A stretch of DNA of 64,000 nucleotides from an uncultured Gammaproteobacteria bacterium (lineage in GTDB: Bacteria; Patescibacteriota; Microgenomatia; Levybacterales; GWA1-39-11). The notes below the pieces were generated by a model that was not told where the DNA came from, ran no database searches, and was given only the letters and a program-made list of their open reading frames with translations. This document shows positions 1 to 64,000 of this stretch, piece by piece (within the stretch, counting starts at the first letter, position 1; each line of letters begins with the position of its first letter). The position numbers and the translations under genes are program-made. The DNA lies in the NCBI GenBank assembly GCA_964450885.1, contig CAYVFE010000001.1, positions 65,301 through 129,300 of the forward strand, in the 5' to 3' direction.

Positions 1-7
1 ATCGAAA

Positions 8-655
8 ATGCACGATAACCATTTAGAAATCATTCCAGGGATTCTCGAAAAAGAATGGGAACCGATCGAGGAGAAGCTGAACAAGATAAAGACTTTCGCA
101 AAATCAGCACACATAGATATAATCGACGGAAAATTTGTAGACAATCTAACGTGGCTTGATCCCAAACCATTCAAACCTTTTTCGGACAATATTCTTCTCG
201 AGGCGCACCTGATGGTAGAAAATCCGATCGACTATCTAAAACCCCTGGCGGATTCTGGATTCAAAAGATTTATCGGACACATCGAGAAGATGGAAAGAAT
301 TGCAGATTTTGTCGCTCAAGGACAGGTGCTCGGAGAAGTAGGGCTGGCTTTAGATGGTCCTACGGATCTTGCGATAATTGAGGATATAAATCCAGACGAT
401 CTAGACTGCATACTTATTTATGCGTCAGAAAAGGTGGGATTTGCTGGCCCTCCTATGCTTCCCGAAAGACTTGAGAAAGTCAAAACACTGCGCAAAAAAA
501 GTGAAAATTTACCTATAGAGGTAGACGGCGGAGTAAAAGACCATTCTCTTCCTATGGCTATAGAGGCAGGAGCAACACGATTTGTTGCGACGAGTTTTAT
601 CTGGAATAGTGATAATCCCAAGGAATCTTACAAAAAACTGCTTGAACTTTTATAA
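8..655 (+). CDS. rpe: ribulose-phosphate 3-epimerase
   Basis: 215-aa ORF. Typical Rpe motifs (HLMV, DGG) and TIM-barrel-like length. Confidence 0.8.
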   Translation: MHDNHLEIIPGILEKEWEPIEEKLNKIKTFAKSAHIDIIDGKFVDNLTWLDPKPFKPFSDNILLEAHLMVENPIDYLKPLADSGFKRFIGHIEKMERIADFVAQGQVLGEVGLALDGPTDLAIIEDINPDDLDCILIYASEKVGFAGPPMLPERLEKVKTLRKKSENLPIEVDGGVKDHSLPMAIEAGATRFVATSFIWNSDNPKESYKKLLELL

Positions 656-1507
656 CTCCCTGCTATCGTAGATTTCTTTAGCGACTTTTCCTATGGAGTC
701 ATGCGCGATGTCCTCATCAACCACTCCCTGAGTCATAACGACTAAGACAAAGGGCCTCTTGCCATCATCGATAATCCCTCCATCGTGAACCATATTATCT
801 GCGTCACCAATCTTATGATAGACTGTTACATTTTCCAGATAGCGGGGTATTCTATCCTCAAATTCGGTATCCGACATATAGTCCATAAGTTCTTTCTTCA
901 ATGCCTCTGACATAATTTCATTCTTATAAAACTTGGAGAAAAGTTGACCAATGTCCTTGGGAGATGTCTCGTTAAAAACTATGCTTGTTGCCTCAAGCCC
1001 CAGTGAGTCGACAAATGCCTGAATATTATCTTCACCCAGACGTATAGTTAGTAGATGTATAGCTGTATTATCAGAATGCTTAAAAGCAAGTTCTGCGAGA
1101 TTTTTCAATGTATAAACTCCTCCGGGCTCCTCGTATCTTAGCTTTCCAGTTCCATAATCCTGAACGTCTTCGGAAAGAAGCGTTATCTTCTCCTCGAGAT
1201 CTATCTCGCGTTTGTCGGCAAGAGAGTAAAGATAAAATATTACAGGAATTTTATTTAGTGATGCAGCTGTAAGAATATTGTTATGATTCAATCCGAACAC
1301 CTCACCTGTCATAAGATCTTCATAATATATGCTGTAATTCCCCTCAAATCCTGACGTCATCGTCTTTACTCTGTCACGTATCTCGTCGGATGAAAGGTTT
1401 GAGGTTGCAGTCTTTTCGGTCATATTAAGTGTTGGTAAAAATTCCAACTGTCGGCCTAAAAGAATCAGGAAAAATGTATAGAAAAGAAATAGTATAAATT
1501 TTTTCAT
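650..1507 (-). CDS. class A beta-lactamase-like serine hydrolase (membrane-anchored)
   Basis: N-terminal hydrophobic anchor. SxxK-like motif (ASLNK), SDN loop (HSDNTAIHLL, compare TEM MSDNTAANLL) and a KTG-like HKIGD near the C-terminus. Confidence 0.55.
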   Translation of the reverse strand: MKKFILFLFYTFFLILLGRQLEFLPTLNMTEKTATSNLSSDEIRDRVKTMTSGFEGNYSIYYEDLMTGEVFGLNHNNILTAASLNKIPVIFYLYSLADKREIDLEEKITLLSEDVQDYGTGKLRYEEPGGVYTLKNLAELAFKHSDNTAIHLLTIRLGEDNIQAFVDSLGLEATSIVFNETSPKDIGQLFSKFYKNEIMSEALKKELMDYMSDTEFEDRIPRYLENVTVYHKIGDADNMVHDGGIIDDGKRPFVLVVMTQGVVDEDIAHDSIGKVAKEIYDSREL

Positions 1508-3027
1508 AAGCTCTCAACCCCCCTGGGTCTATATTGTAACGCTTCCAGTATATGCTCTTTCTGTATGTCTTTGGCATTAGATAAATCAGCGATCGTTCTG
1601 GCGACCTTTAGAACCTTATGGAACGAACGGGCTGATAGACCAAGCCTGTCTGAAGCTTTTTTCATAAGATCCTTAACTTCACTTGATAGTATAAGAAAGT
1701 TCTTGATATCTCTTGCACTCATCTGACCGTTCGTTAGTACCTTAACATCATTGAACCTGTTTTTTTGTAATTTCAACGCCTTATTTATCCTCATCCTGAC
1801 TGTTTTTGAATCCTCAACGTCTTCTTCGTTGACCAATTTTTCCGTCTTTACAGCGGGCACATCTACATGAATATCTATTCTATCAAGAAGTGGACCGGAG
1901 AGACGCTTTTGATACCGGAGTATTTGAGTCGATGTGCAGATGCACTCACGAGTACTGTCTCCCTGATATCCGCATGGGCACGGATTCGCAGCTGCCACCA
2001 GCATAAAATCCGCTGGAAATGAAATTCTTTGTTTGGCCCTTGCTATCGAGACGACTCCGTCTTCAAGTGGTTGACGGAGTGACTCCAGAACATTTCTGGA
2101 AAACTCCGGAAATTCATCCAAAAATAGGACTCCGCGGTGAGCAAGTGATATCTCCCCAGGCTTTGGGCTGGCAGATCCACCTATAAGTCCGACATAAGAA
2201 GTAGTGTGGTGAGGGCTTCTAAAAGGCCTTGTCACCATAAAGCTTCCTCCTCCCAAAAGTCCTGAAATGCTGTAGATTTTTGTAACCTCCAGCGCTTCAT
2301 CAAAAGACAAAGGGGGCAGGAGTGAGGGAATCGTCTTTGCGATAAGCGTCTTTCCGCTGCCAGGAGGGCCTTTTAATAGTATATTATGTCCTCCTGCAAC
2401 GGCGACCTCTATCGCGCGCTTCACAGACTCCTGACCCTTTATATCCTTTAGATCCGTCTCATAAGTGCTTTCATCCTGAAGGCTTTCAAAATCTACACTT
2501 TCAATTTTTGAAAGAGTTTTTTTGTTATCGAGGAAAAGAACCAAATCCTTTAGATTTTCGACTGGATAAATGTCGACCCCATTTACCATAGATGCTTCAA
2601 ATTCGTTGTCTTTTGGTATAAAGACTCTTTTCAATTTTAATTTTTTGGCAAGCAATATCGCTGGCAGAACCCCTCGAGTGAGTCTAAAACTTCCATTTAA
2701 AGAAAGCTCTCCTATAAAAAGGCTATCTCCTATCTCACCAGTTAGCTGCTCTGATGCAAAAAGCATGGAGACTGCGATCGGCATATCAAAACTACTACCT
2801 TCTTTCTGAAGATCCGAAGGCGCTAAATTTACAGTAACTCGTTTAACTGGAAAGTCGACTCCGCTATTTTTTATTGCCGATCTGACTCTCTCGCGGGATT
2901 CTTCAACGGCCTTATCGGGAAGACCAACTACTGTAAAGGAGGGAAGACCATTTAGGATATCTGTCTCGACCTCGACCAAAAACCCATCGACTCCTATGAC
3001 GCTTGAGGACATTACGCGGGACACCAT
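1504..3027 (-). CDS. comM: YifB/ComM family Mg-chelatase-like AAA+ ATPase
   Basis: 507 aa. N-terminal Lon-like domain, Walker A GPPGSGKT, ChlI-type C-terminus. Overlaps the downstream gene by 4 nt. Confidence 0.8.
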   Translation of the reverse strand: MVSRVMSSSVIGVDGFLVEVETDILNGLPSFTVVGLPDKAVEESRERVRSAIKNSGVDFPVKRVTVNLAPSDLQKEGSSFDMPIAVSMLFASEQLTGEIGDSLFIGELSLNGSFRLTRGVLPAILLAKKLKLKRVFIPKDNEFEASMVNGVDIYPVENLKDLVLFLDNKKTLSKIESVDFESLQDESTYETDLKDIKGQESVKRAIEVAVAGGHNILLKGPPGSGKTLIAKTIPSLLPPLSFDEALEVTKIYSISGLLGGGSFMVTRPFRSPHHTTSYVGLIGGSASPKPGEISLAHRGVLFLDEFPEFSRNVLESLRQPLEDGVVSIARAKQRISFPADFMLVAAANPCPCGYQGDSTRECICTSTQILRYQKRLSGPLLDRIDIHVDVPAVKTEKLVNEEDVEDSKTVRMRINKALKLQKNRFNDVKVLTNGQMSARDIKNFLILSSEVKDLMKKASDRLGLSARSFHKVLKVARTIADLSNAKDIQKEHILEALQYRPRGVESL

Positions 3028-3111
3028 ATATATCTAGTGTATTGCGTAATCGGCTCTTTTGCAAAACCGTACTGGCCCGAGCGTGGTACAATACTTTCAG
3101 TAAATTTACCT

Positions 3112-4890
3112 ATGGATCCAGTAGAAAAGATAAAGCAAAAAATTGATATCGCAGACCTCATCGGTGAATACGTTACACTTAAAAAAGCTGGCCAAAATTT
3201 CAAAGGCCTGTGTCCATTTCATGGTGAAAAAACTCCCTCCTTTGTAGTATCGCCCGAACGTCAGGTGTGGCACTGTTTTGGATGCCAAAAGGGTGGCGAC
3301 CACTTCTCATTCATAGAAGATATCGAGGGAATAGGCTTTGCGGAAAGCCTAAAACTTCTTGCTGAGAAAGCAGGGGTAAAATTGACATCAACGCCTTTTC
3401 GCGATCAGGCAGATGCAGAAAAAAATACTCTTTACGAAATAAACCATCTGGCGGCCCAATACTATAATTTTCTACTTACCCAGCACAAAGTAGGCAAAGG
3501 AGCTCTGGAGTATCTGACATTCGAGAGGGGAGTAAATGAAAAACTCCTGCAGACTTTTTCGCTTGGATATGCACCAAATAGCTTTGACGCGTTAACAACA
3601 TATCTTTTGAAAAAAAAGGGTTATGACAGAAAGCAAATCCTAAATGCAGGAGTCGTAACCGAGCGAAATGGCAGGCTTTTTGATTTTTTCAGAAACAGGA
3701 TAATTTTTCCCATACAGGATCCCCGCGGCAACATAATCGGTTTTTCAGGAAGGGTATTTGGAGAATCAAACGAAAATAGCCCCAAATATATAAACACCAG
3801 AGAAACGCTAATTTATAAAAAATCGTATTCACTTTTCGGGATAAATTTTACGAAAGATCATATCAAAAAAGAGGGTAAGGCAATCCTTATGGAGGGAGAA
3901 TTTGATGTTCTTTCCTCAATCGCCAACGGCATCTCAAATGTTGTCGCGATAAAAGGAACCGCTCTCACCGAAGAACAGATAAATCTACTAAAACGTTTTA
4001 CCAGAAAAATCGTATTCTGCTTTGACACAGATATCGCAGGAATTGAGGCCCAAAAAAGATCGATCCAGCTGATCGAGGCCGAGGGGATGGCATCCGGCGT
4101 TGTAATCCCACCCAATGGAAAAGATCCGGACGAGCTGCTGCGAACAAATCCTGCAGAATTCAAGATTGCGCTAAAGCATGAGAAAAGTGTTTATGACTTT
4201 GTCATAGATCAGGCTTTAAAGGAGGAGAACAGGAAAAGCGCTGAGGGTAAAAAAAATATCTTATCTAAAACTCTCCCGCTTATATCGTCAATCGAGAACG
4301 AGATCATAAAAGAACACTATATAAAAAAACTGGCAAATGCGATCGACTCATCATTTGAATCGGTTGCAGCTGAGATCGATAAGATCCCTCAACAAAGAGT
4401 TAAAACTGTCTCTGTTATCGCACATGTCGTAAAAAGCCGCGAAGAGGCTTTGGAACAGCACCTTTTGGGGCTGATTATCCAGTCAGATAATCCATATGAA
4501 TCACTCGTTCTATCAGAAAGCCTCATAAAACCAGAACATTTCCAGACCGGTGCATACAAAAAGGTCTTTGAAAAGCTAAGTGAATACTTCAAACACCAGA
4601 ACTCATTTGACGCCAAAGCCTTTGGCGAAAGTCTTTCCGACGAACTATCCCACGCATTCGACCTGGCCTACCTTAAACCTCTTCCAAAATTCGAGTCAAA
4701 TATAGCCCGCACCAAAGAGCTTGAACGCACTATCTATGAGACTATAAAACTGTCGTTAAAAAGAAAACTTAGGGAAATTTCCGAAAAGATGAAAAATCTC
4801 GATGATGAAAAAGATGAAGATGAAACACAAAAGCTTCAAAAAAGATTCGCCGAGACAGCAGATGAGCTCAAAAGGATCTCTTCATTATAG
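3112..4890 (+). CDS. dnaG: DNA primase
   Basis: CHC2 zinc finger (CPFHGEKTPSF...HCFGCQKGGD) and TOPRIM region. The start is moved to ATG 3112 (MDPVEK); the ORF track begins earlier at 3037. Confidence 0.85.
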   Translation: MDPVEKIKQKIDIADLIGEYVTLKKAGQNFKGLCPFHGEKTPSFVVSPERQVWHCFGCQKGGDHFSFIEDIEGIGFAESLKLLAEKAGVKLTSTPFRDQADAEKNTLYEINHLAAQYYNFLLTQHKVGKGALEYLTFERGVNEKLLQTFSLGYAPNSFDALTTYLLKKKGYDRKQILNAGVVTERNGRLFDFFRNRIIFPIQDPRGNIIGFSGRVFGESNENSPKYINTRETLIYKKSYSLFGINFTKDHIKKEGKAILMEGEFDVLSSIANGISNVVAIKGTALTEEQINLLKRFTRKIVFCFDTDIAGIEAQKRSIQLIEAEGMASGVVIPPNGKDPDELLRTNPAEFKIALKHEKSVYDFVIDQALKEENRKSAEGKKNILSKTLPLISSIENEIIKEHYIKKLANAIDSSFESVAAEIDKIPQQRVKTVSVIAHVVKSREEALEQHLLGLIIQSDNPYESLVLSESLIKPEHFQTGAYKKVFEKLSEYFKHQNSFDAKAFGESLSDELSHAFDLAYLKPLPKFESNIARTKELERTIYETIKLSLKRKLREISEKMKNLDDEKDEDETQKLQKRFAETADELKRISSL

Positions 4891-4989
4891 CAATCCCGTG
4901 CTTTGATTTCTTGCGGATTCAGCCTAAATAAGGTACAATAGGTCACAATCCTTAGCAGCGGTATTTTTTATGGAAAAAATTCTGCGCTA

Positions 4990-6090
4990 ATGTATACCAC
5001 TATGAGAGCAGGAGCCATCAAAAACGAACAGGTAGAGGAACTTTTAAAGGACGCCAAGAAAAAAGGCTACATCACCCAGGACGAAATCCTAAAAAAATTC
5101 ACCAAACCGGAAAATCATATAGATGATCTCGATTATCTTTATGATCAGCTGATCCGCAAAAACATCGATATTTTTGAGAGCGTAGATCAGGAGAAAGAGG
5201 CGAAGCGCTCTATTGAGGACCTTGAGAAAGAACTTGAGTCACTAAATCTTCTAAGTAGTGCAGCAGTCTCTGATCCGGTCAGGATGTATCTGAAAGAAAT
5301 TGGTCGAATCCCACTTCTGACATTTGATGAAGAAGTCGATCTGGCAAAGCGCATTGAAAACGGCGAAGAGGCCGCGCGCAAAAAGTTAGTTGAATCTAAT
5401 TTGAGGCTTGTCGTATCTATCGCGAAAAAATATGTGGGGAGAGGCATGACACTACTTGACCTTATCCAAGAGGGTAATCAGGGGCTAATCCGCGCGGTCG
5501 AAAAATATGACTGGAAAAAAGGGTTTAAGTTTTCAACATATGCTACGTGGTGGATCCGCCAAGCGATAACACGTGCCATAGCAGATCAGGCAAGAACTAT
5601 CCGTATTCCAGTTCATATGGTCGAGAATATCAACCGCTTCATGAGGGTGCAGCGCCGTCTCATGCAGGAACTTGGCCGCCAACCTACACCTGAGGAAATT
5701 GCAGTTGAACTTGAAATCGAGCCAGATAAGGCCAGGGAAATTATCAAAATCTCACAGCAACCAGCATCTCTGGATACCCCCGTCGGAGACGAAGAAGACT
5801 CGTATCTTGGAGACTTTATCTATGACGTCACAGCTCCAACACTTTTTGATACCGCATCACGCGGACTACTCAAAGAGCAACTTGGATCAGTTCTAGGAAC
5901 ACTTTCTGATAGAGAGAAAAGGGTTCTGGAGGAAAGATTTGGACTAAGAGATGGCAAACCAAAAACACTTGAAGAGGTAGGAAAGATGTTTGCAGTAACA
6001 CGTGAGAGAATCAGACAAATTGAAGCAAAAGCGCTTCGAAAACTTCGCCATCCTTCACGCGGTAACAAACTAAAAGATTACCTAGAATAG
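4990..6090 (+). CDS. rpoD: RNA polymerase sigma-70 factor
   Basis: Regions 2-4 are conserved ([14 protein letters not shown], region 4 HTH). Classic dnaG-rpoD synteny. Confidence 0.85.
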
Positions 6091-6174
6091 GCTACTTATA
6101 ATTCACAAGAAACGTAATAAATACGCTAAGCTAAATAGATAAATAATCGAACTCAGAAAAATAGCTTCAACTAT

Positions 6175-6384
6175 TTATTTTTTCTTCTTACCACCTGTTG
6201 TTGAGTAGACATAGATACCGTAAACAGTAGAAAGTCCTACAAGAATGTAAACGATATTCGTAAGTCCTAATCCTCCAACCAGCATCTCGACCAGATTAAA
6301 ATCTCCGCCGAATAAACCTATGAGACCCCAATTCAGACCTCCAACCCAAACAAGTAGCATCGCGATCGTGTTAAGTGTTTTCAT
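6175..6384 (-). CDS. DUF378-like small membrane protein
   Basis: 69 aa with two TM segments and an NWGLIG motif typical of DUF378. Confidence 0.5.
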   Translation of the reverse strand: MKTLNTIAMLLVWVGGLNWGLIGLFGGDFNLVEMLVGGLGLTNIVYILVGLSTVYGIYVYSTTGGKKKK

Positions 6385-6540
6385 AAATTCTCACCTCCTT
6401 TCTATCTATATTTAGTAAGGCAGAGTTCGGATGTGCAGTCAAGAGACATTAACTGTGACGAAATGTATACATCTAATCAGAGGCTTTGCAAGTTCAAAAT
6501 AATTTTGTATAATGTGGTACTTAAGTGAAGCTTAGGATAT

Positions 6541-6612
6541 TCCCCTGTAGCTCAATGGTAGAGCAGGAAGCTGTTAACTTCAAGGTTTGAGGTTCGAATC
6601 CTCACGGGGGAG
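6541..6612 (+). tRNA. tRNA-Asn (anticodon GUU)
   Basis: Hand-folded cloverleaf: acceptor TCCCCTG/CGGGGGA, D arm GCTC/GAGC, anticodon loop CTGTTAA, T arm TGAGG-TTCGAAT-CCTCA. A TTGCAA-16-TATAAT promoter lies upstream. Confidence 0.75.
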
Positions 6613-6696
6613 CAATAGAAACTCTGACTTAAGCCTAAGGAATTTCTTACAAAAAACTAATACTAGAAGGTTTTACGATATGTTAGAATAAATAAC

Positions 6697-7197
6697 ATGA
6701 GTAGACTTATTACATGCATCTGGTTTGCCAATAATAATGGCGAAGAGGCAGCAAATTACTACATAGATACTTTCAATGCAGCCCCTGGCGAGCACAGCGC
6801 AAAAATAGGAGACATTACAAAAACACCTAAAGCATCCGAAGAAATTTCGGGTAGGCCTGAAGGGTCTATTATGACAGCTGAATGTGAGCTTGATGGAATT
6901 AGCTTTATGTTTTTAAATGGTGGGCCTGTTGAGCAATTCAAGCTTAATGGCGCGACATCTTACATTATCGAATGTGAAACACAAGAAGAGATCGACTACT
7001 TCTGGGAAAAACTCTCTGCGGTTCCCGAAGCCGAGCAGTGTGGATGGTGCACAGATAAATTTGGTGTCACATGGCAAGTAGCACCAAGGATTTTGGATGA
7101 AATGATGCGCGATCCTGAAAAAGCTGAGGCGGTAACCGCTGTATTTATGCCAATGAAAAAACTAGACCTTGAAGCAATCAGAAAAGCCGGCGAATAA
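6697..7197 (+). CDS. VOC/PhnB-like protein (3-demethylubiquinone-9 3-methyltransferase-type domain)
   Basis: 166 aa with a CGWCxDKFGVxWQV motif characteristic of the PhnB-like glyoxalase-fold family. Confidence 0.6.
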   Translation: MSRLITCIWFANNNGEEAANYYIDTFNAAPGEHSAKIGDITKTPKASEEISGRPEGSIMTAECELDGISFMFLNGGPVEQFKLNGATSYIIECETQEEIDYFWEKLSAVPEAEQCGWCTDKFGVTWQVAPRILDEMMRDPEKAEAVTAVFMPMKKLDLEAIRKAGE

Positions 7198-7336
7198 AGC
7201 CTGAATAGGCATTGAGTGGATGAGTGAATTTTCTCCTACTAAATGAGATCGTCTAGAAATAAATTCTGACATTTCCTAACAGACAGAACACTTTTTGTTT
7301 CCTTTTGATTTCTTCGAATTTTGATATAATAGCCTC

Positions 7337-7648
7337 ATGACTAAAGACATTTCAAGCGGTGTAGCACACAAGATCCCGGCTGACTTGCGGGAAGCTTTAA
7401 CTTCTGACCCAAAAGCGCTTAGCTTATGGGAGAGTCTCACTCCTCTTGCGCGCAATGAATGGATATGCTGGATCACTTTTGTCAAGAAAGACGAGACTCG
7501 ACGCGAACATGTCAAAAGGACGATCAGTGAGCTAAAGGAGGGGATGCGCAGGCCATGTTGCTGGCTAGGCTGCACCCATCGCAAAGACAAGGCTGTAAGC
7601 CCTTCGGTGCAATCAATTCTGAACAGGCGAGCTCCAAGCATGAAGTGA
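7337..7648 (+). CDS. YdeI/OmpD-associated family protein
   Basis: 103 aa. Pattern resembles the YdeI bacteriocin-protection family. Confidence 0.45.
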   Translation: MTKDISSGVAHKIPADLREALTSDPKALSLWESLTPLARNEWICWITFVKKDETRREHVKRTISELKEGMRRPCCWLGCTHRKDKAVSPSVQSILNRRAPSMK

Positions 7649-7649
7649 T

Positions 7650-8012
7650 ATGAAAGAAGAGAAAAAAACAGACTCAAAGGACTGGCAGGGAAAAATGATG
7701 TCACGGATCAGAAAACTTGTCAAATCAGCAGACCCCGAGATAGTCGAGGAAGTAAAATACAAAACCCCCACAAATCCTGCCGGAGTTTTTGTCTGGTATC
7801 GCGATGGAATGATCTCCACCGGTGAGAGTTATAAAAAACACCTGAGGCTGGCTTTCTCGAAAGGACCAGCACTTAAGGACCATGATCCAAAAGGACTCAT
7901 CAATAGTTATCGCGCGATTATCATTCATGAAGACGACGAGATCGACGAGAAGGCCTTTAAAGACCTCGTCCGCGCTGCAGTAAAACTAAATAGTAAGGGC
8001 AAAAAATCATAA
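7650..8012 (+). CDS. DUF1801 domain protein
   Basis: 120 aa, YdhG-like pattern. The start overlaps the preceding stop. Confidence 0.45.
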
Positions 8013-8377
8013 TGACAAAGCATCGCATCTACACAATGAGCTTTGCACGTGTCTATCCTCTGTATATTGCAAAAGCAGAAAGAAAAGGACGTACAAAAAT
8101 AGAAGTTGATGAAATCATCCGCTGGCTAACTGGTTATAGTAAGGAATATCTAAAAACTCAGATAGAAAAAAGAACAGACCTTGAGACCTTTTTTGCAAAA
8201 GCACCTAAACCTAATCCTTCTCGGAAATTAATTACGGGGATAGTCTGCGGCGTTAGGGTGGAAGATATTAAGGAACCGGTTATGCAGGAAATCCGCTATC
8301 TGGACAAACTGATAGATGAACTGGCAGCTGGTAAAGCAATGGAGAAAATCTTACGACGAGAAGCATCATCTTCCTAG
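8012..8377 (+). CDS. DUF2200-like protein
   Basis: 121 aa in the conserved small-protein pattern. The start overlaps the upstream stop. Confidence 0.4.
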
Positions 8378-8486
8378 TCTTTTTCATACTCTACCATTAG
8401 AATGAGGGTAACATAGTTTTCATTCCTTAGATCAAAAGCTTAAATTCTCGCATAATAGGCTCTGGTATTTTATAATAGGCAAAACC

Positions 8487-8777
8487 ATGACAGAACTGTT
8501 CCGGTCTCCCGAAGAATTTCTTAAGGGTTCTATCCAGACTTTTTTTGACAATAATATCTACTCGGGTTTTTCGCGTCCATTTCAATTAGACAGACTTGAA
8601 AAAGATGAGACCGTTACGCAGGTGAGACCAGGCAGTAATGCCTACAATTCATTATTAGTCGGAAACTGGGAAGAAATGATTAGCAAATCTGATAATGCAT
8701 GGGCAAAGGGACTCTATAACCTAGGAATGCAATTTGAGATGGAATTGCGTCTTCCATATTGGTATTTCGAAAAGTAG
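8487..8777 (+). CDS. hypothetical protein
   Basis: 96-aa ORF with no recognisable domain. Confidence 0.3.
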   Translation: MTELFRSPEEFLKGSIQTFFDNNIYSGFSRPFQLDRLEKDETVTQVRPGSNAYNSLLVGNWEEMISKSDNAWAKGLYNLGMQFEMELRLPYWYFEK

Positions 8778-8791
8778 TGTATAATACGCGT

Positions 8792-8917
8792 ATGGCAAAA
8801 AGACCAACAGGTGTCGGAAAGAGAAAAAAAATCCGATCCCCCAAAACAAAAAAGCGTCTTGAGATAAAACGCGAGATGTTAGCTGAAAAAGCTAAAAAGC
8901 GCGGCGGAAAAAAATAG
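8792..8917 (+). CDS. small highly basic protein (41 aa), possibly leaderless
   Basis: ORF MAKRPTGVGKRKKIRSPKTKKRLEIKREMLAEKAKKRGGKK, missing from the ORF track because it is under 60 aa. A TATAAT at 8780-8785 ends 6 nt before the ATG. Confidence 0.3.
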   Translation: MAKRPTGVGKRKKIRSPKTKKRLEIKREMLAEKAKKRGGKK

Positions 8918-8924
8918 CATATTC

Positions 8925-9728
8925 CTAGACGTAGGGAAGCGACCCCAAAGCTGAATATTTCTCATTTAGATCAGATAGTGTTTTCATGTCTTTATTTGAT
9001 AGCTCAAAATCAAATACATCTATGTCTTCCTTTAGATGATCTTTCTCGTCAGCTTTCGTGATTGGAATCACGCCTTGCTGCAGATTCCAACGTATCATAA
9101 CCTGAGCAGGAGACTTTCCATATTTGTCTGCTATTTGCTTTAATGTTTTGTTATTTAGCCTTTCTCCCCTAGTCAAAGGGCTATATGCCTGAATCAATAT
9201 TCTTTTATCCTGTGAATACGCTAGCATATCCATATCGTGACCAAAGGGACTCCATTCGATCTGATTTACGACTGGAGTTTCATTTGTCCTTTTTATCAAT
9301 TCATCAATCAGCTTTGCGGAATAATTGCTTACTCCGATATCACGAGTCAGGCCATCGTTGCGCGCTTTAATGAGATCCTCCCATAGCCTTACCCCAGCAC
9401 CATTTTTAGGTGGCCTATGAATAAGCATGAGGTCTGCATAATCGAGCTCTAGCTCCTTTAGGTTGGACTTCACGCGATCGTATGCAGCATCTGTCTCTTC
9501 GACTTTTGTCACCAAGTAGAAATCGTCTCTTTTGATTCCGCTACTTTTAATACCTTCAGCGATCCCAGGCTGACTGCCATAATCCGAAGAAGTATCTATC
9601 ATGGGGTAACCTAGATGTAGGGCATACTCGATCACTGCGGCAGTATCATTCATGACCTCCCAGCTCCCCAGACCGAGAACCGGGATTTCTCTTCCCGTAT
9701 GCAGCGCCAATGTAGACCTCTTATTCAT
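8925..9728 (-). CDS. aldo/keto reductase
   Basis: 267-aa AKR fold: GLGSW N-terminus and an LMLIHRP signature. Confidence 0.8.
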   Translation of the reverse strand: MNKRSTLALHTGREIPVLGLGSWEVMNDTAAVIEYALHLGYPMIDTSSDYGSQPGIAEGIKSSGIKRDDFYLVTKVEETDAAYDRVKSNLKELELDYADLMLIHRPPKNGAGVRLWEDLIKARNDGLTRDIGVSNYSAKLIDELIKRTNETPVVNQIEWSPFGHDMDMLAYSQDKRILIQAYSPLTRGERLNNKTLKQIADKYGKSPAQVMIRWNLQQGVIPITKADEKDHLKEDIDVFDFELSNKDMKTLSDLNEKYSALGSLPYV

Positions 9729-9824
9729 AACCCTAACTATAAAGCGAGTATATGTGCTGCAAAATAAATTAGGGTAAGAAGCCTGTAAAGCGCATCGAAA
9801 TAAAATTGACCAAAGCCTATACTG

Positions 9825-10760
9825 CTATAAATGACTATTTGGAGAATGTGGGGCCTGCAAAAAGGTCTGTCTCAGATCTACTCTATAAAATGGCCTCGTA
9901 TTTAGATTAAAATCTTCTTTCCATCCAAATGCTCCCGAGCCAGCATCATAAGTCTTCATGCCTTTTTTGATCGCATAATCAATTTTTAAAAGGGTAATAT
10001 ATTTACCTAAATTCTTTACCTTTGGATTGTACCCAGCATTGATTCCATAACAAATATCCTTGTAGGTCACCAAAAATCCAACTCCCTCTTTCTTTCCACC
10101 TATAGAGACAGTTATTATGTCCGAGTCAAATTTCTCCGCTACCTCGCGGTAAAAATCATGCCAGTGAGGTCTTTCAAAAAAACTTGAATGGTTTTTGAAC
10201 CTAACCTTATTCCACTTTTCCAGAATATCCAGATCTTCCATATTTCCATGAGAAATGACCACATCTGCCTGACTAAAAATCTTTCTTATCTGGTATTCAA
10301 TATTTCTCCTGCTTTCACCATGAAGATATTGATGTAAAAAATCCTCGTAGTTGATCAGTCCCTTAAGATCTATAAAATAATTGTAGTCGTGAATCTCAGA
10401 CTCGCTCAATTCTGCTGATCCATTCATATATTCAAGAAGTGCTGGCCTATTGATCGAATCCAAAAAATTCTCTCTATAACTCTCATAACCAGACTTTAGA
10501 AAAATAGCGTTGTCTTCCATATATTCGAATCCAGCGAAAAAATCGAGATAATTTTTCTCCTTGTCCAGCATCAAAGGCAAAAGCCCCACAGGCTCATCGT
10601 TTTCATAAGCTGTAATAAAAAATATTGGGTAGTTAAAGTACTTGTAGTATGCGTATCTAAAATCCCATTCATCATATAAAACTTTTCTAGGCGATAGGAG
10701 ATCCCAAACTTTTTTTGCTTCTTTTATATCGGTAACCGTTCTAAAAATTATCTTTTTCAT
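9825..10760 (-). CDS. GNAT-fold FemAB/CelD-like aminoacyl- or acyl-transferase (putative)
   Basis: 311 aa. Architecture resembles BioF2/FemAB-like acetyltransferase domains. Translationally coupled to the upstream ATP-grasp gene (2-nt gap). Confidence 0.35.
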   Translation of the reverse strand: MKKIIFRTVTDIKEAKKVWDLLSPRKVLYDEWDFRYAYYKYFNYPIFFITAYENDEPVGLLPLMLDKEKNYLDFFAGFEYMEDNAIFLKSGYESYRENFLDSINRPALLEYMNGSAELSESEIHDYNYFIDLKGLINYEDFLHQYLHGESRRNIEYQIRKIFSQADVVISHGNMEDLDILEKWNKVRFKNHSSFFERPHWHDFYREVAEKFDSDIITVSIGGKKEGVGFLVTYKDICYGINAGYNPKVKNLGKYITLLKIDYAIKKGMKTYDAGSGAFGWKEDFNLNTRPFYRVDLRQTFLQAPHSPNSHL

Positions 10761-10762
10761 TT

Positions 10763-12007
10763 CTAACTTATGACAAAACTTACTTTTGGATAGTTGGATT
10801 CCAAATTAGAGTGAGCAGACTGGGCAGACTCTCCTTTAGCAGTTATCCATCCTAGATAATCAAAATCCCTAGGTGGCATATATACTGCCTCATCCTTTTT
10901 TTTACTAATATGAACCTCCAAAACCCCATTGCTCTTTTTTGCCTCATCGTCTATGTCTATATCTACGATCTTTCCTTCTTTCTGTGGTAGAAAATATCTG
11001 CCTTCTAGATAGAGATTGGGAGTTTCGGGTTTGTGGACGCTGATTTTCTCTCCCAATGCAATCAGGACCGCATAATCCACCAAATCAACTCCCCAAGCGT
11101 GCTTTATAAAACTATAGACCTCGTCTCCCCCCATCCGAAGGTTGATCTCGATAGGGACAGGACCTTTTGATGAAGATTTTGCTTCAAAATGAATGCATCC
11201 ATTTCCTACATTTAATACTTTTAGTACTTTTGAAGCCATATAAATAAGAGCATCCTGTTTTTCTTTTGAGAGCGAAGAGGGCGCAGCTTGACCTGTTTCC
11301 ACGAAATAAGGCTCGTTCGTCTGAAAATTGTCCGTAATCGAAAAGAATTTTATTTCTCCATCTTGTAGCAGAATATCTATGTCGACTTCTTGTCCATCAA
11401 TATATTCCTCAACAAATACATTCGTATTTATCCACTCTGGAGCAAGCCAAAAAGACTCGATGTGCTTTTTGATTGTTTCATACTCCTCCCTTAATTCCTC
11501 TATGGAATCTACCTTAACGACAAATGCGCTCGCCGCACCATATACAGGCTTGATCACCAACGGAAATTTAAGGTTTTCCTGAATACTTATAAGATCAGCC
11601 TCAGAAGATAGCACAGCGTGATGTGGAACAGGGAGGTTATTTCTCTCGCATGCTTGCCTAAAAAAGTACTTATTCTTTATTTCCTCAGCTGTTTTTTTCG
11701 GGATTCCGACCCACCCGAACCTTTCTGTAATTTCCGCCGTAAGCGTCACAACTTCTTCCCAAAAAGTCAAAGCTCCGTCAATTCGATGTTCCTTGTGAGA
11801 CAAATAAGATTCTATCGCCCTTATACATGCGCTGTTATCGGACAAATCCGCAATTATCCAATCGTCTACGAGTCCGTCGGGACAATTCTTTTTACTATCG
11901 AGAATGATGACGTAGTAGCCCAGATCCTGAAGTCTTTTAAGCACCTGCTCCTTACTGGGGTAACCGCTTCGAACTAAAAGAACGTATTTATGATTGGATT
12001 CTTTCAT
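10763..12007 (-). CDS. ATP-grasp domain ligase
   Basis: 414 aa. Pre-ATP-grasp region followed by an ATP-grasp fold (PLVIKPVYGAASAFVVKV; EEYIDGQEVDID). Confidence 0.65.
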   Translation of the reverse strand: MKESNHKYVLLVRSGYPSKEQVLKRLQDLGYYVIILDSKKNCPDGLVDDWIIADLSDNSACIRAIESYLSHKEHRIDGALTFWEEVVTLTAEITERFGWVGIPKKTAEEIKNKYFFRQACERNNLPVPHHAVLSSEADLISIQENLKFPLVIKPVYGAASAFVVKVDSIEELREEYETIKKHIESFWLAPEWINTNVFVEEYIDGQEVDIDILLQDGEIKFFSITDNFQTNEPYFVETGQAAPSSLSKEKQDALIYMASKVLKVLNVGNGCIHFEAKSSSKGPVPIEINLRMGGDEVYSFIKHAWGVDLVDYAVLIALGEKISVHKPETPNLYLEGRYFLPQKEGKIVDIDIDDEAKKSNGVLEVHISKKKDEAVYMPPRDFDYLGWITAKGESAQSAHSNLESNYPKVSFVIS

Positions 12008-12345
12008 TTTTTCTTAGGAGCTACAAGGGAAGGTTAAAAATCTAAAGTTTCGCCGTTTGCAACGAGAGTCTTTCATGTTGTCTCTATTGTTTTAATAGAA
12101 AAAAAAAGTATACCACCGCCAAAAAAAGTTTCAAGTTTACGTAAAATGGCACACTTTTATATTTTTTGCAGGAGGAGTATAATTGTAGGAATGAAAATTT
12201 TTAGCTAACTTTTTGACTAAAAATTTCAATGCAACGGAAGCAGCAAAAGAAATAACACTGTAGTACGCTGCAAATGCCACCCCGCAACAGAGCACAGGTT
12301 TGTAAATCCTAAACCGAGAAGGAATGCTTCAACCACCTAAGTAAC

Positions 12346-12669
12346 TCACTTCTTTTTTAACATCAACTTGATCTCTTTTATATCTTGCTGCATCTTGTCC
12401 TGACTATCACGACTTTCATGACTCCCTTTATGGATTAGGTAAGTAGTCAGGACAACAAATGTCAAAAGCTGCAAGAACTCAGACTGCCAATTCTCAAGAG
12501 TTGAGGACCAAAAATCCGACATAAATTCACCAACCTCTGCCACTTGACCGTGCTGCGCTTGTTCGCTTACAAAGTGCTGCCATTGAAAATAGTATTGTCC
12601 TACCCAGCTAACTAAAAACATCGCAGCAAGCGTTATACTAAGCCCGTAATTTCTAAATAACTTATCCAA
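12346..12669 (-). CDS. hypothetical membrane protein
   Basis: 107 aa with two hydrophobic segments. Confidence 0.35.
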   Translation of the reverse strand: MDKLFRNYGLSITLAAMFLVSWVGQYYFQWQHFVSEQAQHGQVAEVGEFMSDFWSSTLENWQSEFLQLLTFVVLTTYLIHKGSHESRDSQDKMQQDIKEIKLMLKKK

Positions 12670-12780
12670 TTTTTATCACCACCTTTGTATTTATCTACTT
12701 ATAGCAACTAAAACGTCCAACCAGGTAATAGTGGTGTAAGAATCCTGCGTGAATGATAATCCTTTTGTTATAATTGCCTC

Positions 12781-13251
12781 ATGAAATACGTAGCATTACT
12801 TCGTGGAATTGGACCAGGAAATCCTAACATGCATCAGGCAAAACTCAAGGAATTTTTTGAAGACTTAGGCTTTAAAAATGTAAGACCTGTAATATCCTCA
12901 GGGAATGTAATCTTTGAATCAGAATCAAGCGACCAAATAGGTCTCGAGAAGAAAATAGAGATCGAACTACCTAAAAAACTCGGATTTACCAGCACAACTA
13001 TCATAAGGTCTGAAAAAGAGCTGGGAAGGTTGATTTCCAAAAATCCCTTCAAAGGAACTGCTGACGAAAAACCAAATTATCTACTAGTTACTTTTTTTAA
13101 AGACAGAAAACTAGAGTTGTGTAGTGTAATTGATTTAAGTAGCAGTAAGACACCGGATTTTATGGCAAAATTAGATCGAGAGTATAAAAAAAAGATAACT
13201 TCTCGAACATGGAAAACAGTACACAGGATCCTAAACAAAATGGGACAATAA
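12781..13251 (+). CDS. DUF1697 domain protein
   Basis: N-terminus MKYVALLRGIGPGN is typical of DUF1697. Confidence 0.55.
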   Translation: MKYVALLRGIGPGNPNMHQAKLKEFFEDLGFKNVRPVISSGNVIFESESSDQIGLEKKIEIELPKKLGFTSTTIIRSEKELGRLISKNPFKGTADEKPNYLLVTFFKDRKLELCSVIDLSSSKTPDFMAKLDREYKKKITSRTWKTVHRILNKMGQ

Positions 13252-13338
13252 CTTAGCCCCCGAAATTTTCAATTTCTTATCAAATTCTTACTATTTAACT
13301 CTTGACTTAATTAAGTGAATACTTTATTATATATCCAT

Positions 13339-13644
13339 ATGGATATATACGACGCGCTCGCAGAGCCCAGACGCCGCGAGATAATCGAGCTACTTGCAAA
13401 AAACGGAAAACTCGCATCATCAGACATCTCGAACAATTTTAAGATTTCTCCCCCAGCCATTTCACAACATTTAAAAGTTTTAAGAGAAGCGCGACTCGTT
13501 GATATGGAAAAACGCGCACAATCCAGAATTTACTCAATTAATACAAAAGGCTTACTGGAGCTTGAGCTTTGGAGCCGTAAAATGAAAAAAATGTGGGAAA
13601 AAAAATTTGATAAACTTGATAAAGTTCTTTCTGAGATGAAATAA
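13339..13644 (+). CDS. ArsR/SmtB family transcriptional regulator
   Basis: HTH region RRREIIELL...ISQHLKVLREARLV. Start set at the internal ATG (MDIYDAL). Confidence 0.75.
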   Translation: MDIYDALAEPRRREIIELLAKNGKLASSDISNNFKISPPAISQHLKVLREARLVDMEKRAQSRIYSINTKGLLELELWSRKMKKMWEKKFDKLDKVLSEMK

Positions 13645-13649
13645 GAGAG

Positions 13650-14075
13650 GTGAATATTATGAATGATAATAAAATTACAATTACTACAATAGTCAGCTCT
13701 CCGATTGAAAAAGTCTGGGAGTACTGGAACGAACCAAAGCATATTTCCGGCTGGGCTTTTGCGTCCGACGACTGGATGGCGGAAGGCAAAGAAAATGACG
13801 TAAAAGTTGGCGGAAAATTTAAAACGACAATGTCTGCAAAAGACAAAAGTGCAAGTTTTGATTTCGAGGGAGAGTACACTGCCGTTGAAAAGAATAAAGC
13901 TTTGGAATACGTCATGTCCGACGGACGCGAAGTAAAGATAGAATTTGTAGAGACTCCTGAGGGCGTAAGAGTCACAGAAACATTTGACCCTGAAAATGAA
14001 AACCCCTTAGATATGCAGCGGGACGGTTGGCAATCGATTCTAGACAACTTCAAAAAATATACTGAGAGGGGGTGA
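13650..14075 (+). CDS. SRPBCC (AHSA1/START-like) domain protein
   Basis: 141 aa; the xxKVWEYWNEP start pattern is typical. Lies downstream of ArsR. Confidence 0.65.
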   Translation: MNIMNDNKITITTIVSSPIEKVWEYWNEPKHISGWAFASDDWMAEGKENDVKVGGKFKTTMSAKDKSASFDFEGEYTAVEKNKALEYVMSDGREVKIEFVETPEGVRVTETFDPENENPLDMQRDGWQSILDNFKKYTERG

Positions 14076-14081
14076 AATAAA

Positions 14082-14579
14082 ATGGAAGAAGGAGTAAAAA
14101 TAGAACGTGTTTTTAATGCTACCCGCGAAAAAGTCTGGGAAGCATGGACGGATCCTGAGATCATTAAAAAATGGTGGGGACCTGAAGGATTTAGTGCGCC
14201 ATTAATAAAAGTAAACCTTGCAGTAGGGGAAAAATACATTTTTGCAATGCATGGGCCTGAGGGCTCTGAGTGGGATCGGGACATGTACTCAGCTGGAGTA
14301 TATAAAGAAATCGTTCCTAATGAAAAATTGGTTGTAACCGACTATTTTTCAGACAGCGAAGGAAACATGATAAACCCCGATGAGGAGGGACAGGATCAGA
14401 ATTTTCCGAAAGAACAAACTGTTACGGTTTTGTTTGAGGATGCAGGAGATGAAAAAACAAAACTCACAATCATCTATCCAAAACCGGAAACTGAGGAACA
14501 AATGGAAGCAATGATAAAGTCTGGCATGAAAGAAGGCTGGATGAGTTCGCTAGATAAATTAGAAAAGGCCTTGGAATAA
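14082..14579 (+). CDS. SRPBCC (AHSA1-like) domain protein
   Basis: 165 aa with the REKVWEAWTDPEIIKKWWGP signature. Confidence 0.65.
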   Translation: MEEGVKIERVFNATREKVWEAWTDPEIIKKWWGPEGFSAPLIKVNLAVGEKYIFAMHGPEGSEWDRDMYSAGVYKEIVPNEKLVVTDYFSDSEGNMINPDEEGQDQNFPKEQTVTVLFEDAGDEKTKLTIIYPKPETEEQMEAMIKSGMKEGWMSSLDKLEKALE

Positions 14580-14590
14580 TCCAGGGCTTT

Positions 14591-14959
14591 ATGGATCGAG
14601 GCGAGAATATGGCACAACAAATAATACCAAATCTTTGGTTTGATAATAATGCGCAAGAGTTGATGGAAAATAATAGAACACAAAGAGTTTGTTCACGGGG
14701 GCATAAGTTTTATCACAGTAGTGATTGTCCTGTGTGCCCTGTATGCTGGTCGGGATATTACAAGCAGAAAAACAATGGAGATTTTCCTGATAAACTTTCA
14801 GCTCCTGCGCTAAGAGCGCTTCTGGGTGAAAAGATATATAACTTAAAAAAGTTATCAGAGTACACCGAAGAGGAGATACTGAGGCTGCATGGAATGGGAA
14901 AAGCTTCTATTCCGATACTTAAAAAGGCTCTAAGAGAAAAAGGATTATCATTTAGGTGA
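14591..14959 (+). CDS. hypothetical zinc-ribbon plus helix-hairpin-helix (RpoA-CTD-like) protein
   Basis: CxxC...CPVCPVC cluster followed by an HhH-like region (EEEILRLHGMGKASI). The N-terminal 16 aa resemble a PhnB-like start. Confidence 0.35.
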   Translation: MDRGENMAQQIIPNLWFDNNAQELMENNRTQRVCSRGHKFYHSSDCPVCPVCWSGYYKQKNNGDFPDKLSAPALRALLGEKIYNLKKLSEYTEEEILRLHGMGKASIPILKKALREKGLSFR

Positions 14960-15321
14960 CTATGAGGATGCAAAACTTTAATACGATTGATGAATATATT
15001 TCGTCTTTTCCTGATGATGTTCAAAGTGTGCTTAGAAAGCTTCGTAAACTGATCCACAGCATCGAACCAGACGTGAAAGAGGATATGTCGTATAAGATGC
15101 CGTCATTCAAGCTCGATAAAAAGCCTCTTGTATATTTTGCAGCGTGGAAGAATCACATAAGTTTTTATCCAACACCAAATGGGATGGAGGAATTTGAAAA
15201 GGACCTTGCGCCTTATAAATCGGGAAAGGGCACAGCGCAATTTACTTTGAACAAACCTATTCCATACGAGTTAATAGAAAAAATTGTAAAGTTTAGAACT
15301 GAAGAAATTAATCAAAAATAG
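14956..15321 (+). CDS. DUF1801 domain protein
   Basis: 121 aa, YdhG-like. Confidence 0.45.
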   Translation: MTMRMQNFNTIDEYISSFPDDVQSVLRKLRKLIHSIEPDVKEDMSYKMPSFKLDKKPLVYFAAWKNHISFYPTPNGMEEFEKDLAPYKSGKGTAQFTLNKPIPYELIEKIVKFRTEEINQK

Positions 15322-15362
15322 CACTATCCACTTTCTTTTCTAACCTATATAATTTATTCCTA

Positions 15363-16661
15363 ATGAAAACATTTTATAAACTGCTTGCCTATGCACTAGT
15401 TGCAGGCACTACAAATAATTTTATCTGGTTTGCGCTAACTTTCTGGATTTACCTAGGCACAAAATCTGTTATCTCGACAGCTTTTATCGGAGGCATGTAT
15501 CTGGTGGCGACAGCTGGACTCGGACTTTGGTTCGGGTCTCTTGTCGATAACCACAGAAAAAAATCAGTAATGCTGGGATCAAGCGTAACTTCGCTGGCAA
15601 TGTTTACACTTGCCTTTCTGATCTATAACGCAACTCCCAAAGAAATGTTTGGCAGCATCACAAGCCCTATTCTTTGGATTTTTGCGTTTGTTCTTATGGC
15701 AGGAGTAGTTGCAGGGAATATCATTGCGATAGCTATTCCGACTCTAGTGACGCATCTTGTTGAAGAAAAAAGCCGGGACAAAGCAAATGGCATGTTTGGG
15801 ACAGTTTTTGGAATTTCTTTTGCCATAACATCGCTTGCCAGCGGTCTTATTTTGGGATTCTTCGGGATCTTCTGGGTGCTTGTTGTCGCCATAGCTTTTA
15901 CAGCCACAGCACTTTTCGTACTGACACTAATAAATATCCCCGAGAAGAAAATCATCCACGCTGATGATGGAGCAAGTAAGAAGATAGACATCGCAGGAAC
16001 ATTTAAGGTTGTGCGGGCGATCCCGGGGCTTTTCGCGCTTATCTTCTTTACAACTTTCAATAATTTTATAGGAGGAGTCTTTATGGCGCTGATGGATGCG
16101 TACGGACTTTCACTTATGTCAGTTCAACTCTGGGGTGCTTTCTGGGGATTTGTAAGCTTTGGATTCATCTTTGGAGGGCTTTTTATCGCAAAACGGGGGC
16201 TTGGAAAAAATCCGCTAAAAACCTTATTTACGGTTAACATTATCATATGGTTTGTATGTATCATCTTTCCACTTCAACCATCTATAATCCTGCTTGCCAT
16301 AGGCTCCGTAACCTGGATGGCACTCTTTCCATTCATCGAAGCGACAGAGCAGACTATCGTCCAGAAAGTCGTTCCTCCTGATCGCCAAGGTAGGGTTTTT
16401 GGATTCGCGCAGAGCATAGAGCAAGCAGCAAGCCCACTAACAGCTTTTATGATGGGCCCTCTCGCACAGATTTTCTTTATTCCCTATATGACAACCGGGG
16501 GTGGGGTGGATCTTATTGGGGGGTGGTTTGGTGTAGGCACCGGACGTGGAATCGCTCTAGTATTCATAACTGCTGGAATAGTAGGCCTTATCGCAACACT
16601 TATCGCAATGAGGTCAAATGCATACAAACTTCTCTCAAATAGATATCTAAAAGGGAAATGA
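15363..16661 (+). CDS. MFS transporter
   Basis: 432 aa, about 12 TM segments, major facilitator pattern. Confidence 0.7.
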   Translation: MKTFYKLLAYALVAGTTNNFIWFALTFWIYLGTKSVISTAFIGGMYLVATAGLGLWFGSLVDNHRKKSVMLGSSVTSLAMFTLAFLIYNATPKEMFGSITSPILWIFAFVLMAGVVAGNIIAIAIPTLVTHLVEEKSRDKANGMFGTVFGISFAITSLASGLILGFFGIFWVLVVAIAFTATALFVLTLINIPEKKIIHADDGASKKIDIAGTFKVVRAIPGLFALIFFTTFNNFIGGVFMALMDAYGLSLMSVQLWGAFWGFVSFGFIFGGLFIAKRGLGKNPLKTLFTVNIIIWFVCIIFPLQPSIILLAIGSVTWMALFPFIEATEQTIVQKVVPPDRQGRVFGFAQSIEQAASPLTAFMMGPLAQIFFIPYMTTGGGVDLIGGWFGVGTGRGIALVFITAGIVGLIATLIAMRSNAYKLLSNRYLKGK

Positions 16662-16665
16662 CATT

Positions 16666-17139
16666 CTATTGCTGATCAGAAGATGGTCTTTTAATCTTCA
16701 GGATGGTTTTCAACTTCTCGATACCTGCAGCAAGATAAAGATCCGCGACTGACGGGTTAAGGTGTTTGCGCTGAACATAAAGATAAATCACGACCGTAAA
16801 AGGAATCACTGCAAGAAAGGGGTTACTAAATAACGCAAATACGGTAAAAAGAGAGTATAGCCAGATAGACCACCTTTTGTGCTCGATTATTCCATAAGCA
16901 ATAGTTATCGAAATAACACCAGCAAGAGTCCTAAGGATAAAAAATGAGATATCGACCCTTGCAGGGTGAATTATATCCACGAATAGGCTCCCTATTATAC
17001 TGAGCCCTCCGATGAGCGTAAAGAAGGCGATAAGTCGCATCGGGGTCGGCAGATTCTGACCTGGCAGATTCACCTTGAATTCTTTGCTTATTCTGTCTGC
17101 GACCTGACTTTCTTCCTCGATATTTTCCTCAGGATTCAT
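16666..17139 (-). CDS. hypothetical membrane protein
   Basis: 157 aa with four hydrophobic helices. Confidence 0.4.
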   Translation of the reverse strand: MNPEENIEEESQVADRISKEFKVNLPGQNLPTPMRLIAFFTLIGGLSIIGSLFVDIIHPARVDISFFILRTLAGVISITIAYGIIEHKRWSIWLYSLFTVFALFSNPFLAVIPFTVVIYLYVQRKHLNPSVADLYLAAGIEKLKTILKIKRPSSDQQ

Positions 17140-17198
17140 TTTTCTATTTTATTTTATAAAGTCAAAACTCACAAGCTTTGTTTGCTATAATTGAGAAT

Positions 17199-17624
17199 AT
17201 GCAATACGCAAAGACGGAAGAAGAATACATAATCCGCCTAGAAAAAGGCGAGAACTTCATAAAAAAAATCGAAAACCTGGCCGAAATCGAGGACATCAAA
17301 ACTGGATTTTTCAATGCGATAGGAGCAGCTACCTCAGCGCAGATATCATTTTACGACCGGGATAAAAAAGAGTACATAAATAATAATCTAGACGAGGACC
17401 ATGAGATAATAAGCCTAACTGGAAATGTAACCACGGTTGAAGGCAAGCCATTTATACATGCGCACTGCGTTCTCTCGAATAAAAATTTCGAGTGTACAGG
17501 AGGGCATCTCAAAGAGGGAATTGTTGGCGCAACTTGCGAGATATATCTTAAAAAGCTTGATCTAAGAATCGGAAGGCAAATGGACGACGAAATCGGACTG
17601 AAACTTCTGGACTGCAAGCAATAA
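17199..17624 (+). CDS. PPC (DUF296) domain protein
   Basis: DUF296-like pattern. The track ORF starts at a TTG at 17178; the ATG at 17199 is more likely. Confidence 0.45.
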   Translation: MQYAKTEEEYIIRLEKGENFIKKIENLAEIEDIKTGFFNAIGAATSAQISFYDRDKKEYINNNLDEDHEIISLTGNVTTVEGKPFIHAHCVLSNKNFECTGGHLKEGIVGATCEIYLKKLDLRIGRQMDDEIGLKLLDCKQ

Positions 17625-17669
17625 ATCTTTCCACTTGCTATTATTTACGTTACGATATTAACATAGAGT

Positions 17670-18926
17670 ATGGCAAATCGTGTAGATGAAGGAAAAGTCA
17701 TCAATGAGCTTAATTCCACACGCGCAACTAGAATGCACCTGTTTAAGTCGCAGGAGGCAAAAAGACAGGGCTTTATCCTCCTCAAATTGCACCCAAAAGT
17801 CCAGAAGGAAATCATAAACAACATATCCGATGAGGAAATAATGACTATGCTAAATCCGCTGGATCCCGACAAGTCAACAGATATTCTTCAGATGCTCAGC
17901 AAGGAAAGGTCCAACAAATTAACCGCCAGTCTTAACGACAACGTAAAGGAAAAGGTCGAATTCCTTCTTAAGTTCAATCCGAAGGCCGCGGCAGGACTTA
18001 TGAACCTCAACTACATACTTATCGAAAAATCCACTCCGGTCAAAGACATCGTGACAGAGCTTGCCGACTATGAGAGTAAATCAGGCAAATTTCCCTCAAT
18101 ATTGATAGTGGAGGATGGGAAATTACTAGGAGAACTCCCTGGCTCCGCTCTGGCTATCCATAAAGAGAATGCGATAAAAGACCGTTATCTACGCAAAATT
18201 CCATCAATTAAATTCGATAGTGAGGCGCAAAGAATCATAAGATCATTCGTCAAAAACCCAAGGAGCAAGGTAGCAGTACTAGATCATGACGAAAGCGTTT
18301 TGGGAATTATACACTCAAGAGACATCCTGGCGCTTTTGGATAAGCATGCGATGCGCGACCTGTTTGGATTTGCTGGAGTTGACCGTGAAGAAAGCGCTCT
18401 CGATTCGATACTTACAAAAGTTAAATACAGGTATAAGTGGCTCATCCTAAATCTCGGGACATCATTTTTCGCTGCCTCGATAGTTGGCTTATTCGAAAGC
18501 ACGATAGCTCAGGTAACCCTTCTTGCGGTCTATATGCCAATCGTTGCCGGAATGGGAGGGAACGCAGGCACACAATCCATGGCAGTTGCTATACGAGGGC
18601 TTGTCTTAAAAGAAGTTTCGCTCAAAACCAGTGCAAAATTGGTTTTAAACGAGATGGGAGCAGGCGCGATAAACGGAATCATAAATGGAGCAATAGTTGC
18701 GGTTATCGCAACAGTCTTTAATAAATCCCCCATGTTCGGAGCTGTAATAGCCATAGCTATGGTCATAAATCTGGTGACTGCAGGATTTTTTGGCGCGATA
18801 GTGCCTCTTCTCATGAAGGCCTTGAAGAAAGATCCAGCGTCGTCTGCAACCATATTCATAACGACAGCAACGGACGTTATAGGATTTTTTGTATTCTTAG
18901 GACTCGCGAGTGTTCTCCTTCTATAA
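17670..18926 (+). CDS. mgtE: magnesium transporter MgtE
   Basis: MgtE N-domain, CBS pair and a C-terminal TM domain with PIVAGMGGNAGTQS. Confidence 0.85.
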   Translation: MANRVDEGKVINELNSTRATRMHLFKSQEAKRQGFILLKLHPKVQKEIINNISDEEIMTMLNPLDPDKSTDILQMLSKERSNKLTASLNDNVKEKVEFLLKFNPKAAAGLMNLNYILIEKSTPVKDIVTELADYESKSGKFPSILIVEDGKLLGELPGSALAIHKENAIKDRYLRKIPSIKFDSEAQRIIRSFVKNPRSKVAVLDHDESVLGIIHSRDILALLDKHAMRDLFGFAGVDREESALDSILTKVKYRYKWLILNLGTSFFAASIVGLFESTIAQVTLLAVYMPIVAGMGGNAGTQSMAVAIRGLVLKEVSLKTSAKLVLNEMGAGAINGIINGAIVAVIATVFNKSPMFGAVIAIAMVINLVTAGFFGAIVPLLMKALKKDPASSATIFITTATDVIGFFVFLGLASVLLL

Positions 18927-18952
18927 AACCGCAGCAGGCATCTGCCAAAAAG

Positions 18953-20080
18953 CTATTTTTTGTAATTTCTGAGGTAGACATATCCTCGCAGGAAAATCAA
19001 AAATACCGCTATCGCTGGAAAAAGCTCTGCTGCCTCTTCCCAAATATCAAACGAATTGTCTACCAAAAACCCATTTGTACCAAAATATTGAGCGGTAATT
19101 TCATGAAAATCCGTCAACGAATACCGCCATACGACATAACCGATGATAACCACAAAGTAGGGGATCAAATACCATCTGGAAAGGACTGGCCTCAAGTATT
19201 CGCTTATTTTAATCCCTCTAATTCTTAACGGAATATAAAACACCACCCAGGACAATATTCCATAAATTCCCATCAATAGATATGCATCATACACATATTT
19301 AAAGATAAAGCTGACATTGTGAAGGGTTGTTTCGTCTTGTTGGTTTATAGCCTTTAGCTCTTCGGGGGTGGAGATCCCAAATATTCTCTGGCCCCAGGAA
19401 ATCTCCTCACCGGCAAGAACCATGAGCACTATTGCACTTAGCAAAAGGAGGGCTAGCCATACATTTCTTAAGGTTTTTTTTACATTTAGCTTCCTGACAA
19501 CCGTAAAGGCAAGAAAAGAAAATATACCAGCTGCAAAAAAGAAAGACGATTGAGCATATTCTATTATGCTGTCTTCTCTATCAAGAGTGTAGAAAACGTC
19601 AGGCAATCTCCATTTCAAAAACACATAAAGACAGAACAGAATAATTCCTGAGGAAAAAATTGCCATTCTCCAGTTCTTCACGATTACATCAATCCGCAGG
19701 AAAGCAAGACTAAATAAAAGCATGAAAAAGGCAAAATCAAAAAAAGCATCCTGATGTATGTGCAGTAGTCCATATATGAAATTAGGGTGAATTACTATGG
19801 TAAAAACCTTCAATATAATAGCGATCGTGATAAATATTGGCGATACCACAAAAAGCATTTGGAAACATAGCCCCTTACTTAAAGAAACTTTCCAAAAAAC
19901 CCTTAAGATCATGGATAATGCCAAAATAGACCACCAAACATAGTGAAGCGGAAATCCGATATTTGACAGGAATGCCCCTTTGTATAAAAAAATATCCGGA
20001 AGGGATAGCACAGCCGCCACTACGAAAAGCAGCACGGGGAGAAAGTTTTGTGATCGCAATAAATTCCTAACTTGTCCCAT
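18953..20080 (-). CDS. polytopic membrane protein, hypothetical
   Basis: 375 aa with at least 9 predicted TM helices and no known motif. Confidence 0.45.
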   Translation of the reverse strand: MGQVRNLLRSQNFLPVLLFVVAAVLSLPDIFLYKGAFLSNIGFPLHYVWWSILALSMILRVFWKVSLSKGLCFQMLFVVSPIFITIAIILKVFTIVIHPNFIYGLLHIHQDAFFDFAFFMLLFSLAFLRIDVIVKNWRMAIFSSGIILFCLYVFLKWRLPDVFYTLDREDSIIEYAQSSFFFAAGIFSFLAFTVVRKLNVKKTLRNVWLALLLLSAIVLMVLAGEEISWGQRIFGISTPEELKAINQQDETTLHNVSFIFKYVYDAYLLMGIYGILSWVVFYIPLRIRGIKISEYLRPVLSRWYLIPYFVVIIGYVVWRYSLTDFHEITAQYFGTNGFLVDNSFDIWEEAAELFPAIAVFLIFLRGYVYLRNYKK

Positions 20081-20183
20081 GATTTATTCTATAACAAAAA
20101 CCCACCCACACAACCTTCTTACAAAGAGCATAAAGCATATTTACTGAAAAAAACTAATATATCAGACAGGAGGTGATAATTTT

Positions 20184-20336
20184 ATGCCGGCAAAATCTGA
20201 GAAGCAAAGAAATGCAGCAGGGGCTGCGCTTAGTGCAAAAAGAGGAGAACAAAAGAGAAGCAGTCTAAAGGGCGCGTCCAGACAGATGCTTTCGATGAGC
20301 GAAAAGGAGCTGTCTAAAATGGCAAGCAAGAACTAA
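20184..20336 (+). CDS. DUF3008-like small protein (50 aa)
   Basis: Unlisted ORF MPAKSEKQRNAAGAALSAKRGE... with a strong RBS (AGGAGGTGA) 6 nt upstream. Matches the DUF3008 pattern. Confidence 0.5.
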   Translation: MPAKSEKQRNAAGAALSAKRGEQKRSSLKGASRQMLSMSEKELSKMASKN

Positions 20337-22186
20337 ACTTTATACTTTTTACGGATAAGGTCCCTTACAGCAGATCTATTTCCGACGATCTTTCCGTTCT
20401 TAAGTAGCTCATCAGCCAGAAAAAGCCATTTTGTAGCATTTGCTATTGTTGTGGTTTCCGGATTCACATTCTCTTTTGCCTGTCGGCTCATCTCGTGATA
20501 AAGATCGAGATTCGTAAAGAGTTGATAGAGCTTATCTGCGACCTGTTCTGTCTTGCCGACAGGAATCAGAAATCCACTTACTCCATCTATTATCTGCAAA
20601 GGGATTCCTCCTGCCTTATAAGCGACAACCGGCTTTCCTTTCATAAGAGCCTCAGAAACCTTTACCTCAAAGCCCTCTTTGTGAGATAGCTGTAAAACAG
20701 CATGAGACTCACGCACCAAAGCATTTAGTATCTGGTCGACTGATGGAACGCGCATAACCTTAACGTCGGAGGCTATGTCTTTGTAGCTTTCTGAGCGAAG
20801 CAGTTCCATCGTGAGAGTATAGATAGGGATTCCATCAGGATCGTCTATAGAACCGTGACCCACGATCACCAGTTGTGGAATAGTCTTTCCATTTTTCTTA
20901 AGTTTTTCAACCAATATCCTGTACGATTCTATGACATCTGGAATTCCTTTCGAAGGATCGAACCGGGCAACCTGAATGACGTAAGGTCGGGTCTTATCCA
21001 AGGGGGATTGCTGCGTCTCAATAAGCATTTGGTCGAAAAGTTTTAGATAGTAGTCCGAATGACGCGACTTAAGCCGCTTATTTAACCCGTCAAGGGCATC
21101 AGTTGTAGCTGGCATAGTAACTGTCCTTTCAAATGGCACGACTGAGGGAATGAATGCCTCGATAGGGTGGCTTATAAAAAGATCTGCATCTTTTGCATTC
21201 TCCCAGATAAAACTCCACGTTTCATTCTGAGGAGTACCGGGAGTATCTATAAGGTGCGATTCGAGCTGAATATGCGACCTGTAGAGAATTTTAACCTTGG
21301 GATTTACTTTCTTAATATAAGGAATTAACCCTGTTGGCTGAGGATCATCAACAATAACCACGTCGGCATCGATATACACCTTTTCCAAGCGCTGTGCGTT
21401 TTGCTTTATCCATGAGCTATATGTTTCACGGTCAGAATCATTAAGCCTCGTCTCGGGATCAGCAACATTCTGCAAAACATTATGGAATTTTGTTTTTGTC
21501 ACATCGAAAGCTTCTTTTCTGGGATAAAGGACGTGCCAATGTGCATCAACACCAAGTAGATTATACAAACGTATAAGCGCGTGACGCATAATAGCCACGC
21601 CCCCGCCTTGAGGAGTGGCATTGATGAACACGATCTTTTTGCCCGCTAAATTCTTTGCAAGCGTTCTCAACAGTTCATACGCAGGCAAAGGAGTGATATT
21701 GCGATAATCCTCGAGCGTCACAAGCTCTGCAACCTCTACCTCGTTTTTCTTTGTCAAGACAATATTTGCTATCTGGTCTTCACGGAATCTGCCTACGATA
21801 TCCCAGACGCTTTCTTTATGGATAGTACTGGGATCGATAGAATGATTTGAAGGCTTAAAGAAGGGAACGACGTCCTCATTCAACCAAAGATCGGAAATAA
21901 TAGGCTTGAGCCATTTTTCACCCAATATCTCTGCAGCTACAACCTTTACGTTGCTCTCGACAGACCTCTTTTCTATCATGTTAACGAGGATATTTTTTAC
22001 ATTCCTTTCTCTTTTTATATCTGTGTGAAATATGATCTTTTTATCACCGAGCTCGGAGATGTTCAAAGTAGAGTGGTTGACCCATATCTTGAGGTATGAG
22101 GATATCGGAATATCTAATTTTTCGATCCTGCGTCTGGTTGATAAAAAGCGTTGAGCAAAATTTGGGACTGAAGAGAAAGAAACCAT
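20333..22186 (-). CDS. glycosyltransferase family 4 (GT-B) with N-terminal extension (trehalose-synthase-like?)
   Basis: 617 aa. C-terminal GT4 signature (EGFEVKVSEALMKGKPVVAYKAGGIP). Confidence 0.6.
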   Translation of the reverse strand: MVSFSSVPNFAQRFLSTRRRIEKLDIPISSYLKIWVNHSTLNISELGDKKIIFHTDIKRERNVKNILVNMIEKRSVESNVKVVAAEILGEKWLKPIISDLWLNEDVVPFFKPSNHSIDPSTIHKESVWDIVGRFREDQIANIVLTKKNEVEVAELVTLEDYRNITPLPAYELLRTLAKNLAGKKIVFINATPQGGGVAIMRHALIRLYNLLGVDAHWHVLYPRKEAFDVTKTKFHNVLQNVADPETRLNDSDRETYSSWIKQNAQRLEKVYIDADVVIVDDPQPTGLIPYIKKVNPKVKILYRSHIQLESHLIDTPGTPQNETWSFIWENAKDADLFISHPIEAFIPSVVPFERTVTMPATTDALDGLNKRLKSRHSDYYLKLFDQMLIETQQSPLDKTRPYVIQVARFDPSKGIPDVIESYRILVEKLKKNGKTIPQLVIVGHGSIDDPDGIPIYTLTMELLRSESYKDIASDVKVMRVPSVDQILNALVRESHAVLQLSHKEGFEVKVSEALMKGKPVVAYKAGGIPLQIIDGVSGFLIPVGKTEQVADKLYQLFTNLDLYHEMSRQAKENVNPETTTIANATKWLFLADELLKNGKIVGNRSAVRDLIRKKYKV

Positions 22187-22340
22187 GCTATGCGATTATT
22201 TTAACCTCCCTTTTCTTAAGCATGCGTACATTGTAGTAAAGAAGATGTATAAATTCAACACTCCATATGAGTAGTTTTGCGACCCTCAAACCAAAGTAAT
22301 AACCATGACCAATTCTTTGTCAGACCTAACTAGTGTTTTA

Positions 22341-22664
22341 CTATTTTCTTTTTCTAACGACCCTTTCCTCTGAACGATATGCAATTATATCTACCACCTC
22401 AACTATCAGATAGCCAATAAACGCGTAGACTATGACCGCAAATATCGCTGGAAAATCAACTATGAATCCGCCCTCAAGTCTTGTGACAGGAAATATTCCT
22501 GCAAAAGGCGCGAGAAGTGAATCTGATGATTCATATATCCACTGCACAAATGGCGTACTGGGATTTGCTCCGAAAAAACGTAACAAAATCCTAAGCCCCA
22601 GCAGAAAACCGATCACAGTAAATACAAAATTTACAAGGAAAAAAATAATACGCGACATTGCCAT
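22341..22664 (-). CDS. YggT family membrane protein
   Basis: 107 aa with two TM segments and the YggT pattern. Confidence 0.55.
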   Translation of the reverse strand: MAMSRIIFFLVNFVFTVIGFLLGLRILLRFFGANPSTPFVQWIYESSDSLLAPFAGIFPVTRLEGGFIVDFPAIFAVIVYAFIGYLIVEVVDIIAYRSEERVVRKRK

Positions 22665-22757
22665 ATATATTCACCTCCTTCCAATCGCACTATAGTCATT
22701 ATTACCGAAACTGGCTGTAATCTGCAATACAACTTACACTATTATTACAATCTAAAT

Positions 22758-24227
22758 TTAACTGCCGCACTTGATTTGTTTCGTCGACGAAAATGGTGAG
22801 AACTGATCACTTCCTGCATTTAGGTTGGTCAAATTTGCATATGCATAACGGGTATAGTATATAGTTCCGTTTATCATAGATGTATTTACGGCTAAATTTC
22901 CCCCAGATGAATTCTGCGTGGAGTTTGCGACCTGTATTCCGCCGTTTGATGTTCCTATCTGATACCAGTAGGATTTTGCACCCGAGACCCCATCAAAAGT
23001 TATAGTAGCATTCCAGCTCGAACCTGATTCGTTACCACAGGAAACTCCTATAGATCCACTGGGCGCACTCAGCGTCACTCCCGAATTAAGTGTAAATTGC
23101 ACACTAGTAGCAGGGGCTGCAAGCGATTGCATCGACGACGTTGCTACGTCCCTGTCAGAACCGTCACTTTGTCTTTGCTTTAGGACTGCGACCAGGTCGT
23201 ACCATGTCGAATGTGCAGGCTTTCCCCATTGCCACGTTGCACCGTCTACGGGAGTTATATTATCCACTGCCACCTGATAACTTGAAGAGTTGTAGGCTTT
23301 TTGTAGAACTACGATCCTCGAATTTGCCGGTGCAACACCATTAAACTTTATACTTCCCGAAATTACAGCTTTTTGAGGTATAGGGGTAGGCGTTGATGTA
23401 ACCTGGGTTTGCGATGTGTTAGGTGCTGGTGTAGTAGTAGGAAGTGGAGTAGGAGTAAAAGGTGCTATAGCCGTAGAATTTATGATCAAAGTCTCATTGA
23501 CCGCAGGCGCAGTAACCGTAAGAGTCGAGGAAGTGCCCAGTATAGTTGACTGATCTTTTGCAAAAAGGGTGCCGACCACCTCATATGTGACTCCTCCAAT
23601 AGCATTCGCGTAGCTTAAAAACTGTCTCGGCTGCCCTGGCAAATTTTTAGCGATATCCTCAAACTGCGCCTCTCCTAAAGACCTTCCCCTGACTGAAATA
23701 ACCGCACCATCTGGGATGTATCCATTTACAAGAATATTTCCAGAAATGACAGCATTTTGTTGCTGAACAGGCGCCTGAGACTCGATGTTTAGAGTCAGCA
23801 TCTCCCGCCTTGCTGGGACTGTCGCAACCACAGGACTTGAATACGAAACCTCCTGCCCATCTACAACAAGCTTTGCTTGAATCTCGTATGATTCTCCCAC
23901 GATAGCTTCATCGAAATTCCACCTGTCGCCATCATTTGGGACAAGTCCTGTTATAAAATCCTCTGGCTTACTACTGGATCCAGAGATTTTTTGAGAAAGT
24001 GAGATAGTAGCGCCTTCGGGAACTACGCCATTAATATCCAATGTTCCACTAAGCTGCCCCAAGCTTTTTCCAGAAATATTACTATCGGGAAGGGTCACAG
24101 GGTCTTTCTTGCCGAAAATCAAAAAACCTATGGCACTGACAAGAATTATTATCGCGCTAACCAAAAGGACTATGACTATTTTCGTGGGAAACGGCTTGCG
24201 TATATCAGCAGGAGTATTACTGTTCAT
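22758..24227 (-). CDS. cell-surface protein with three tandem Ig-like repeats and Thr/Pro-rich linker
   Basis: N-terminal TM anchor. Repeats LSGTLDINGVVPEGATISL / ISGNILVNGYIPDGAVISV / ISGSIKFNGVAPANSRIVV. TPTPLPTTTPAPN linker. Confidence 0.5.
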   Translation of the reverse strand: MNSNTPADIRKPFPTKIVIVLLVSAIIILVSAIGFLIFGKKDPVTLPDSNISGKSLGQLSGTLDINGVVPEGATISLSQKISGSSSKPEDFITGLVPNDGDRWNFDEAIVGESYEIQAKLVVDGQEVSYSSPVVATVPARREMLTLNIESQAPVQQQNAVISGNILVNGYIPDGAVISVRGRSLGEAQFEDIAKNLPGQPRQFLSYANAIGGVTYEVVGTLFAKDQSTILGTSSTLTVTAPAVNETLIINSTAIAPFTPTPLPTTTPAPNTSQTQVTSTPTPIPQKAVISGSIKFNGVAPANSRIVVLQKAYNSSSYQVAVDNITPVDGATWQWGKPAHSTWYDLVAVLKQRQSDGSDRDVATSSMQSLAAPATSVQFTLNSGVTLSAPSGSIGVSCGNESGSSWNATITFDGVSGAKSYWYQIGTSNGGIQVANSTQNSSGGNLAVNTSMINGTIYYTRYAYANLTNLNAGSDQFSPFSSTKQIKCGS

Positions 24228-24278
24228 AAAAGTCCTGCCTAGCTATTTATAGCACACAAATTTCTCCAAAAGCCATTT

Positions 24279-25022
24279 TTATATATAAAAGATAGGTAGT
24301 TTTTTGTTAACGCCAATCTTTGTTCTATTTATCGAAAATGTGACAGCGCCAGCTCCTGTGAACTGTCCCAGGCGGTGAACCAAAGACCTGACGTATCCAC
24401 CGGAGGAACATGTGAGCCCAAACCTTAGAACCTGAAAATCCTGATCCAAATCTAAAAGAAGCTTTTTCCATCCATTTAGAATTTCCTCCTGCCTAAAATC
24501 CCCAGTCACGGTGGCTATTTTTGAAGATACTATTTTCCCCAACCTCCTGCTGCTGATCAAGTCTTGTCCGTTAAGCTCGAGCTTTGATATATTTATTATT
24601 TTTTTTGGAGCAATAACTTTTTTATTTCTTCTTGCCCACCAGTAAAGAGGTTTTCCATCAACTTTTATCGACGAGTATGGGGGATACTCCTGAACTACTT
24701 CCCCCAGGCTATTGGCAACAAATTCGCTTATCTTATCCGTATCGACCTTATCTAAATTACCCAGCTTTGGGATTCCTAGCAGATCATATGTATCCGATTC
24801 TATGCCCAATAACGCCTCAAATTCATATTCCTTATCAAAGTGCTCAAGCTTGCGCCTATCTTTGTTCTCATCGTCAATCAAGATGAGAAGCAATCCCTCC
24901 GCCATCGGATCCAGTCTTCCGGCATAGGAAAGCTTCTTATCTGTAAATTCGGGATACATAGCCTTTAGCTTTTCGACTGCTTGCAGGGGGGTTAAGCCAA
25001 AAGGTTTATGCAGATAAATCAT
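24279..25022 (-). CDS. truB: tRNA pseudouridine(55) synthase
   Basis: KPFGLTPLQ...GRLDPMAEGLL catalytic-Asp motif. Start moved to the internal ATG (MIYLHKPFG); the track ORF extends to 25094. Confidence 0.8.
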   Translation of the reverse strand: MIYLHKPFGLTPLQAVEKLKAMYPEFTDKKLSYAGRLDPMAEGLLLILIDDENKDRRKLEHFDKEYEFEALLGIESDTYDLLGIPKLGNLDKVDTDKISEFVANSLGEVVQEYPPYSSIKVDGKPLYWWARRNKKVIAPKKIINISKLELNGQDLISSRRLGKIVSSKIATVTGDFRQEEILNGWKKLLLDLDQDFQVLRFGLTCSSGGYVRSLVHRLGQFTGAGAVTFSINRTKIGVNKKLPIFYI

Positions 25023-25081
25023 AGGTAGGATTCTACCACAAAGCTTTTGTTTTAGGTCAAATAAGACTATAATACACATAC

Positions 25082-26074
25082 ATGATAAGTGCATTTATTA
25101 CATACCTCGTTAAAAACCAGTTCGTCGCCGGAATACTATTTCTAGCTTTTGCCTGGTTACTTTTTCAAGTAAAAGAAATTATCATCGCGCTTTTCGCCTC
25201 CTATATAATAATGGCAGCCCTAAAACCCGCCGTCATATGGATGCAGTACAAGAATGTTCCCAGGGTAGCTGCAATAACGGTCTCTTATCTTTCTGTGCTT
25301 CTCCTTCTCGTGCTTCTTATCTTCCCGCTTGTTCCTTTTTTTACAGAACAGGTAAATAAGCTGCTTCTTAACTTTCCTACTTTTGTAAACAATGCAGCAC
25401 AGGCTTTCGGACTTGAAATAGACGAAGGAAGCATCTCCCAGGTCTTTCCTGTAGAGGGAGTGGGGCAAAACCTATTCGCTTTTGCCGGTGGCGTGTTCGG
25501 AGGGCTGTTCTCGATTATCGCTGCTTTTGTAATAAGCATCTATATGCTTGTCGAATACACATCGATAAGAGAAGGCCTCTTGGACTTTTTCCCCAAAAAT
25601 AAACGCGCCAAGGTAGGATCCATTGTCGACCAAATAGAGGATAAGCTTGGAGCCTGGTTCAGAGGACAAATAGTCCTGTCTATCTTCATCGGCATAGTCA
25701 CCTGGATCGCACTTACTGCTCTGCAGCTTGGGCAGTATGCGCTACCCCTCGCGGTGCTTGCCGGGATGCTTGAAATCGTGCCCACAGTAGGACCGATCCT
25801 TGCAGCAATTCCAGCTGTCATCATCGGGCTTAGCATCTCTCCTACACTTGCACTAATTCTTGTTCTGGTCTATGTAGGGATACAAATTCTGGAAAACAAT
25901 ATCCTTGTTCCTAGAATCATGCAAAGAGCAGTTGGTCTTAGTCCCATTGTCGTAATCCTGGGAATAACTATCGGGAGTAAATTCTTCGGCATTGCCGGAG
26001 CACTGCTTTCCATCCCTTTTATATCGCTTTTGATAGTCATATATAAGAACGTAAGGGAAGAAAAAGCCGACTAA
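25082..26074 (+). CDS. AI-2E family transporter (UPF0118/PerM-like)
   Basis: 330 aa, 7-8 TM, with the C-terminal LVPRIMQRAVGLSP pattern. Confidence 0.7.
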   Translation: MISAFITYLVKNQFVAGILFLAFAWLLFQVKEIIIALFASYIIMAALKPAVIWMQYKNVPRVAAITVSYLSVLLLLVLLIFPLVPFFTEQVNKLLLNFPTFVNNAAQAFGLEIDEGSISQVFPVEGVGQNLFAFAGGVFGGLFSIIAAFVISIYMLVEYTSIREGLLDFFPKNKRAKVGSIVDQIEDKLGAWFRGQIVLSIFIGIVTWIALTALQLGQYALPLAVLAGMLEIVPTVGPILAAIPAVIIGLSISPTLALILVLVYVGIQILENNILVPRIMQRAVGLSPIVVILGITIGSKFFGIAGALLSIPFISLLIVIYKNVREEKAD

Positions 26075-26089
26075 CTACTTGACAAAAAG

Positions 26090-26098
26090 TTATCCACA
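26090..26098 (+). promoter_or_regulatory. consensus DnaA box TTATCCACA upstream of dnaA
   Basis: Exact 9-mer 62 nt upstream of the dnaA start codon. Confidence 0.6.
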
Positions 26099-26159
26099 TT
26101 CCTATACTGCATACTACTGCTTATTGTGTTAGTATGGTTATCCTGCCAGAGAATAAATC

Positions 26160-27497
26160 ATGGAAGAATTATGGAAATCTATTCTTGCTGAAATTGAAGT
26201 ACAAGTAAGCAAGCCTCAATATATCACCTTTTTTAAAGGAACTAGTCTTGTTTCTCTTGAAAATTCCATCGCCACGATCTCTTCGCCAACACATATGACG
26301 GCAGACTATATAGAAAAAAGATACTATTCGATCATAAAGCAGTCTCTTGATAAAAAGACCGGTGAAAATATTAGTCTGGTATTTGTAACAAAAAGACAAA
26401 CGACCCCACAAGCAGAGGAGACAGGTCCGCTTTTCACACCTATAAAACGCAGCGCTGCCATAGACAGGCCACTGAGAATCAGAGAGGACTATACCTTCGA
26501 CAACCTAGCAGTCTCCGAGAGCAATCAGCTCGCGTATACCGCAGCATCCGCTGTCGCGCTGGAACCAGGAACAAAATACAATCCACTGTATCTTTACGGA
26601 ACGGTAGGAGTTGGAAAAACCCATCTTATGAATGCCATCGCAAATGATCTTTTCGAAAAAAACCCCAAGGCAAAAATTATCTACATGACAACTGAGGAAT
26701 TCACAAATGATATAGTAGAATCCATCCGCGACAAACAAACCACCCAGATGAGAAAGCGCTTCAGAAACGTCGACCTGTTGCTTCTTGACGATATACAATT
26801 CCTAAGTGGAAAAGAAAAGGTCCAGGAAGAACTCTTTCATACATTTAACACCCTGATAGACAACAAGAAACAGGTCGTCTTTTCATCAGACAGGCCACCT
26901 CACGAAATAAAAAAGATAGAGGCGCGTCTCGCTTCGCGACTCGAAGGAGGACTTAAGATCGATATTCAAGCACCAGATTTTGAACTCAGAACAGCAATAC
27001 TCCTTTTAAAGGCCGAAAAGTATAAGATAAAATTGCCTGTAGAGCTTGCAAAGCGCGCGGCAGAAAAGATAGAGGATGCAAGAGGACTTGAGGGATTTGT
27101 GTTCAAAATATCCGGACTTTTGGAGATATCTGGTGAAGCAGAAGTCACACAGAACCTTATCGACAAGGCAATAGGGCTCAAAAAGGAAGAGAGGAAAAGA
27201 ATCCATCCCGACGACGTGATAAATATAATATGCGATTACTTTGGTATCAAACCCACGCAGCTTAAGGGCAACAAAAGAACGTCAAGTCTCGTACAGGCAC
27301 GCCATATCTGTATGTATTTTCTCAAGGAAGAACTGGGGCTAACCTATGTCGATGTAGGAAATATCCTGGGTGGAAGAGATCACACAACGGTCATGCATGG
27401 TGTGGAAAAGATACGACTTTTTACCCTAGACAAGGATCGGGAACATGGGGAAATCGCGTATATAAAAAAGCAACTAAAGGAGTCTTTTTCACAATGA
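26160..27497 (+). CDS. dnaA: chromosomal replication initiator DnaA
   Basis: AAA+ Walker A (GTVGVGKTHLMNAIAN), domain IV HTH (LGGRDHTTVMHG). Confidence 0.9.
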   Translation: MEELWKSILAEIEVQVSKPQYITFFKGTSLVSLENSIATISSPTHMTADYIEKRYYSIIKQSLDKKTGENISLVFVTKRQTTPQAEETGPLFTPIKRSAAIDRPLRIREDYTFDNLAVSESNQLAYTAASAVALEPGTKYNPLYLYGTVGVGKTHLMNAIANDLFEKNPKAKIIYMTTEEFTNDIVESIRDKQTTQMRKRFRNVDLLLLDDIQFLSGKEKVQEELFHTFNTLIDNKKQVVFSSDRPPHEIKKIEARLASRLEGGLKIDIQAPDFELRTAILLLKAEKYKIKLPVELAKRAAEKIEDARGLEGFVFKISGLLEISGEAEVTQNLIDKAIGLKKEERKRIHPDDVINIICDYFGIKPTQLKGNKRTSSLVQARHICMYFLKEELGLTYVDVGNILGGRDHTTVMHGVEKIRLFTLDKDREHGEIAYIKKQLKESFSQ

Positions 27498-27627
27498 AAA
27501 CCGTCACATATCGATATCAACAATCTTTTCACAATTATTTCCACAGCTTTTCAACAGTTTTTCACGCTCACGTTATTGCGTCTATCCACTTGTCCACCTA
27601 TACTACTACTAATACTATTAAATATAT
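27498..27627. promoter_or_regulatory. candidate oriC segment (DnaA-box-like motifs plus AT-rich unwinding stretch)
   Basis: CTATCCACT, TTGTCCACC, ATTTCCACA, then TACTACTACTAATACTATTAAATATATATG immediately before dnaN. Confidence 0.4.
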
Positions 27628-28722
27628 ATGGAAGTAGAGCTATTAACAGAAAACATAGAAAAGTATTTGTCTACTCTTGTAAAGATACTACCAACTAATT
27701 CTCAAGTACCAGTTCTTTCAAATATTCTGCTTGAAGCAAATGATGAAGGGTTTTATATCAAAGCAACGGATCTTGAGATAGGGATAATAATAAAAATTCC
27801 AGCAAAAATAAATAAAAAAGGTGCGCTTACTGTACCTGGTAAGCAGTTTATTGAAGCTGTTACGAATTTGCCCAAAGACAGGATCTTGATGTCTGAGGAT
27901 AAGGAAAAGCTTAGGATATCGATAAGAGAAAGTAAGTTGTCTTTTCAGACGCTTAGCTCTATGGAGTTTCCGGAGCTCATGAAGAAAAAAGGTGAGAAGA
28001 TCATTTCTTTGAAAAAAGAGGTGTTTGATAAGCTTTTTGACCATCTATCCTTCTCGGCGTCAACGGATGACATAAGACCCCATTTAACGGGCGTATACAT
28101 AGTGAAAAACGGGAGGCTGGTTGACATGGTAACGACCGATGGATACAGATTAACGGTAAAGTCCGCAGACAGCGACAATATGTCAAAGATTGAAGAGCCG
28201 ATTATAATATCTATTCAAGTAATAAGTGAGGCTATGGGTATAAAATCTGCGAACATCGATATGTATGTTAATGTGGAAGAGAGCCAAGTAGTATTTGAGG
28301 GTGGAGACATTATATTGATCGGGAGGCTTATTGATGGCAAATTTCCGCCATATGACAAGGTTATGCCTCAGGATACATCTACAAAAGCAACGGTTGATAG
28401 GGAAGAGTTTATTCAGAATGTAAGACTTGCAAGCGTGTTTGCAAAAGATCAGTCAAATGTAGTGGGGATCGAGATAAAAGGATCAGAGTTAAAGCTTAGT
28501 GCAAAAACCTCCGGGGTCGGTGAGGGAGAATTTGTAACGGATTGCGAGAAAGAAGGGGACGATAACACAATCGCTTTCAATATCCGCTATCTTATGGACG
28601 CGTTAAAAAATTTTGAAGGAAAAAAAATAACACTCGGGGTAAATGGCCCAACTCAGCCAGCGCTTCTAACTGACGATAAGAACTCCTTTAAACACGTCAT
28701 AATGCCGATAAAAACTGACTAG
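27628..28722 (+). CDS. dnaN: DNA polymerase III beta sliding clamp
   Basis: 364 aa, three-domain clamp pattern. Sits directly after dnaA. Confidence 0.85.
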   Translation: MEVELLTENIEKYLSTLVKILPTNSQVPVLSNILLEANDEGFYIKATDLEIGIIIKIPAKINKKGALTVPGKQFIEAVTNLPKDRILMSEDKEKLRISIRESKLSFQTLSSMEFPELMKKKGEKIISLKKEVFDKLFDHLSFSASTDDIRPHLTGVYIVKNGRLVDMVTTDGYRLTVKSADSDNMSKIEEPIIISIQVISEAMGIKSANIDMYVNVEESQVVFEGGDIILIGRLIDGKFPPYDKVMPQDTSTKATVDREEFIQNVRLASVFAKDQSNVVGIEIKGSELKLSAKTSGVGEGEFVTDCEKEGDDNTIAFNIRYLMDALKNFEGKKITLGVNGPTQPALLTDDKNSFKHVIMPIKTD

Positions 28723-29243
28723 GGGTGGGCGTGATTTAACTCTTCAGGGGAAAGAGTTGGAATAGAGGTGACGATTGAATAAGTATATGGTCTTAATAGG
28801 CGCTTTCCAGAAACGGAGCTCGTTGCTTGAAGAAGTGTTATGTATGTTCTTCCGTTTGCCCACAAGGTTTTAGGGATAATAAAAACCTGATTATTGTTGG
28901 ATCCCCTAATAACATTGACTTCTGTAGGGGGTGAAATTTCAATAGTTAGGTCTTCTGGTAGTATTTCGTCATTGAATTGGAGTGTGACTTTTTGAATAGG
29001 AAGAAATGACGCATCCGAGTCTTCTGCTGGAAGCTCTGATACAACAATTAATTCGTTTTCTCCCGGGGTAGTAGAGGGAACGAGTGTTGGTGTCTGAAAG
29101 GGGGTCTGATTTTGAATTGTCGCAGTTCTATTTTGGCGGATATTAATAAGAAAAATAAGCATAAAAATAACACTTACAATAATAAGAGCTGCTATAATTA
29201 ATAAAACCATTGTTTTTCTATCCATAATACTTATCCTACGCAA
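28719..29243 (-). CDS. membrane-anchored hypothetical protein (T4SS-like locus, distal end)
   Basis: 174 aa, N-terminal TM. Overlaps the upstream gene by 13 nt. Confidence 0.4.
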   Translation of the reverse strand: MRRISIMDRKTMVLLIIAALIIVSVIFMLIFLINIRQNRTATIQNQTPFQTPTLVPSTTPGENELIVVSELPAEDSDASFLPIQKVTLQFNDEILPEDLTIEISPPTEVNVIRGSNNNQVFIIPKTLWANGRTYITLLQATSSVSGKRLLRPYTYSIVTSIPTLSPEELNHAHP

Positions 29244-29824
29244 AAATACAACGGTGCTTCAAGTGGAGTTTCTGATCCATTAGAATTAATCCTCCAAAAT
29301 TCTATATGTGTATGGGGACCGGAGCCGTTACTGCAAGGTTCGATACACATATTTACAGCTATATCTCCTGACTGTTTTGTGCCACCTCCACTACCAGGAA
29401 GAGAGTGGTGAAATCTGATCTTATACTGTTCGCCAGTTTCGGGGTTGGTTCCAGCGTATGCAATATATGAAGTACGCGAATCATTCGGTGTTTCGCTCAA
29501 CCAAGCCCATGTGATTACGTCTCCGTATATAGTAGGTAGGTATACGGGGTCACCTTCTGCTCCACCGATATCTAGCGCATAAGCAAGAGATTCATAACAT
29601 CCCCCATATGCAGAGCAGTAGCTTGCGCTCCCATGTGCACATCCACCCCTAGGATGGTTTCTGCTTCCGCAACTAAGAGGGCCACCAGGGACTGGACAGT
29701 CGGACGCGTTGGTTGTAGGATTCCCGACTCTGGTTCTTACTTCGTTACTTTCAGACTGCTGTTGGGCAATGACAATCGAAGGAAATAGCAAAGCAAGCGA
29801 TAGTATTATCAGTATTTTTCTCAT
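29231..29824 (-). CDS. secreted M23/LytM-like peptidase domain protein
   Basis: Signal peptide. M23 blocks ALDIGGAEGDPVY, KIRFHHSLPG and GPHTHIEF. The first His of HxxxD is replaced by Ala (AYALD). Confidence 0.55.
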   Translation of the reverse strand: MRKILIILSLALLFPSIVIAQQQSESNEVRTRVGNPTTNASDCPVPGGPLSCGSRNHPRGGCAHGSASYCSAYGGCYESLAYALDIGGAEGDPVYLPTIYGDVITWAWLSETPNDSRTSYIAYAGTNPETGEQYKIRFHHSLPGSGGGTKQSGDIAVNMCIEPCSNGSGPHTHIEFWRINSNGSETPLEAPLYFCVG

Positions 29825-29827
29825 TGT

Positions 29828-30394
29828 TTATTGAAGCCATTGCTCGGCCATCTCTCTTTCATAGGCCCTGTCTCCCCACGAGATATAGATTCTTGATGTA
29901 TCTGCTCCCTTTGATTCAAGCCAGTTTAGAACGAGCCCTGCAGCCTCGATAAAAGAATCTCTGTTTAGTTGGTACTGAGGATCGTCATCAGTTGTCCTGT
30001 AATCAACACCAGTGATATAAACTGTCAGTATCCATGGAGTATTCTCCAGTAGGTTGTCAGGAATAGAAATATCAATTAGTAGACCTGTCGATAGCGTATG
30101 GGAGGAAAAGTAGGGGAGGTGCTCCTTGATCTTTTCAAGTTCGGTAATTGACGCCTGTATTGCCTGATCTTCAAGGTCTGCCCCTCCACCTTCCTCGACG
30201 GGTTTTACTGGAATACTTTCAACTTTTTCAGGAAGTTTCTCACCAATATCTCTAATAGGTGAAAGTGTGGGCGTCGGTATGTTGGGCTGAGTAACAGGGG
30301 AGAGGGTTTTTACAATATTTGAAATCATAAAAATAACAAATATAATTCCTAGACAGATTACAATAAAAGCGATTATTAGTTGTTTTTTGCCCAT
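29828..30394 (-). CDS. membrane-anchored hypothetical protein
   Basis: 188 aa, N-terminal TM then an acidic ectodomain. Confidence 0.4.
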   Translation of the reverse strand: MGKKQLIIAFIVICLGIIFVIFMISNIVKTLSPVTQPNIPTPTLSPIRDIGEKLPEKVESIPVKPVEEGGGADLEDQAIQASITELEKIKEHLPYFSSHTLSTGLLIDISIPDNLLENTPWILTVYITGVDYRTTDDDPQYQLNRDSFIEAAGLVLNWLESKGADTSRIYISWGDRAYEREMAEQWLQ

Positions 30395-30398
30395 ATTA

Positions 30399-31652
30399 TT
30401 ACAAATATTTAGATATCCCTAGTATAGCAGAGAGGGTACCAGCTCTCGAATCCAGATAGGGATCCTTGTATCCGTCTCCCGCATATATAACATACATATC
30501 CTCATGCATCGCATCATAAAAATTCATAACATAAGGATTGTCGTCACCGATAAAGCGGGGTGGACAATTCCCAGCAGTTTGTCCCCACGGGGCACCATGA
30601 TGACAGTTTGAATTTCCAGGATAGCCATTGTATCTTGCGAGGCCGTTGGCAACGTCCTCGTAGGTTTGCGGGATTTTTCCTCCTATTTTTCCTTTAAAGT
30701 GTTCTGCTGCATAAACTGCACTATCAGCAAATGTTCTAAATCCGCAACCCCCACCAATTGCTACAGCCTTTCCTGGTGTGTACGTCGAAGTACAGCTTCC
30801 AGCAGGTATATCAGGTTCAACATTGCCTATAGGTCTTCCGCTTACCAGAGATCCGTTAGGGTTAAAGTCTCCTTCTCTGTAGTGAATGCCTGCGAGAATT
30901 TGCCAAGGAAGACCGGTGGCGGCTTCAGCCTCCTGGTAGGCGGCAATTAGATTTGGCAATCCGCGCAATGTGCTCGCTATCTCCTGTTGTTTTGCGTCAC
31001 CCCTACTTGAGGCGCCAGACTGAGGTGGGAGAAGTGTTGCAATATCTCCTCCGGCACCCGCAGCTGTCGTTCTTGCATAGGCCTTCACAGCAAATAATAT
31101 ATCATCCTTGGTGGGTCTTAGTGTTAGTGTGATAGATGTTTGGTTTGTTGGGTTTTCAAGAGGCCAGGATACTGTCCCAGAAGAATTGGTGGAGGCGCCG
31201 CTTGCGGATTCGTAGGTGGCATTTTGTGGTAAATCAAAATAAATGGTTATGCTTTCAAGTGGAACTACTGCGACTACATCATCATACTCGTAGGAAATCG
31301 TATATTGAATCAGTTGGCCATTATCCACAGTGGTTGGGCCAGTGAGGGTTAGGGTGAATCCCTGAATGGGGGGGCGTGTGGGTGCTCCTGCTATGGGGGT
31401 TGGCTCTACCGGGGTTGGCGAGTGATTCAATCCGCTTCCGCTGCCACCTGAGAAGAAAAACATTATTATTATGAAGAAAAACCCACCGACCCCTATCAGA
31501 AGTGGAGCTTTAGAATATACTTGTTTTTTAATAAAGCTCTTTAGCTTCTTTTGAACTAGGGTTTGAGGATAATTGTCCTGACTATTTCTGCGTCTGTTTT
31601 GTCTGGGCGCAGGCGCTTGCTGTTGATTGGGTTGAGGTCTGTTATCGTCCAT
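30399..31652 (-). CDS. secreted Pro-rich protein with lytic-transglycosylase-like (SLT-like) motif, putative VirB1-like cell-wall hydrolase
   Basis: Pro/Gln-rich N-terminus, one TM, LPWQILAGIHYREGDFNPNGSL resembling SLT ESxxNPxAxS, and a Cys-rich C-terminus. Confidence 0.35.
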   Translation of the reverse strand: MDDNRPQPNQQQAPAPRQNRRRNSQDNYPQTLVQKKLKSFIKKQVYSKAPLLIGVGGFFFIIIMFFFSGGSGSGLNHSPTPVEPTPIAGAPTRPPIQGFTLTLTGPTTVDNGQLIQYTISYEYDDVVAVVPLESITIYFDLPQNATYESASGASTNSSGTVSWPLENPTNQTSITLTLRPTKDDILFAVKAYARTTAAGAGGDIATLLPPQSGASSRGDAKQQEIASTLRGLPNLIAAYQEAEAATGLPWQILAGIHYREGDFNPNGSLVSGRPIGNVEPDIPAGSCTSTYTPGKAVAIGGGCGFRTFADSAVYAAEHFKGKIGGKIPQTYEDVANGLARYNGYPGNSNCHHGAPWGQTAGNCPPRFIGDDNPYVMNFYDAMHEDMYVIYAGDGYKDPYLDSRAGTLSAILGISKYL

Positions 31653-33927
31653 TGTTCAATCCACCAACTCCTGTGTTTTGGTGGCCAGGGTTACTAACCT
31701 GCTGCACGTTTTGAGCTGTACCATTGGACACGTTGGAGCCGCTCGTGGCAGCTGGTTTGGCAAAGTAATTTTCGGACGCATGGTTTTGTGTTTGAAATTG
31801 ACCCTGCGATTCATTGATATTTATCTCAGTTCCTTGCGCCATGGCAGGAGCCGTGGGGGTCATTGAAGCTTGTGGCATAGGTGGGACAGTAGGCGTCTGG
31901 GCAGCAGGTTGCATCACTACAGGTGTCTGCTGGACAGGGGGCGTAGACGGATTTTGATTGATCTGAGTGTTGGGCTGCTGCATCATTTGGCCAGTGTCTG
32001 GCGTCATCGGCTCCGGTTCTGTGGGAGTAGGAGGTATGGAGGCTTCGCTTTGCTGCTCTAAAATGTCTTGTGGTTTTGAGGTTATCAGGTCGTATTCGAA
32101 TTGGGAAGAAATGAATTGTGCAGTGACGTGATTCTGTCCCGCAAACAGAAGTCCCTCTCCCACCTGCGCTGTGAGCAGATACTGTTTTTCTCCTCCAGAT
32201 AGATTTAACGTCTTTGCGAGGGTCTCTACCTCGGAAGATCCCTGTTTCAAAAGTATTTGTATAGAAGAATTCGAAAGAATAGCTTTGCCATAGTCACTTC
32301 CGAGAAAGTCTTCGATGTCTTGTGTTAGAGTTGTTACTCCCAAATAGTATTTTCTAGCCCTTTTCGCGATCCCCTGTAGGAAGGCTGCAGAATCGGGATA
32401 GCGCATCATGTACCAGGCCTCGTCAACTACAAGTATCCTTTTCTTTAGTTTTGTTCTAACTCTTGACCATACGAAGTCCAGAATGACGTGCATAGCGATA
32501 GGACGTAGGACGTCTTCCAGCTGGCGGAGAGAAAAGACAGTCATCTTATTCTGAACATCGTAATTTGTTTGTTGATTAAATAATCCCGCGAAACCTCCCT
32601 TTACATACTTTTCGAGTCTAAATGCGAGCTCTTTTGCCTCCGATTCTTCCATGTTAAGAAGCGTTTTGTATAGATCTTCTAGGATCGGTGGTTCATTCTT
32701 GTATGTTGATGGGTCTGGTGTGATGCCTTTTTGTTTGTAGGACAGGACAAGCGCCCTGTCCATTATGGCTTCTTGCGTTGCGCTCATTTCTCCAAGCATG
32801 GTTTTTAGCAGTCCATGAATAGACAGGATTTTCAAGCTTAGCTGATTTTCGGACACGTCGTCAGAAAGAAGCGCGAAGGGGTTTATTTTTACCTCAGAGT
32901 CTTTTGAGAATGTGATATATTCTCCTCCCAGAGAGTCGCAAAGCGCCTTGTATTCGTCCTCAGGGTCAATGATAATAATTTCTGTGTCAAACATATACTG
33001 GCGCATGAGCTCGAGCTTGACGAGGAAAGATTTTCCAGATCCGGACTTTCCAAATACCACCTCGTTGGCATTTTCCAGAGAAAATCTGTCTACTATAACA
33101 AGCGAATTATTTAATGTGTTGACACCATACAAAATTCCATTCGGATGGGATATTTCGTAGCTCGTGAACGGAAAAGTAGACGCAACCGAGGTCGTATCCA
33201 TATTTCTTGTTATAAGAAGCTTGTCATCTCCTTTTGGAAGCGTTGTTTTGAAACCATCTTCCATTTGAAGCGTCGCGGGTTTTATGACTAGAAGGTTTGA
33301 CGCAAGAAGTGACGTCAGTTCTTTTGTCTTTAAGTTCAGTTCCTCAAGGTTATCTGCAGACAACGTCACGTAGAGCCCAAACTGAAAGAATCTTTCGAGT
33401 CCCCGTGCGAGTTCCTCTCTGAGTGCGACTGCATCTTCTAGAGACGCTTGAATTTTAGGATCTGGGACAATGCCGTTTTGCGCGTCAGATTGCAGCGTCG
33501 CCTCCATTTCCGCTATTTTTCGTCTTAGGTTCGACAGGACGTCCTTGCTTTCGACTGGATACAAAAACATAGAGATATTCATCGTTTCTTTATGGTCGAT
33601 AAGAATCGAAAGCCAGTTGGGGGATACCTGTCGAGGGTAGTCCACGACGAAAAACGTTCTATAGAATTTGTCACTAACCCTTATGTGTCTAAAGTCTACT
33701 TCGACGGATGATGGGGCTATTATGTCGACTATCGAAACAGAACCTTTTCTTAGCTCTTCCATGTGCTTTTGGGGTGCAGGCTTTTTTGCGCCCTTTTGTT
33801 GTGGTGGTGGAGCGGGTTGGGCAGGCGGTGTAGTCTGTCCTGGTTGTTGCGCAGGGGTAGCATTAGGTGCTTGTTGCTGATTTGGCACCTGTTGTTGTGG
33901 TTGTTTTTTATTTCCGATTCCAAACAT
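31642..33927 (-). CDS. VirB4/TrbE/CagE-family T4SS ATPase
   Basis: 761 aa. N-domain FFVVDYPRQV...WLSIL. Walker A GKSGSGKS, Walker B LVVDEAWYMM. Pro/Gln-rich low-complexity N- and C-tails. Confidence 0.8.
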   Translation of the reverse strand: MFGIGNKKQPQQQVPNQQQAPNATPAQQPGQTTPPAQPAPPPQQKGAKKPAPQKHMEELRKGSVSIVDIIAPSSVEVDFRHIRVSDKFYRTFFVVDYPRQVSPNWLSILIDHKETMNISMFLYPVESKDVLSNLRRKIAEMEATLQSDAQNGIVPDPKIQASLEDAVALREELARGLERFFQFGLYVTLSADNLEELNLKTKELTSLLASNLLVIKPATLQMEDGFKTTLPKGDDKLLITRNMDTTSVASTFPFTSYEISHPNGILYGVNTLNNSLVIVDRFSLENANEVVFGKSGSGKSFLVKLELMRQYMFDTEIIIIDPEDEYKALCDSLGGEYITFSKDSEVKINPFALLSDDVSENQLSLKILSIHGLLKTMLGEMSATQEAIMDRALVLSYKQKGITPDPSTYKNEPPILEDLYKTLLNMEESEAKELAFRLEKYVKGGFAGLFNQQTNYDVQNKMTVFSLRQLEDVLRPIAMHVILDFVWSRVRTKLKKRILVVDEAWYMMRYPDSAAFLQGIAKRARKYYLGVTTLTQDIEDFLGSDYGKAILSNSSIQILLKQGSSEVETLAKTLNLSGGEKQYLLTAQVGEGLLFAGQNHVTAQFISSQFEYDLITSKPQDILEQQSEASIPPTPTEPEPMTPDTGQMMQQPNTQINQNPSTPPVQQTPVVMQPAAQTPTVPPMPQASMTPTAPAMAQGTEININESQGQFQTQNHASENYFAKPAATSGSNVSNGTAQNVQQVSNPGHQNTGVGGLNNGR

Positions 33928-33928
33928 A

Positions 33929-34567
33929 TTAGATTATTACGTTTTTTATATCTTTTGAATCAAAATTTAGATTTATTATGTCGTCGTTTAGGAGCTCATA
34001 AAACACTTTTATAAGTTCCTCGTGAGAAAGCTTTCTGGGAGCAAGCCCCATTCTTTCGATTTGCGACATTACAACGCTCGTCTTGGATAAAAGTGCTGCT
34101 TTTGCCTGATCCCCAAAATTAAGCTTCGCATTGGTCTTGTTGGGTTGAGCGGTGTTAGTTACCCCACCTTCCAGATAGGAGTAGGGAATGACGATATAGA
34201 TTTTTTTGTCCAAAAGTCCTTCTCCTTTAACAAGTTCCTGTATAAACTCCTTGTAGTACAGAAGGTGTTCTTTTATTTGGGGATGTTGGGTTGTTGAGAT
34301 TTTTTTGTCGAGATTGTCTATATAGCCTTCCATGTCGATTTTTTTCGAAACGATAAGTATCTGGATGGCAAAAGAAAGAGAATTGATAAGCGACATATAG
34401 CCATAGACTCTCGCGTTTTGCTCATCAGCAGACAGGAGGAAGAAGTTAACAGAAGACACGTCTATAAGCATGCACGCGCGTTTGTTTTTAAGCAGCACGA
34501 CATCGTCGACTATGTCAACAATTTCTGTGAAGCTTTGTGTTGTTGATTTTATATCTTTTTTCGCCAT
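33929..34567 (-). CDS. hypothetical protein resembling VirB4 N-terminal domain
   Basis: 212 aa. TQSFTEIVDIVDDVVLL...DVSSVNFFLLSADEQ parallels the VirB4 N-domain. Ends 1 nt before the VirB4 start. Confidence 0.4.
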   Translation of the reverse strand: MAKKDIKSTTQSFTEIVDIVDDVVLLKNKRACMLIDVSSVNFFLLSADEQNARVYGYMSLINSLSFAIQILIVSKKIDMEGYIDNLDKKISTTQHPQIKEHLLYYKEFIQELVKGEGLLDKKIYIVIPYSYLEGGVTNTAQPNKTNAKLNFGDQAKAALLSKTSVVMSQIERMGLAPRKLSHEELIKVFYELLNDDIINLNFDSKDIKNVII

Positions 34568-34569
34568 AT

Positions 34570-35670
34570 TTATTGCTGGACGGTGTTTCTGCCAAATAAT
34601 TCCTGTCTGAGCTTTTCTCTTTGATCGGTTGAGATAATTTCAAGTGGCTGGAATATTTCGTTATTCATTTCGATATCAATAGGGCTGAACTCATGAATGC
34701 GTCTGATGTCCTCAAGTAGTATCTGGTAGTTGCCTGCAGGAAGTGGTGTTGCAGATGAAAATTGCCCCAGTGCATTTGTCTTGAATGCTCTTACGGGGTT
34801 CCCTGTAGTATCGATGACCTCGACTATGATATTTGGTAAGACTTTCCCTCTTGCGTCTTTTACGATTCCCAGTACTACATTTGGGGTATCGGGAATCTGC
34901 GGGAAACCACTGGCGATCTGATTTTCTGGCGCGACAGATACTGCAGGAGTAGAGGGCATGCTGACAGTCTCTTGGGGGACAGGGATGGCTGGTGTTTCGA
35001 CTGGAGCAGGCATCGGTTGTTCTGCGACCGGTTCCTGAGCGGGCGCAGGTGTATATGCATCTGCCTTTATGGGCTCTGGGGAGCTGTGTGTTGGTGGTCT
35101 GACGATAACGCTTGGTTTTGTGTCCTCCTGAGGACTGCCAGTGTCGATGCTGCTCATCCCTGTGACTGGTGTCTGGGTATCATTGAATATTCCACTTATG
35201 GCATTTAGCTGGTCGCGTTCCTCCGCGTCAACTTTATAGGATGTGTTTTTTCTTACCAGCTGATTTAAGAGCAGTTGTTTCCTACTATCTTTTTGAGCAG
35301 GAGTGGGGCCGGCTGGAGCTTTCTGCATTTGCTGTGGGATGAAGTAGTCATGTAGGAGCGCTTCAGCACCTTTTTTCCGGAAGATATATCTGTTTTCTGC
35401 TGGTAATGCTTTCAAAAAGTTTATGAGCATAACATCCATTGGACGTCCTTCTATCGGCAGGAATGCAAGTCCTGCACCAAGTGACGCGATGACCATTATC
35501 GCTGGCCATTTGATCAGAAATGATATCGGCATGATGAAAAACACGCCACAAAGCGCCCCAGCTCCGAGGATGTACAGAAACTGTTTTACTGTAATTGAGC
35601 CTATGAGCCGAAATTTGAACCCAGTAACATCTTGAGGTATAGGATGATTTTCCATAAATAAGAGCACCAC
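34570..35670 (-). CDS. PrgI/VirB3-like membrane protein fused to Pro-rich linker and C-terminal domain
   Basis: N-terminus FKFRLIGSITVKQFLYILGAGALCGVFF with two TM segments, as in Gram-positive PrgI/TcpE. Pro/Ala-rich middle region. Confidence 0.45.
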   Translation of the reverse strand: MVLLFMENHPIPQDVTGFKFRLIGSITVKQFLYILGAGALCGVFFIMPISFLIKWPAIMVIASLGAGLAFLPIEGRPMDVMLINFLKALPAENRYIFRKKGAEALLHDYFIPQQMQKAPAGPTPAQKDSRKQLLLNQLVRKNTSYKVDAEERDQLNAISGIFNDTQTPVTGMSSIDTGSPQEDTKPSVIVRPPTHSSPEPIKADAYTPAPAQEPVAEQPMPAPVETPAIPVPQETVSMPSTPAVSVAPENQIASGFPQIPDTPNVVLGIVKDARGKVLPNIIVEVIDTTGNPVRAFKTNALGQFSSATPLPAGNYQILLEDIRRIHEFSPIDIEMNNEIFQPLEIISTDQREKLRQELFGRNTVQQ

Positions 35671-35771
35671 ACCATATCGATGTGGTGAATAAAGCGTATA
35701 ACGTGAAAATTTTTAATACAAGCGTATCAGAGTAGAGCAAACTATATGATAATTTGAGGCTAGTGTGAAAA

Positions 35772-37865
35772 TTAAGTAGCTTTACCTATTCCGGTTGCAG
35801 CAACTCCTACAGCTCCAGCGCCAACTGTGGCCACAGCGCCAGCGCCTATAATAGCGATTAGAATATAGATGAGCCATTTCATCTTCGAGTCTGGTTTTAT
35901 CCCGGAGGCCTCAAGGTTCTTTAGGACATTTCCTGCTTCTTTGGATTTTGCCAGGCCGCTTGCGAGTTGTCCTCGGAAGTTTTCCTCAAGCATACGCCAC
36001 TCGTCTTTGCTGAGTCCAAGCTTGTCGCTTCCGGGTACCCAGCCCTTGAGTTTGTCTTTAAGAGTCTTTGAAGCAAAGAAGTCTTTCATGAGTTTATTTC
36101 TGTAAGTGTCTGCATGTTTGTTGTATGCGTCATCAAGCCTCTTTTTTTGCTCTTCAGTAAGCCTATTAAGGTCGATATTCTCATAAGTTTCCCTTTCATA
36201 AAGATCCTCGAAAGCGCCTGGGATTGGATTGCCGCTTGCGTCAAGCTTCGGGATTTGAAGCTGCATCTCACGCAGAAGCAGCCTTTTAAGTCCGTCTTCT
36301 CCTTTATACGCAATGGTGAGCATATCTTCTTGAATTCTCACCGTGCTTACCGATTTTGTTCTGGTCTCTCTGTCAAATTTAATCCAGTTTTCTCTCATCG
36401 ACTCAGCTATCGCCTTGTCATCGGCAGTAATTCCTTCCTTCGCGTCCTTTTCTCGTCCTTTCTCGTCAAGTTCAGCTAGTTGTTCGTAGCGTTTCAAGAG
36501 TACTTCCTGCGCTGATTCTGAGAAGATGTTCTCAACTTCGTCTACCAAATCAGATTCAGCTTGAAGCCTAGCGTTGCGGCTGTCTCTCTCGTTCGTATTT
36601 GGATTCGCTCTTTTATCCGCTATTATCGTGTCTAGTTCTCTAATTCTGACTTGATTTTGGTAAAGCTCAGCAAGCTTTGCGCCTATCTCAGAATTGGCGG
36701 CTCCTGCAGTAGGGTATCTTCTGTCAAAGTCGACGAATTTATCGTAATCGGGACGATTTTGATTTACTGTATTCATCAGAGCATCATATTCGTTGCTAAG
36801 AGTTTCGTATTGGGAATACAGCTTATTGGCGGCATCTACTGCTGCTTGATTCGGAATAGCGTTCTTGTTCATTGTTGTAGGGATTTTCCCCTGATTCCAT
36901 CGTGCAAACGCTTCGTCAGTCCGGTTTTTTAGTTCCGAAATTTTTGAGAACTCAGCGTAGTGGGGCACTTTTTCCACAGTCAATTGGCGAATCTGTCGAA
37001 GAATTTGTTCTGGGGTCGCTCCATTTCCTATCGCATCCTCGATAGCTTTTTTTTCAGCAGGGTCAAGCGGTTGTCCGGTATCCGTCTCGATAGATTTGAC
37101 TATCTGATCGACTCCTTCCTGAGCCTTTGTTTTTGCAGATTTCTGTTCTTTCTCGGCATTCTTTAACTCGTCATCTTTTGCGACTTCTGGCAGCGCTTCG
37201 GCGCGTGCTGACAGCTCTCTAAACTTTGTAGCGATTGTTGTTCTGAGGCCTATTTCCCTGCCCAGGGTTTTTTCGATATATTTCCTTTTGTATTCTGGAT
37301 GCATTGAGGGGTCTGCTAGTTCCGGGAAGAGCGATTTTATATATCCGCTTGAGAGTAAGGCATCAAGCCCGGCTATTCTCTGCCTATCATATTCAGCTGC
37401 GCTTTTGATACTTGTATCACCCCTGGCAACTCTCGATCGGATGGTATCTGGTATGCTGATTCCGGTTCTTTCCGATTCTGCCAGGATGCTTGAGTATTGT
37501 AGAAATGCAGATGCTTGCTCTGCAGCTCTTTTTGCTCTTTCAAAGGACGCCTTTTCTGCAGGAGTTGCATTTGCTTTCGCTTCGACGAGATGGGTTGCTG
37601 GATTCTCTTCGGTTTCCCCAGCTCCGAATTTTAGCTCAAATGCATTTAGCTGAAGTCTACCAAAAGACGTCTCCCTCGTAGTTTCTGATGCCATTTGGAG
37701 ACCTTCTTTACCGCTCTTTCCATCTTTACGGAGCTGTTCTAAGTCCTTTTGGCGTTGAAGCTGCTCTGGGGTTATGCCTGGGAGATTTACGCTAGTGTCT
37801 CCCGCCTGCAGGACTTCTTTTGGTGTAAATTTTGGCGCTTCGGGCGCTGATGTTGCATCCGGCAT
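35772..37865 (-). CDS. long coiled-coil, C-terminally tail-anchored protein
   Basis: 697 aa, helical and charged, with a single C-terminal TM (WLIYILIAIIGAGAVATVGAGAVGVAATGIG). Confidence 0.45.
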   Translation of the reverse strand: MPDATSAPEAPKFTPKEVLQAGDTSVNLPGITPEQLQRQKDLEQLRKDGKSGKEGLQMASETTRETSFGRLQLNAFELKFGAGETEENPATHLVEAKANATPAEKASFERAKRAAEQASAFLQYSSILAESERTGISIPDTIRSRVARGDTSIKSAAEYDRQRIAGLDALLSSGYIKSLFPELADPSMHPEYKRKYIEKTLGREIGLRTTIATKFRELSARAEALPEVAKDDELKNAEKEQKSAKTKAQEGVDQIVKSIETDTGQPLDPAEKKAIEDAIGNGATPEQILRQIRQLTVEKVPHYAEFSKISELKNRTDEAFARWNQGKIPTTMNKNAIPNQAAVDAANKLYSQYETLSNEYDALMNTVNQNRPDYDKFVDFDRRYPTAGAANSEIGAKLAELYQNQVRIRELDTIIADKRANPNTNERDSRNARLQAESDLVDEVENIFSESAQEVLLKRYEQLAELDEKGREKDAKEGITADDKAIAESMRENWIKFDRETRTKSVSTVRIQEDMLTIAYKGEDGLKRLLLREMQLQIPKLDASGNPIPGAFEDLYERETYENIDLNRLTEEQKKRLDDAYNKHADTYRNKLMKDFFASKTLKDKLKGWVPGSDKLGLSKDEWRMLEENFRGQLASGLAKSKEAGNVLKNLEASGIKPDSKMKWLIYILIAIIGAGAVATVGAGAVGVAATGIGKAT

Positions 37866-37866
37866 A

Positions 37867-38241
37867 TTAGATTGAGTTCAGTTTTTCTCTTGTCGCATCA
37901 AGCGTGCTGGCTTCTTGTTTTTGAGTATCATTATCTTTGTATTTCAGATAAGTATCCTTGTAGACGGGCCATCTGTTTGCCAGGTCTTGCAAGAAAAATA
38001 ACATCGAATCTTCGCTATCTATCTTGTCCAGGGACTCAAGTATAAACTCTGCTGAGAATTGAGAGTCTTCATGTGAGAGGGTGCTTGTTTGAAGACCGGT
38101 AAGTAGAGCGTCATAGAGTTCGTTATAGAGATTATTCTTTTGTTCTTCCGAAACGCTGGTATTGTCCATATATAAACAATACGTCAAATCTAGTGGTTGT
38201 GTCAACGAATTAGAACGTAGGGTTGGTGATCTGACCGACAC
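37867..38241 (-). CDS. hypothetical acidic protein
   Basis: 124-aa ORF. Its 1-nt gap to the gene at 35772-37865 is seen; co-transcription with its neighbours is inferred. Confidence 0.35.
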   Translation of the reverse strand: MSVRSPTLRSNSLTQPLDLTYCLYMDNTSVSEEQKNNLYNELYDALLTGLQTSTLSHEDSQFSAEFILESLDKIDSEDSMLFFLQDLANRWPVYKDTYLKYKDNDTQKQEASTLDATREKLNSI

Positions 38242-38506
38242 CAGTGACTGATGCTATCAGATTGAGAATCGCAAAAGACAGTAGTATAAGAAGAAGTCCG
38301 ATTATCGCATAGGTAAGAGTTTTTTTAGCATTGTCTACCTCCTGTGGGTCACCTTTACTGGTCACGAACTTGAACCCCGCAAAGATTATAAGAAAGAGAG
38401 CGACGACGCCCGCAAAGATAAGCGCCCATTGTACGACATTTTTTATGACTATCGGAACACATCTGAGTGTGGCGACATCGCCTTCAAGACAGGAAGCCCA
38501 TTCCAT
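38210..38506 (-). CDS. T4SS pilin-like (VirB2/TrbC-like) protein, paralog 1
   Basis: 98 aa, two hydrophobic helices flanking GDPQEVDNAKK, then IIGLLLILLSFAILN. Confidence 0.55.
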   Translation of the reverse strand: MEWASCLEGDVATLRCVPIVIKNVVQWALIFAGVVALFLIIFAGFKFVTSKGDPQEVDNAKKTLTYAIIGLLLILLSFAILNLIASVTGVGQITNPTF

Positions 38507-38515
38507 ATAGAGTTA

Positions 38516-38944
38516 TTATTGTATTAATTCGTCGAGACGAGGCAGTGTTAGATTTGTAAGTCCTCCTTCTACTCCAAAAACTGTGAGCAGTACATTTAGG
38601 ATGAAGAAGGAAAGAAAGACTACAACAAGCCCTATGACGGCTGCGATTATCTGATTTCTTGCGGCTTCTACTTTAGAAGAATCTCCAGAAGATGTAATCC
38701 ATTTGATACCGCCTATTATAAGCCAGAGTAGAGCGATTATGACAGCTATGACGAAAAAGACTATGACTATGGCACCTATTACTGCGCCGAAATTCCCGTC
38801 ATTTATTTGACAGACGATATCGAACTGTCCGCCGGGGCAAAGGTTGATTGATGATCCTCCTGGAGGGGTTGAGGTCTGAGCATACGCAAGCTTCGGAAAA
38901 AGAAAGTATAACGGTGAAGAAAGGAGAGCAAATAGTCTTTTCAT
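38516..38944 (-). CDS. T4SS pilin-like protein with signal peptide, paralog 2
   Basis: 142 aa. Signal peptide ...KLAYA-Q, Cys-containing head, then SSGDSSKVEAARNQIIAAVIGLVVVFLSFFILN. Confidence 0.6.
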   Translation of the reverse strand: MKRLFALLSSPLYFLFPKLAYAQTSTPPGGSSINLCPGGQFDIVCQINDGNFGAVIGAIVIVFFVIAVIIALLWLIIGGIKWITSSGDSSKVEAARNQIIAAVIGLVVVFLSFFILNVLLTVFGVEGGLTNLTLPRLDELIQ

Positions 38945-38990
38945 AAGGTCTTATTAATTGTTATCAGCTTTTATTTCCTTTGTCAAGAAG

Positions 38991-39308
38991 TTATATGAAT
39001 TTGATGCCAAATATTCCGCCGAGGATGTTTATTATCGCAAACGCAAGAAGGGCAACTATCAGTCCCAAAACCGCAAAGATTATCTGTTTTCTCGCCTCAT
39101 CTACTCTTTGAGGGTCACCATTCGACTGAATCCAGCGGATCCCAGCCCAGATAAGATATCCGAGAGAGGCGAGGATCACGACTATCAAAAAAATCTGCAT
39201 TCCTACAGAGATTATCGTCTCAAGAGTATTTGCACCTCCGCCGGGAACGCCATCTGGGGCTTTCACCTCTCCATATCCTGGAATTTGTAGTTGTGCAAGC
39301 TGTTTCAT
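38991..39308 (-). CDS. T4SS pilin-like protein, paralog 3
   Basis: 105 aa with NGDPQRVDEARKQIIFAVLGLIVALLAFAIIN, the same motif family. Confidence 0.6.
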   Translation of the reverse strand: MKQLAQLQIPGYGEVKAPDGVPGGGANTLETIISVGMQIFLIVVILASLGYLIWAGIRWIQSNGDPQRVDEARKQIIFAVLGLIVALLAFAIINILGGIFGIKFI

Positions 39309-39311
39309 ATT

Positions 39312-40850
39312 TTATGGATTTGGCGGAGGAAACTCTATGTCGGAAACTGTTTCATCATCGACCATATCTACGCTCGTTTCATTTGTATTCTCCGGTTCGT
39401 TAAATCCAGGTATTTGTAGTATATCACCTGCGATAACTTGAAGAATAACGAATGAGAAAATGATAAAAAGTAGACCTATTATTGCAGCTGTGATAATCTC
39501 GCGGGCATGTTTTATCTTTTCGGGATCGCCGCGTGAAACCATGTAGTTATATCCACCGTATATTATAAGAAGCAGGGCAGCCACCCCTGCTATAGAGAGC
39601 ACATATGTGAAGATGCTAAGTACGAATTCGTCTAGGTCAAGCCCTATCGTACCCAGCGCGGTTTCAATCTTTGCGCAGTCGGCAGGATTTGTTACATCGT
39701 TTTCTCTTCCTGGTAATTGATGAAGAGGATCAGGGACGGCACCATCCTTTAGCTCGGCGCACGGGAGTCTGGTACCACCGCTAGAGAGCCCCAGTTCCAC
39801 GAAAAGCTGCGCCATGGAATTTAGATCTTTTCCCTCAGGATCTATTATGGGATCTCCACACACATTTGCTGTAGGGTCACTTCCTGGTATTCCGACATGA
39901 CAGTGAATTTCTGCGTAGACGAACCCCCCAAGACAGTCATCGTAGTTATGGGATTCATTTATCTGCTCACGAAGCCTAATTACATAATCTCCAGCTAGAG
40001 TAACCCCCTCTTCATCCGTCGGGAATACTTTTGTGACCTGTTCTCCTGGAGCCGAGAAGCTTATGCATGACTGGTTGTTTCCTGGATTTAGAATAGCTTG
40101 ATGTAAGACATCATTTCTCATCCCCGGTCCGTCTACGATGATCTGGTAGTTATTCCTATTCTTTTTATCGCCATTTCCGTTATTGCGGATTTTGGGAGAC
40201 GATACATTAACTGTGAATTTTCCACCAGGAGTAAGATTATTGCTGGGGCTTACCGTCATCTCGGGCACTCCATGATTTACAAAAAACCCCGCTACTGTAT
40301 GGAGTATGAATACATCGCCTGCCTTCTGATAAAGAGAGAGGAGATAGACACTGCCTGGATAAAAATAGTCTTTGTCGTTATTTTCACCGTTTTCGTCTCC
40401 TGCGCACTCCTTGCTTCCATTTCCATTAGTAAATCTTTCGGGGGTCTTTAATTTTGAGTCTCCGTCTCCACAGACTATGATGGTCTTGGATTCGTCGTCG
40501 AATTTATAGCGTTGAAGAGTTTTCTCGTCGACCTGGTCGTCTGTGAGTCCGCGTGTAGCTTGTCCTACGTACTCCAGGTTGCCTTCAAATATCCCATCTT
40601 TTACGTCATCATCGTCTATACATAAATCCTGTTCCATACATATATATAGATCGTTAACACTTAGGGAATCGATGAGGTCTCCTTGGAAGGTGACACTTAC
40701 TGTGCTCAGGTAGTCATTTATTTCCTCGAGAGGAGGCTTCACTGTAAAAGTTGATTCCTGAGCATGGGAATTATTCGGAAATAGGAGAAATAGAGAAAAA
40801 AGCGCGAAAAATAAAACAATAAGCCTTCTTGTCATATTCCTATCATACAC
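39312..40850 (-). CDS. large secreted Cys/Asp/Gly-rich ectodomain fused to C-terminal T4SS pilin-like domain (candidate tip adhesin or minor pilin)
   Basis: 512 aa with a signal peptide and a roughly 400-aa ectodomain. C-terminus ...SRGDPEKIKHAREIITAAIIGLLFIIFSFVILQ is the pilin motif. Confidence 0.55.
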   Translation of the reverse strand: MYDRNMTRRLIVLFFALFSLFLLFPNNSHAQESTFTVKPPLEEINDYLSTVSVTFQGDLIDSLSVNDLYICMEQDLCIDDDDVKDGIFEGNLEYVGQATRGLTDDQVDEKTLQRYKFDDESKTIIVCGDGDSKLKTPERFTNGNGSKECAGDENGENNDKDYFYPGSVYLLSLYQKAGDVFILHTVAGFFVNHGVPEMTVSPSNNLTPGGKFTVNVSSPKIRNNGNGDKKNRNNYQIIVDGPGMRNDVLHQAILNPGNNQSCISFSAPGEQVTKVFPTDEEGVTLAGDYVIRLREQINESHNYDDCLGGFVYAEIHCHVGIPGSDPTANVCGDPIIDPEGKDLNSMAQLFVELGLSSGGTRLPCAELKDGAVPDPLHQLPGRENDVTNPADCAKIETALGTIGLDLDEFVLSIFTYVLSIAGVAALLLIIYGGYNYMVSRGDPEKIKHAREIITAAIIGLLFIIFSFVILQVIAGDILQIPGFNEPENTNETSVDMVDDETVSDIEFPPPNP

Positions 40851-40874
40851 TTAATGAAAATTTCATTGCAAATT

Positions 40875-42200
40875 CTACGAACTAAGCTTATAGCCAGTGC
40901 CTTTTATGGTTTTGATGAATGTAGGATTTGCAGGATCAGTTTCAATCTTTTTTCTGAGCCTGTGCATTATCTGATCAAAAGCCTGATCACTGACGCCTTC
41001 CTGGGTCTTCTGGTCCGTCCACACGGCATTTATGAGCTCGTTTTTACTGAGTACCTTGTCTTTATTCTCAAGCATAAATTTTAAGAGCTTAAATTCTGAC
41101 GATGAAAGTAATTGGGTGATCGGATTGTTTGCCTTAAGGATTTCATTTCTCTGGGCATCGTACTTAATCGATTCGTCGACATCGATTTTTTTGCTTTCGA
41201 TAAAGTCTACAAGTAGGGGAATCGACAGTTTTTTTCCTACCACAAGACCTGTTTTTGTGAGATATTTTTCTGAAAGGTTCTCAAAATCTTTATTTTTCAA
41301 TGCCAGCTTTTCGCTGGGAAGCAGGCTTTGCCAGACTTCACCTAGGGCACTTATTATAGTAGGCTTATCGAGGAGATATTTTTTAATGTCAGTTATTTTC
41401 TCGTCTTCCGTGACAAATTTTTCGTAAGCAAGCTTTGTCAGCTTTGAATGCCCCCCTGTTAGGTCCAGAATTTTTTCTGCGGTATCCTTTCCTAGAGACT
41501 TTCTGGACATCTTTTCTATGTATTTTGTCCTAAAGGAGATTGCGATAGGATCATAAATTGCGATATAGATTTCATTTCCTGTAACTATATCTGAAAAATC
41601 AGTAAGTATGTTTATGTCCACGGTTTCATCGAGCGGCCTTTTAAGTGAAAATATGGCTCCAAATCTATACTTTGCCAGATTCCTAAAAGTCTTAAGGTTG
41701 GCAAAGAAGTCTTCGGTCAGGTTAGGTGCGATCGTGTCAAACCTATCAAAGAGCAGGATCAGTGAGAGTTTTTTTTCGATAGTCAGAAATTCAATCGCTT
41801 TTTTTAAGAACTGCATCATCAGAAATTCGTCATTCATCGAGATTGCTTCTTGAAGAAGGGATCTTACCTTCGTGGACTCCTCCAAAAGTTGCCTTTCGCT
41901 CAAAGAAAATGCGATGGAAGAAAAGATGAGTTTTATTATGTCTATGTGATCTCTTCCCTTTGCCTCTGCTGAGTCTATATAGACAAAATGCATCAATTTC
42001 TCGTACGTTTTCAAGTGATATTTTCTGGCGTCTGTGTTGTATGCGAGGAGTCTGAGGAGGTTGTTTTTCCCCGTTCCCGGAAGTCCTATGATTTGCGCAG
42101 AAAGCCCTTTTTTAAGAAAGGTCAGATATTGGTGAATCTCTTTTTCGCGGGAATTTTCAGGATATAACGATTCAAAGTATTTTAGTGGTGTAAGTGTCAT
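40875..42200 (-). CDS. P-loop ATPase fused to C-terminal OmpR/PhoB-type winged-helix DNA-binding domain
   Basis: Walker A-like GLPGTGKNN near the N-terminus. C-terminal trans_reg_C pattern (ELINAVW...DQIMHRLRKKIE...IKTIKGTGYKL). Confidence 0.6.
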   Translation of the reverse strand: MTLTPLKYFESLYPENSREKEIHQYLTFLKKGLSAQIIGLPGTGKNNLLRLLAYNTDARKYHLKTYEKLMHFVYIDSAEAKGRDHIDIIKLIFSSIAFSLSERQLLEESTKVRSLLQEAISMNDEFLMMQFLKKAIEFLTIEKKLSLILLFDRFDTIAPNLTEDFFANLKTFRNLAKYRFGAIFSLKRPLDETVDINILTDFSDIVTGNEIYIAIYDPIAISFRTKYIEKMSRKSLGKDTAEKILDLTGGHSKLTKLAYEKFVTEDEKITDIKKYLLDKPTIISALGEVWQSLLPSEKLALKNKDFENLSEKYLTKTGLVVGKKLSIPLLVDFIESKKIDVDESIKYDAQRNEILKANNPITQLLSSSEFKLLKFMLENKDKVLSKNELINAVWTDQKTQEGVSDQAFDQIMHRLRKKIETDPANPTFIKTIKGTGYKLSS

Positions 42201-42346
42201 GTAAATATAGTATCACGCAAAATCCATTTGTAAGGCAAGTGTTAGATAGACGTCAAGATGATTATAGCTTCATAGTTTATATTGATCACATTATGGAGCG
42301 ATTGACACGTACGCACACGCTGGCATATCCTTTAGAAAGGAGCATT

Positions 42347-45300
42347 ATGGAAACAGGAAATGAAAGAGGGGGAGTACCCCAATCTAGCGACAAGAATAAC
42401 AAGTCAACAAATCTTGAGGCTTCAAAATCCCGGATGGAGCGGATGGTGGATCGTTTTAAAAAAGATAACGAAAAAACTCCGAGTGGGAACGGCAGCCTAA
42501 GAGATAAAGATGAGAATAAGTCTGCAGAAAGACCTTCGTCTGCTACTGTTGGGACAAGTAAGAGTGGTTTTAATCCCGAAAGGTTTAAAGAAAATCCATA
42601 TTTGCATGTGTTGGCGATGAGGGTAAGGGCCGCGGAGCAGGAGGGGAGAATCGACAACAAATTTCTCGATGAGCTTCGGCAGCAGACATACGAAGGAGTG
42701 GGAGAAGGAAGAATTTCGGATAACTGGGCATTTCAGTTCATCAGGGATATAGATAGAAATTATGTTGTGAATGCCAGCATCCAAAAAGAACACGATGACT
42801 CCAAAGAGCTCTCAAAAGATATAGAGGCGATAGTTGAGCAGAGAAAACAAAGAAGGCTTACTGCAGAGGAAATCGAGGCAAGTCGCGTCGCGCTGGAGAG
42901 CGCGTTCGGAAGAAAGCTTACGACATCCGAGCTTGATCGCGTAACAAGAGGTTCAAAAATCACTGAGAGCGGGAGGAATGCAGAAGCCTTTGGGGCTCAA
43001 ATCCAGACGATCGAAAAGCTTGTGGATAACCCTGATAGATTTGCGGCCTTCGAGTCTTCTCTGTCATCCCAAAGTCCGGATCAATTAAAAAGATTGCTAG
43101 GCGGAGATGGCGGGAGGCTGGTGCTGGGAGCATTACTTGGTGATATAGCTGAGAGGAGTAAGTATTTCCAAAGACTTGAGGAGATATTGAGCAAAGATCA
43201 GGCAGGGATGAAGGACGGATTGATTGCCTTATCAAGAGATATAAAAAGAGATGAGCAGGCAGCAAAACCTAAGGTCGACCCAGAAAAAGCAAGGCTTGCA
43301 AGAGAGCAGGCAGAGAAGTGGATTGAGGAGCAGAGGAAAAAACGTCAGGTTACGGCTGAGGAAGTAGATGCGATTCTCGCGAATGCGGAGAGGGGTGTAG
43401 GGCTTATTATGGGAGGCTCCGACTATAACGAGAACGCGGCAAATATAATGGAGCAGGTTGATATGATTTCAGATGAGACTGGGGAGGCTTTCACCAGAGC
43501 GAGGGACCTTTTAGTCGACGACGATTTGGTGAATGTTTTGGCAGAAGAAATATATGGAGTCGATCTTCCAAATATCAGGGCTGAAAAAAGTAAATTTCTT
43601 GATCTTAAAAATATCGATGACCCAGCAGTATTCAAGTCTCGTTACAAAAGTCTTCTTTCAGATCTACTAGCCAGGGCAAACACGGCAGCATCCGACCCAA
43701 GACGTTTGGAGGAAAGAGTGCAGGCTCAAAAAGACGCTGAGGAATTCACTGCAACGGGCGAGAAGACAAAGGGAGGGAAGACCTTTAATTTGCGAGGCCT
43801 TGAAGAAATAGTCAATAGCATATCACCGCCGCGTCCGGGAGAGCGTCCATTCTTTGAGCGCGAGCCCCGAAATATTAAAGAGGTTGCAGCATGGATTATG
43901 GCAGGGGATGATAGAAGCATTTGGGGGCCGGACGGGAGATATCCGATATTTAGCTGGGGTGAGGGGATAAATCCAGAAACAGAAGCAAGAAACGTTGATT
44001 TTCATGCCCAGAACTTAATACTCTGGCTACGCAATAAGTCTTTGGAGCATCATGCCGATAATCCTAACGACCCGCTAAATCTACTACAAGGAGTTGCGAT
44101 AGAGACTCTCTATAAATCGATAAGCATACTCACGATGAAGTATAACAAGCAAAAGTATTTTGCCGACGAAGAGGGCCGCCCGTTATCAAACCTTGCGGAC
44201 GAAGTCATAAATGAGGCTTGGCTTTTTGGAACCAGAAGAAACAAAAACCTTGGTTATATCCAGGCGATGAATAGCGACGAGAAGTTGTTTGAGGCGATAG
44301 TTGAGCTTAGTGGTAAAAATGATCATACAAACGGTAAGACTTTGTCTGGTCACCTTCAGATGGGTGAGAACTTTAGCGATACGGAAGGCAATGAGGACAA
44401 TAAGGTGGGGGATGCGATGCTGGCTGCAAATCTTATATATAGAAACCTTTCTGATATAGAAAAGCTAAGAGAGGTTTTGCCCGAAGGGTCGCAGATGTTA
44501 ACGCTTGAAGGTTTTAAAAAAGCTTCAAGATATTTGAATGAAGAAGGTTTTTCAGAAGACACTAATGGTTATGGAAACCTAAAGATAGAAGGAAATAGGG
44601 TTTATTTTCTGAATCCACAAACTAAGGTTAGGACGGAGATATTTAATAACGACGGAAAGCTTGTAAGTGATGCAAATCTTATAAAGTTTTTGAACTTCTT
44701 TCCGGAGGCAACTCCTCAAGAGACGAATGAGGCATTTGTGAGAGAGCTTGTCAAGCAAAGTATCGCAGGCATGGTTGGGTTTGATTCTGGAATGGAAAGC
44801 GAAAAATACGAGGAATTTATCGCGGAGCGCAAGGAGGCGCTCGGTAACGCTTATAAAGATATAAGCATTGCGGATTATAGGAAGATTCAGAGGATGAATC
44901 TTGAGTGGGCGGAGACGAATTCGTGGGTGGAGCAGCGATGGAATGGAGCTGCAGCCAGAAACGATACAGGATATAGGGGTTATGATGCGTGGACGAAGAT
45001 GTATGCGCAGTATTACCGCGAGCGTCAGTCTGGGGAGGGAACCGCTGGTCCTATCGGTAATCCCCATGATCTGCAGATATTTCGTCTCCTAACGCCCGAT
45101 ATGTGGCTTGCGATACGTACAGAATCCGGAGAGTCCGTCCAGGAAGTCTTTGAAGAGCTTCACATGCACAATCTTAAGCTATATCAACTTGGTCCGGAGC
45201 AAAAAAATGAAAGGGAAGCTATAGAAAATAAAAAGAAAAAAGTATACGAGAAGTTAAAATTTCCTCGGTGGACGGAGTCTGACTGGGCTGCAAACGGAGT

Positions 45301-46099
45301 CAAGCGTCAGGCAGAGGTTTGGCACAATATAATGAACACTGAGGATCTAAAGTTCAACGAGCTTGTGAAAAGAGACAACTGGGGAATACTAAGATATGAC
45401 AGACAGAAATTTGAAGAAGTCGTAAAGGACGACTTTATAAAAAAACGACGCTACGCTTTTTCATCTAATAACGCCATAAATTATGGAGCGGTGACGCGCA
45501 TGAGGGTAAGAAGCAGCTCAGATAAGGCTATAGACGGTTTTGAATTTAAGGATATGTATGTTGGAGAAGCTATGTTCGGAGAGGTAGTGATGGGATCTAT
45601 CAGACGGGATTGGTTCGATGGTAATCTGCAGTACGATGCAGCAGATGAGAATGGGATGGCTGTTAAAAAGAGTGCCCCTAAAAAGGGTGAGAAGTTCGAT
45701 CCAAAAAAACATGGAACTTTTCAGGAATATCTCAACTCGCGCTCCGGTAGGGGAAAGATACTCAAGAATGTATGTAGGGCGGGAATCGCTGCGCAGATTA
45801 ATGCGCATAGACAGCATACGGGCACCACTGAGAGATGGGATGCTGAAACGATTAGAAATCTTTTAGAGTCATTACATACAATGCCACAGTATGAGGAGGA
45901 CCCTGTTACAGGAGTAGAGGTAAAAAACGAACACGCTCAGTTCTTTTCCAAGGAAGACATAAAGTGGATAAGACAGCAGACAAGAACAACCAAGGGGTGG
46001 CTTATATTTGAGGATGCGAGGCATATTGGTTGGGATGCAGCAGCAGAGGGAATTCCAGAGATGTTCAAGATATTCTTCAAGGATGTTCTCTCTTCCTAA
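42347..46099 (+). CDS. very large (about 1250 aa) charged hypothetical protein, candidate secreted substrate
   Basis: Only long plus-strand gene in the locus. No TM or signal peptide. RBS GAAAGGAG before the ATG at 42347. The track ORF starts at 42194 and overlaps the neighbour's start. Confidence 0.5.
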   Translation: METGNERGGVPQSSDKNNKSTNLEASKSRMERMVDRFKKDNEKTPSGNGSLRDKDENKSAERPSSATVGTSKSGFNPERFKENPYLHVLAMRVRAAEQEGRIDNKFLDELRQQTYEGVGEGRISDNWAFQFIRDIDRNYVVNASIQKEHDDSKELSKDIEAIVEQRKQRRLTAEEIEASRVALESAFGRKLTTSELDRVTRGSKITESGRNAEAFGAQIQTIEKLVDNPDRFAAFESSLSSQSPDQLKRLLGGDGGRLVLGALLGDIAERSKYFQRLEEILSKDQAGMKDGLIALSRDIKRDEQAAKPKVDPEKARLAREQAEKWIEEQRKKRQVTAEEVDAILANAERGVGLIMGGSDYNENAANIMEQVDMISDETGEAFTRARDLLVDDDLVNVLAEEIYGVDLPNIRAEKSKFLDLKNIDDPAVFKSRYKSLLSDLLARANTAASDPRRLEERVQAQKDAEEFTATGEKTKGGKTFNLRGLEEIVNSISPPRPGERPFFEREPRNIKEVAAWIMAGDDRSIWGPDGRYPIFSWGEGINPETEARNVDFHAQNLILWLRNKSLEHHADNPNDPLNLLQGVAIETLYKSISILTMKYNKQKYFADEEGRPLSNLADEVINEAWLFGTRRNKNLGYIQAMNSDEKLFEAIVELSGKNDHTNGKTLSGHLQMGENFSDTEGNEDNKVGDAMLAANLIYRNLSDIEKLREVLPEGSQMLTLEGFKKASRYLNEEGFSEDTNGYGNLKIEGNRVYFLNPQTKVRTEIFNNDGKLVSDANLIKFLNFFPEATPQETNEAFVRELVKQSIAGMVGFDSGMESEKYEEFIAERKEALGNAYKDISIADYRKIQRMNLEWAETNSWVEQRWNGAAARNDTGYRGYDAWTKMYAQYYRERQSGEGTAGPIGNPHDLQIFRLLTPDMWLAIRTESGESVQEVFEELHMHNLKLYQLGPEQKNEREAIENKKKKVYEKLKFPRWTESDWAANGVKRQAEVWHNIMNTEDLKFNELVKRDNWGILRYDRQKFEEVVKDDFIKKRRYAFSSNNAINYGAVTRMRVRSSSDKAIDGFEFKDMYVGEAMFGEVVMGSIRRDWFDGNLQYDAADENGMAVKKSAPKKGEKFDPKKHGTFQEYLNSRSGRGKILKNVCRAGIAAQINAHRQHTGTTERWDAETIRNLLESLHTMPQYEEDPVTGVEVKNEHAQFFSKEDIKWIRQQTRTTKGWLIFEDARHIGWDAAAEGIPEMFKIFFKDVLSS

Positions 46100-46114
46100 C
46101 AAATAAGAGAAGCA

Positions 46115-48388
46115 TTACGAACTACTAGTCCGTTCCCTTAAGTTATTTATTGCTTCTAGTCTTATATTAGTTCTTTCTTCATCTGACATGTTCGTTAGTC
46201 CTCGATCATTCTTAATTATTTCTACTTCGTTTGTAATTTCCTCCTCAGTAAAAGCAGATGGAGCAGGTCCGCCTGTTGTTGGGGGCGTTGCAGGCCCACC
46301 TGTGGATGGGTTTCCAGATGCTATTCCAGAGCCTAGCGCAGACCCTTTCCTATTTTTAATAAGTTGTGGGAGTGGTGTACTTAACACTCGTTGAAATCTT
46401 GATAGACGACTTCCCCCTCCAGTTGGAGAGCCACCTGATGGGGGTGGAGTACCGCCGGATGGAGGAGTGGAAGACCCTCCTTCGTCATCTCCCGGTTCTT
46501 CTGGTTTCGGATTATTTCTTTCTGCCTCAGCCAGTAATATAGCTTTTCTCTCTTCGGATTTTTCACGCCTTTTCTTTCTTGCTTCGGGAGTGCTAAATTT
46601 ATCTCGCAGCTTGTTAAGAGTTGGGATTTTTTCCATTCTTTCAGTAAACTTTTCCCCACTCCATGCCTTTAGTCTTCCAGACTCACCAGTATGAGGATTG
46701 GTGTACCATAATGATTTTCTTATTCCTCCGAATGCTCCTCCGACTACTCCGCTTCCTACGCCCAAAGACTTGCCCATGCCACCAATAAGTCCTCCTGTAT
46801 CGGGAGCCTTTAATGCGCTTTTCACGATATTAAGTGCCTCAGGCATTATGAGTACTACTCCAAGCCCTATGATTGAGGCGAACCCCGAGGCTGGGTTGTC
46901 TCCAAGCTCACCCACGAATGGCGGGATAAGTATTTCTTGAGGAGAAGAAAAGGCCTGTTCCTGAATAGATTTACCTATTAGAAAAAGGAGTAGTACTGTC
47001 GGGAATGCTGCGAGATTTGCGATTATCATTCTTAGCCAGGAGCCAATCCCCCCTCCAACTCCAGGAAGAATGCCGGCAAGTATCCAAAATGGAGCAAATA
47101 TCGTCCCTACGAGGACCATGATAAATGCCTTAATAAGCATTATCCATGTCCGAAATAGTGCGGAAAGCACCGCGATAAGTATAACAAGGTATGCTATCAG
47201 AAATGCGACTAGTTTTATGAAGCTTCCAGCAGTAGCAACACCTATTGCTCCGCCAGCTGCACCTCCGACAAGGCTTCCGATAGTTGATCCTGCAAGTGCT
47301 CCAGATCCTACACCAGCACTTACTGCCATAATAGCAGGAATTAACGCTAGACTAGCTCCTCCTGTGGGGAGGGCTAAGAAAGCAGCTACGCCTCCCAAGA
47401 CAAGTCCGCCAATGCCTCCTAGTAGCTTTCCTATCCCGGCGCCGGCTGACCCGCCGATAATTCCTCCTAATGCCTTAGTAAGGAAGTTCCCGAGTCCACC
47501 ACCAAGATTACCGTCAAATATTCCGCCTAGCGCATTTCCAGCGCCCGTCGCTACAGGTTCTGTTATCGCGTTTATTCCACCTAAACCTCCAACCGCATTT
47601 ATGGGGTTAGTATCTATGCTAGGGATAGTTGCAAGTGCTCTTGAGTCAAAGATATTTATGATCAGATACATAAGCACATACATAGTGTCGACCAAAAAAC
47701 CGACTATCGCATACGAAAGAGTGATGAGAACGAGCGCTACAATTATCCGAGGCAGTTGGTTCTGGATTGTCATGACGCTCCTTGCGTCCAGATTTAGTCT
47801 GAACATGATCCCCAGTCCCAGGACGATAAACACTATTAGAAATAGAAAATACGTAATATCTCTAAATACTTCCCAAAGTTTCAGTATGGGCTTCAATCCC
47901 GCAAACCCGACACCCTGAGCATATGCATTCTGAGAGATGCCAAAATTTTCAGCAAGGTAGCCTCCATAGTGAGTTGAAGAAAGTGGGATATTGTAGGTTG
48001 CTCCAATCATATCTCCCGCGACCGCAATAAGCCCTCCATCAGGCTCAGCGTAACCGAGCTTTTTTGTGACGGGATTTACCCCAAGGCATCTACCGTCTAT
48101 GCTGAGTGGGTTAAATCCTGCCATAAAACACGATCCTGCTCCAAGGATTTCTATAAAGACACTCTGGGTATAGGTCGATAAGTTTTGCGGCACATCAGGC
48201 TCTGTGTTAAGAGGCAGCTGTTGCGGATTTTGAATTTGAGCACCCTGAGCTTCTTGTAGATTTTGGTTTTGAATAATTTCATTTGCGGAGGATGAGGATT
48301 CTGCCTGAGCAAATACAGACGACGAAGAAAAATATAGGAAGAACAGGGCACCTAATATAATAAATAAAAATTGCGATAATTTTTTCAT
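46115..48388 (-). CDS. VirB6/TrbL-like polytopic membrane protein
   Basis: 757 aa. Signal peptide, multiple TM helices, Gly-rich stretches, C-terminal Pro/Gly-rich tail. Confidence 0.5.
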   Translation of the reverse strand: MKKLSQFLFIILGALFFLYFSSSSVFAQAESSSSANEIIQNQNLQEAQGAQIQNPQQLPLNTEPDVPQNLSTYTQSVFIEILGAGSCFMAGFNPLSIDGRCLGVNPVTKKLGYAEPDGGLIAVAGDMIGATYNIPLSSTHYGGYLAENFGISQNAYAQGVGFAGLKPILKLWEVFRDITYFLFLIVFIVLGLGIMFRLNLDARSVMTIQNQLPRIIVALVLITLSYAIVGFLVDTMYVLMYLIINIFDSRALATIPSIDTNPINAVGGLGGINAITEPVATGAGNALGGIFDGNLGGGLGNFLTKALGGIIGGSAGAGIGKLLGGIGGLVLGGVAAFLALPTGGASLALIPAIMAVSAGVGSGALAGSTIGSLVGGAAGGAIGVATAGSFIKLVAFLIAYLVILIAVLSALFRTWIMLIKAFIMVLVGTIFAPFWILAGILPGVGGGIGSWLRMIIANLAAFPTVLLLFLIGKSIQEQAFSSPQEILIPPFVGELGDNPASGFASIIGLGVVLIMPEALNIVKSALKAPDTGGLIGGMGKSLGVGSGVVGGAFGGIRKSLWYTNPHTGESGRLKAWSGEKFTERMEKIPTLNKLRDKFSTPEARKKRREKSEERKAILLAEAERNNPKPEEPGDDEGGSSTPPSGGTPPPSGGSPTGGGSRLSRFQRVLSTPLPQLIKNRKGSALGSGIASGNPSTGGPATPPTTGGPAPSAFTEEEITNEVEIIKNDRGLTNMSDEERTNIRLEAINNLRERTSSS

Positions 48389-48492
48389 GGCAGGCCTACA
48401 ACTTAGTATGACAACTTATATAGTCAAAAATCAAGTTTTACTGGATTTTTAACCTTGACTTTGCTGGCCTCAAGGCTTAGTATTGAGTTGTC

Positions 48493-49107
48493 ATGATAAG
48501 GCTAGGAATTATCGCTACTTTACTGCTTATTCTGTTTTCTTCTCTCTCAATTAATGTCTATGCACATCCTGGACACCTAGAGCACGACGGCATTGCGCAA
48601 GCAGAATCAGAAGAACCCCTTTCCGATGAAGAATCTACAGAATCGGCGCAAATGGAAGTGGAGCAGAATGTGCAGTACGAACTTGCTTATCCCGGGATGC
48701 TCCCTGATAATCCTTTGTATTTTCTAAAGACGATGCGCGATGCAGTCGTAAGATTCTTGATTTCTGATTCGCTAAAAAAGGCAGAGTTTAATCTACTTAC
48801 TTCGGACAAGAGGATCTATGCAGCGCAGCTTTTGGCGGATAACGATAAGTCAGAATTGGCACTGGAGACCCTTTTGAAGAGCAACAATTATATGCATGAA
48901 GCAGTAGTTTCTCTTTCAAAAGCGAAAGAAGAAGATAAGAATATCAATCCGATACTCTCGAACCTGAAAACCTCCGTGAAAAAACACAGAGAGGTCGTTT
49001 CACGACAAATTGCGCCTAATATGCCGGAGAATATGAGCGACATGATAAATAGAGAATTAGATCGTCTTGAAGACATAGAAAAATCGGCGGATAATCTTGC
49101 CTCATAA
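48493..49107 (+). CDS. secreted DUF5667-like protein
   Basis: Signal peptide and a YPGMLPDNPLYFLK motif common in CPR DUF5667 proteins. Confidence 0.4.
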   Translation: MIRLGIIATLLLILFSSLSINVYAHPGHLEHDGIAQAESEEPLSDEESTESAQMEVEQNVQYELAYPGMLPDNPLYFLKTMRDAVVRFLISDSLKKAEFNLLTSDKRIYAAQLLADNDKSELALETLLKSNNYMHEAVVSLSKAKEEDKNINPILSNLKTSVKKHREVVSRQIAPNMPENMSDMINRELDRLEDIEKSADNLAS

Positions 49108-49234
49108 TAACTGTCATAATAATCTCTTTTGTGCAACAAAAGTAGACACGTCAGAGAGACCATTTTTCTTAGATAATTTTTTGAGTTCAAAATATAAATT
49201 GGGAGTGTTTGATATAGATGTTAGTAGTTGACGG

Positions 49235-49279
49235 TAGTGATTTAGTGTACTACGATGGATTTCGACACTAAATATAGTT
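49235..49279 (+). promoter_or_regulatory. putative paired NrdR boxes
   Basis: GACACTAAATATAGTT at 49264-49279 resembles the NrdR box consensus. A reverse-orientation partner TGATTTAGTGTACT sits about 30 bp upstream. Confidence 0.4.
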
Positions 49280-49385
49280 CTTTTACAAGTTACGGTTAGT
49301 CAGGCAGAAAAGGTAAAAAAGGATTTATTATTTTTAAGTTTTACCTTCTTGCCAGACTTTAAATGTTTTCTTTTAATTTTTTAAT

Positions 49386-49838
49386 ATGCATTGTCCATAC
49401 TGTAATAGTGACCAAACAGAAGTAGTAGAGACCAGGGTTTCTGATGAAGGAGTAAATATAAGACGCAGACGTCTTTGCAGTTCGTGTAGAAAACGTTTTA
49501 CGACCTATGAGAGGATTGAAAATATTACTCTTTTAGTGAAGAAGAAGGACAAGAGGACAGAGCAGTTTAGCCGCGAAAAATTAAAAGGAGGGATACTTAA
49601 ATCTTCTGAGAAGACTACCGTAACACCAAAGAACGTTGAAGATATAGTCGACGATGTCGAACGCGAACTTTTAGGAGGAGAGACTGTCGAAGTAGATAGC
49701 ACCAAAATCGGGAGGATCGTTGCTACAAGACTTAAGAAAATCGACAAAATCGCCTATATAAGATTTGCAAGCGTCTTCAAGCACTTTGTCGACGTAGAGG
49801 ACTTCGAGAAAGAGGTCAAAAAACTAATAAAAAATTAA
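49386..49838 (+). CDS. nrdR: transcriptional repressor NrdR
   Basis: N-terminal zinc ribbon (CPYC...CSSC) and ATP-cone. Confidence 0.85.
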   Translation: MHCPYCNSDQTEVVETRVSDEGVNIRRRRLCSSCRKRFTTYERIENITLLVKKKDKRTEQFSREKLKGGILKSSEKTTVTPKNVEDIVDDVERELLGGETVEVDSTKIGRIVATRLKKIDKIAYIRFASVFKHFVDVEDFEKEVKKLIKN

Positions 49839-49839
49839 T

Positions 49840-52245
49840 ATGGATACACAACTGGACGGAATAAGAAAAAAAGTATTTTTAGATAGATACGCTTTAAAAG
49901 ATAAAGAAGGGACGCTTATCGAAAGCACTCCTGAGCAGATGTGGAGAAGGGTTGCAAAAGGAATAGCGCGCATCGAAAAAGTAAAAGATAGAGAAAAGTG
50001 GGAGGAAAAATTCTACAATGTCTTAACAGACTTCAAATTCGTTCCCGGAGGAAGAATCCTTTCGGGTGCTGGGACAGGATATGAGGTCACATACTTCAAC
50101 TGCTTCGTAATACCGTCTCCTAAAGACTCGAGAGAAGGAATCATAGATAGTCTTAAGCAATTAGTTGAGATCCAAAGCCGCTCCGGCGGAGTTGGCCTCA
50201 ATCTTTCATCTCTTCGACCCCGCGGTGCGAGGGTTAAAAAAGTTAATGGAACCTCGTCTGGCCCTGTCACCTGGGCGGGGCTTTTTTCATATGCGACGCA
50301 CGACGTCGTGCAGCAAGGCGGAACCCGCAGGGGTGCTACTATGCTTATGCTCTGGGATTGGCATCCTGATATCGAGGAGTTTATTACTGTTAAAGAGGAC
50401 CTGACGAAAATAAATGGAGCCAACCTATCAGTATGCGTAAGCGACGCCTTCATGAAGGCGGTAAAAGAAGACGGAGACTGGGATCTGGTGTATCCAGATC
50501 TTTCGGATCCTGATTATGATGAAAAATGGGACGGGGACATAACAGAATGGAAAGAGTCTGGAAGGAAAGTAAAACTATATAAGACCGTCAAAGCGCGGGA
50601 GCTTTGGGATAAGATCTGCACAGCTGCATGGAAATCGGCAGAGCCAGGGCTTCATTTCCTAGAGCGTTCAAACAAGCAAAGCAACACCTGGTATTTCGAA
50701 AAATTAATCGCGACAAATCCATGTGGAGAGCAGCCTTTGGGCGGATGGGCAGTATGTAATCTCGGAGCGATGAACTTGGCCCAGTATGTAAACGATAAGC
50801 AATTTGACTACGAGAATTTTTCACAGGATGTAAAGGTTGCTATGAGGCTTTTGGACAACGTGATCGATGATACGTATTACTTTTTTGAGCAAAACGAAAA
50901 ATGCGCCAAGGAAATCCGCAGGACAGGGTTGGGAATTATGGGTATCGCCGACGCGCTTATAAAAATGGAGCTTCGTTATGGAAGTGATGAGGCCCAAATC
51001 GTAATCGAAAAGATATTCAAGACGCTCCGCGACAACGCATATGATGCATCCTCAGATATAGCAAAAGAAAAAGGATCTTTTCCAAAATTTGATAAAGAAA
51101 AATATCTTCAGGGATATCATATAAAAGCTCTTCCTAAAAGAATCCGCGAAAAGATTGAGACGCAGGGGATAAGAAATGCAGTCCTTCTAACCATCGCTCC
51201 GACAGGAACCACGAGCTTGGTATCTGGAGTATCGTCCGGAGTGGAGCCTGTTTATGAGTTTGTCTTCAAGAGAAAGTGGAGAGGTGGAGAAGAGACTTTA
51301 TATCATCCACTATTCGAGCAATGGAAGAAAGAGAATCCAGACGCGGAAGTTCCAGAGTATTTTGTCTCAGCAAATGACCTGACGCCTATCGAACACGCAA
51401 AGGTGCAGGCTGTTGCGCAGAAATATATAGACTCGTCGATCTCAAAGACAGTCAATGCACCGAACGCACATACGATAGAAGACGTAAAGACTCTTTATAT
51501 GATGGCTTATGACATGGGGCTAAAAGGGATTACCTATATGAGAGACGGTTCGCGTCAGGGAGTCTTGGAGAGAATCGACGACAAGAAAAAAGAAGAAGAG
51601 GTCAAGAAACAGCCGATTCTAAAAAGACCATCAGTCCTGCACGGATTTACAGTAGAGAAAAAGACTCCTATCGGAAATACTTTCGTGACTATAAATCAGG
51701 ATGAGGATGGAAATCCATTCGAAGTATTTATGACCATGGGAAAGTCCGGATCCGATGTCGCAGCGATGGCGGAGGCTTTGGGCCGCACGATATCTCTTAT
51801 CCTCCGAATGCAAAGCCCTGTGGAGCACCGTGAGCGCATGCGTCAGATCGTTGCACAGTTGTCAGGCATAGGAGGACAGCGCAGCGTGGGATTTGGGGAA
51901 AATCGTGTCCGTTCACTTCCGGATGCAGTCGCAAAAACACTTGCCGAGGTCTATGAATTCAGGGTAAACGGCCGTGTAGAGGATAAGAATCCTGCAGGCG
52001 CAAATGGTAATGGCCACTCAAATGGTAATGGGAATGGTAACGGTTCTTACAAGAAGTTGACGTCATCTGCTCCAGTAGATATGCCTCTGGAGGATAATTC
52101 TGGTGTAGAGCCATCTTTGCAGACGATCGCTCCGATGTCAGAAGAAGCACATAACGGAGATATATGTCCAGAGTGTGGATCCGCAAGTTTCGTACATGAA
52201 GAAGGCTGCGCCAAGTGCTATGCATGCGGCCACGCCGAATGCTAG
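49840..52245 (+). CDS. nrdJ: class II adenosylcobalamin-dependent ribonucleotide reductase
   Basis: 801 aa. NPCGEQPL active-site motif. C-terminal Zn-ribbon (CPECGS...CAKCYACGH). GNGHSNGNGNGNG linker repeat. Starts 1 nt after nrdR. Confidence 0.8.
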   Translation: MDTQLDGIRKKVFLDRYALKDKEGTLIESTPEQMWRRVAKGIARIEKVKDREKWEEKFYNVLTDFKFVPGGRILSGAGTGYEVTYFNCFVIPSPKDSREGIIDSLKQLVEIQSRSGGVGLNLSSLRPRGARVKKVNGTSSGPVTWAGLFSYATHDVVQQGGTRRGATMLMLWDWHPDIEEFITVKEDLTKINGANLSVCVSDAFMKAVKEDGDWDLVYPDLSDPDYDEKWDGDITEWKESGRKVKLYKTVKARELWDKICTAAWKSAEPGLHFLERSNKQSNTWYFEKLIATNPCGEQPLGGWAVCNLGAMNLAQYVNDKQFDYENFSQDVKVAMRLLDNVIDDTYYFFEQNEKCAKEIRRTGLGIMGIADALIKMELRYGSDEAQIVIEKIFKTLRDNAYDASSDIAKEKGSFPKFDKEKYLQGYHIKALPKRIREKIETQGIRNAVLLTIAPTGTTSLVSGVSSGVEPVYEFVFKRKWRGGEETLYHPLFEQWKKENPDAEVPEYFVSANDLTPIEHAKVQAVAQKYIDSSISKTVNAPNAHTIEDVKTLYMMAYDMGLKGITYMRDGSRQGVLERIDDKKKEEEVKKQPILKRPSVLHGFTVEKKTPIGNTFVTINQDEDGNPFEVFMTMGKSGSDVAAMAEALGRTISLILRMQSPVEHRERMRQIVAQLSGIGGQRSVGFGENRVRSLPDAVAKTLAEVYEFRVNGRVEDKNPAGANGNGHSNGNGNGNGSYKKLTSSAPVDMPLEDNSGVEPSLQTIAPMSEEAHNGDICPECGSASFVHEEGCAKCYACGHAEC

Positions 52246-52432
52246 ATAGCTAGTTGCTAGCTATGTGAATTTAAGATAATATATCAAAGGTTAATTTAGG
52301 TAAGTAGGGTGTGATTCCCTCTCAGTGCCGCTACCGTAAAGACGGAAAACGAATTAACTTTTACGCTCGAGCAAGCATTTCTACAACCTAATCCAGACTG
52401 CAGAAATCCTTCTCGAGTAGAGGGATTTTTTT

Positions 52433-52987
52433 ATGGCTATTTATACAAAAAAAGGAGATAAAGGTAGGACATCTTTGGGAAATGGTGTTCGTGTGTGGAA
52501 AGACAGCAGGCGTGTGGATGCCTACGGTACAATAGACGAATTAAATGCGCTGCTGGGAGTTATCGAATCAGAGTTAAGCCTAATCAATAGGAAGTATGCA
52601 AAGTACGTAAGAGAAATCATAATAACTGTCCAGAACGACCTCTTTTGCATCGGTTCTTATCTTTCTAATCCTGCAAATCGTGAACTTATCTCCCATCTGT
52701 CTGAAAACACTCTAGAGTTTGAGAAAAAAATAGATGAGATGACGCAAAAGCTTCCTGAGCTCACGAACTTTATTCTTCCTGGAGGGACCATCGTTGGTGC
52801 GAATCTGCAGATAGCAAGAGCTGTCAGTCGTCGTGCTGAGCGAAAGCTGATAAGTCTTATCCGCCGCGAGAAAGTTAATCCTGATGTGGTCCAATATATA
52901 AATAGACTTTCAGATCTATTTTTCACGCTATCGCGTTTCACGAACTTTGAGGCAAAAAAGAAAGAGATTATCTGGAAAAAAAGATAA
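52433..52987 (+). CDS. PduO-type ATP:cob(I)alamin adenosyltransferase
   Basis: N-terminus MAIYTKKGDKGRTSL...RVDAYGTIDELN, the canonical PduO/MMAB signature. Confidence 0.75.
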   Translation: MAIYTKKGDKGRTSLGNGVRVWKDSRRVDAYGTIDELNALLGVIESELSLINRKYAKYVREIIITVQNDLFCIGSYLSNPANRELISHLSENTLEFEKKIDEMTQKLPELTNFILPGGTIVGANLQIARAVSRRAERKLISLIRREKVNPDVVQYINRLSDLFFTLSRFTNFEAKKKEIIWKKR

Positions 52988-54109
52988 ATGGTAGAAGTAT
53001 TAAGAAATTTTGATATAGCCCACGAAGAAGCTCGAGTTCAAAAAGAGCTTTCGAATATCAGCTCATATGAAAGTTACCGCAAAAGACGCGATGCTCTAAT
53101 TTCTTATAACACTGACCAGATGATAACCAATCTTGGTGAGAGATTTAATGTCCTTTTGAGTAACTATGAATACGACATAAAAGATGGGCAGCTTTGGGGG
53201 AAGGATATGGACGAGCCAGCAATAGATTCTTTTGTGAGAGGAAGGGATTATAGGCGTGAACATGGAAAGCAGGTAGATTTTGGACGTGAAGAAGCTGAAG
53301 TAATCGGTTTTAAAAAAATTCAGGATATTATGACGGATGAAACTACACCTGAGGGTACGATTATGATGTCTGTATCTAGGCCGGGTCGTGCAGGGAGCAC
53401 ATACGAGCACAATTTTATAGATTTTCACACGAAAAAAACCGGAAAGGACGGGAGAGTTTATATGGAAAGCCAGAGGGTCAGCTCTGGACTTACAGAAAGT
53501 GAAACACTGGATAAAATCAGTGCGTTTGCGAAATTGGATATAGACGAAAACGACGTTGCAGCCTCACTTTTGGAGCAGCCAGTTATGATAACAGAGGGGC
53601 TTTCTATAGAAGACGTCAGGTTCTATCTTTATCGGGATCATGACTATATGGATGAAAGAGCTTTTGAGGTAATAAAAAATAGCGTCTCGCATTTGACAGC
53701 TGAGTACGCAAAAAGTTTAGTAGTTAGGCCCGATGACAGAAATTACCACAGGATTCTATTTAATACGATATTGAATAAAGCGGATGAGGTTGCCGAGGGG
53801 ATAAAGATAGATGGGATTGATCTCTGGCGTAATAGGATTCCGATTTCGACAGAGTATTATGTAAAGCAGGAAATAGAAAATTACGGCTATAATGAGGTGA
53901 AGGAGATAAGAGCTGGGTGTGGAGTATCGGGAGGGTTTGATATTGAACTTACTGAAAGCCCGCTTAGTGTCAGTGAATACGGTACAAAAAAAGATAAATA
54001 CGGCGAGCGGTCGTTTAAGTGTCCTGCCTGTAACAAGGAAAATGTGAGACCGCATAACAAGCTTTTGTCTCATTGTCAGCACTGTAGGAGTACGGAGGTG
54101 GCATGTTAA
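52988..54109 (+). CDS. hypothetical protein with C-terminal zinc-ribbon
   Basis: 373 aa. KCPACNKEN...CQHCRS at the C-terminus. Confidence 0.4.
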   Translation: MVEVLRNFDIAHEEARVQKELSNISSYESYRKRRDALISYNTDQMITNLGERFNVLLSNYEYDIKDGQLWGKDMDEPAIDSFVRGRDYRREHGKQVDFGREEAEVIGFKKIQDIMTDETTPEGTIMMSVSRPGRAGSTYEHNFIDFHTKKTGKDGRVYMESQRVSSGLTESETLDKISAFAKLDIDENDVAASLLEQPVMITEGLSIEDVRFYLYRDHDYMDERAFEVIKNSVSHLTAEYAKSLVVRPDDRNYHRILFNTILNKADEVAEGIKIDGIDLWRNRIPISTEYYVKQEIENYGYNEVKEIRAGCGVSGGFDIELTESPLSVSEYGTKKDKYGERSFKCPACNKENVRPHNKLLSHCQHCRSTEVAC

Positions 54110-54273
54110 TTATGGATGACTGCGATAGATGTTATCAGATAATATGTGGAGGTTGCGGTTGGAAAGCGACAGACCGGGATATTCTTATGATCCAGGCGGG
54201 ATATATGAAAGAATGCCCTGATTGTGGATGGATGCCGGGAGATATTGTTGAAAATGAGGCTGAAATAACATAA
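54103..54273 (+). CDS. small zinc-ribbon protein (56 aa)
   Basis: Unlisted ORF MLIMDDCDRCYQIICGGCGW...CPDCGWMPG. RBS GGAGGTG upstream. Its ATG overlaps the upstream TAA (ATGTTAA). Confidence 0.35.
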   Translation: MLIMDDCDRCYQIICGGCGWKATDRDILMIQAGYMKECPDCGWMPGDIVENEAEIT

Positions 54274-54393
54274 ATAACTTATAGTTTTAGTATGAGTTTG
54301 TGGACAACTTGCGGACAACCTAAATACCTAGTCTTATAGTTTTAGTTCAAAATATAATAAATAATTCTACCGAAAATATCTATAATTATAGAT

Positions 54394-55104
54394 ATGAAAG
54401 AGCTGCTTCTCTCGATACTTTTCCCTAAAAGATGCGTTAACTGTAAAAGATTCGGCAAATACATCTGTGATGACTGCTTTGCACGCATTCACTATCTGGA
54501 TTTTTCAAAGTGCATAGAGTGTATGAAGCCATCGGTCAGCAGTCTCACACACGCGAAGTGCAAGAGGAAAAATAGCATGGATGGAGTTTTTGTTGCAGTA
54601 GAGTATAAAAGCGTAATCAAAAAGGCAGTGTACTCCTACAAATACGAGCCCTATATTTATCATCTGGGCGAAATATTCTCTAGGCTGATGTATGAGTCTC
54701 TCGTTCAAAATGAAGTAGCGCAAAACGTGCTTTCGGTATCCTCTAATGTGTGGATAACTTGTGTACCGCTTCATGAAAAGAGGCTGCGAAAAAGAGGATA
54801 TAACCAGAGTGAAATATTAGGAAGGAAGTTGTCTGAAAAAATGAAATTACGCTTCAATTCGAATCTTCTCATACGCACTAGAAATACTATTGCCCAGTTC
54901 AAATTGAAAAAGGAGGAGAGGGCAAAAAATATAGTAGGTGCATTTGAGATCACGCCTAAATATAGTGAAAAAATGCGCGGGAAAACAATCTTTATAGTAG
55001 ATGATGTCTTTACGAGTGGTGCGACATTGCGTGAATGTGGAAAACTTTTGAAGAAAGCAGGCGCGAAAGCGGTCTACGGCCTCATATTCTCCATGGAACA
55101 GTAA
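54394..55104 (+). CDS. comFC: ComF family protein (phosphoribosyltransferase domain)
   Basis: N-terminal Cys4 (CVNCKRF...CDDC). C-terminal PRTase motif IFIVDDVFTSGATL. Confidence 0.7.
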   Translation: MKELLLSILFPKRCVNCKRFGKYICDDCFARIHYLDFSKCIECMKPSVSSLTHAKCKRKNSMDGVFVAVEYKSVIKKAVYSYKYEPYIYHLGEIFSRLMYESLVQNEVAQNVLSVSSNVWITCVPLHEKRLRKRGYNQSEILGRKLSEKMKLRFNSNLLIRTRNTIAQFKLKKEERAKNIVGAFEITPKYSEKMRGKTIFIVDDVFTSGATLRECGKLLKKAGAKAVYGLIFSMEQ

Positions 55105-55121
55105 TTTTTGAGTCTACCAGC

Positions 55122-55150
55122 TTGATTCTATAGGCCTATTTTAGTATAAT
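55122..55150 (+). promoter_or_regulatory. sigma-70-type promoter for tmRNA
   Basis: TTGATT-17 nt-TATAAT, ending 9 nt before the tmRNA 5' end. Confidence 0.5.
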
Positions 55151-55159
55151 ATTCGTCCT

Positions 55160-55546
55160 GGGGATGTATTGATTCGACAGGATTTGTACTTTAAAAACTG
55201 CAAGCCGACAATGATACTAGTCGTAAACGCGTATCAAAAATACATGCTAAACCTAGTTTTAGCGGCGTAAAGCGATTTTTCGCTGATCGTATGCCAACAG
55301 CTAACCCTGTTGGTTATATGCCAGCTTTCGCATAAGCCTGTTCGCTCTCACTCGCTTCTCACACGAGAGAACGAGCATAAACCTGTGAGAAAACTTAACG
55401 GGATTGGTTGAACCGTTTCGTATAAAACCTTTGTCTGGCTTTTCCAGTTAGTAGGATCGAAATTAGACGAGATTAAATACTAACTAAGCTTGTAGATGTT
55501 TAGGAGACAAGTTTTGGACGCCGGGTCACACTCGGCCATCTCCACA
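55160..55546 (+). ncRNA. ssrA: tmRNA
   Basis: 5' GGGGATGTATTGATTCGACAGG. The acceptor stem pairs with 3' CATCTCC-A-CA, and the T arm GCCGG-GTCACAC-TCGGC is adjacent. Internal ORF ...GCG TAT CAA AAA TAC ATG CTA AAC CTA GTT TTA GCG GCG TAA gives tag AYQKYMLNLVLAA. Confidence 0.7.
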
Positions 55547-55548
55547 TT

Positions 55549-56001
55549 TTAGATCAATTCTTTGAGTTCGCGTTCCTGTACGCGCTCTATAGCAGCTCTT
55601 TTGCTGTCTTTTCTTTTTTCGTAAGACTTTTTGCCTTTTGAGATCGCCACTTCTACTTTAAAATTTCCTTTACTTATGAATATCTTGAGAGGAACTAGGG
55701 TATAGTTACCAGTTTCGAGTTTGCTTTTTATCGCTTGAATTTCTTTTCTATGAAGCAGTAATTTTCTACTTCTGTCTTCCTGGTAGTTATCGATTCTTGA
55801 GAATTTGTAGGGGAAGATCTTTGCATTCACCAGAAAAGCCTCGCCACCTATGATTTTCACATAGGACGAGTTGAGGTCGACGTGGCCAGAACGTACAGCC
55901 TTTACCTCTGATCCTAAAAGGACGATTCCTGCGACCATTTTTTCATTTATCTGAAAATTTTTAGGTGCAGTTTTGTTAAATATCTTTATATTATCTTGCA
56001 T
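55549..56001 (-). CDS. smpB: SsrA-binding protein
   Basis: 150 aa with typical SmpB sequence and a basic C-tail. Convergent with and abutting the tmRNA 3' end. Confidence 0.85.
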   Translation of the reverse strand: MQDNIKIFNKTAPKNFQINEKMVAGIVLLGSEVKAVRSGHVDLNSSYVKIIGGEAFLVNAKIFPYKFSRIDNYQEDRSRKLLLHRKEIQAIKSKLETGNYTLVPLKIFISKGNFKVEVAISKGKKSYEKRKDSKRAAIERVQERELKELI

Positions 56002-56135
56002 CTAAGAAAGTATTATAACGCATTGCGCGGAGCAGAGGGGAGAGCAAAGTGCTAAAGTGAGGCTGCAATTACTATAGACTATATCATACTATAACACCGT
56101 TTCACAAGAATGTGGATAACTTTTCACGAGAATAA

Positions 56136-57962
56136 TTATAGGTCGTAGGAATAAACCTGATCATCTATGACCACGTATGCTTTGGTTTCATCAGGGCTTA
56201 CTGTAAATGATTTTGCTTTTTGTAAATCTAGGGAATTAAATTGTTTGACGATACTTCCACTGGTGCTTATTTGCGCTATGCTCGCGTTGTCTATATCGAG
56301 TATGTAGACATTGCCTAAATTTTCATTTGCATATAATAGGGCGTTTGGAGATATTTTTAGCGTAGGATCAAGCTCAAATTCGTCATTATTTGTACCTCGA
56401 GTGAATTTTCGGATATTGCCGTCGTCGGTCAATATATAAATTGAGCTATCAATCGCAAACGATATAGGTTTTCCAGAAAGATTTATATCATCTGAAAAAT
56501 AATTCGACTCGGAAAAGCTGCTCCCTGAATATTTTTTTACTACCTCTCCCCCATTATTTAACAAATAAATGTTGGAGCCAAAATATGAAATGTCGATAGC
56601 ATCCGCATCCTCAATTATCTCGCTTTTGTTGCCGTTTGATATAGTTATGCGGTTGACAGAGGTGCCCAGCAGATAAAGGTAGGTATCATCACTTATCATG
56701 CGCTTTATTTCTACATCTTCGAATTCTTCCTCAGACTCGATGTCTCCATCTGAGTTAAGTGCCGCGAAGCCTCTATTTCCAGCGATGATAAGATTGTCTC
56801 CGCTTTGTGATATCCCAGAAATACTATCCAGGACGTTGGAATCTGACGCATCAAAAATAACTGCCCCTGCGATTTGACTACCTCCGCCTAGCTCATCACG
56901 AAGATTTTTTAACTGACTCAACAGATCTGATAATTTTTTGTATTCCTCTGATCCTTGCGAAAATTTATCGAGATTATTTTCAATGTTACTGATTGCTTCA
57001 CTTACCTCCTCAAGCGCCCTGCCTCTATTTAGACTAGAAAGATTCTTTGCGCTTTCAAGCTTTTGTGAAGATGCATCATAAACGATATTGAATTGTTCGG
57101 AAGCAATCTTTCGTTGTTCCATATATTTTTCAGTAAATAAGCTTGCTAAAAGTAAAAATACTATAAGGATGGCAAAGATAATAATCCCCTTTTGTTTTTT
57201 AGAAATATTCCTAAATCTATTTTTGAAGCTTTCAAGTAGGCCCCGGTTTTTTATTTCACCACCATTTTCTTCCCGATCCTCAATAGTGTTTTTTCCGCTA
57301 TCTGTTATTTGCTCATGTTCGGATTCATGGATGGTAGTCTCAGAGGGATCAGATGTAGGAGTTGGCGGTATTGTGTGTTGGTTCGGATTTTTGAAATGGA
57401 CTATTATCGCGGCCTCTTCCCCTTTGGAATCTTCGAGGATAAAGGGGGCGATATCTTCAGCCAGTTTTTGGCTGTCATGACTACCAGTGTACTCGGCAAG
57501 TAATTTGTTTGATATTTTTTTATTGAATTCATTTGTCTGGAGGATTATCATGTCGTCCTGTCTTAATCTTCCGGAGAAGCCGATAATTTTATTCTGCTCT
57601 CCCCTAGCGACCTCAGCAAGGTTGTTGTCACGCTCGATGAGGACCACAGCTGAAGAGGCAGTTACTATGTATAGAATGTCGTCTTTGATAGCACCAATAA
57701 CAGCTGAGTAGTTGATATCATTTTCAAGAGGAGAGAAAACTTTTTCGACAGCATTTTTAATTTCCAAAAGATTTTTATCGTCGATTGCGAAAAATTCTCT
57801 CTGGATTTGCTCCAAGATATTTTTTCCTTTAGATATTATCCCTTCGCTTTCATTCGTCGAAGATAGTCCGAGTGCAATATACAGTTTGCCCGTTGAGCTC
57901 GCTTGCGACCAAGAAGTCTGACTAGGCGTGCCGACTATTTTTGAGATCAGTATGTCATTCAT
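56136..57962 (-). CDS. bitopic membrane protein with C-terminal beta-propeller-like repeats, hypothetical
   Basis: 608 aa. Central TM (GIIIFAILIVFLLLASLF). Repeated YIL/NGG/DDG blades in the C-terminal half. Confidence 0.4.
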   Translation of the reverse strand: MNDILISKIVGTPSQTSWSQASSTGKLYIALGLSSTNESEGIISKGKNILEQIQREFFAIDDKNLLEIKNAVEKVFSPLENDINYSAVIGAIKDDILYIVTASSAVVLIERDNNLAEVARGEQNKIIGFSGRLRQDDMIILQTNEFNKKISNKLLAEYTGSHDSQKLAEDIAPFILEDSKGEEAAIIVHFKNPNQHTIPPTPTSDPSETTIHESEHEQITDSGKNTIEDREENGGEIKNRGLLESFKNRFRNISKKQKGIIIFAILIVFLLLASLFTEKYMEQRKIASEQFNIVYDASSQKLESAKNLSSLNRGRALEEVSEAISNIENNLDKFSQGSEEYKKLSDLLSQLKNLRDELGGGSQIAGAVIFDASDSNVLDSISGISQSGDNLIIAGNRGFAALNSDGDIESEEEFEDVEIKRMISDDTYLYLLGTSVNRITISNGNKSEIIEDADAIDISYFGSNIYLLNNGGEVVKKYSGSSFSESNYFSDDINLSGKPISFAIDSSIYILTDDGNIRKFTRGTNNDEFELDPTLKISPNALLYANENLGNVYILDIDNASIAQISTSGSIVKQFNSLDLQKAKSFTVSPDETKAYVVIDDQVYSYDL

Positions 57963-58189
57963 AGTGTTAATAGAATTGTAAGTATCAGAATAATTACAGC
58001 TCCTACATTCAAAAATCCAATCAGTTGGAATATAGGCGCAAATCCTTCTTGAGTTATTATCTTATTGTACGTTGTTATTTGGATAGATAAAACCAGTGCG
58101 TAGAATCCATAGATGATAAGTAATATCAAGATGACTATAGATACAAATGTATCTTGAGTAATTAAAGTGAAAAAATCTGGTAGTTGCAT
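57959..58189 (-). CDS. small membrane protein, hypothetical
   Basis: 76 aa with two TM segments. Overlaps the downstream gene start by 4 nt. Confidence 0.3.
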   Translation of the reverse strand: MQLPDFFTLITQDTFVSIVILILLIIYGFYALVLSIQITTYNKIITQEGFAPIFQLIGFLNVGAVIILILTILLTL

Positions 58190-58193
58190 AAGT

Positions 58194-58877
58194 TTATTTA
58201 TGAGTCCTCAGCATATTTCCGATAATTTTTGCAATCCTTGCTGGTTGTGGTGCCCTGTCAAATTCTATATTTGGTTCTGCTCCTGCGGTTTGGATATAAA
58301 CATCACCAAAATTAAAAAGAGACGGCAAAAATCCCACCTGACTGTATTTAACATCTTGTATCAGATTTATTCTGCTTTCTGCAGTGTCTTTGTATAATAC
58401 TCCACGGATGTCAATATCCTTAATGCGTTTGTTCGTCACAATTCCGATATGGAAATACCACAGTGAAAATTTAGTTAACATAAATCCAAAAACAACCAGC
58501 AGATAGAATGCTATGAGTATAGTGGATTGGATGGGGGTCAGCGGGGCGATGGGTAAAGAGGCGATCATGAACGGGAATAGGATGGGGCCTATAATCGCCA
58601 GAAAGACACCGGTTGCAATCCAGGGTAGGTTGACTATAAAACGCCTTCTTATGAGAAGTATTATTTCCTCATCGTGTTCTTGGTTTATAAATTTTACATT
58701 TTTGGGGTAGTAACAATATGATGAATAGAAGTGGGGGGAGGATTTTTTTTCGGGTTTGACAAGTCCGTAGTCGTGTTCCTCCTTTACTGGTGTACTTTCT
58801 ATTGCGGTCGAAGCTTCGGCTGGCGATAGATTTTCTCCTTCCAGTTCAAATTCTCCAGATAAGGTATTTTCAGACAT
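58194..58877 (-). CDS. bacterial PH-domain (YdbT/bPH_2-like) membrane protein
   Basis: Two TM helices followed by a PH-like pattern. Confidence 0.5.
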   Translation of the reverse strand: MSENTLSGEFELEGENLSPAEASTAIESTPVKEEHDYGLVKPEKKSSPHFYSSYCYYPKNVKFINQEHDEEIILLIRRRFIVNLPWIATGVFLAIIGPILFPFMIASLPIAPLTPIQSTILIAFYLLVVFGFMLTKFSLWYFHIGIVTNKRIKDIDIRGVLYKDTAESRINLIQDVKYSQVGFLPSLFNFGDVYIQTAGAEPNIEFDRAPQPARIAKIIGNMLRTHK

Positions 58878-58930
58878 ATGGCTAATTATAGCAAATCAGC
58901 CGGTTATTAGCTGGGATTTTGGAGTTATGG

Positions 58931-60625
58931 CTACTTTTTCTCGATGTTGAAGAAAGCGAATCCGCTTTGGGGGATAGATAGTCTTCCTGGCGCACGCAGG
59001 TTAAAGGCTTTCTTGAATTCTTCCCCAGACATAGATACTCCATTTATGGTGACACTGTTCGTGTTTCCGTTTCCTTGAGTTACAGTAACACTTGTTGCCT
59101 GGCTTATTCCTCCTCTTCCAGATACTAAATTCTTTAGCTCATCCATGCTGTATGGATTTCCTCCCCAGCAAGAAGTCGTAACAGGTGTTATCCGCCCAGT
59201 ATCTATGCCGTCGCTATTTTTCAGTGCTATCGCAGCATTTACGATATCTGCCATTTCGTTAGGGCTAAGCCATGGATTTGAACGTCCGCATGTGTCGCCT
59301 GAGTTGCTATACCCCTGCCTCCACCAGGCTTTATATAACCAGGGAGAGCCCCCGATTTTGTCATATGCTCTGTCTATAAAATCTCCCCCACCTTTTCCAT
59401 CGGTCGTATCCCAACCTATCGGACTTGCAAAACCACCGTGAGTCGAAGCGTAATAGGTGACGACATCTTCAAGGACCTTCCCGCGCGTGTCCTCGACTGC
59501 TTGTCGCCATGCATCGGGAGGATTATCAGCTTTACCAGAATTAAATACCTGGCACGCCTCATTTGTACAAATTTCAAGACCGTCCCTTTTGTAGCGATAA
59601 GCATAAGTTCTTGCTGCAATCGCTTGGGCTTTTAGCGCTTCAGGATGCCAACTTGATGGCATTTCTGCGATTCCCAAAAGATAGCGCCCCTCGAAATCCA
59701 TTTCTCCGTAACCTGCTACTTTTATATTGCCTCCTGTATCTTTGTCAACAGGTTCTTTGCCATAATATGCGTTAAGAATTTGATTTACGTTTTGACCGCT
59801 TTGTGCTCTTCCCCGCGCTCCATATTGACTCATACCCTTTCTATGTGTATATCCTCCGAATGAAAAAACAGCAAAATAACCACCAGGCGCGGATTCGTTA
59901 AAGCCTTTGATGGAGGAGAGATATTCATCTGCCAGCTCGCCCGATCCTATAGATGCAGTAAATCCTCCTGAGCGGGCATTTATAATCTCGTTTTGTCGGG
60001 CAGACAGGTCTGCTATCTGACCTGTCAGGGTGGACTGGTATTCCTTGGCTCCCAATACGACCTTTTCTATCTCGTCGCGTTCTTTGTCTAACGCAGATTT
60101 GGCACTGGCCAGCATCTTTTCTTCGCTTTCGAGCTTTGTCCTTCTTTCTTCTAGGTCGACAAGCTTCAGGGCAGTACTTGTTATTGCTGATTTATCACGT
60201 TCAGCATCCCGTTTTTGATATGTCAGAAACTTTATGAATTCCGATGGATCGGCGCTTGAAAAGAAAAGTAGAAGCGGAGAAAGAGAATAAGTTTTTATAT
60301 AGGAGTTTTTGACTATCGCATTAAAGTTCTCTTGCTGCTCCCCAAGTTCTTCGTATCCTTGGGCGATATTTTCTCTTTTTACGGCAAGATCTGCTTCTAT
60401 GGCGTTAACCCTTGCTTCGATATTTGAAAGCCGGGATTTTAAGTTATTCAGCTGTCCCTCGAGCGGAACTGTAGCTTTTTTTGAGGCATCAAGTGCTTGT
60501 TGAAGCTCTGCAATTTCCTTTGTTATCTCATCGAGCTCATCAGAATAAACTGGAGAAAGGTTAGTATAAAAAAGTGCCCACAGAGGGATAAGAGTCATAA
60601 GAATTATGATCAGGAATTTTTTCAT
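58931..60625 (-). CDS. SpoIID/LytB domain protein with N-terminal coiled coil
   Basis: Signal/TM, a long coiled-coil, then the SpoIID/LytB motif GYTHRKGMSQYGARG. Confidence 0.65.
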   Translation of the reverse strand: MKKFLIIILMTLIPLWALFYTNLSPVYSDELDEITKEIAELQQALDASKKATVPLEGQLNNLKSRLSNIEARVNAIEADLAVKRENIAQGYEELGEQQENFNAIVKNSYIKTYSLSPLLLFFSSADPSEFIKFLTYQKRDAERDKSAITSTALKLVDLEERRTKLESEEKMLASAKSALDKERDEIEKVVLGAKEYQSTLTGQIADLSARQNEIINARSGGFTASIGSGELADEYLSSIKGFNESAPGGYFAVFSFGGYTHRKGMSQYGARGRAQSGQNVNQILNAYYGKEPVDKDTGGNIKVAGYGEMDFEGRYLLGIAEMPSSWHPEALKAQAIAARTYAYRYKRDGLEICTNEACQVFNSGKADNPPDAWRQAVEDTRGKVLEDVVTYYASTHGGFASPIGWDTTDGKGGGDFIDRAYDKIGGSPWLYKAWWRQGYSNSGDTCGRSNPWLSPNEMADIVNAAIALKNSDGIDTGRITPVTTSCWGGNPYSMDELKNLVSGRGGISQATSVTVTQGNGNTNSVTINGVSMSGEEFKKAFNLRAPGRLSIPQSGFAFFNIEKK

Positions 60626-60667
60626 GCAACTTAATTATAACAGGGATAATAAAGTCGTGCGGTGAGG

Positions 60668-60739
60668 TGGGCATGCTTGGAATTGAACCAAGGACATCCA
60701 TTTTATAAGAATGGCGCTCTACCCCTGAGCTACATGCCC
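60668..60739 (-). tRNA. tRNA-Ile (anticodon UAU)
   Basis: Reverse complement folds as GGGCATG-TA-GCTC-AGGGGTA-GAGC-G-CCATT-CTTATAA-AATGG-ATGTC-CTTGG-TTCAATT-CCAAG-CATGCCC-A. Anticodon TAT. Confidence 0.65.
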
Positions 60740-60785
60740 GCAATAACCCAAAAGTTATACGTTGCTTATTATAACAAAGATTTAT

Positions 60786-63173
60786 CTATCTGCGAGGGAC
60801 CCCTGGAATAGAGCTTGATGTAGGCGGTGGAATATCCAGGTCTGATCGGGAATTTATCTCTTCTTCGACGATATCCCGCGCCCGTCCATACTTGAGTCTT
60901 GAGAGCTCTTTAATAAGCTCTGCGACTCTAGGGTTTTCTCTTGCTTTCTCTTCCTCTATATCACGAGTCAGATCCATAGAGAATGGGGTTGTTGGCTCTC
61001 CTCCTACAAGAGTTTTTACATATGCATGGAAACGTTCGACATTTATAAGGTCTGCTTCTGCAAATGTGGGTTGAAATTCATGTTGAAGATAATTTGCATC
61101 ACTGACACCTACTCTAAACGAAGCTATAGTTCCTACATTTCCAAATATGGCATTTTTTACTTCTTCATCAATTTGTCCTATGAATTGATTTGCGACTGTC
61201 AAATTTAGTCTATATTTTCGCGCCTCAGAGAGTATTTGCGCAAAGTCGGGGGTAGCAAAATTCTGGAACTCATCGACATAGAGGAAGAAGTCACGGCGTT
61301 TATCCTGAGAAATATCTTGTCGACTCATGGCAGCAACTAGGAGTCGTGGTACCATAAGAAGCCCTAAAAAGCTTGAGTTTTCTTCTCCAATTTTACCTTT
61401 TGCGAGGGAAATTAGAAGTATCTTACCTTCATCCATGACTTGCCGGAAATCAAATGAGCTCTTGCTTTGTCCTATCATATTCCTCATCATTTTATTTGTG
61501 ACGAACCTTCCGAATTTAGAAGTTATATAGTCTAGGACTTCGGATTTATGAAAGTCTGATGTCTGTGCGATTTGATCTGTCCAGTAGCGTCTAATGATAG
61601 GATCAGACACTTTGGGTAGGAGTTTTTGAACATAGTTTTGGTCAGTAAGCACGCGAACAAGTTCAACAAAAGTCGTACCCGGTTCGCTCATAACAGTAAG
61701 CATCGCATTGCGGACTGCATGCTCAAATCTAGGACCAATTATCCCGGTTCTTTGTGGGTCATAGAGCTTGTAGAAAAGATTGATGATAGAACCAGTGACA
61801 AAATGTTTTTGGTCCTCAGTCTCAGCGTCAAGCATATTTATACCCATAGGACGCTCTGTGTCTGATGGGTCAAAAAGGATTACGTCCTCAGCTCTTTCAG
61901 GTGGGATAAGAGGTAATATCTGATCGATAGTATCATGTGGATCTATAAAACATACTCCCTCACCATTTCTGATGTCCTGTAGGATCATATCTTTTAGAAA
62001 TTCTGATTTTCCGACACCAGTTTTTCCTATGATGTACATGTGACGTCTTCTGTCATCGCGTTCGATAAATACTTTTTTCTCCTGACTTCTATATATGCTT
62101 TTTCCAAGATACAGTCCTGTCGTAGGCATTTTTGCAGGCGCTGGTGCAGTGCGGGCTGCAAGCCAGTTGATATGAGGATTTTCGATTGCCTTGTTAGGGA
62201 AATGGAAAATTGCTGCTAATTCTTCGGGATTGAGAACAGACCCTTTTTTGAGAAGCGGGACATGGCGGTAGATAAAATCTACCATCATCATGCCTTTAAA
62301 AAATTTCGGCGAGTATTTAGTGAATGAATTGAAAGACGAAAACTGAGTGAAGGCACCAACTATATTTCCTAGGTGTGCCTCAGCTGCTTCTTTGCTGGAT
62401 GACACAGTGACTATCCTTATATAAGTGGAGAATCCTGGTTTTGAGATCTTATTTTCGATTGCTTCAAGCTCTTTCTGGTCTGTTGAATAACTTGCGGTCT
62501 CGGGGTCTGCTTCATTTTTCTTTTCTTTTGAGATGTGGGCCCGTCCAGCCTTACTCCATTTGGAATCTGCGGGAGTTATTAAGATTTGTATCGCAGCAGA
62601 TTCTCCTTCCTGCATTTTTCCTAAAGTACTGACGACAGTTGCCATAGGATCTACTGCAAGGTCCTTATAGAATTTGATCGGCAGATAATCTGATTTTTTG
62701 AGATGAAGACTTGTGAAGGCTACTTTTCCGTTGTCGGTCTCGAAGATATTATAATCTTCCATTTCCTGAATATGGGCGTCGGGGTAAGCTCCATTTATCT
62801 GTTTTTCAACCATATCTTGAAGTTTTCTGGGAACTCCAACATAAAATCTGATGTCTCCGGGCTTTGCTACAATCTCGAAAGTAATGCTATCTGGAACCTT
62901 TGAAAAACTCAGCATGCCCTCAGCTGTAGAAAGAGATGCAAAACTTGAAAAGAGCTGTTCTGCCGCATCTATCTTTATTTCGTTATCGCGGGGTAATTTT
63001 ACTTCAATAAGGACAGATTCAAGCGATCTTTTATGCCTGTCTCGGGCCCGAAACCAGACTCCGGACCCGAAAACTGATGCTATAGCACCAGCAACTATAA
63101 GACCGGAGATAATAATCCCGATTACTAGCGTTTGAATAAGTTGGATTATGCCTGAAGCATCTAGTAGTTCCAT
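60786..63173 (-). CDS. VirD4/TraG-like type IV coupling protein (T4CP) ATPase
   Basis: 795 aa. Two N-terminal TM helices, Walker A GKTGVGKSEF, Walker B FFLYVDEF, and a C-terminal RKYRLNLTVANQFIGQ block typical of T4CPs. Confidence 0.7.
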   Translation of the reverse strand: MELLDASGIIQLIQTLVIGIIISGLIVAGAIASVFGSGVWFRARDRHKRSLESVLIEVKLPRDNEIKIDAAEQLFSSFASLSTAEGMLSFSKVPDSITFEIVAKPGDIRFYVGVPRKLQDMVEKQINGAYPDAHIQEMEDYNIFETDNGKVAFTSLHLKKSDYLPIKFYKDLAVDPMATVVSTLGKMQEGESAAIQILITPADSKWSKAGRAHISKEKKNEADPETASYSTDQKELEAIENKISKPGFSTYIRIVTVSSSKEAAEAHLGNIVGAFTQFSSFNSFTKYSPKFFKGMMMVDFIYRHVPLLKKGSVLNPEELAAIFHFPNKAIENPHINWLAARTAPAPAKMPTTGLYLGKSIYRSQEKKVFIERDDRRRHMYIIGKTGVGKSEFLKDMILQDIRNGEGVCFIDPHDTIDQILPLIPPERAEDVILFDPSDTERPMGINMLDAETEDQKHFVTGSIINLFYKLYDPQRTGIIGPRFEHAVRNAMLTVMSEPGTTFVELVRVLTDQNYVQKLLPKVSDPIIRRYWTDQIAQTSDFHKSEVLDYITSKFGRFVTNKMMRNMIGQSKSSFDFRQVMDEGKILLISLAKGKIGEENSSFLGLLMVPRLLVAAMSRQDISQDKRRDFFLYVDEFQNFATPDFAQILSEARKYRLNLTVANQFIGQIDEEVKNAIFGNVGTIASFRVGVSDANYLQHEFQPTFAEADLINVERFHAYVKTLVGGEPTTPFSMDLTRDIEEEKARENPRVAELIKELSRLKYGRARDIVEEEINSRSDLDIPPPTSSSIPGVPRR

Positions 63174-63176
63174 AAT

Positions 63177-63452
63177 TTAAAAATTTTGAGATAGTGGATT
63201 TTTTTGGAGATCGGATGATTGTGACGCTTTTTCGTCAATTTCAAACTGCTCTTCGTTTATAGAATCATCTGTAATAAGCACACTATCTCCCACGTGTTCT
63301 GCTCCAAAATCCTTTAAATCCTCATGTAGGTGGTGGCTGTCTACGTGCTCATTGTTAAAGGAAATAAACTCATCGAGTTCTATATCAATCTCAGGAATAA
63401 AAATATCTGATGTGTATTCAATGTGAGGATACAGTTTTCTAGGCTGATTCAT
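63177..63452 (-). CDS. small acidic protein upstream of VirD4-like gene
   Basis: 91 aa, acidic (E/D-rich). Ends 3 nt before the T4CP gene start. Confidence 0.35.
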   Translation of the reverse strand: MNQPRKLYPHIEYTSDIFIPEIDIELDEFISFNNEHVDSHHLHEDLKDFGAEHVGDSVLITDDSINEEQFEIDEKASQSSDLQKNPLSQNF

Positions 63453-63798
63453 ATATATAATGATAACATAGTAGGCGTTTTATTAGAAGTAAAGTGGATT
63501 ACAAAAAAGTACGAATTATCGCCTATTCTTTGTTATAATACTTTAGCGAAATTGTGAAGACTTTATACTCGCAATTCAAAAAAGTAAATTGCTCGTTTTG
63601 CAGTCTAAATTTCGCTTCTTAATCCCGATTGGCGGGATTACAGCAAAATCTCGTAGAGATTTTGAGTCAGAAAAAGTCCGTTAGAGTTTGGCATTTTGAT
63701 TTAATGCAAACTCCGAAGGAGTTTGAGTAAGGAGAAATACTCTGATAATTTGAAGTTTCGATTTATCGAAGCGAAAAGTTAAAGAGTAATTTTGACGA

Positions 63799-63887
63799 GG
63801 AGGAGTCGCATAGAGGCCCATTGCGGGGGTTTGCTAAATCCCTGAGTCGCAAGGCTCGCGCAGGTTCGAATCCTGTCTCCTCCGCCA
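63799..63887 (+). tRNA. tRNA-Ser (anticodon GCU)
   Basis: Acceptor GGAGGAG/CTCCTCC, anticodon loop TTGCTAA, long variable arm, T arm CAGG-TTCGAAT-CCTG, encoded CCA. Confidence 0.75.
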
Positions 63888-64000
63888 CGTCGCAAGTGGA
63901 CAACTGCTTTTTGTCTCTTGTTCCTTTATTAAAAATGCTAAAGCATTTTTACAAATTGCTGCGCAATTTAATAAAGAGGCGTATTTGTTATATAGCTGTA

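Follow-up and report, generated by a model that had tools for sequence, protein, structure and literature searches.

A functional minor tRNA-Ile whose UAU anticodon is written in the chromosome, and which would read AUA as isoleucine without the conversion of a CAU anticodon to lysidine, is in our opinion very probably an ancient possession of the Microgenomates, passed on by vertical inheritance. The gene was analysed in a window of 64 kb (the term denotes the whole stretch of DNA under study), which is a piece of a Levybacteria-like chromosome from the Microgenomates branch of the CPR/Patescibacteria. The proposal is carried by the integrity of the gene itself, by its conservation, anticodon included, at the same place in related genomes, and by the usage and meaning of the AUA codon in the window.

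An intact tRNA-Ile gene with a UAU anticodon

ARAGORN found three tRNA genes in the window, one of them a tRNA-Ile with anticodon tat (60666..60739, minus strand), and the Rfam tRNA model (RF00005) was matched over positions 1-71 of 71, running from 60739 to 60668, with 71.5 bits against a gathering score of 29 (E = 1.2e-13) and no non-canonical pairs flagged in the stems. The MFE fold of the 72 nt is a cloverleaf (-24.8 kcal/mol, z = -2.25) in which UAU occupies positions 34-36 of the 7-nt loop CUUAUAA. From the acceptor stem to the anticodon arm the molecule reads GGGCAUG UA GCUC AGGGGUA GAGC G CCAUU CUUAUAA AAUGG, and from the variable region to the 3' end AUGUC CUUGG UUCAAUU CCAAG CAUGCCC A, which gives a 7-bp acceptor stem, D, anticodon and T arms, U33, a T loop of the GGUUC type and no intron. 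A tRNA with a genomic TAT anticodon had been proposed here by the first-pass annotation, and ARAGORN, Rfam and the cloverleaf fold all agree with it, the Rfam match coinciding exactly with the coordinates that it gave. The two outcomes that it had named as fatal, another anticodon register or a pseudogene, are ruled out by ARAGORN, Rfam, the MFE fold and covariation, and the locus is thus confirmed as a real, intact tRNA-Ile gene with a UAU anticodon (Table 1).

Table 1. Features of the 64-kb window referred to in the text, with positions counted from its first nucleotide.
Feature	Position	Strand	Basis or remark
tRNA-Ile gene, UAU anticodon genomically encoded	60668..60739	minus	ARAGORN, Rfam RF00005, MFE fold, covariation
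T34-A35-T36 anticodon of the tRNA-Ile gene	60706-60704	minus	
Discriminator A73 of the tRNA-Ile gene	60668	minus	
CC 3' of the discriminator, then T	60666..60667	minus	sequence read
Candidate extended -10 element TGtTATAAT	60768..60776	minus	sequence read; ends 29 nt upstream of tRNA position 1
VirD4/TraG-like coupling-protein ATPase	60786..63173	minus	Pfam DUF87, TraG-D_C, TrwB_AAD_bind
SpoIID-domain protein, downstream neighbour of the tRNA	58931..60625	minus	Pfam SpoIID, 1e-18
TruB-family pseudouridine synthase (Psi55)	24279-25094		
Type-IV-secretion-like cluster	29800-41000	minus	adjoins dnaA-dnaN
VirB4/TraG P-loop ATPase of this cluster	31642-33927		
PrgI-like protein of this cluster	34570-35670		
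T4SS pilin-domain protein of this cluster	38516-38944		
T4SS pilin-domain protein of this cluster	39312-40850		
Large ORF, 1301 aa	42194-46099	plus	no Pfam match at E <= 1e-5
Large ORF, 757 aa	46115-48388	minus	no Pfam match at E <= 1e-5
NrdR gene	49386-49838		upstream of the ribonucleotide reductase gene
Ribonucleotide reductase	49840-52245		flanks the riboswitch
AdoCbl-II (B12) riboswitch	52288-52360	plus	37.4 bits, just over gathering score
PduO-type cobalamin adenosyltransferase	52433-52987		flanks the riboswitch
tmRNA	55160-55547	plus	Rfam, 104.7 bits
smpB	55549-56001	minus	convergent with the tmRNA, which abuts it

Since the discriminator is followed by CC and then T, the CCA end of the window tRNA is only partly encoded and would have to be completed by a CCA-adding enzyme; the full CCA is encoded in only 12 of 67 orthologues. 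Of the elements by which isoleucine tRNAs are recognized in E. coli (PMC9976931), the window tRNA matches A73, A35, U36, A37, C4-G69 and U12-A23. The last two, together with C29-G41, are minor determinants defined for the E. coli IleRS only (the 12-23 pair is printed as U12-G23 in the source), and at 29-41 the window tRNA has A-U; among 44 orthologues, C-G occupies 4-69 in 31 and U-A occupies 12-23 in 42. When E. coli tRNAs are compared over the full length, the rRNA-operon tRNA-Ile comes closest, but the match is weak (73% identity, E = 0.2). Charging of the tRNA-Ile(UAU) by IleRS is predicted, as is t6A at A37.

A consensus scan found no full -35/-10 promoter upstream of the tRNA, and the candidate extended -10 element listed in Table 1 was identified by reading the sequence. 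The motif TGnTATAAT also stands upstream of the tRNA in a related locus with an inverted copy of the gene (L006). This would suggest an autonomous promoter, and we infer that the tRNA may form its own transcription unit starting from this element. The tRNA is inverted relative to its VirD4-like neighbour in 14 of 65 loci (L001, 6156-6230, L006, 8342-8416, and 12 others), which include the window's closest relatives, and the upstream motif is kept in both orientations examined (the window and L006). This arrangement suggests small local inversions of what would be an autonomous tRNA transcription unit.

Genomic setting and conservation among relatives

The gene content of the window (dnaA-dnaN, dnaG, rpoD, truB, an NrdR/ribonucleotide-reductase unit, tmRNA with SmpB and a type-IV-secretion-like cluster) identifies it as chromosomal DNA near the replication origin. 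Its GC content is 41.9% and even across the tRNA region, and the description of the genome as low in GC, made in the first-pass annotation, does not hold, as this value is not especially low. The same annotation placed the tRNA next to a VirD4-like gene, and this adjacency is correct, the tRNA lying 46 nt downstream of that gene, which is its upstream neighbour on the same strand; taken as the sign of a mobile element, on the other hand, the neighbour fails, being a core gene and a conserved partner in synteny. The VirD4-like protein has >5000 homologues, the best 120 of which are 68-93% identical to it and, where the source is named, come from Candidatus Levybacteria and other Patescibacteria, a breadth that marks a core gene of the CPR lineage and not a mobile element.

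For the study of conservation, the 80 related loci aligning best with the VirD4-like protein were taken from contigs representing one genome per species. Their copies of the protein share 59-75% identity with that of the window, and the loci derive from Levy-, Gottesman-, Woese-, Shapiro-, Curtiss- and Pacebacteria. In 66 of them ARAGORN called a tRNA-Ile(tat) on the downstream side of the VirD4-like gene, these loci belonging to Levy-, Gottesman-, Woese-, Shapiro- and Curtissbacteria, at a median distance of 342 nt (65 loci) and on the same strand as that gene in 51 loci and the opposite strand in 14. Seven of the 14 loci without the tRNA have <1.2 kb of downstream sequence and are therefore uninformative. 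The rarity of genomic TAT anticodons, as asserted when the gene was first noted, is real among described bacteria (genes of this kind are recorded in tRNADB-CE for 19 bacterial species; PMC4013482) but does not extend to this lineage.

When 44 distinct orthologues were aligned, compensatory double changes were present in 19 of 21 pairs, the consensus was a cloverleaf and C32-U33-U34-A35-U36-A37 was invariant in all 44, while A73 was found in 67 of 67 orthologues. Metagenomes were scanned with a 37-nt anticodon-arm pattern in which position 34 was left free, and this position was T in 119 of 119 and C in none of the matches listed, so that every copy of the tRNA, 186 among the matches listed, has T34. 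No CAT tRNA occupies the syntenic site in any of the 80 related loci; a recent C-to-T mutation of a CAT gene was considered and rejected, there being no CAT version in these loci or among the 119 metagenome matches listed. Such a pattern, which goes well past what chance would give, is the signature expected of a functional tRNA with its anticodon under strict purifying selection across a deep radiation, and judging from these comparisons the tRNA(TAT) belongs to the lineage as such and is neither an isolated mutation nor the cargo of a mobile element.

That the tRNA might instead be the cargo or attachment site of an integrated conjugative element, with the VirD4-like gene as its marker, or else a decaying pseudogene, is suggested by its position beside a VirD4/TraG-like ATPase gene and by the fact that tRNA genes are common integration sites. 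We regard this as extremely improbable, given that the neighbour is a core gene, that the tRNA is syntenic in most relatives, that GC content is even, that Pfam revealed no integrase among the neighbours of the tRNA, and that neither a blastn comparison of the locus with 50,697 phage records (which bears on a phage origin) nor a search of IMG/VR viral contigs for the anticodon-arm pattern returned a match; a pseudogene is contradicted by stems that are all perfect and covarying.

Several other features of the window and of the related loci were recorded. The type-IV-secretion-like cluster beside dnaA-dnaN is separate from the VirD4-like gene, and the window also contains the two large ORFs listed in Table 1. 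The B12 riboswitch is flanked by the genes for ribonucleotide reductase and cobalamin adenosyltransferase. The tmRNA was detected by Rfam, while ARAGORN made no tmRNA call in the window and in L006 called one with a long tag peptide; in L006, too, the ORF after the tRNA begins with a signal-peptide and coiled-coil N-terminus resembling that of the SpoIID-domain protein. Species-representative MAGs carrying the Patescibacteria-type locus are often titled 'uncultured Gammaproteobacteria' or 'uncultured Pseudomonadales' (L001-L003, L012, L018, L024 and others) and in other cases Methylomirabilota or Limnocylindrales, record titles that appear to be taxonomically wrong.

Usage, meaning and decoding of AUA

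In the 55 long ORFs of the window isoleucine is encoded by 646 ATA, 503 ATC and 402 ATT codons, which makes AUA the commonest of the three, at 33.9 per 1000 codons, and bears out the AUA-rich genome supposed in the first-pass annotation. Its share of isoleucine, 41.6% in this count and 41.5% in a second one with a stricter ORF cut-off, equals the expectation from composition (39.4%, from four-fold third positions), and AUA is therefore not avoided in the window. Essential genes are no exception, with a share of 50% in dnaA, 53% in dnaN and 53% in smpB; it is >50% in the SpoIID-like gene and lower (11%) in rpoD. Usage falls in the class termed 'high' in a published survey (>10 per 1000, where 4.9 is given for E. 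coli and 39 for Borrelia burgdorferi; PMC12514573), a class that also includes TilS-dependent bacteria such as B. burgdorferi. The 80 relatives have a median of 16 per 1000 (23.5% of isoleucine), which puts the window at the upper extreme, and among those having the tRNA(TAT) the values range from 4 to 31 per 1000, a spread wide enough to indicate that the tRNA alone does not set codon usage. Two loci have no syntenic tRNA(TAT) and very low AUA (L069, BOKX01000001.1, BroJett032, and L072, PFDH01000017.1, Pacebacteria, at 2.3 and 3.2 per 1000 codons respectively, 4-5% of isoleucine); these may be lineages that decode AUA differently.

The meaning of AUA was examined, in a way that avoids circularity, through a codon-by-codon alignment of the VirD4-like gene and 79 homologues. 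Window ATA positions are occupied in the homologues by ATT (33%), ATC (18%), ATA (12%) and ATG (4%), thus by an isoleucine codon in 63% and by ATT or ATC in 51%, and window ATC positions by ATT (39%), ATC (18%), ATA (10%) and ATG (4%). At window ATG positions ATG accounts for 50%, ATT for 7% and ATC for 4%, with ATA outside the ten commonest codons. The ATA and ATC profiles being essentially alike, AUA means isoleucine. Its reassignment, for example to methionine as in many mitochondria, or the charging of the UAU tRNA with an amino acid other than isoleucine, could be imagined on the grounds that a UAU anticodon is in principle able to read AUG as well as AUA; this is scarcely credible, as the alignment rules reassignment out and A73, A35, U36 and A37 fit isoleucine identity (PMC9976931).

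In the mechanism that we propose, U34 would form a Watson-Crick pair with the third-position A of AUA, and AUA would be decoded as isoleucine; with T34 encoded and AUA read in this way, conversion of CAU to lysidine by TilS is unnecessary for tRNAIle(UAU), and TilS could not act on it. The gene would be kept beside the core VirD4-like ATPase gene, probably under its own extended -10 promoter, and its product would be the main decoder of AUA, the availability of which would explain why a codon that is the most used for isoleucine in the window organism is not avoided. Misreading of AUG by U34 would be prevented either by an unmodified U34 together with discrimination by the ribosome or by a modification of U34.

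Whether tRNAIle(UAU) is also the only AUA decoder, tilS and tRNAIle2(CAU) having been lost as in Mycoplasma mobile, is a proposition to which we give an even chance, and the wider one, that the whole Microgenomates radiation has replaced the TilS/lysidine system with a genomically encoded tRNAIle(UAU), is tentative and falls a little short of that. Loss of tilS, or else another strategy of wobble modification, had been suggested in the first-pass annotation. The relevant searches covered the window and 199 loci, a positionally biased sample of ~1.8 Mb, in which no TilS-like ORF with an SGGxDS PP-loop was found (the regular expression matched only GuaA-like and unrelated proteins) and no IleRS gene, a scan of long ORFs for KMSKS/HIGH motifs returning only Trp/Tyr-tRNA synthetases of ~330 aa. 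The 84 tRNA(CAT) genes in the loci, again from a positionally biased sample, fall into two classes, initiator-like and elongator-Met-like. A tilS-hpt pair is frequent before ftsH. In three relatives (L052, L056 and L068) ftsH is preceded by a Trp/Tyr-tRNA synthetase gene instead, an arrangement that is uninformative for the absence of tilS.

A real possibility, if one that we hold to be somewhat less than even, is that TilS and a tRNAIle2(CAU) converted to lysidine are kept and that tRNAIle(UAU) serves as a second, supplementary AUA decoder, a state through which lineages pass midway in the evolutionary model of Taniguchi et al. Such redundancy would accord with the presence of tilS in ~98% of annotated bacterial genomes (PMC12514573) and with the fact that some bacteria carry both LAU and UAU tRNAs (PMC3575796), but a spare tRNA would be expected to be lost or mutated in some lineages, and yet 66 genome loci and all 119 metagenome matches listed, from deeply diverged groups, have T34 without exception. 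The presence of only two tRNA(CAT) classes among the 84 copies and the gene preceding ftsH in the three relatives also point away from redundancy, all of these points being weak and positional.

A further alternative, which we consider rather unlikely, concerns the state of U34, which might be modified enzymatically, for example to pseudouridine or another 5-substituted uridine, in a manner that blocks the reading of AUG. Eukaryotic tRNAIle(UAU) has pseudouridine at 34 and 36, with Psi36 helping to prevent misreading (PMC9976931), a haloarchaeal mutant tRNAIle(UAU) carries cnm5U (PMC3895270), and the invariant C32, U33 and A37 would be compatible with a recognition site for a modifying enzyme. 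In M. mobile, however, the one bacterial case to be chemically analysed, U34 is unmodified (PMC3575796), and the neighbourhood of the gene offers no candidate for such an enzyme. The TruB-family enzyme of Table 1 is the window's sole pseudouridine synthase.

Two observations concern the tRNA(CAT) genes themselves. A metagenome contig of 1.1 kb (L179, 395-830, minus strand) carries three tandem tRNAs, the outer two being a tRNA-Ile(TAT) and an initiator-like tRNA(CAT). Between them stands a tRNA(CAT) with a CUCAUAA loop and the acceptor ACUCCCG, a candidate Met or Ile2 tRNA, which is the only CAT tRNA among the loci to combine an Ile2-like loop with a GGUUCAAGUCC T arm. In these Microgenomates the initiator-like tRNA(CAT) departs from the canonical form and occurs in about 31 copies among L001-L199 (for example L016, 9894-9963, plus strand; L015, 10179-10248, minus strand; and L010, 11904-11973, minus strand). 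It is 70 nt long, begins with CGCGGGG or UGCGGGG, and has a short D arm (GUGUA..GCAC) and a T loop that reads CGCAACU instead of UUCRAnY. For ARAGORN it is a tRNA-Met, while the Rfam tRNA model gives no match even at E <= 1, against 62.9 bits for the elongator-type tRNA(CAT) beside it.

Relation to known systems and significance

The closest known parallel is the tRNAIle2(UAU) of M. mobile, which was characterised biochemically by Taniguchi et al. in 2013 and functions with an unmodified U34, an adaptive Arg865 in IleRS and a ribosome that itself discriminates, tilS being absent (PMC3575796). Both are bacterial tRNAs with a genomic TAT anticodon and an A37 suitable for t6A in a small, reduced genome, and in both AUA would be read by direct U34:A pairing, as deduced here from sequence alone. 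M. mobile has been demonstrated to lack tilS, to leave U34 unmodified and to have Arg865 in its IleRS, at the position aligned with W905 of the E. coli enzyme, whereas for the lineage of the window the resemblance lies in the TAT gene; M. mobile, in turn, is an isolated case within the Mollicutes, whereas the tRNA described here is conserved and syntenic across a CPR radiation. Species of Bifidobacterium and Neorickettsia without tilS possess a eukaryote-type IleRS (PMC3575796) and, as is proposed for the organism of the window, are bacteria thought to read AUA without lysidine by means of tRNAIle(UAU); the type 2 IleRS is the enabling factor proposed for them, while neither the window nor the loci contain an IleRS of any kind.

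With the canonical tRNAIle2(CAU) the window copy shares the role of a minor isoleucine tRNA for AUA, together with A73, A37, the 7-nt loop and C4-G69, but the canonical gene has CAT and its product is the substrate of TilS, as opposed to the T34 of all 186 copies among the matches listed here. Eukaryotic cytoplasmic tRNAIle(UAU) has the same anticodon in the same CUUAUAA loop; its genes contain an intron that is needed for pseudouridylation, whereas the window gene is intronless, with no Pus1-like enzyme in evidence. A B. subtilis strain in which tilS is deleted survives with a tRNAIle1 suppressor changed from G34 to U and thus carrying UAU (Koehrer et al. 2014, PMC3919564), which demonstrates that the body of a bacterial isoleucine tRNA with UAU can sustain AUA decoding without lysidine, as proposed here; the suppressor, though, is a laboratory product derived from the major tRNAIle(GAU), whereas the window gene is natural, dedicated and, in our reading, ancient.

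Bacterial tRNAIle(UAU) was thus known before, and a 2026 preprint speaks of 'rare cases' (10.64898/2026.02.03.703510); notable here is that an entire CPR radiation appears to have fixed the gene and to use AUA without avoidance. No description of tRNAIle(UAU), tilS or lysidine in CPR, Patescibacteria or Microgenomates was found in the searchable literature, where the clade-wide syntenic conservation of this tRNA therefore appears to be undescribed, although tRNA databases surely contain tRNA(TAT) genes of Microgenomates.

In practical terms, annotation pipelines and tools for the codon usage or expression of CPR genes should expect frequent AUA, and the pair formed by tRNA(TAT) and the VirD4-like gene can serve as a synteny marker for Microgenomates contigs, many of which are wrongly titled as to taxonomy. 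The discrimination of AUA from AUG is among the few places where the bacterial code hangs on one essential modification enzyme, TilS. Eukaryotes do not have it, and in bacteria it is regarded as nearly universal, with exceptions known from scattered single species. If TilS has indeed been replaced throughout the Microgenomates, they would, with thousands of species, far exceed in size any other bacterial clade that decodes AUA without lysidine; AUA would have been freed from its usual avoidance, up to the point of becoming the commonest isoleucine codon, and it would take adaptations of IleRS and the ribosome throughout the clade, or else an unknown modification of U34, to keep AUG and AUA apart. 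A deep CPR clade, rich in species, that hard-codes UAU would constitute a natural experiment in how IleRS and the ribosome cope with U34, in whether loss of TilS accompanies genome reduction, and in the relaxation of codon usage once a Watson-Crick decoder of AUA is at hand.

Follow-up and report, generated by a model that had tools for sequence, protein, structure and literature searches.

VirD4-type coupling proteins (TrwB of R388, DotL, Cagbeta, TraD) combine a P-loop domain of the HerA/FtsK superfamily with an all-alpha insertion, and in these proteins a two-helix TMD leads directly into the NBD. VirB4 proteins such as TrwK of R388 have an N-domain followed by a RecA-like C-domain, and solved T4SS structures (R388 TrwK) place the VirB4-type N-domain in contact with the inner-membrane platform. 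Small proteins are encoded with, or act on, several coupling ATPases, namely CagZ with Cagbeta, IcmS/IcmW with DotL, and TraM with the tail of TraD.

Patescibacteria depend on host cells, and in their sole genetically tractable species epibiotic growth requires a relaxase-less T4SS. In the passages of Quinonero-Coronel et al. 2025 (PMC12102498) and Wang et al. 2023 (PMC10633639) considered here, the chromosomal T4SS of Patescibacteria is relaxase-less, MPF-FATA-derived, equipped with VirB2-like pilins and located beside dnaA. The survey passages of PMC12102498 report VirD4-like homologues in 2,918 Patescibacteria genomes and VirB4 in 2,417 of the 3,035 genomes surveyed. Most T4CP homologues are encoded far from virB4, only 148 of 5,713 lying near it, and in S. 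epibionticum the T4CP homologue is non-essential whereas the T4SS genes are essential. The same passages of both papers contain no description of a DUF8128/VirB4-like N-domain, of a coupled acidic partner or of tRNA synteny. A full-text search of the literature found no mention of DUF8128, and nothing relevant on DUF87-type coupling proteins beside Replic_Relax.

Here, we analyzed a window of 64,000 nucleotides, that is, the whole stretch of DNA under study, which is the origin-proximal chromosome of an ultra-small bacterium, a member of Candidatus Levybacteria (Patescibacteria/CPR). An earlier note on this DNA had pointed to a VirD4-like ATPase gene stranded away from the main T4SS locus, with a small acidic ORF and a perfect palindrome upstream.

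A coupling-protein ATPase with a predicted VirB4-type N-terminal domain

The ATPase is encoded by an ORF of 795 aa at 60786..63173 on the (-) strand. Its assignment to DUF8128 (PF26449) was read from the precomputed PF26449 matches of its nearest homologues. More than 5,321 homologues were found, the nearest 120 of which all carry such matches, with identities of up to 93%, and at E<=1e-3 the homologues form 22,765 clusters at 50% identity. The ORF is the copy that Levybacteria have of a very large family of Patescibacteria, which joins DUF8128 to a P-loop ATPase. Patescibacteria also have a paralogue class of ~1,440 aa.

From its N-terminus, the protein consists of a TM helix, a VirB4-NTD-like domain and an ATPase of the HerA/FtsK superfamily. 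The hydrophobic helix (~aa 6-45; 63039..63158, (-) strand) corresponds to helix 6-51 of the AF2 model, starts its hydrophobic run at aa 8 and is the sole hydrophobic segment of the protein. It is followed by the basic stretch RARDRHKR. The ATPase would have one membrane anchor, with the remainder in the cytoplasm. Next come the DUF8128 domain, with its VirB4 N-terminal-domain-like fold (aa 46-350; 62124..63038, (-) strand), and the P-loop ATPase domain (aa 351-735; 60969..62123, (-) strand), for which motifs, PDB profile, NCBIfam and AF2 secondary structure provide the evidence. The latter includes an all-alpha insertion at ~aa 453-581, as judged from AF2 secondary structure. The Walker A motif GKTGVGKS (nt 62004-62027) and the Walker B motif LYVDEF (nt 61266-61283), both on the (-) strand, are the same in all 58 homologues compared.

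Sequence models placed the P-loop half among coupling proteins. The Pfam matches to TraG-D_C (23.3 bits, cut-off 22) and TrwB_AAD_bind (20.7 bits, cut-off 20.5) were marginal, and DUF87 was barely over its cut-off. The best NCBIfam matches were TraD, CD1115 VirD4-like and TrbC, at 32-49 bits as against cut-offs of 250-800; among them, CD1115 gave the best end-to-end domain alignment (aa 366-683). In a PDB sequence-profile search, DotL and TrwB were the only P-loop translocases at E<0.01, weaker non-translocase matches being listed as well. VirB4 sequence models did not recognize the protein, VirB4_plasma reaching 19 bits (cut-off 590) and TIGR00929 giving no match. With hhalign, the ATPase domain alone aligned with the window's own VirB4, at 58% probability. 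The latter belongs to the CD1110 family. The names CD1110 and CD1115 both come from CD loci of C. difficile that are separated by a few genes, which we take to denote one monoderm conjugative element. The two window proteins may thus be of common origin, the two models being linked through these locus numbers.

Structure comparison brought VirB4 to the fore. The AF2 model (pLDDT 78.7) matched TrwK/VirB4, Cagbeta, including the Cagbeta-CagZ complex 8dol, HerA and TrwB in Foldseek. The match to TrwK/VirB4 was co-linear over the full length (E 2e-14), and those to TrwB/DotL/Cagbeta-type coupling proteins had E values of 1e-8 to 1e-10. Comparison of the model showed that the N-terminal 300 aa have the fold of a VirB4 N-terminal domain, as predicted by AF2, with one anchor helix before it. 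Within the HerA/FtsK superfamily, the P-loop half falls into the branch of T4SS coupling proteins. The "VirD4-like" label of the earlier note, for which the Pfam scores are marginal, was right as to the coupling-protein lineage. It is inaccurate in that it understates the architecture, the N-terminal 300 aa being of VirB4 fold.

With VirD4-type proteins, the ATPase shares the HerA/FtsK-superfamily P-loop domain and its all-alpha insertion. It differs from them in having a single TM helix, a 300-aa VirB4-like domain between this anchor and the P-loop domain, and, in CPR, neither a relaxase nor T4SS linkage. The order of its domains is that of VirB4/TrwK, yet a genuine VirB4 is already encoded in the window cluster and the ATPase gene lies away from VirB3-like genes.

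Outside CPR, "DUF87 domain-containing" proteins of Bacillus plasmids (WP_121549396.1, NZ_CP032854; WP_144625398.1, NZ_OX419581) are homologous over their full length, N-domain included (27% identity over 736 aa, E 1e-56, Walker motifs shared). Unlike the ATPase, they start without a TM helix and end in a long acidic tail, and no coupled acidic upstream ORF was seen at their loci. Plasmid homologues were also found in Streptomyces and haloarchaea. Their genes lie directly upstream of a Replic_Relax relaxase-like gene, followed by TcpC, TcpE and a TcpF/VirB4-like ATPase, that is, a Tcp-type T4SS. This showed that the plasmid homologue stands where a monoderm conjugation module has its coupling protein.

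A chromosomal core gene away from the T4SS block

The ATPase gene lies between tRNA-Ile(UAU) (60666-60739, (-) strand), which has its own extended -10 box at 60768-60776, and tRNA-Ser(GCU) (63799-63887, (+) strand), which is inverted as compared with its arrangement in the related loci L081, L083 and L002. The T4SS block encodes a CD1110-family VirB4 (31642-33927), a PrgI/VirB3-like protein (34570-35670), VirB8-like candidates, pilins and a polytopic VirB6-like protein whose gene ends at 48388, 12.4 kb from the ATPase. Core genes for NrdR, a class II-type ribonucleotide reductase, tmRNA and SmpB stand in between. The T4SS cluster adjoins dnaA/dnaN, in agreement with the passages of PMC12102498 considered here. 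All the elements that the earlier note had listed, from the T4CP gene, the acidic ORF and the tRNAs to the core genes and the VirB4/VirB6 block, were found in place.

We then looked at related loci, with identities of 58-93% overall and of 58-89% for the genome loci spanning Microgenomates and Paceibacteria-type genomes. Within 6 kb of the ATPase, neither virB4 or virB6 nor any relaxase or T4SS gene was present in any of 84 loci, and the ATPase gene was not placed in a T4SS cluster beside VirB3-like genes. Since only 148 of 5,713 homologues lie near virB4 in the survey, the "stranded" position is the norm in Patescibacteria. The order tRNA-Ser, partner ORF, ATPase, tRNA-Ile(UAU) was kept throughout Levybacteria, and tRNA-Ile(UAU) adjoins the ATPase in many other Microgenomates too. 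Levybacterial neighbors kept near the gene encode a SpoIID-domain protein, bPH_2, DUF5657 and SmpB/tmRNA. In the same loci, the ATPase was more conserved than SmpB (72-89% versus 60-80% identity).

Because tRNA genes stand on both sides, a possibility was that the coupling-protein gene had been left between tRNA-Ser and tRNA-Ile by an ICE or mobilizable element inserted at a tRNA gene. Small GIY-YIG ORFs and inversions of tRNA-Ser in relatives do indicate that the spot is recombinogenic. However, the gene order is uniform in Levybacteria and tRNA-Ile(UAU) stays adjacent in many other Microgenomates, the flanks consist of core genes with no integrase or relaxase, the GC content of the locus (0.40-0.41) is similar to that of the rest of the window, and identities of 58-93% across the class imply vertical descent. 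We consider such a remnant extremely improbable, as conserved synteny, core-gene flanks and vertical descent effectively refute it. Collectively, these data show that in the Levybacterial lineage the ATPase is a vertically inherited chromosomal core gene without a relaxase, and not a recent plasmid import. Domestication, as read by the earlier note from the split layout, holds insofar as the gene is chromosomal and vertically inherited (identity, synteny). The separation itself is the norm; both split layout and domestication are already published as a general rule for Patescibacteria in the passages of PMC12102498 considered here.

An acidic partner forms an operon with the ATPase

The 91-aa partner ORF (63177..63452, (-) strand) stops 3 nt before the ATPase ATG and is translationally coupled to it. 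It is acidic, with 22 D/E versus 5 K/R and a pI of 4.3. Homologues were found in the equivalent position in five related loci (L081, L082, L001, L002 and L073; family alignment A5), and a positional partner stood upstream of the ATPase in 73 of 81 loci; in most related loci this upstream ORF is tightly coupled and usually acidic. These observations support the acidic ORF as a real, conserved partner of the ATPase, a point that the earlier note had put up for checking, and show that a small, fast-evolving acidic partner and the ATPase make up a two-gene operon.

No wider family emerged for the 91-aa protein: a word-indexed search returned only the protein itself, and Pfam and NCBIfam gave no match. 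Sequence homology could not be detected between the short Levybacterial partner and the longer module that takes its place in other lineages, and an HMM of the non-Levybacterial module matched longer Levybacterial partners weakly (E 0.0015) but not the type found in the window.

An extended -10 box, TGTTATCAT (63460..63468, (-) strand), lies 7 nt upstream of the partner ATG, inside the sole upstream block conserved across five relatives. The window contains more extended -10 motifs than expected (12 sites versus 5.5), and 6 of the sites stand 6-8 nt before ORF starts. The TGTTATCAT box is the putative promoter of the partner-ATPase operon, spaced as for a leaderless mRNA.

What the ATPase may serve

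Our best explanation, which we put forward tentatively and as something short of an even bet, is that a motor of the coupling lineage serves the distant relaxase-less T4SS, with the acidic partner as helper and the palindrome uninvolved. By analogy with known systems, the ATPase would assemble as a membrane-anchored hexameric motor and might dock by its VirB4-like N-domain onto a VirB3/VirB6/VirB8-type inner-membrane platform. This platform would be that of the relaxase-less T4SS encoded 12-31 kb off, beside dnaA. Once docked, the ATPase could energize or gate transfer between epibiont and host, the substrate being a protein or nucleic acid other than a relaxosome. The acidic partner might act as an adaptor or ATPase regulator, in the way of CagZ for Cagbeta or IcmS/IcmW for DotL; sequence and family searches with the 91-aa protein gave no match, and the likeness is one of analogy alone.

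Several observations speak against coupling to the T4SS and favor an exapted motor, in which ATPase and partner would no longer work with the T4SS but act on their own as a membrane translocase. The core process that they serve might then be, for example, the uptake or handling of nucleic acids, transactions of the chromosome or of cell division, or the building of the envelope. Linkage to virB4 is almost absent, both in the survey and in our 84 loci. As reported in the passages of PMC12102498 considered here, T4CP homologues occur in about 500 more genomes than VirB4, and the S. epibionticum homologue is dispensable where the T4SS is not. In addition, the ATPase is provided with a separate promoter and partner, and its Levybacterial neighbors are envelope and core genes. 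Its conservation above SmpB fits a housekeeping role no worse than a secretion role. Against such exaptation, the nearest non-CPR relatives sit in conjugation modules next to a relaxase-like gene, the VirB4-type N-domain is the platform-contacting part in T4SS, and no alternative pathway partner was conserved beyond Levybacteria in the loci compared. We regard exaptation as a possible reading, to be held with some doubt.

Beyond the T4SS-serving motor that we tentatively prefer, it is conceivable, if rather unlikely, that, in addition to VirD4 and TcpA, DUF8128 ATPases represent a third type of coupling-protein architecture, one that keeps the VirB4 N-terminal domain. They would then be a living VirB4-VirD4 intermediate and, with the coupled acidic partner, a near-universal Patescibacterial core machine independent of conjugation, for example, one that carries nucleic acid or protein from the host through the membrane of the epibiont. 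That the ubiquitous Patescibacterial "T4CP homologue" is a motor with a predicted VirB4-type head, whose plasmid relatives lie beside relaxase-like genes, is of relevance to the divergence of VirB4 from coupling proteins. Together with the dedicated, usually acidic partner present in most related loci examined, it provides testable handles, namely docking by the N-domain, binding of the partner and the joint presence of ATPase and VirB4 in genomes.

The palindrome belongs to a strain-specific hairpin spacer

A perfect 8+5+8 palindrome, TAATCCCG-ATTGG-CGGGATTA, is present exactly at 63620-63640, as the earlier note had observed along with further hairpins. It belongs to a hairpin-rich, lineage-specific spacer (63545..63795, unstranded) that also holds perfect hairpins at 63644-63664 and 63707-63725. 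The 64 kb contain 11 distinct perfect 8-bp hairpins (14 raw matches; shuffles gave ~8 matches), and a lone one is unremarkable. The three in the spacer, however, are packed into 106 nt (63620-63725), and the whole 346-nt spacer (63453-63798) folds far better than its shuffles (z = -4.6 for the (+) strand, z = -5.6 for the (-) strand).

The palindrome had been proposed as the operator of a dimeric regulator. Such a regulator could control the ATPase operon, and perhaps the T4SS cluster as well. A perfect inverted repeat within a divergent promoter region has the look of an operator, and a Trans_reg_C winged-helix protein (40875-42200) encoded inside the T4SS cluster would be a candidate regulator. 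OmpR-type winged-helix proteins, however, usually bind direct repeats. The window holds no second copy, even with 3 mismatches, and no half-site (<=1 mismatch) at 42150-42400, 48380-48500 or 38240-38520; the first two cover the T4SS intergenic regions 42201-42346 and 48389-48492, where the earlier note had suggested looking. Half-sites numbered 5 versus 1.6 expected in the window, yet 2 are the palindrome itself and 3 lie inside ORFs. The palindrome was found in none of 80 related loci and was unaligned in the four relatives nearest to the window (89-93% ATPase identity), which keep just the 70-nt promoter block of the upstream region. Moreover, it lies ~160 nt upstream of the conserved operon promoter and ~80 nt downstream of a divergent one, and the two perfect hairpins that come after it are of unrelated sequence, a pattern typical of RNA structure. 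Being unique in the window, absent from relatives and without half-sites at the T4SS locus, the palindrome is most improbable as an operator, and this outcome is one that the earlier note had itself counted against the idea. We conclude that it is one hairpin of a strain-specific spacer, outside operon control, and not a conserved control site. With the split layout already published, the specific claims of the earlier note add little.

As for the spacer, it is not conserved in L081, L082, L083 and L001. An Rfam scan of 63400-64000 gave, besides the tRNA, a best E value of 0.26, all scores being far under the gathering scores. No copies that would mark a repeat or MITE were found by blastn against the window and all loci. 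L001 carries an 86-aa GIY-YIG ORF at this place, of which tblastn found no trace in the window, and a decayed copy was rejected. An intrinsic terminator was also set aside, as the palindrome has no T-run after it, whichever strand is read, and a scan of the spacer found no terminator-like site; the sole other exact copy of the palindrome in the metagenome collection, on an unrelated contig, is an A7-hairpin-T7 terminator.

The divergent extended -10 box, TGTTATAAT (63531..63539, (+) strand), is directed away from the operon, toward the hairpin spacer and tRNA-Ser. It is kept in L001, where it faces the GIY-YIG ORF. In the window, tRNA-Ser probably has a 5' leader, transcribed from the (+) strand, that includes the spacer hairpins.

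A conserved ATPase gene lies between two tRNA genes

The earlier note had described a VirD4-like ATPase gene flanked by tRNA genes and preceded by an acidic ORF and a palindrome. All these features proved real and were found where it had placed them, which confirmed the observation. The ATPase ORF (60786-63173, − strand, 795 aa) is located 12.4 kb past the VirB6-like gene, between tRNA-Ile(UAU) and tRNA-Ser(GCU). Its 120 nearest homologues showed 68-93% identity, and the named sources were Candidatus Levybacteria or Patescibacteria; identity in 80 genome loci was 58-89%. Levybacteria keep the order tRNA-Ser(GCU), partner ORF, ATPase, tRNA-Ile(UAU), SpoIID-domain protein, bPH_2, DUF5657, 608-aa protein and SmpB. 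The tRNA-Ile(UAU) gene (60666-60739), whose anticodon is unusual among bacteria, adjoins the ATPase gene in Levybacteria and many other Microgenomates (L001-L080), in varying orientation. Within the same loci, the ATPase was more conserved (72-89% identity) than SmpB (60-80%) and the SpoIID protein (36-83%). The ATPase gene is a core gene inherited vertically. An element inserted at a tRNA was considered and rejected, since gene order is conserved in Levybacteria and ATPase identity among relatives is 58-93%; an ICE remnant is essentially excluded, with next to no probability left to it. No VirB4 or VirB6-like protein was found within 6 kb of the ATPase in any of 84 loci.

Many public MAG records among loci L002-L075 carry this CPR-specific locus under the titles 'uncultured Gammaproteobacteria' or 'uncultured Pseudomonadales', and their taxonomy appears to be mislabelled at source.

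The main T4SS cluster is origin-proximal

The window has a GC content of ~41%, with dnaA (26160-27497) and dnaN (27628-28722) at the cumulative GC-skew minimum. The T4SS cluster (29231-48388), which starts ~500 nt past dnaN, encodes a VirB4 of the CD1110 family (NCBIfam; 31642-33927), a PrgI/VirB3-like protein, two T4SS_pilin proteins and a polytopic VirB6-like protein (46115-48388). It also holds a 1,301-aa ORF (42194-46099), divergent from the pilin genes, which matched no Pfam or NCBIfam family model and across which GC skew is strongly positive (+0.23 to +0.25). A 441-aa protein (40875-42200) bears an OmpR/PhoB-type winged-helix DNA-binding domain at its C-terminus only, with no receiver domain detected by family models, and is a candidate regulator of the cluster. 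The cluster is followed by genes for NrdR and a class II-type ribonucleotide reductase, then by an AdoCbl riboswitch and a cobalamin adenosyltransferase gene, and further on by genes for a ComFC-like protein, tmRNA and SmpB. The AdoCbl-II riboswitch (52288-52360; 37.4 bits, barely over the gathering score) is 5' of the adenosyltransferase gene (52433-52987), with the B12-type ribonucleotide reductase immediately before. The ComFC-like protein (54394-55104), a double zinc ribbon plus phosphoribosyltransferase, is encoded between the reductase block and tmRNA; ComFC is a component of competence and DNA uptake.

A survey of 3,035 Patescibacteria genomes (Quinonero-Coronel et al. 2025, PMC12102498) reports VirB4 in 2,417 of them, as a clade nested within MPF-FATA, and relaxases as nearly missing. 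T4SS genes there frequently adjoin dnaA, the origin-proximal position that the cluster in the window matches. VirD4-like homologues numbered 5,713 in 2,918 genomes, only 148 of them near virB4. By these counts, the main reading of the earlier note, namely that a stranded coupling protein reflects a domesticated system, is correct yet already the published norm. A second paralogue class among our database matches (P0199-P0273), of ~1,300-1,510 aa, has the same ATPase domain C-terminally, matching query residues ~315-776 at 45-52% identity, after a ~980-aa unrelated N-terminal region; this class may explain the approximately two homologues per genome in that survey. For S. epibionticum, Wang et al. 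2023 (PMC10633639) describe a T4SS cluster without recognisable coupling or relaxase proteins.

The ATPase carries a predicted VirB4-like N-domain

Sequence models put the ATPase among coupling proteins only marginally. Pfam DUF87, TraG-D_C and TrwB_AAD_bind each scored barely over cut-off, and the best NCBIfam matches (TraD, CD1115 VirD4-like and TrbC) were all far under theirs. Searched against PDB sequences, a 58-sequence profile retrieved DotL and TrwB (E ~0.005-0.007) as the only P-loop translocases at E <0.01, together with weaker non-translocase matches. The first ~350 residues correspond to DUF8128 (PF26449) in all near homologues; a full-text literature search found no mention of this domain.

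Modelled by AF2 at full length (pLDDT 78.7), the protein has one long helix at its N-terminus, then an alpha/beta domain, then a RecA-like domain interrupted by an all-alpha insertion (453-581). The first-ranking Foldseek match of this model was full-length TrwK/VirB4 (E 2e-14, ~880 aligned columns), followed by Cagbeta, HerA, TrwB, the VirB4 C-domain and DotL. With the DUF8128 model as query, the top 13 matches were TrwK chains, which indicates that DUF8128, as modelled, has a fold like the VirB4 N-domain. Using hhalign, no sequence similarity was detectable between DUF8128 and the N-domain of the window's own VirB4, only the ATPase domains being aligned (probability 58%).

Plasmid relatives point to a monoderm conjugation ancestry

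A tblastn search of plasmids with the ATPase yielded 403 records from Bacillus, Streptomyces, Staphylococcus, Clostridium, haloarchaea and Sulfolobus; in 55 of them, query coverage reached 80% or more. The nearest non-CPR relatives were monoderm and archaeal plasmid proteins. WP_121549396.1, from a B. subtilis plasmid, aligned over 736 residues including the N-domain (27% identity, E 1e-56). Its gene is immediately 5' of a Replic_Relax (PF13814) gene, then come TcpC, TcpE and a TcpF/VirB4-like ATPase, an order that recurs on a 64-kb plasmid of B. subtilis. The DUF8128 ATPase family thus fills the coupling-protein slot in monoderm conjugation modules; the CPR copies are relaxase-less descendants with a membrane anchor added. 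The best end-to-end model of the ATPase is the CD1115 family (NCBIfam), and judging from locus numbers we take CD1110 and CD1115 to belong to one C. difficile element. As to the phylogeny raised in the earlier note, the window VirB4 (CD1110) and the ATPase alike indicate an ancestry in monoderm conjugation rather than a separate origin from diderm plasmids.

The Bacillus plasmid homologues (L085 7887-10547; L086 8830-11571) are without TM helix, and their last 140-170 aa form an acidic, D/E/S-rich tail, whereas in CPR the acidic polypeptide is a separate ORF 5' of the ATPase. ORF and tail may be related by a split or fusion.

The ATPase is usually preceded by an acidic partner ORF

The partner ORF (63177-63452, 91 aa) stops 3 nt ahead of the ATPase start codon. 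Sequence searches matched its nearest relatives only, at 56% identity in L081 (where the ATPase is 93% identical), 45-47% in L001, 41-43% in L002, 36% in L082 and 26-32% in L073, and a large-database search returned nothing but the protein itself. By position, a same-strand ORF was present just 5' of the ATPase in 73 of 81 related loci, at most 12 nt away or overlapping in 58 of these; pI was <5.5 in 56, with medians of 169 aa and a net charge of −10. Most related loci thus have, next to the ATPase, a fast-evolving and usually acidic partner that is translationally coupled to it. The pattern IEY..A.IPE...HHE.LD...GE.V...QFE is common to the short Levybacterial partners. Those of other lineages carry a C-terminal module, EVEsYLqKVE...IVIADG...VVLPIT...SIRWLVEWSxKIxKMFxGKVIYR, for which no Pfam family was found and which an HMM linked weakly, to longer Levybacterial partners. 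By analogy with CagZ, IcmS/IcmW and TraM, the partner may act as an adaptor or regulator.

Possible role of the ATPase

The analysis established the identity, architecture, ancestry, operon structure and chromosomal inheritance of the ATPase. As to its role, we consider it quite possible, if tentative, that it forms a hexameric motor anchored in the membrane, which would dock on the T4SS platform through its VirB4-like N-domain and, with the acidic partner, would select or energise a non-relaxosome substrate. The main rival, an exapted core translocase independent of the T4SS, seems to us possible but somewhat less likely; it is favoured by a phyletic spread wider than that of VirB4, the very high conservation of the ATPase and its lack of linkage to T4SS genes, and by the S. 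epibionticum VirD4-like homologue, non-essential and possibly exapted according to the survey (PMC12102498). The added value of the present data is moderate: DUF8128 as the VirB4-like head of a coupling-type ATPase, relaxase-like genes beside the plasmid homologues, a coupled and usually acidic partner in most related loci, and deep synteny with tRNA genes.

The upstream region holds a conserved putative promoter, and the palindrome lies outside it

The region upstream of the partner was aligned with those of L081 (ATPase 93% identical), L082 and L083 (90%) and L001 (89%). The sole common block was ~70 nt beside the partner ATG, TTTTTTGTAATCC...CTATGTTATCATTATA.ATATG, and holds an extended −10 box, TGTTATCAT, 7 nt 5' of the ATG. 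The motif TGnTAT[AC]AT has 12 copies in the window versus 5.5 expected, a number reached in 0 of 100 shuffles. Six copies (7322-7330, 12766-12774, 17183-17191, 58885-58893, 60634-60642 and 63460-63468) sit 6-8 nt 5' of the ATG of real ORFs, and no Shine-Dalgarno sequence was found at these six starts. Boxes so placed are the signature of leaderless transcripts, which suggests that leaderless mRNAs are widespread in this genome.

The palindrome, proposed as an operator, is exact at 63620-63640. This regulatory hypothesis failed: the palindrome is not in the block kept by relatives, and the only other exact 21-mer in the metagenome collection (L084 178-198) is on an unrelated contig, where A7 and T7 on its two sides give it the look of a bidirectional intrinsic terminator; it is so probably a chance match. 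An operator function is essentially excluded, retaining a very slight probability.

The tRNA-Ser genes of L081, L083 and L002 are on the operon strand and abut the conserved block; the window and L001 instead have a spacer, and their tRNA-Ser(GCU) gene is inverted. The L001 spacer codes for an 86-aa GIY-YIG protein. Small GIY-YIG nuclease ORFs, some in two tblastn segments, occur in L001 (5304-5564, 4779-5000), L003 (5209-5465), L018 (5201-5454), L032 (6830-7072) and L033 (10037-10282), the copies or fragments of L001, L003 and L018 adjoining tRNA-Ser genes; tblastn found none in the window. With these ORFs and the inversions in relatives, the tRNA-Ser region looks like a local hotspot of selfish insertions.

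The window spacer (63545-63795, 250 nt) is rich in hairpins, with three perfect ones of at least 8 bp inside 106 nt, and blastn found no relative of it in the window or related loci. Folding z was −4.6 for the + strand and −5.6 for the − strand; of the two folds, that of the + strand is the more stable by 12 kcal/mol. A divergent extended −10 box (63531-63539, + strand), conserved in L001, precedes the spacer, which runs up to the 5' end of tRNA-Ser. With low confidence, we propose that tRNA-Ser is transcribed with the spacer as its structured 5' leader, or that the spacer is inert filler which a rearrangement left behind. At 63930-63951, 43 nt past tRNA-Ser, is a perfect hairpin of 9 bp, TAAAAATGC-TAAA-GCATTTTTA, where transcription of the tRNA may terminate.
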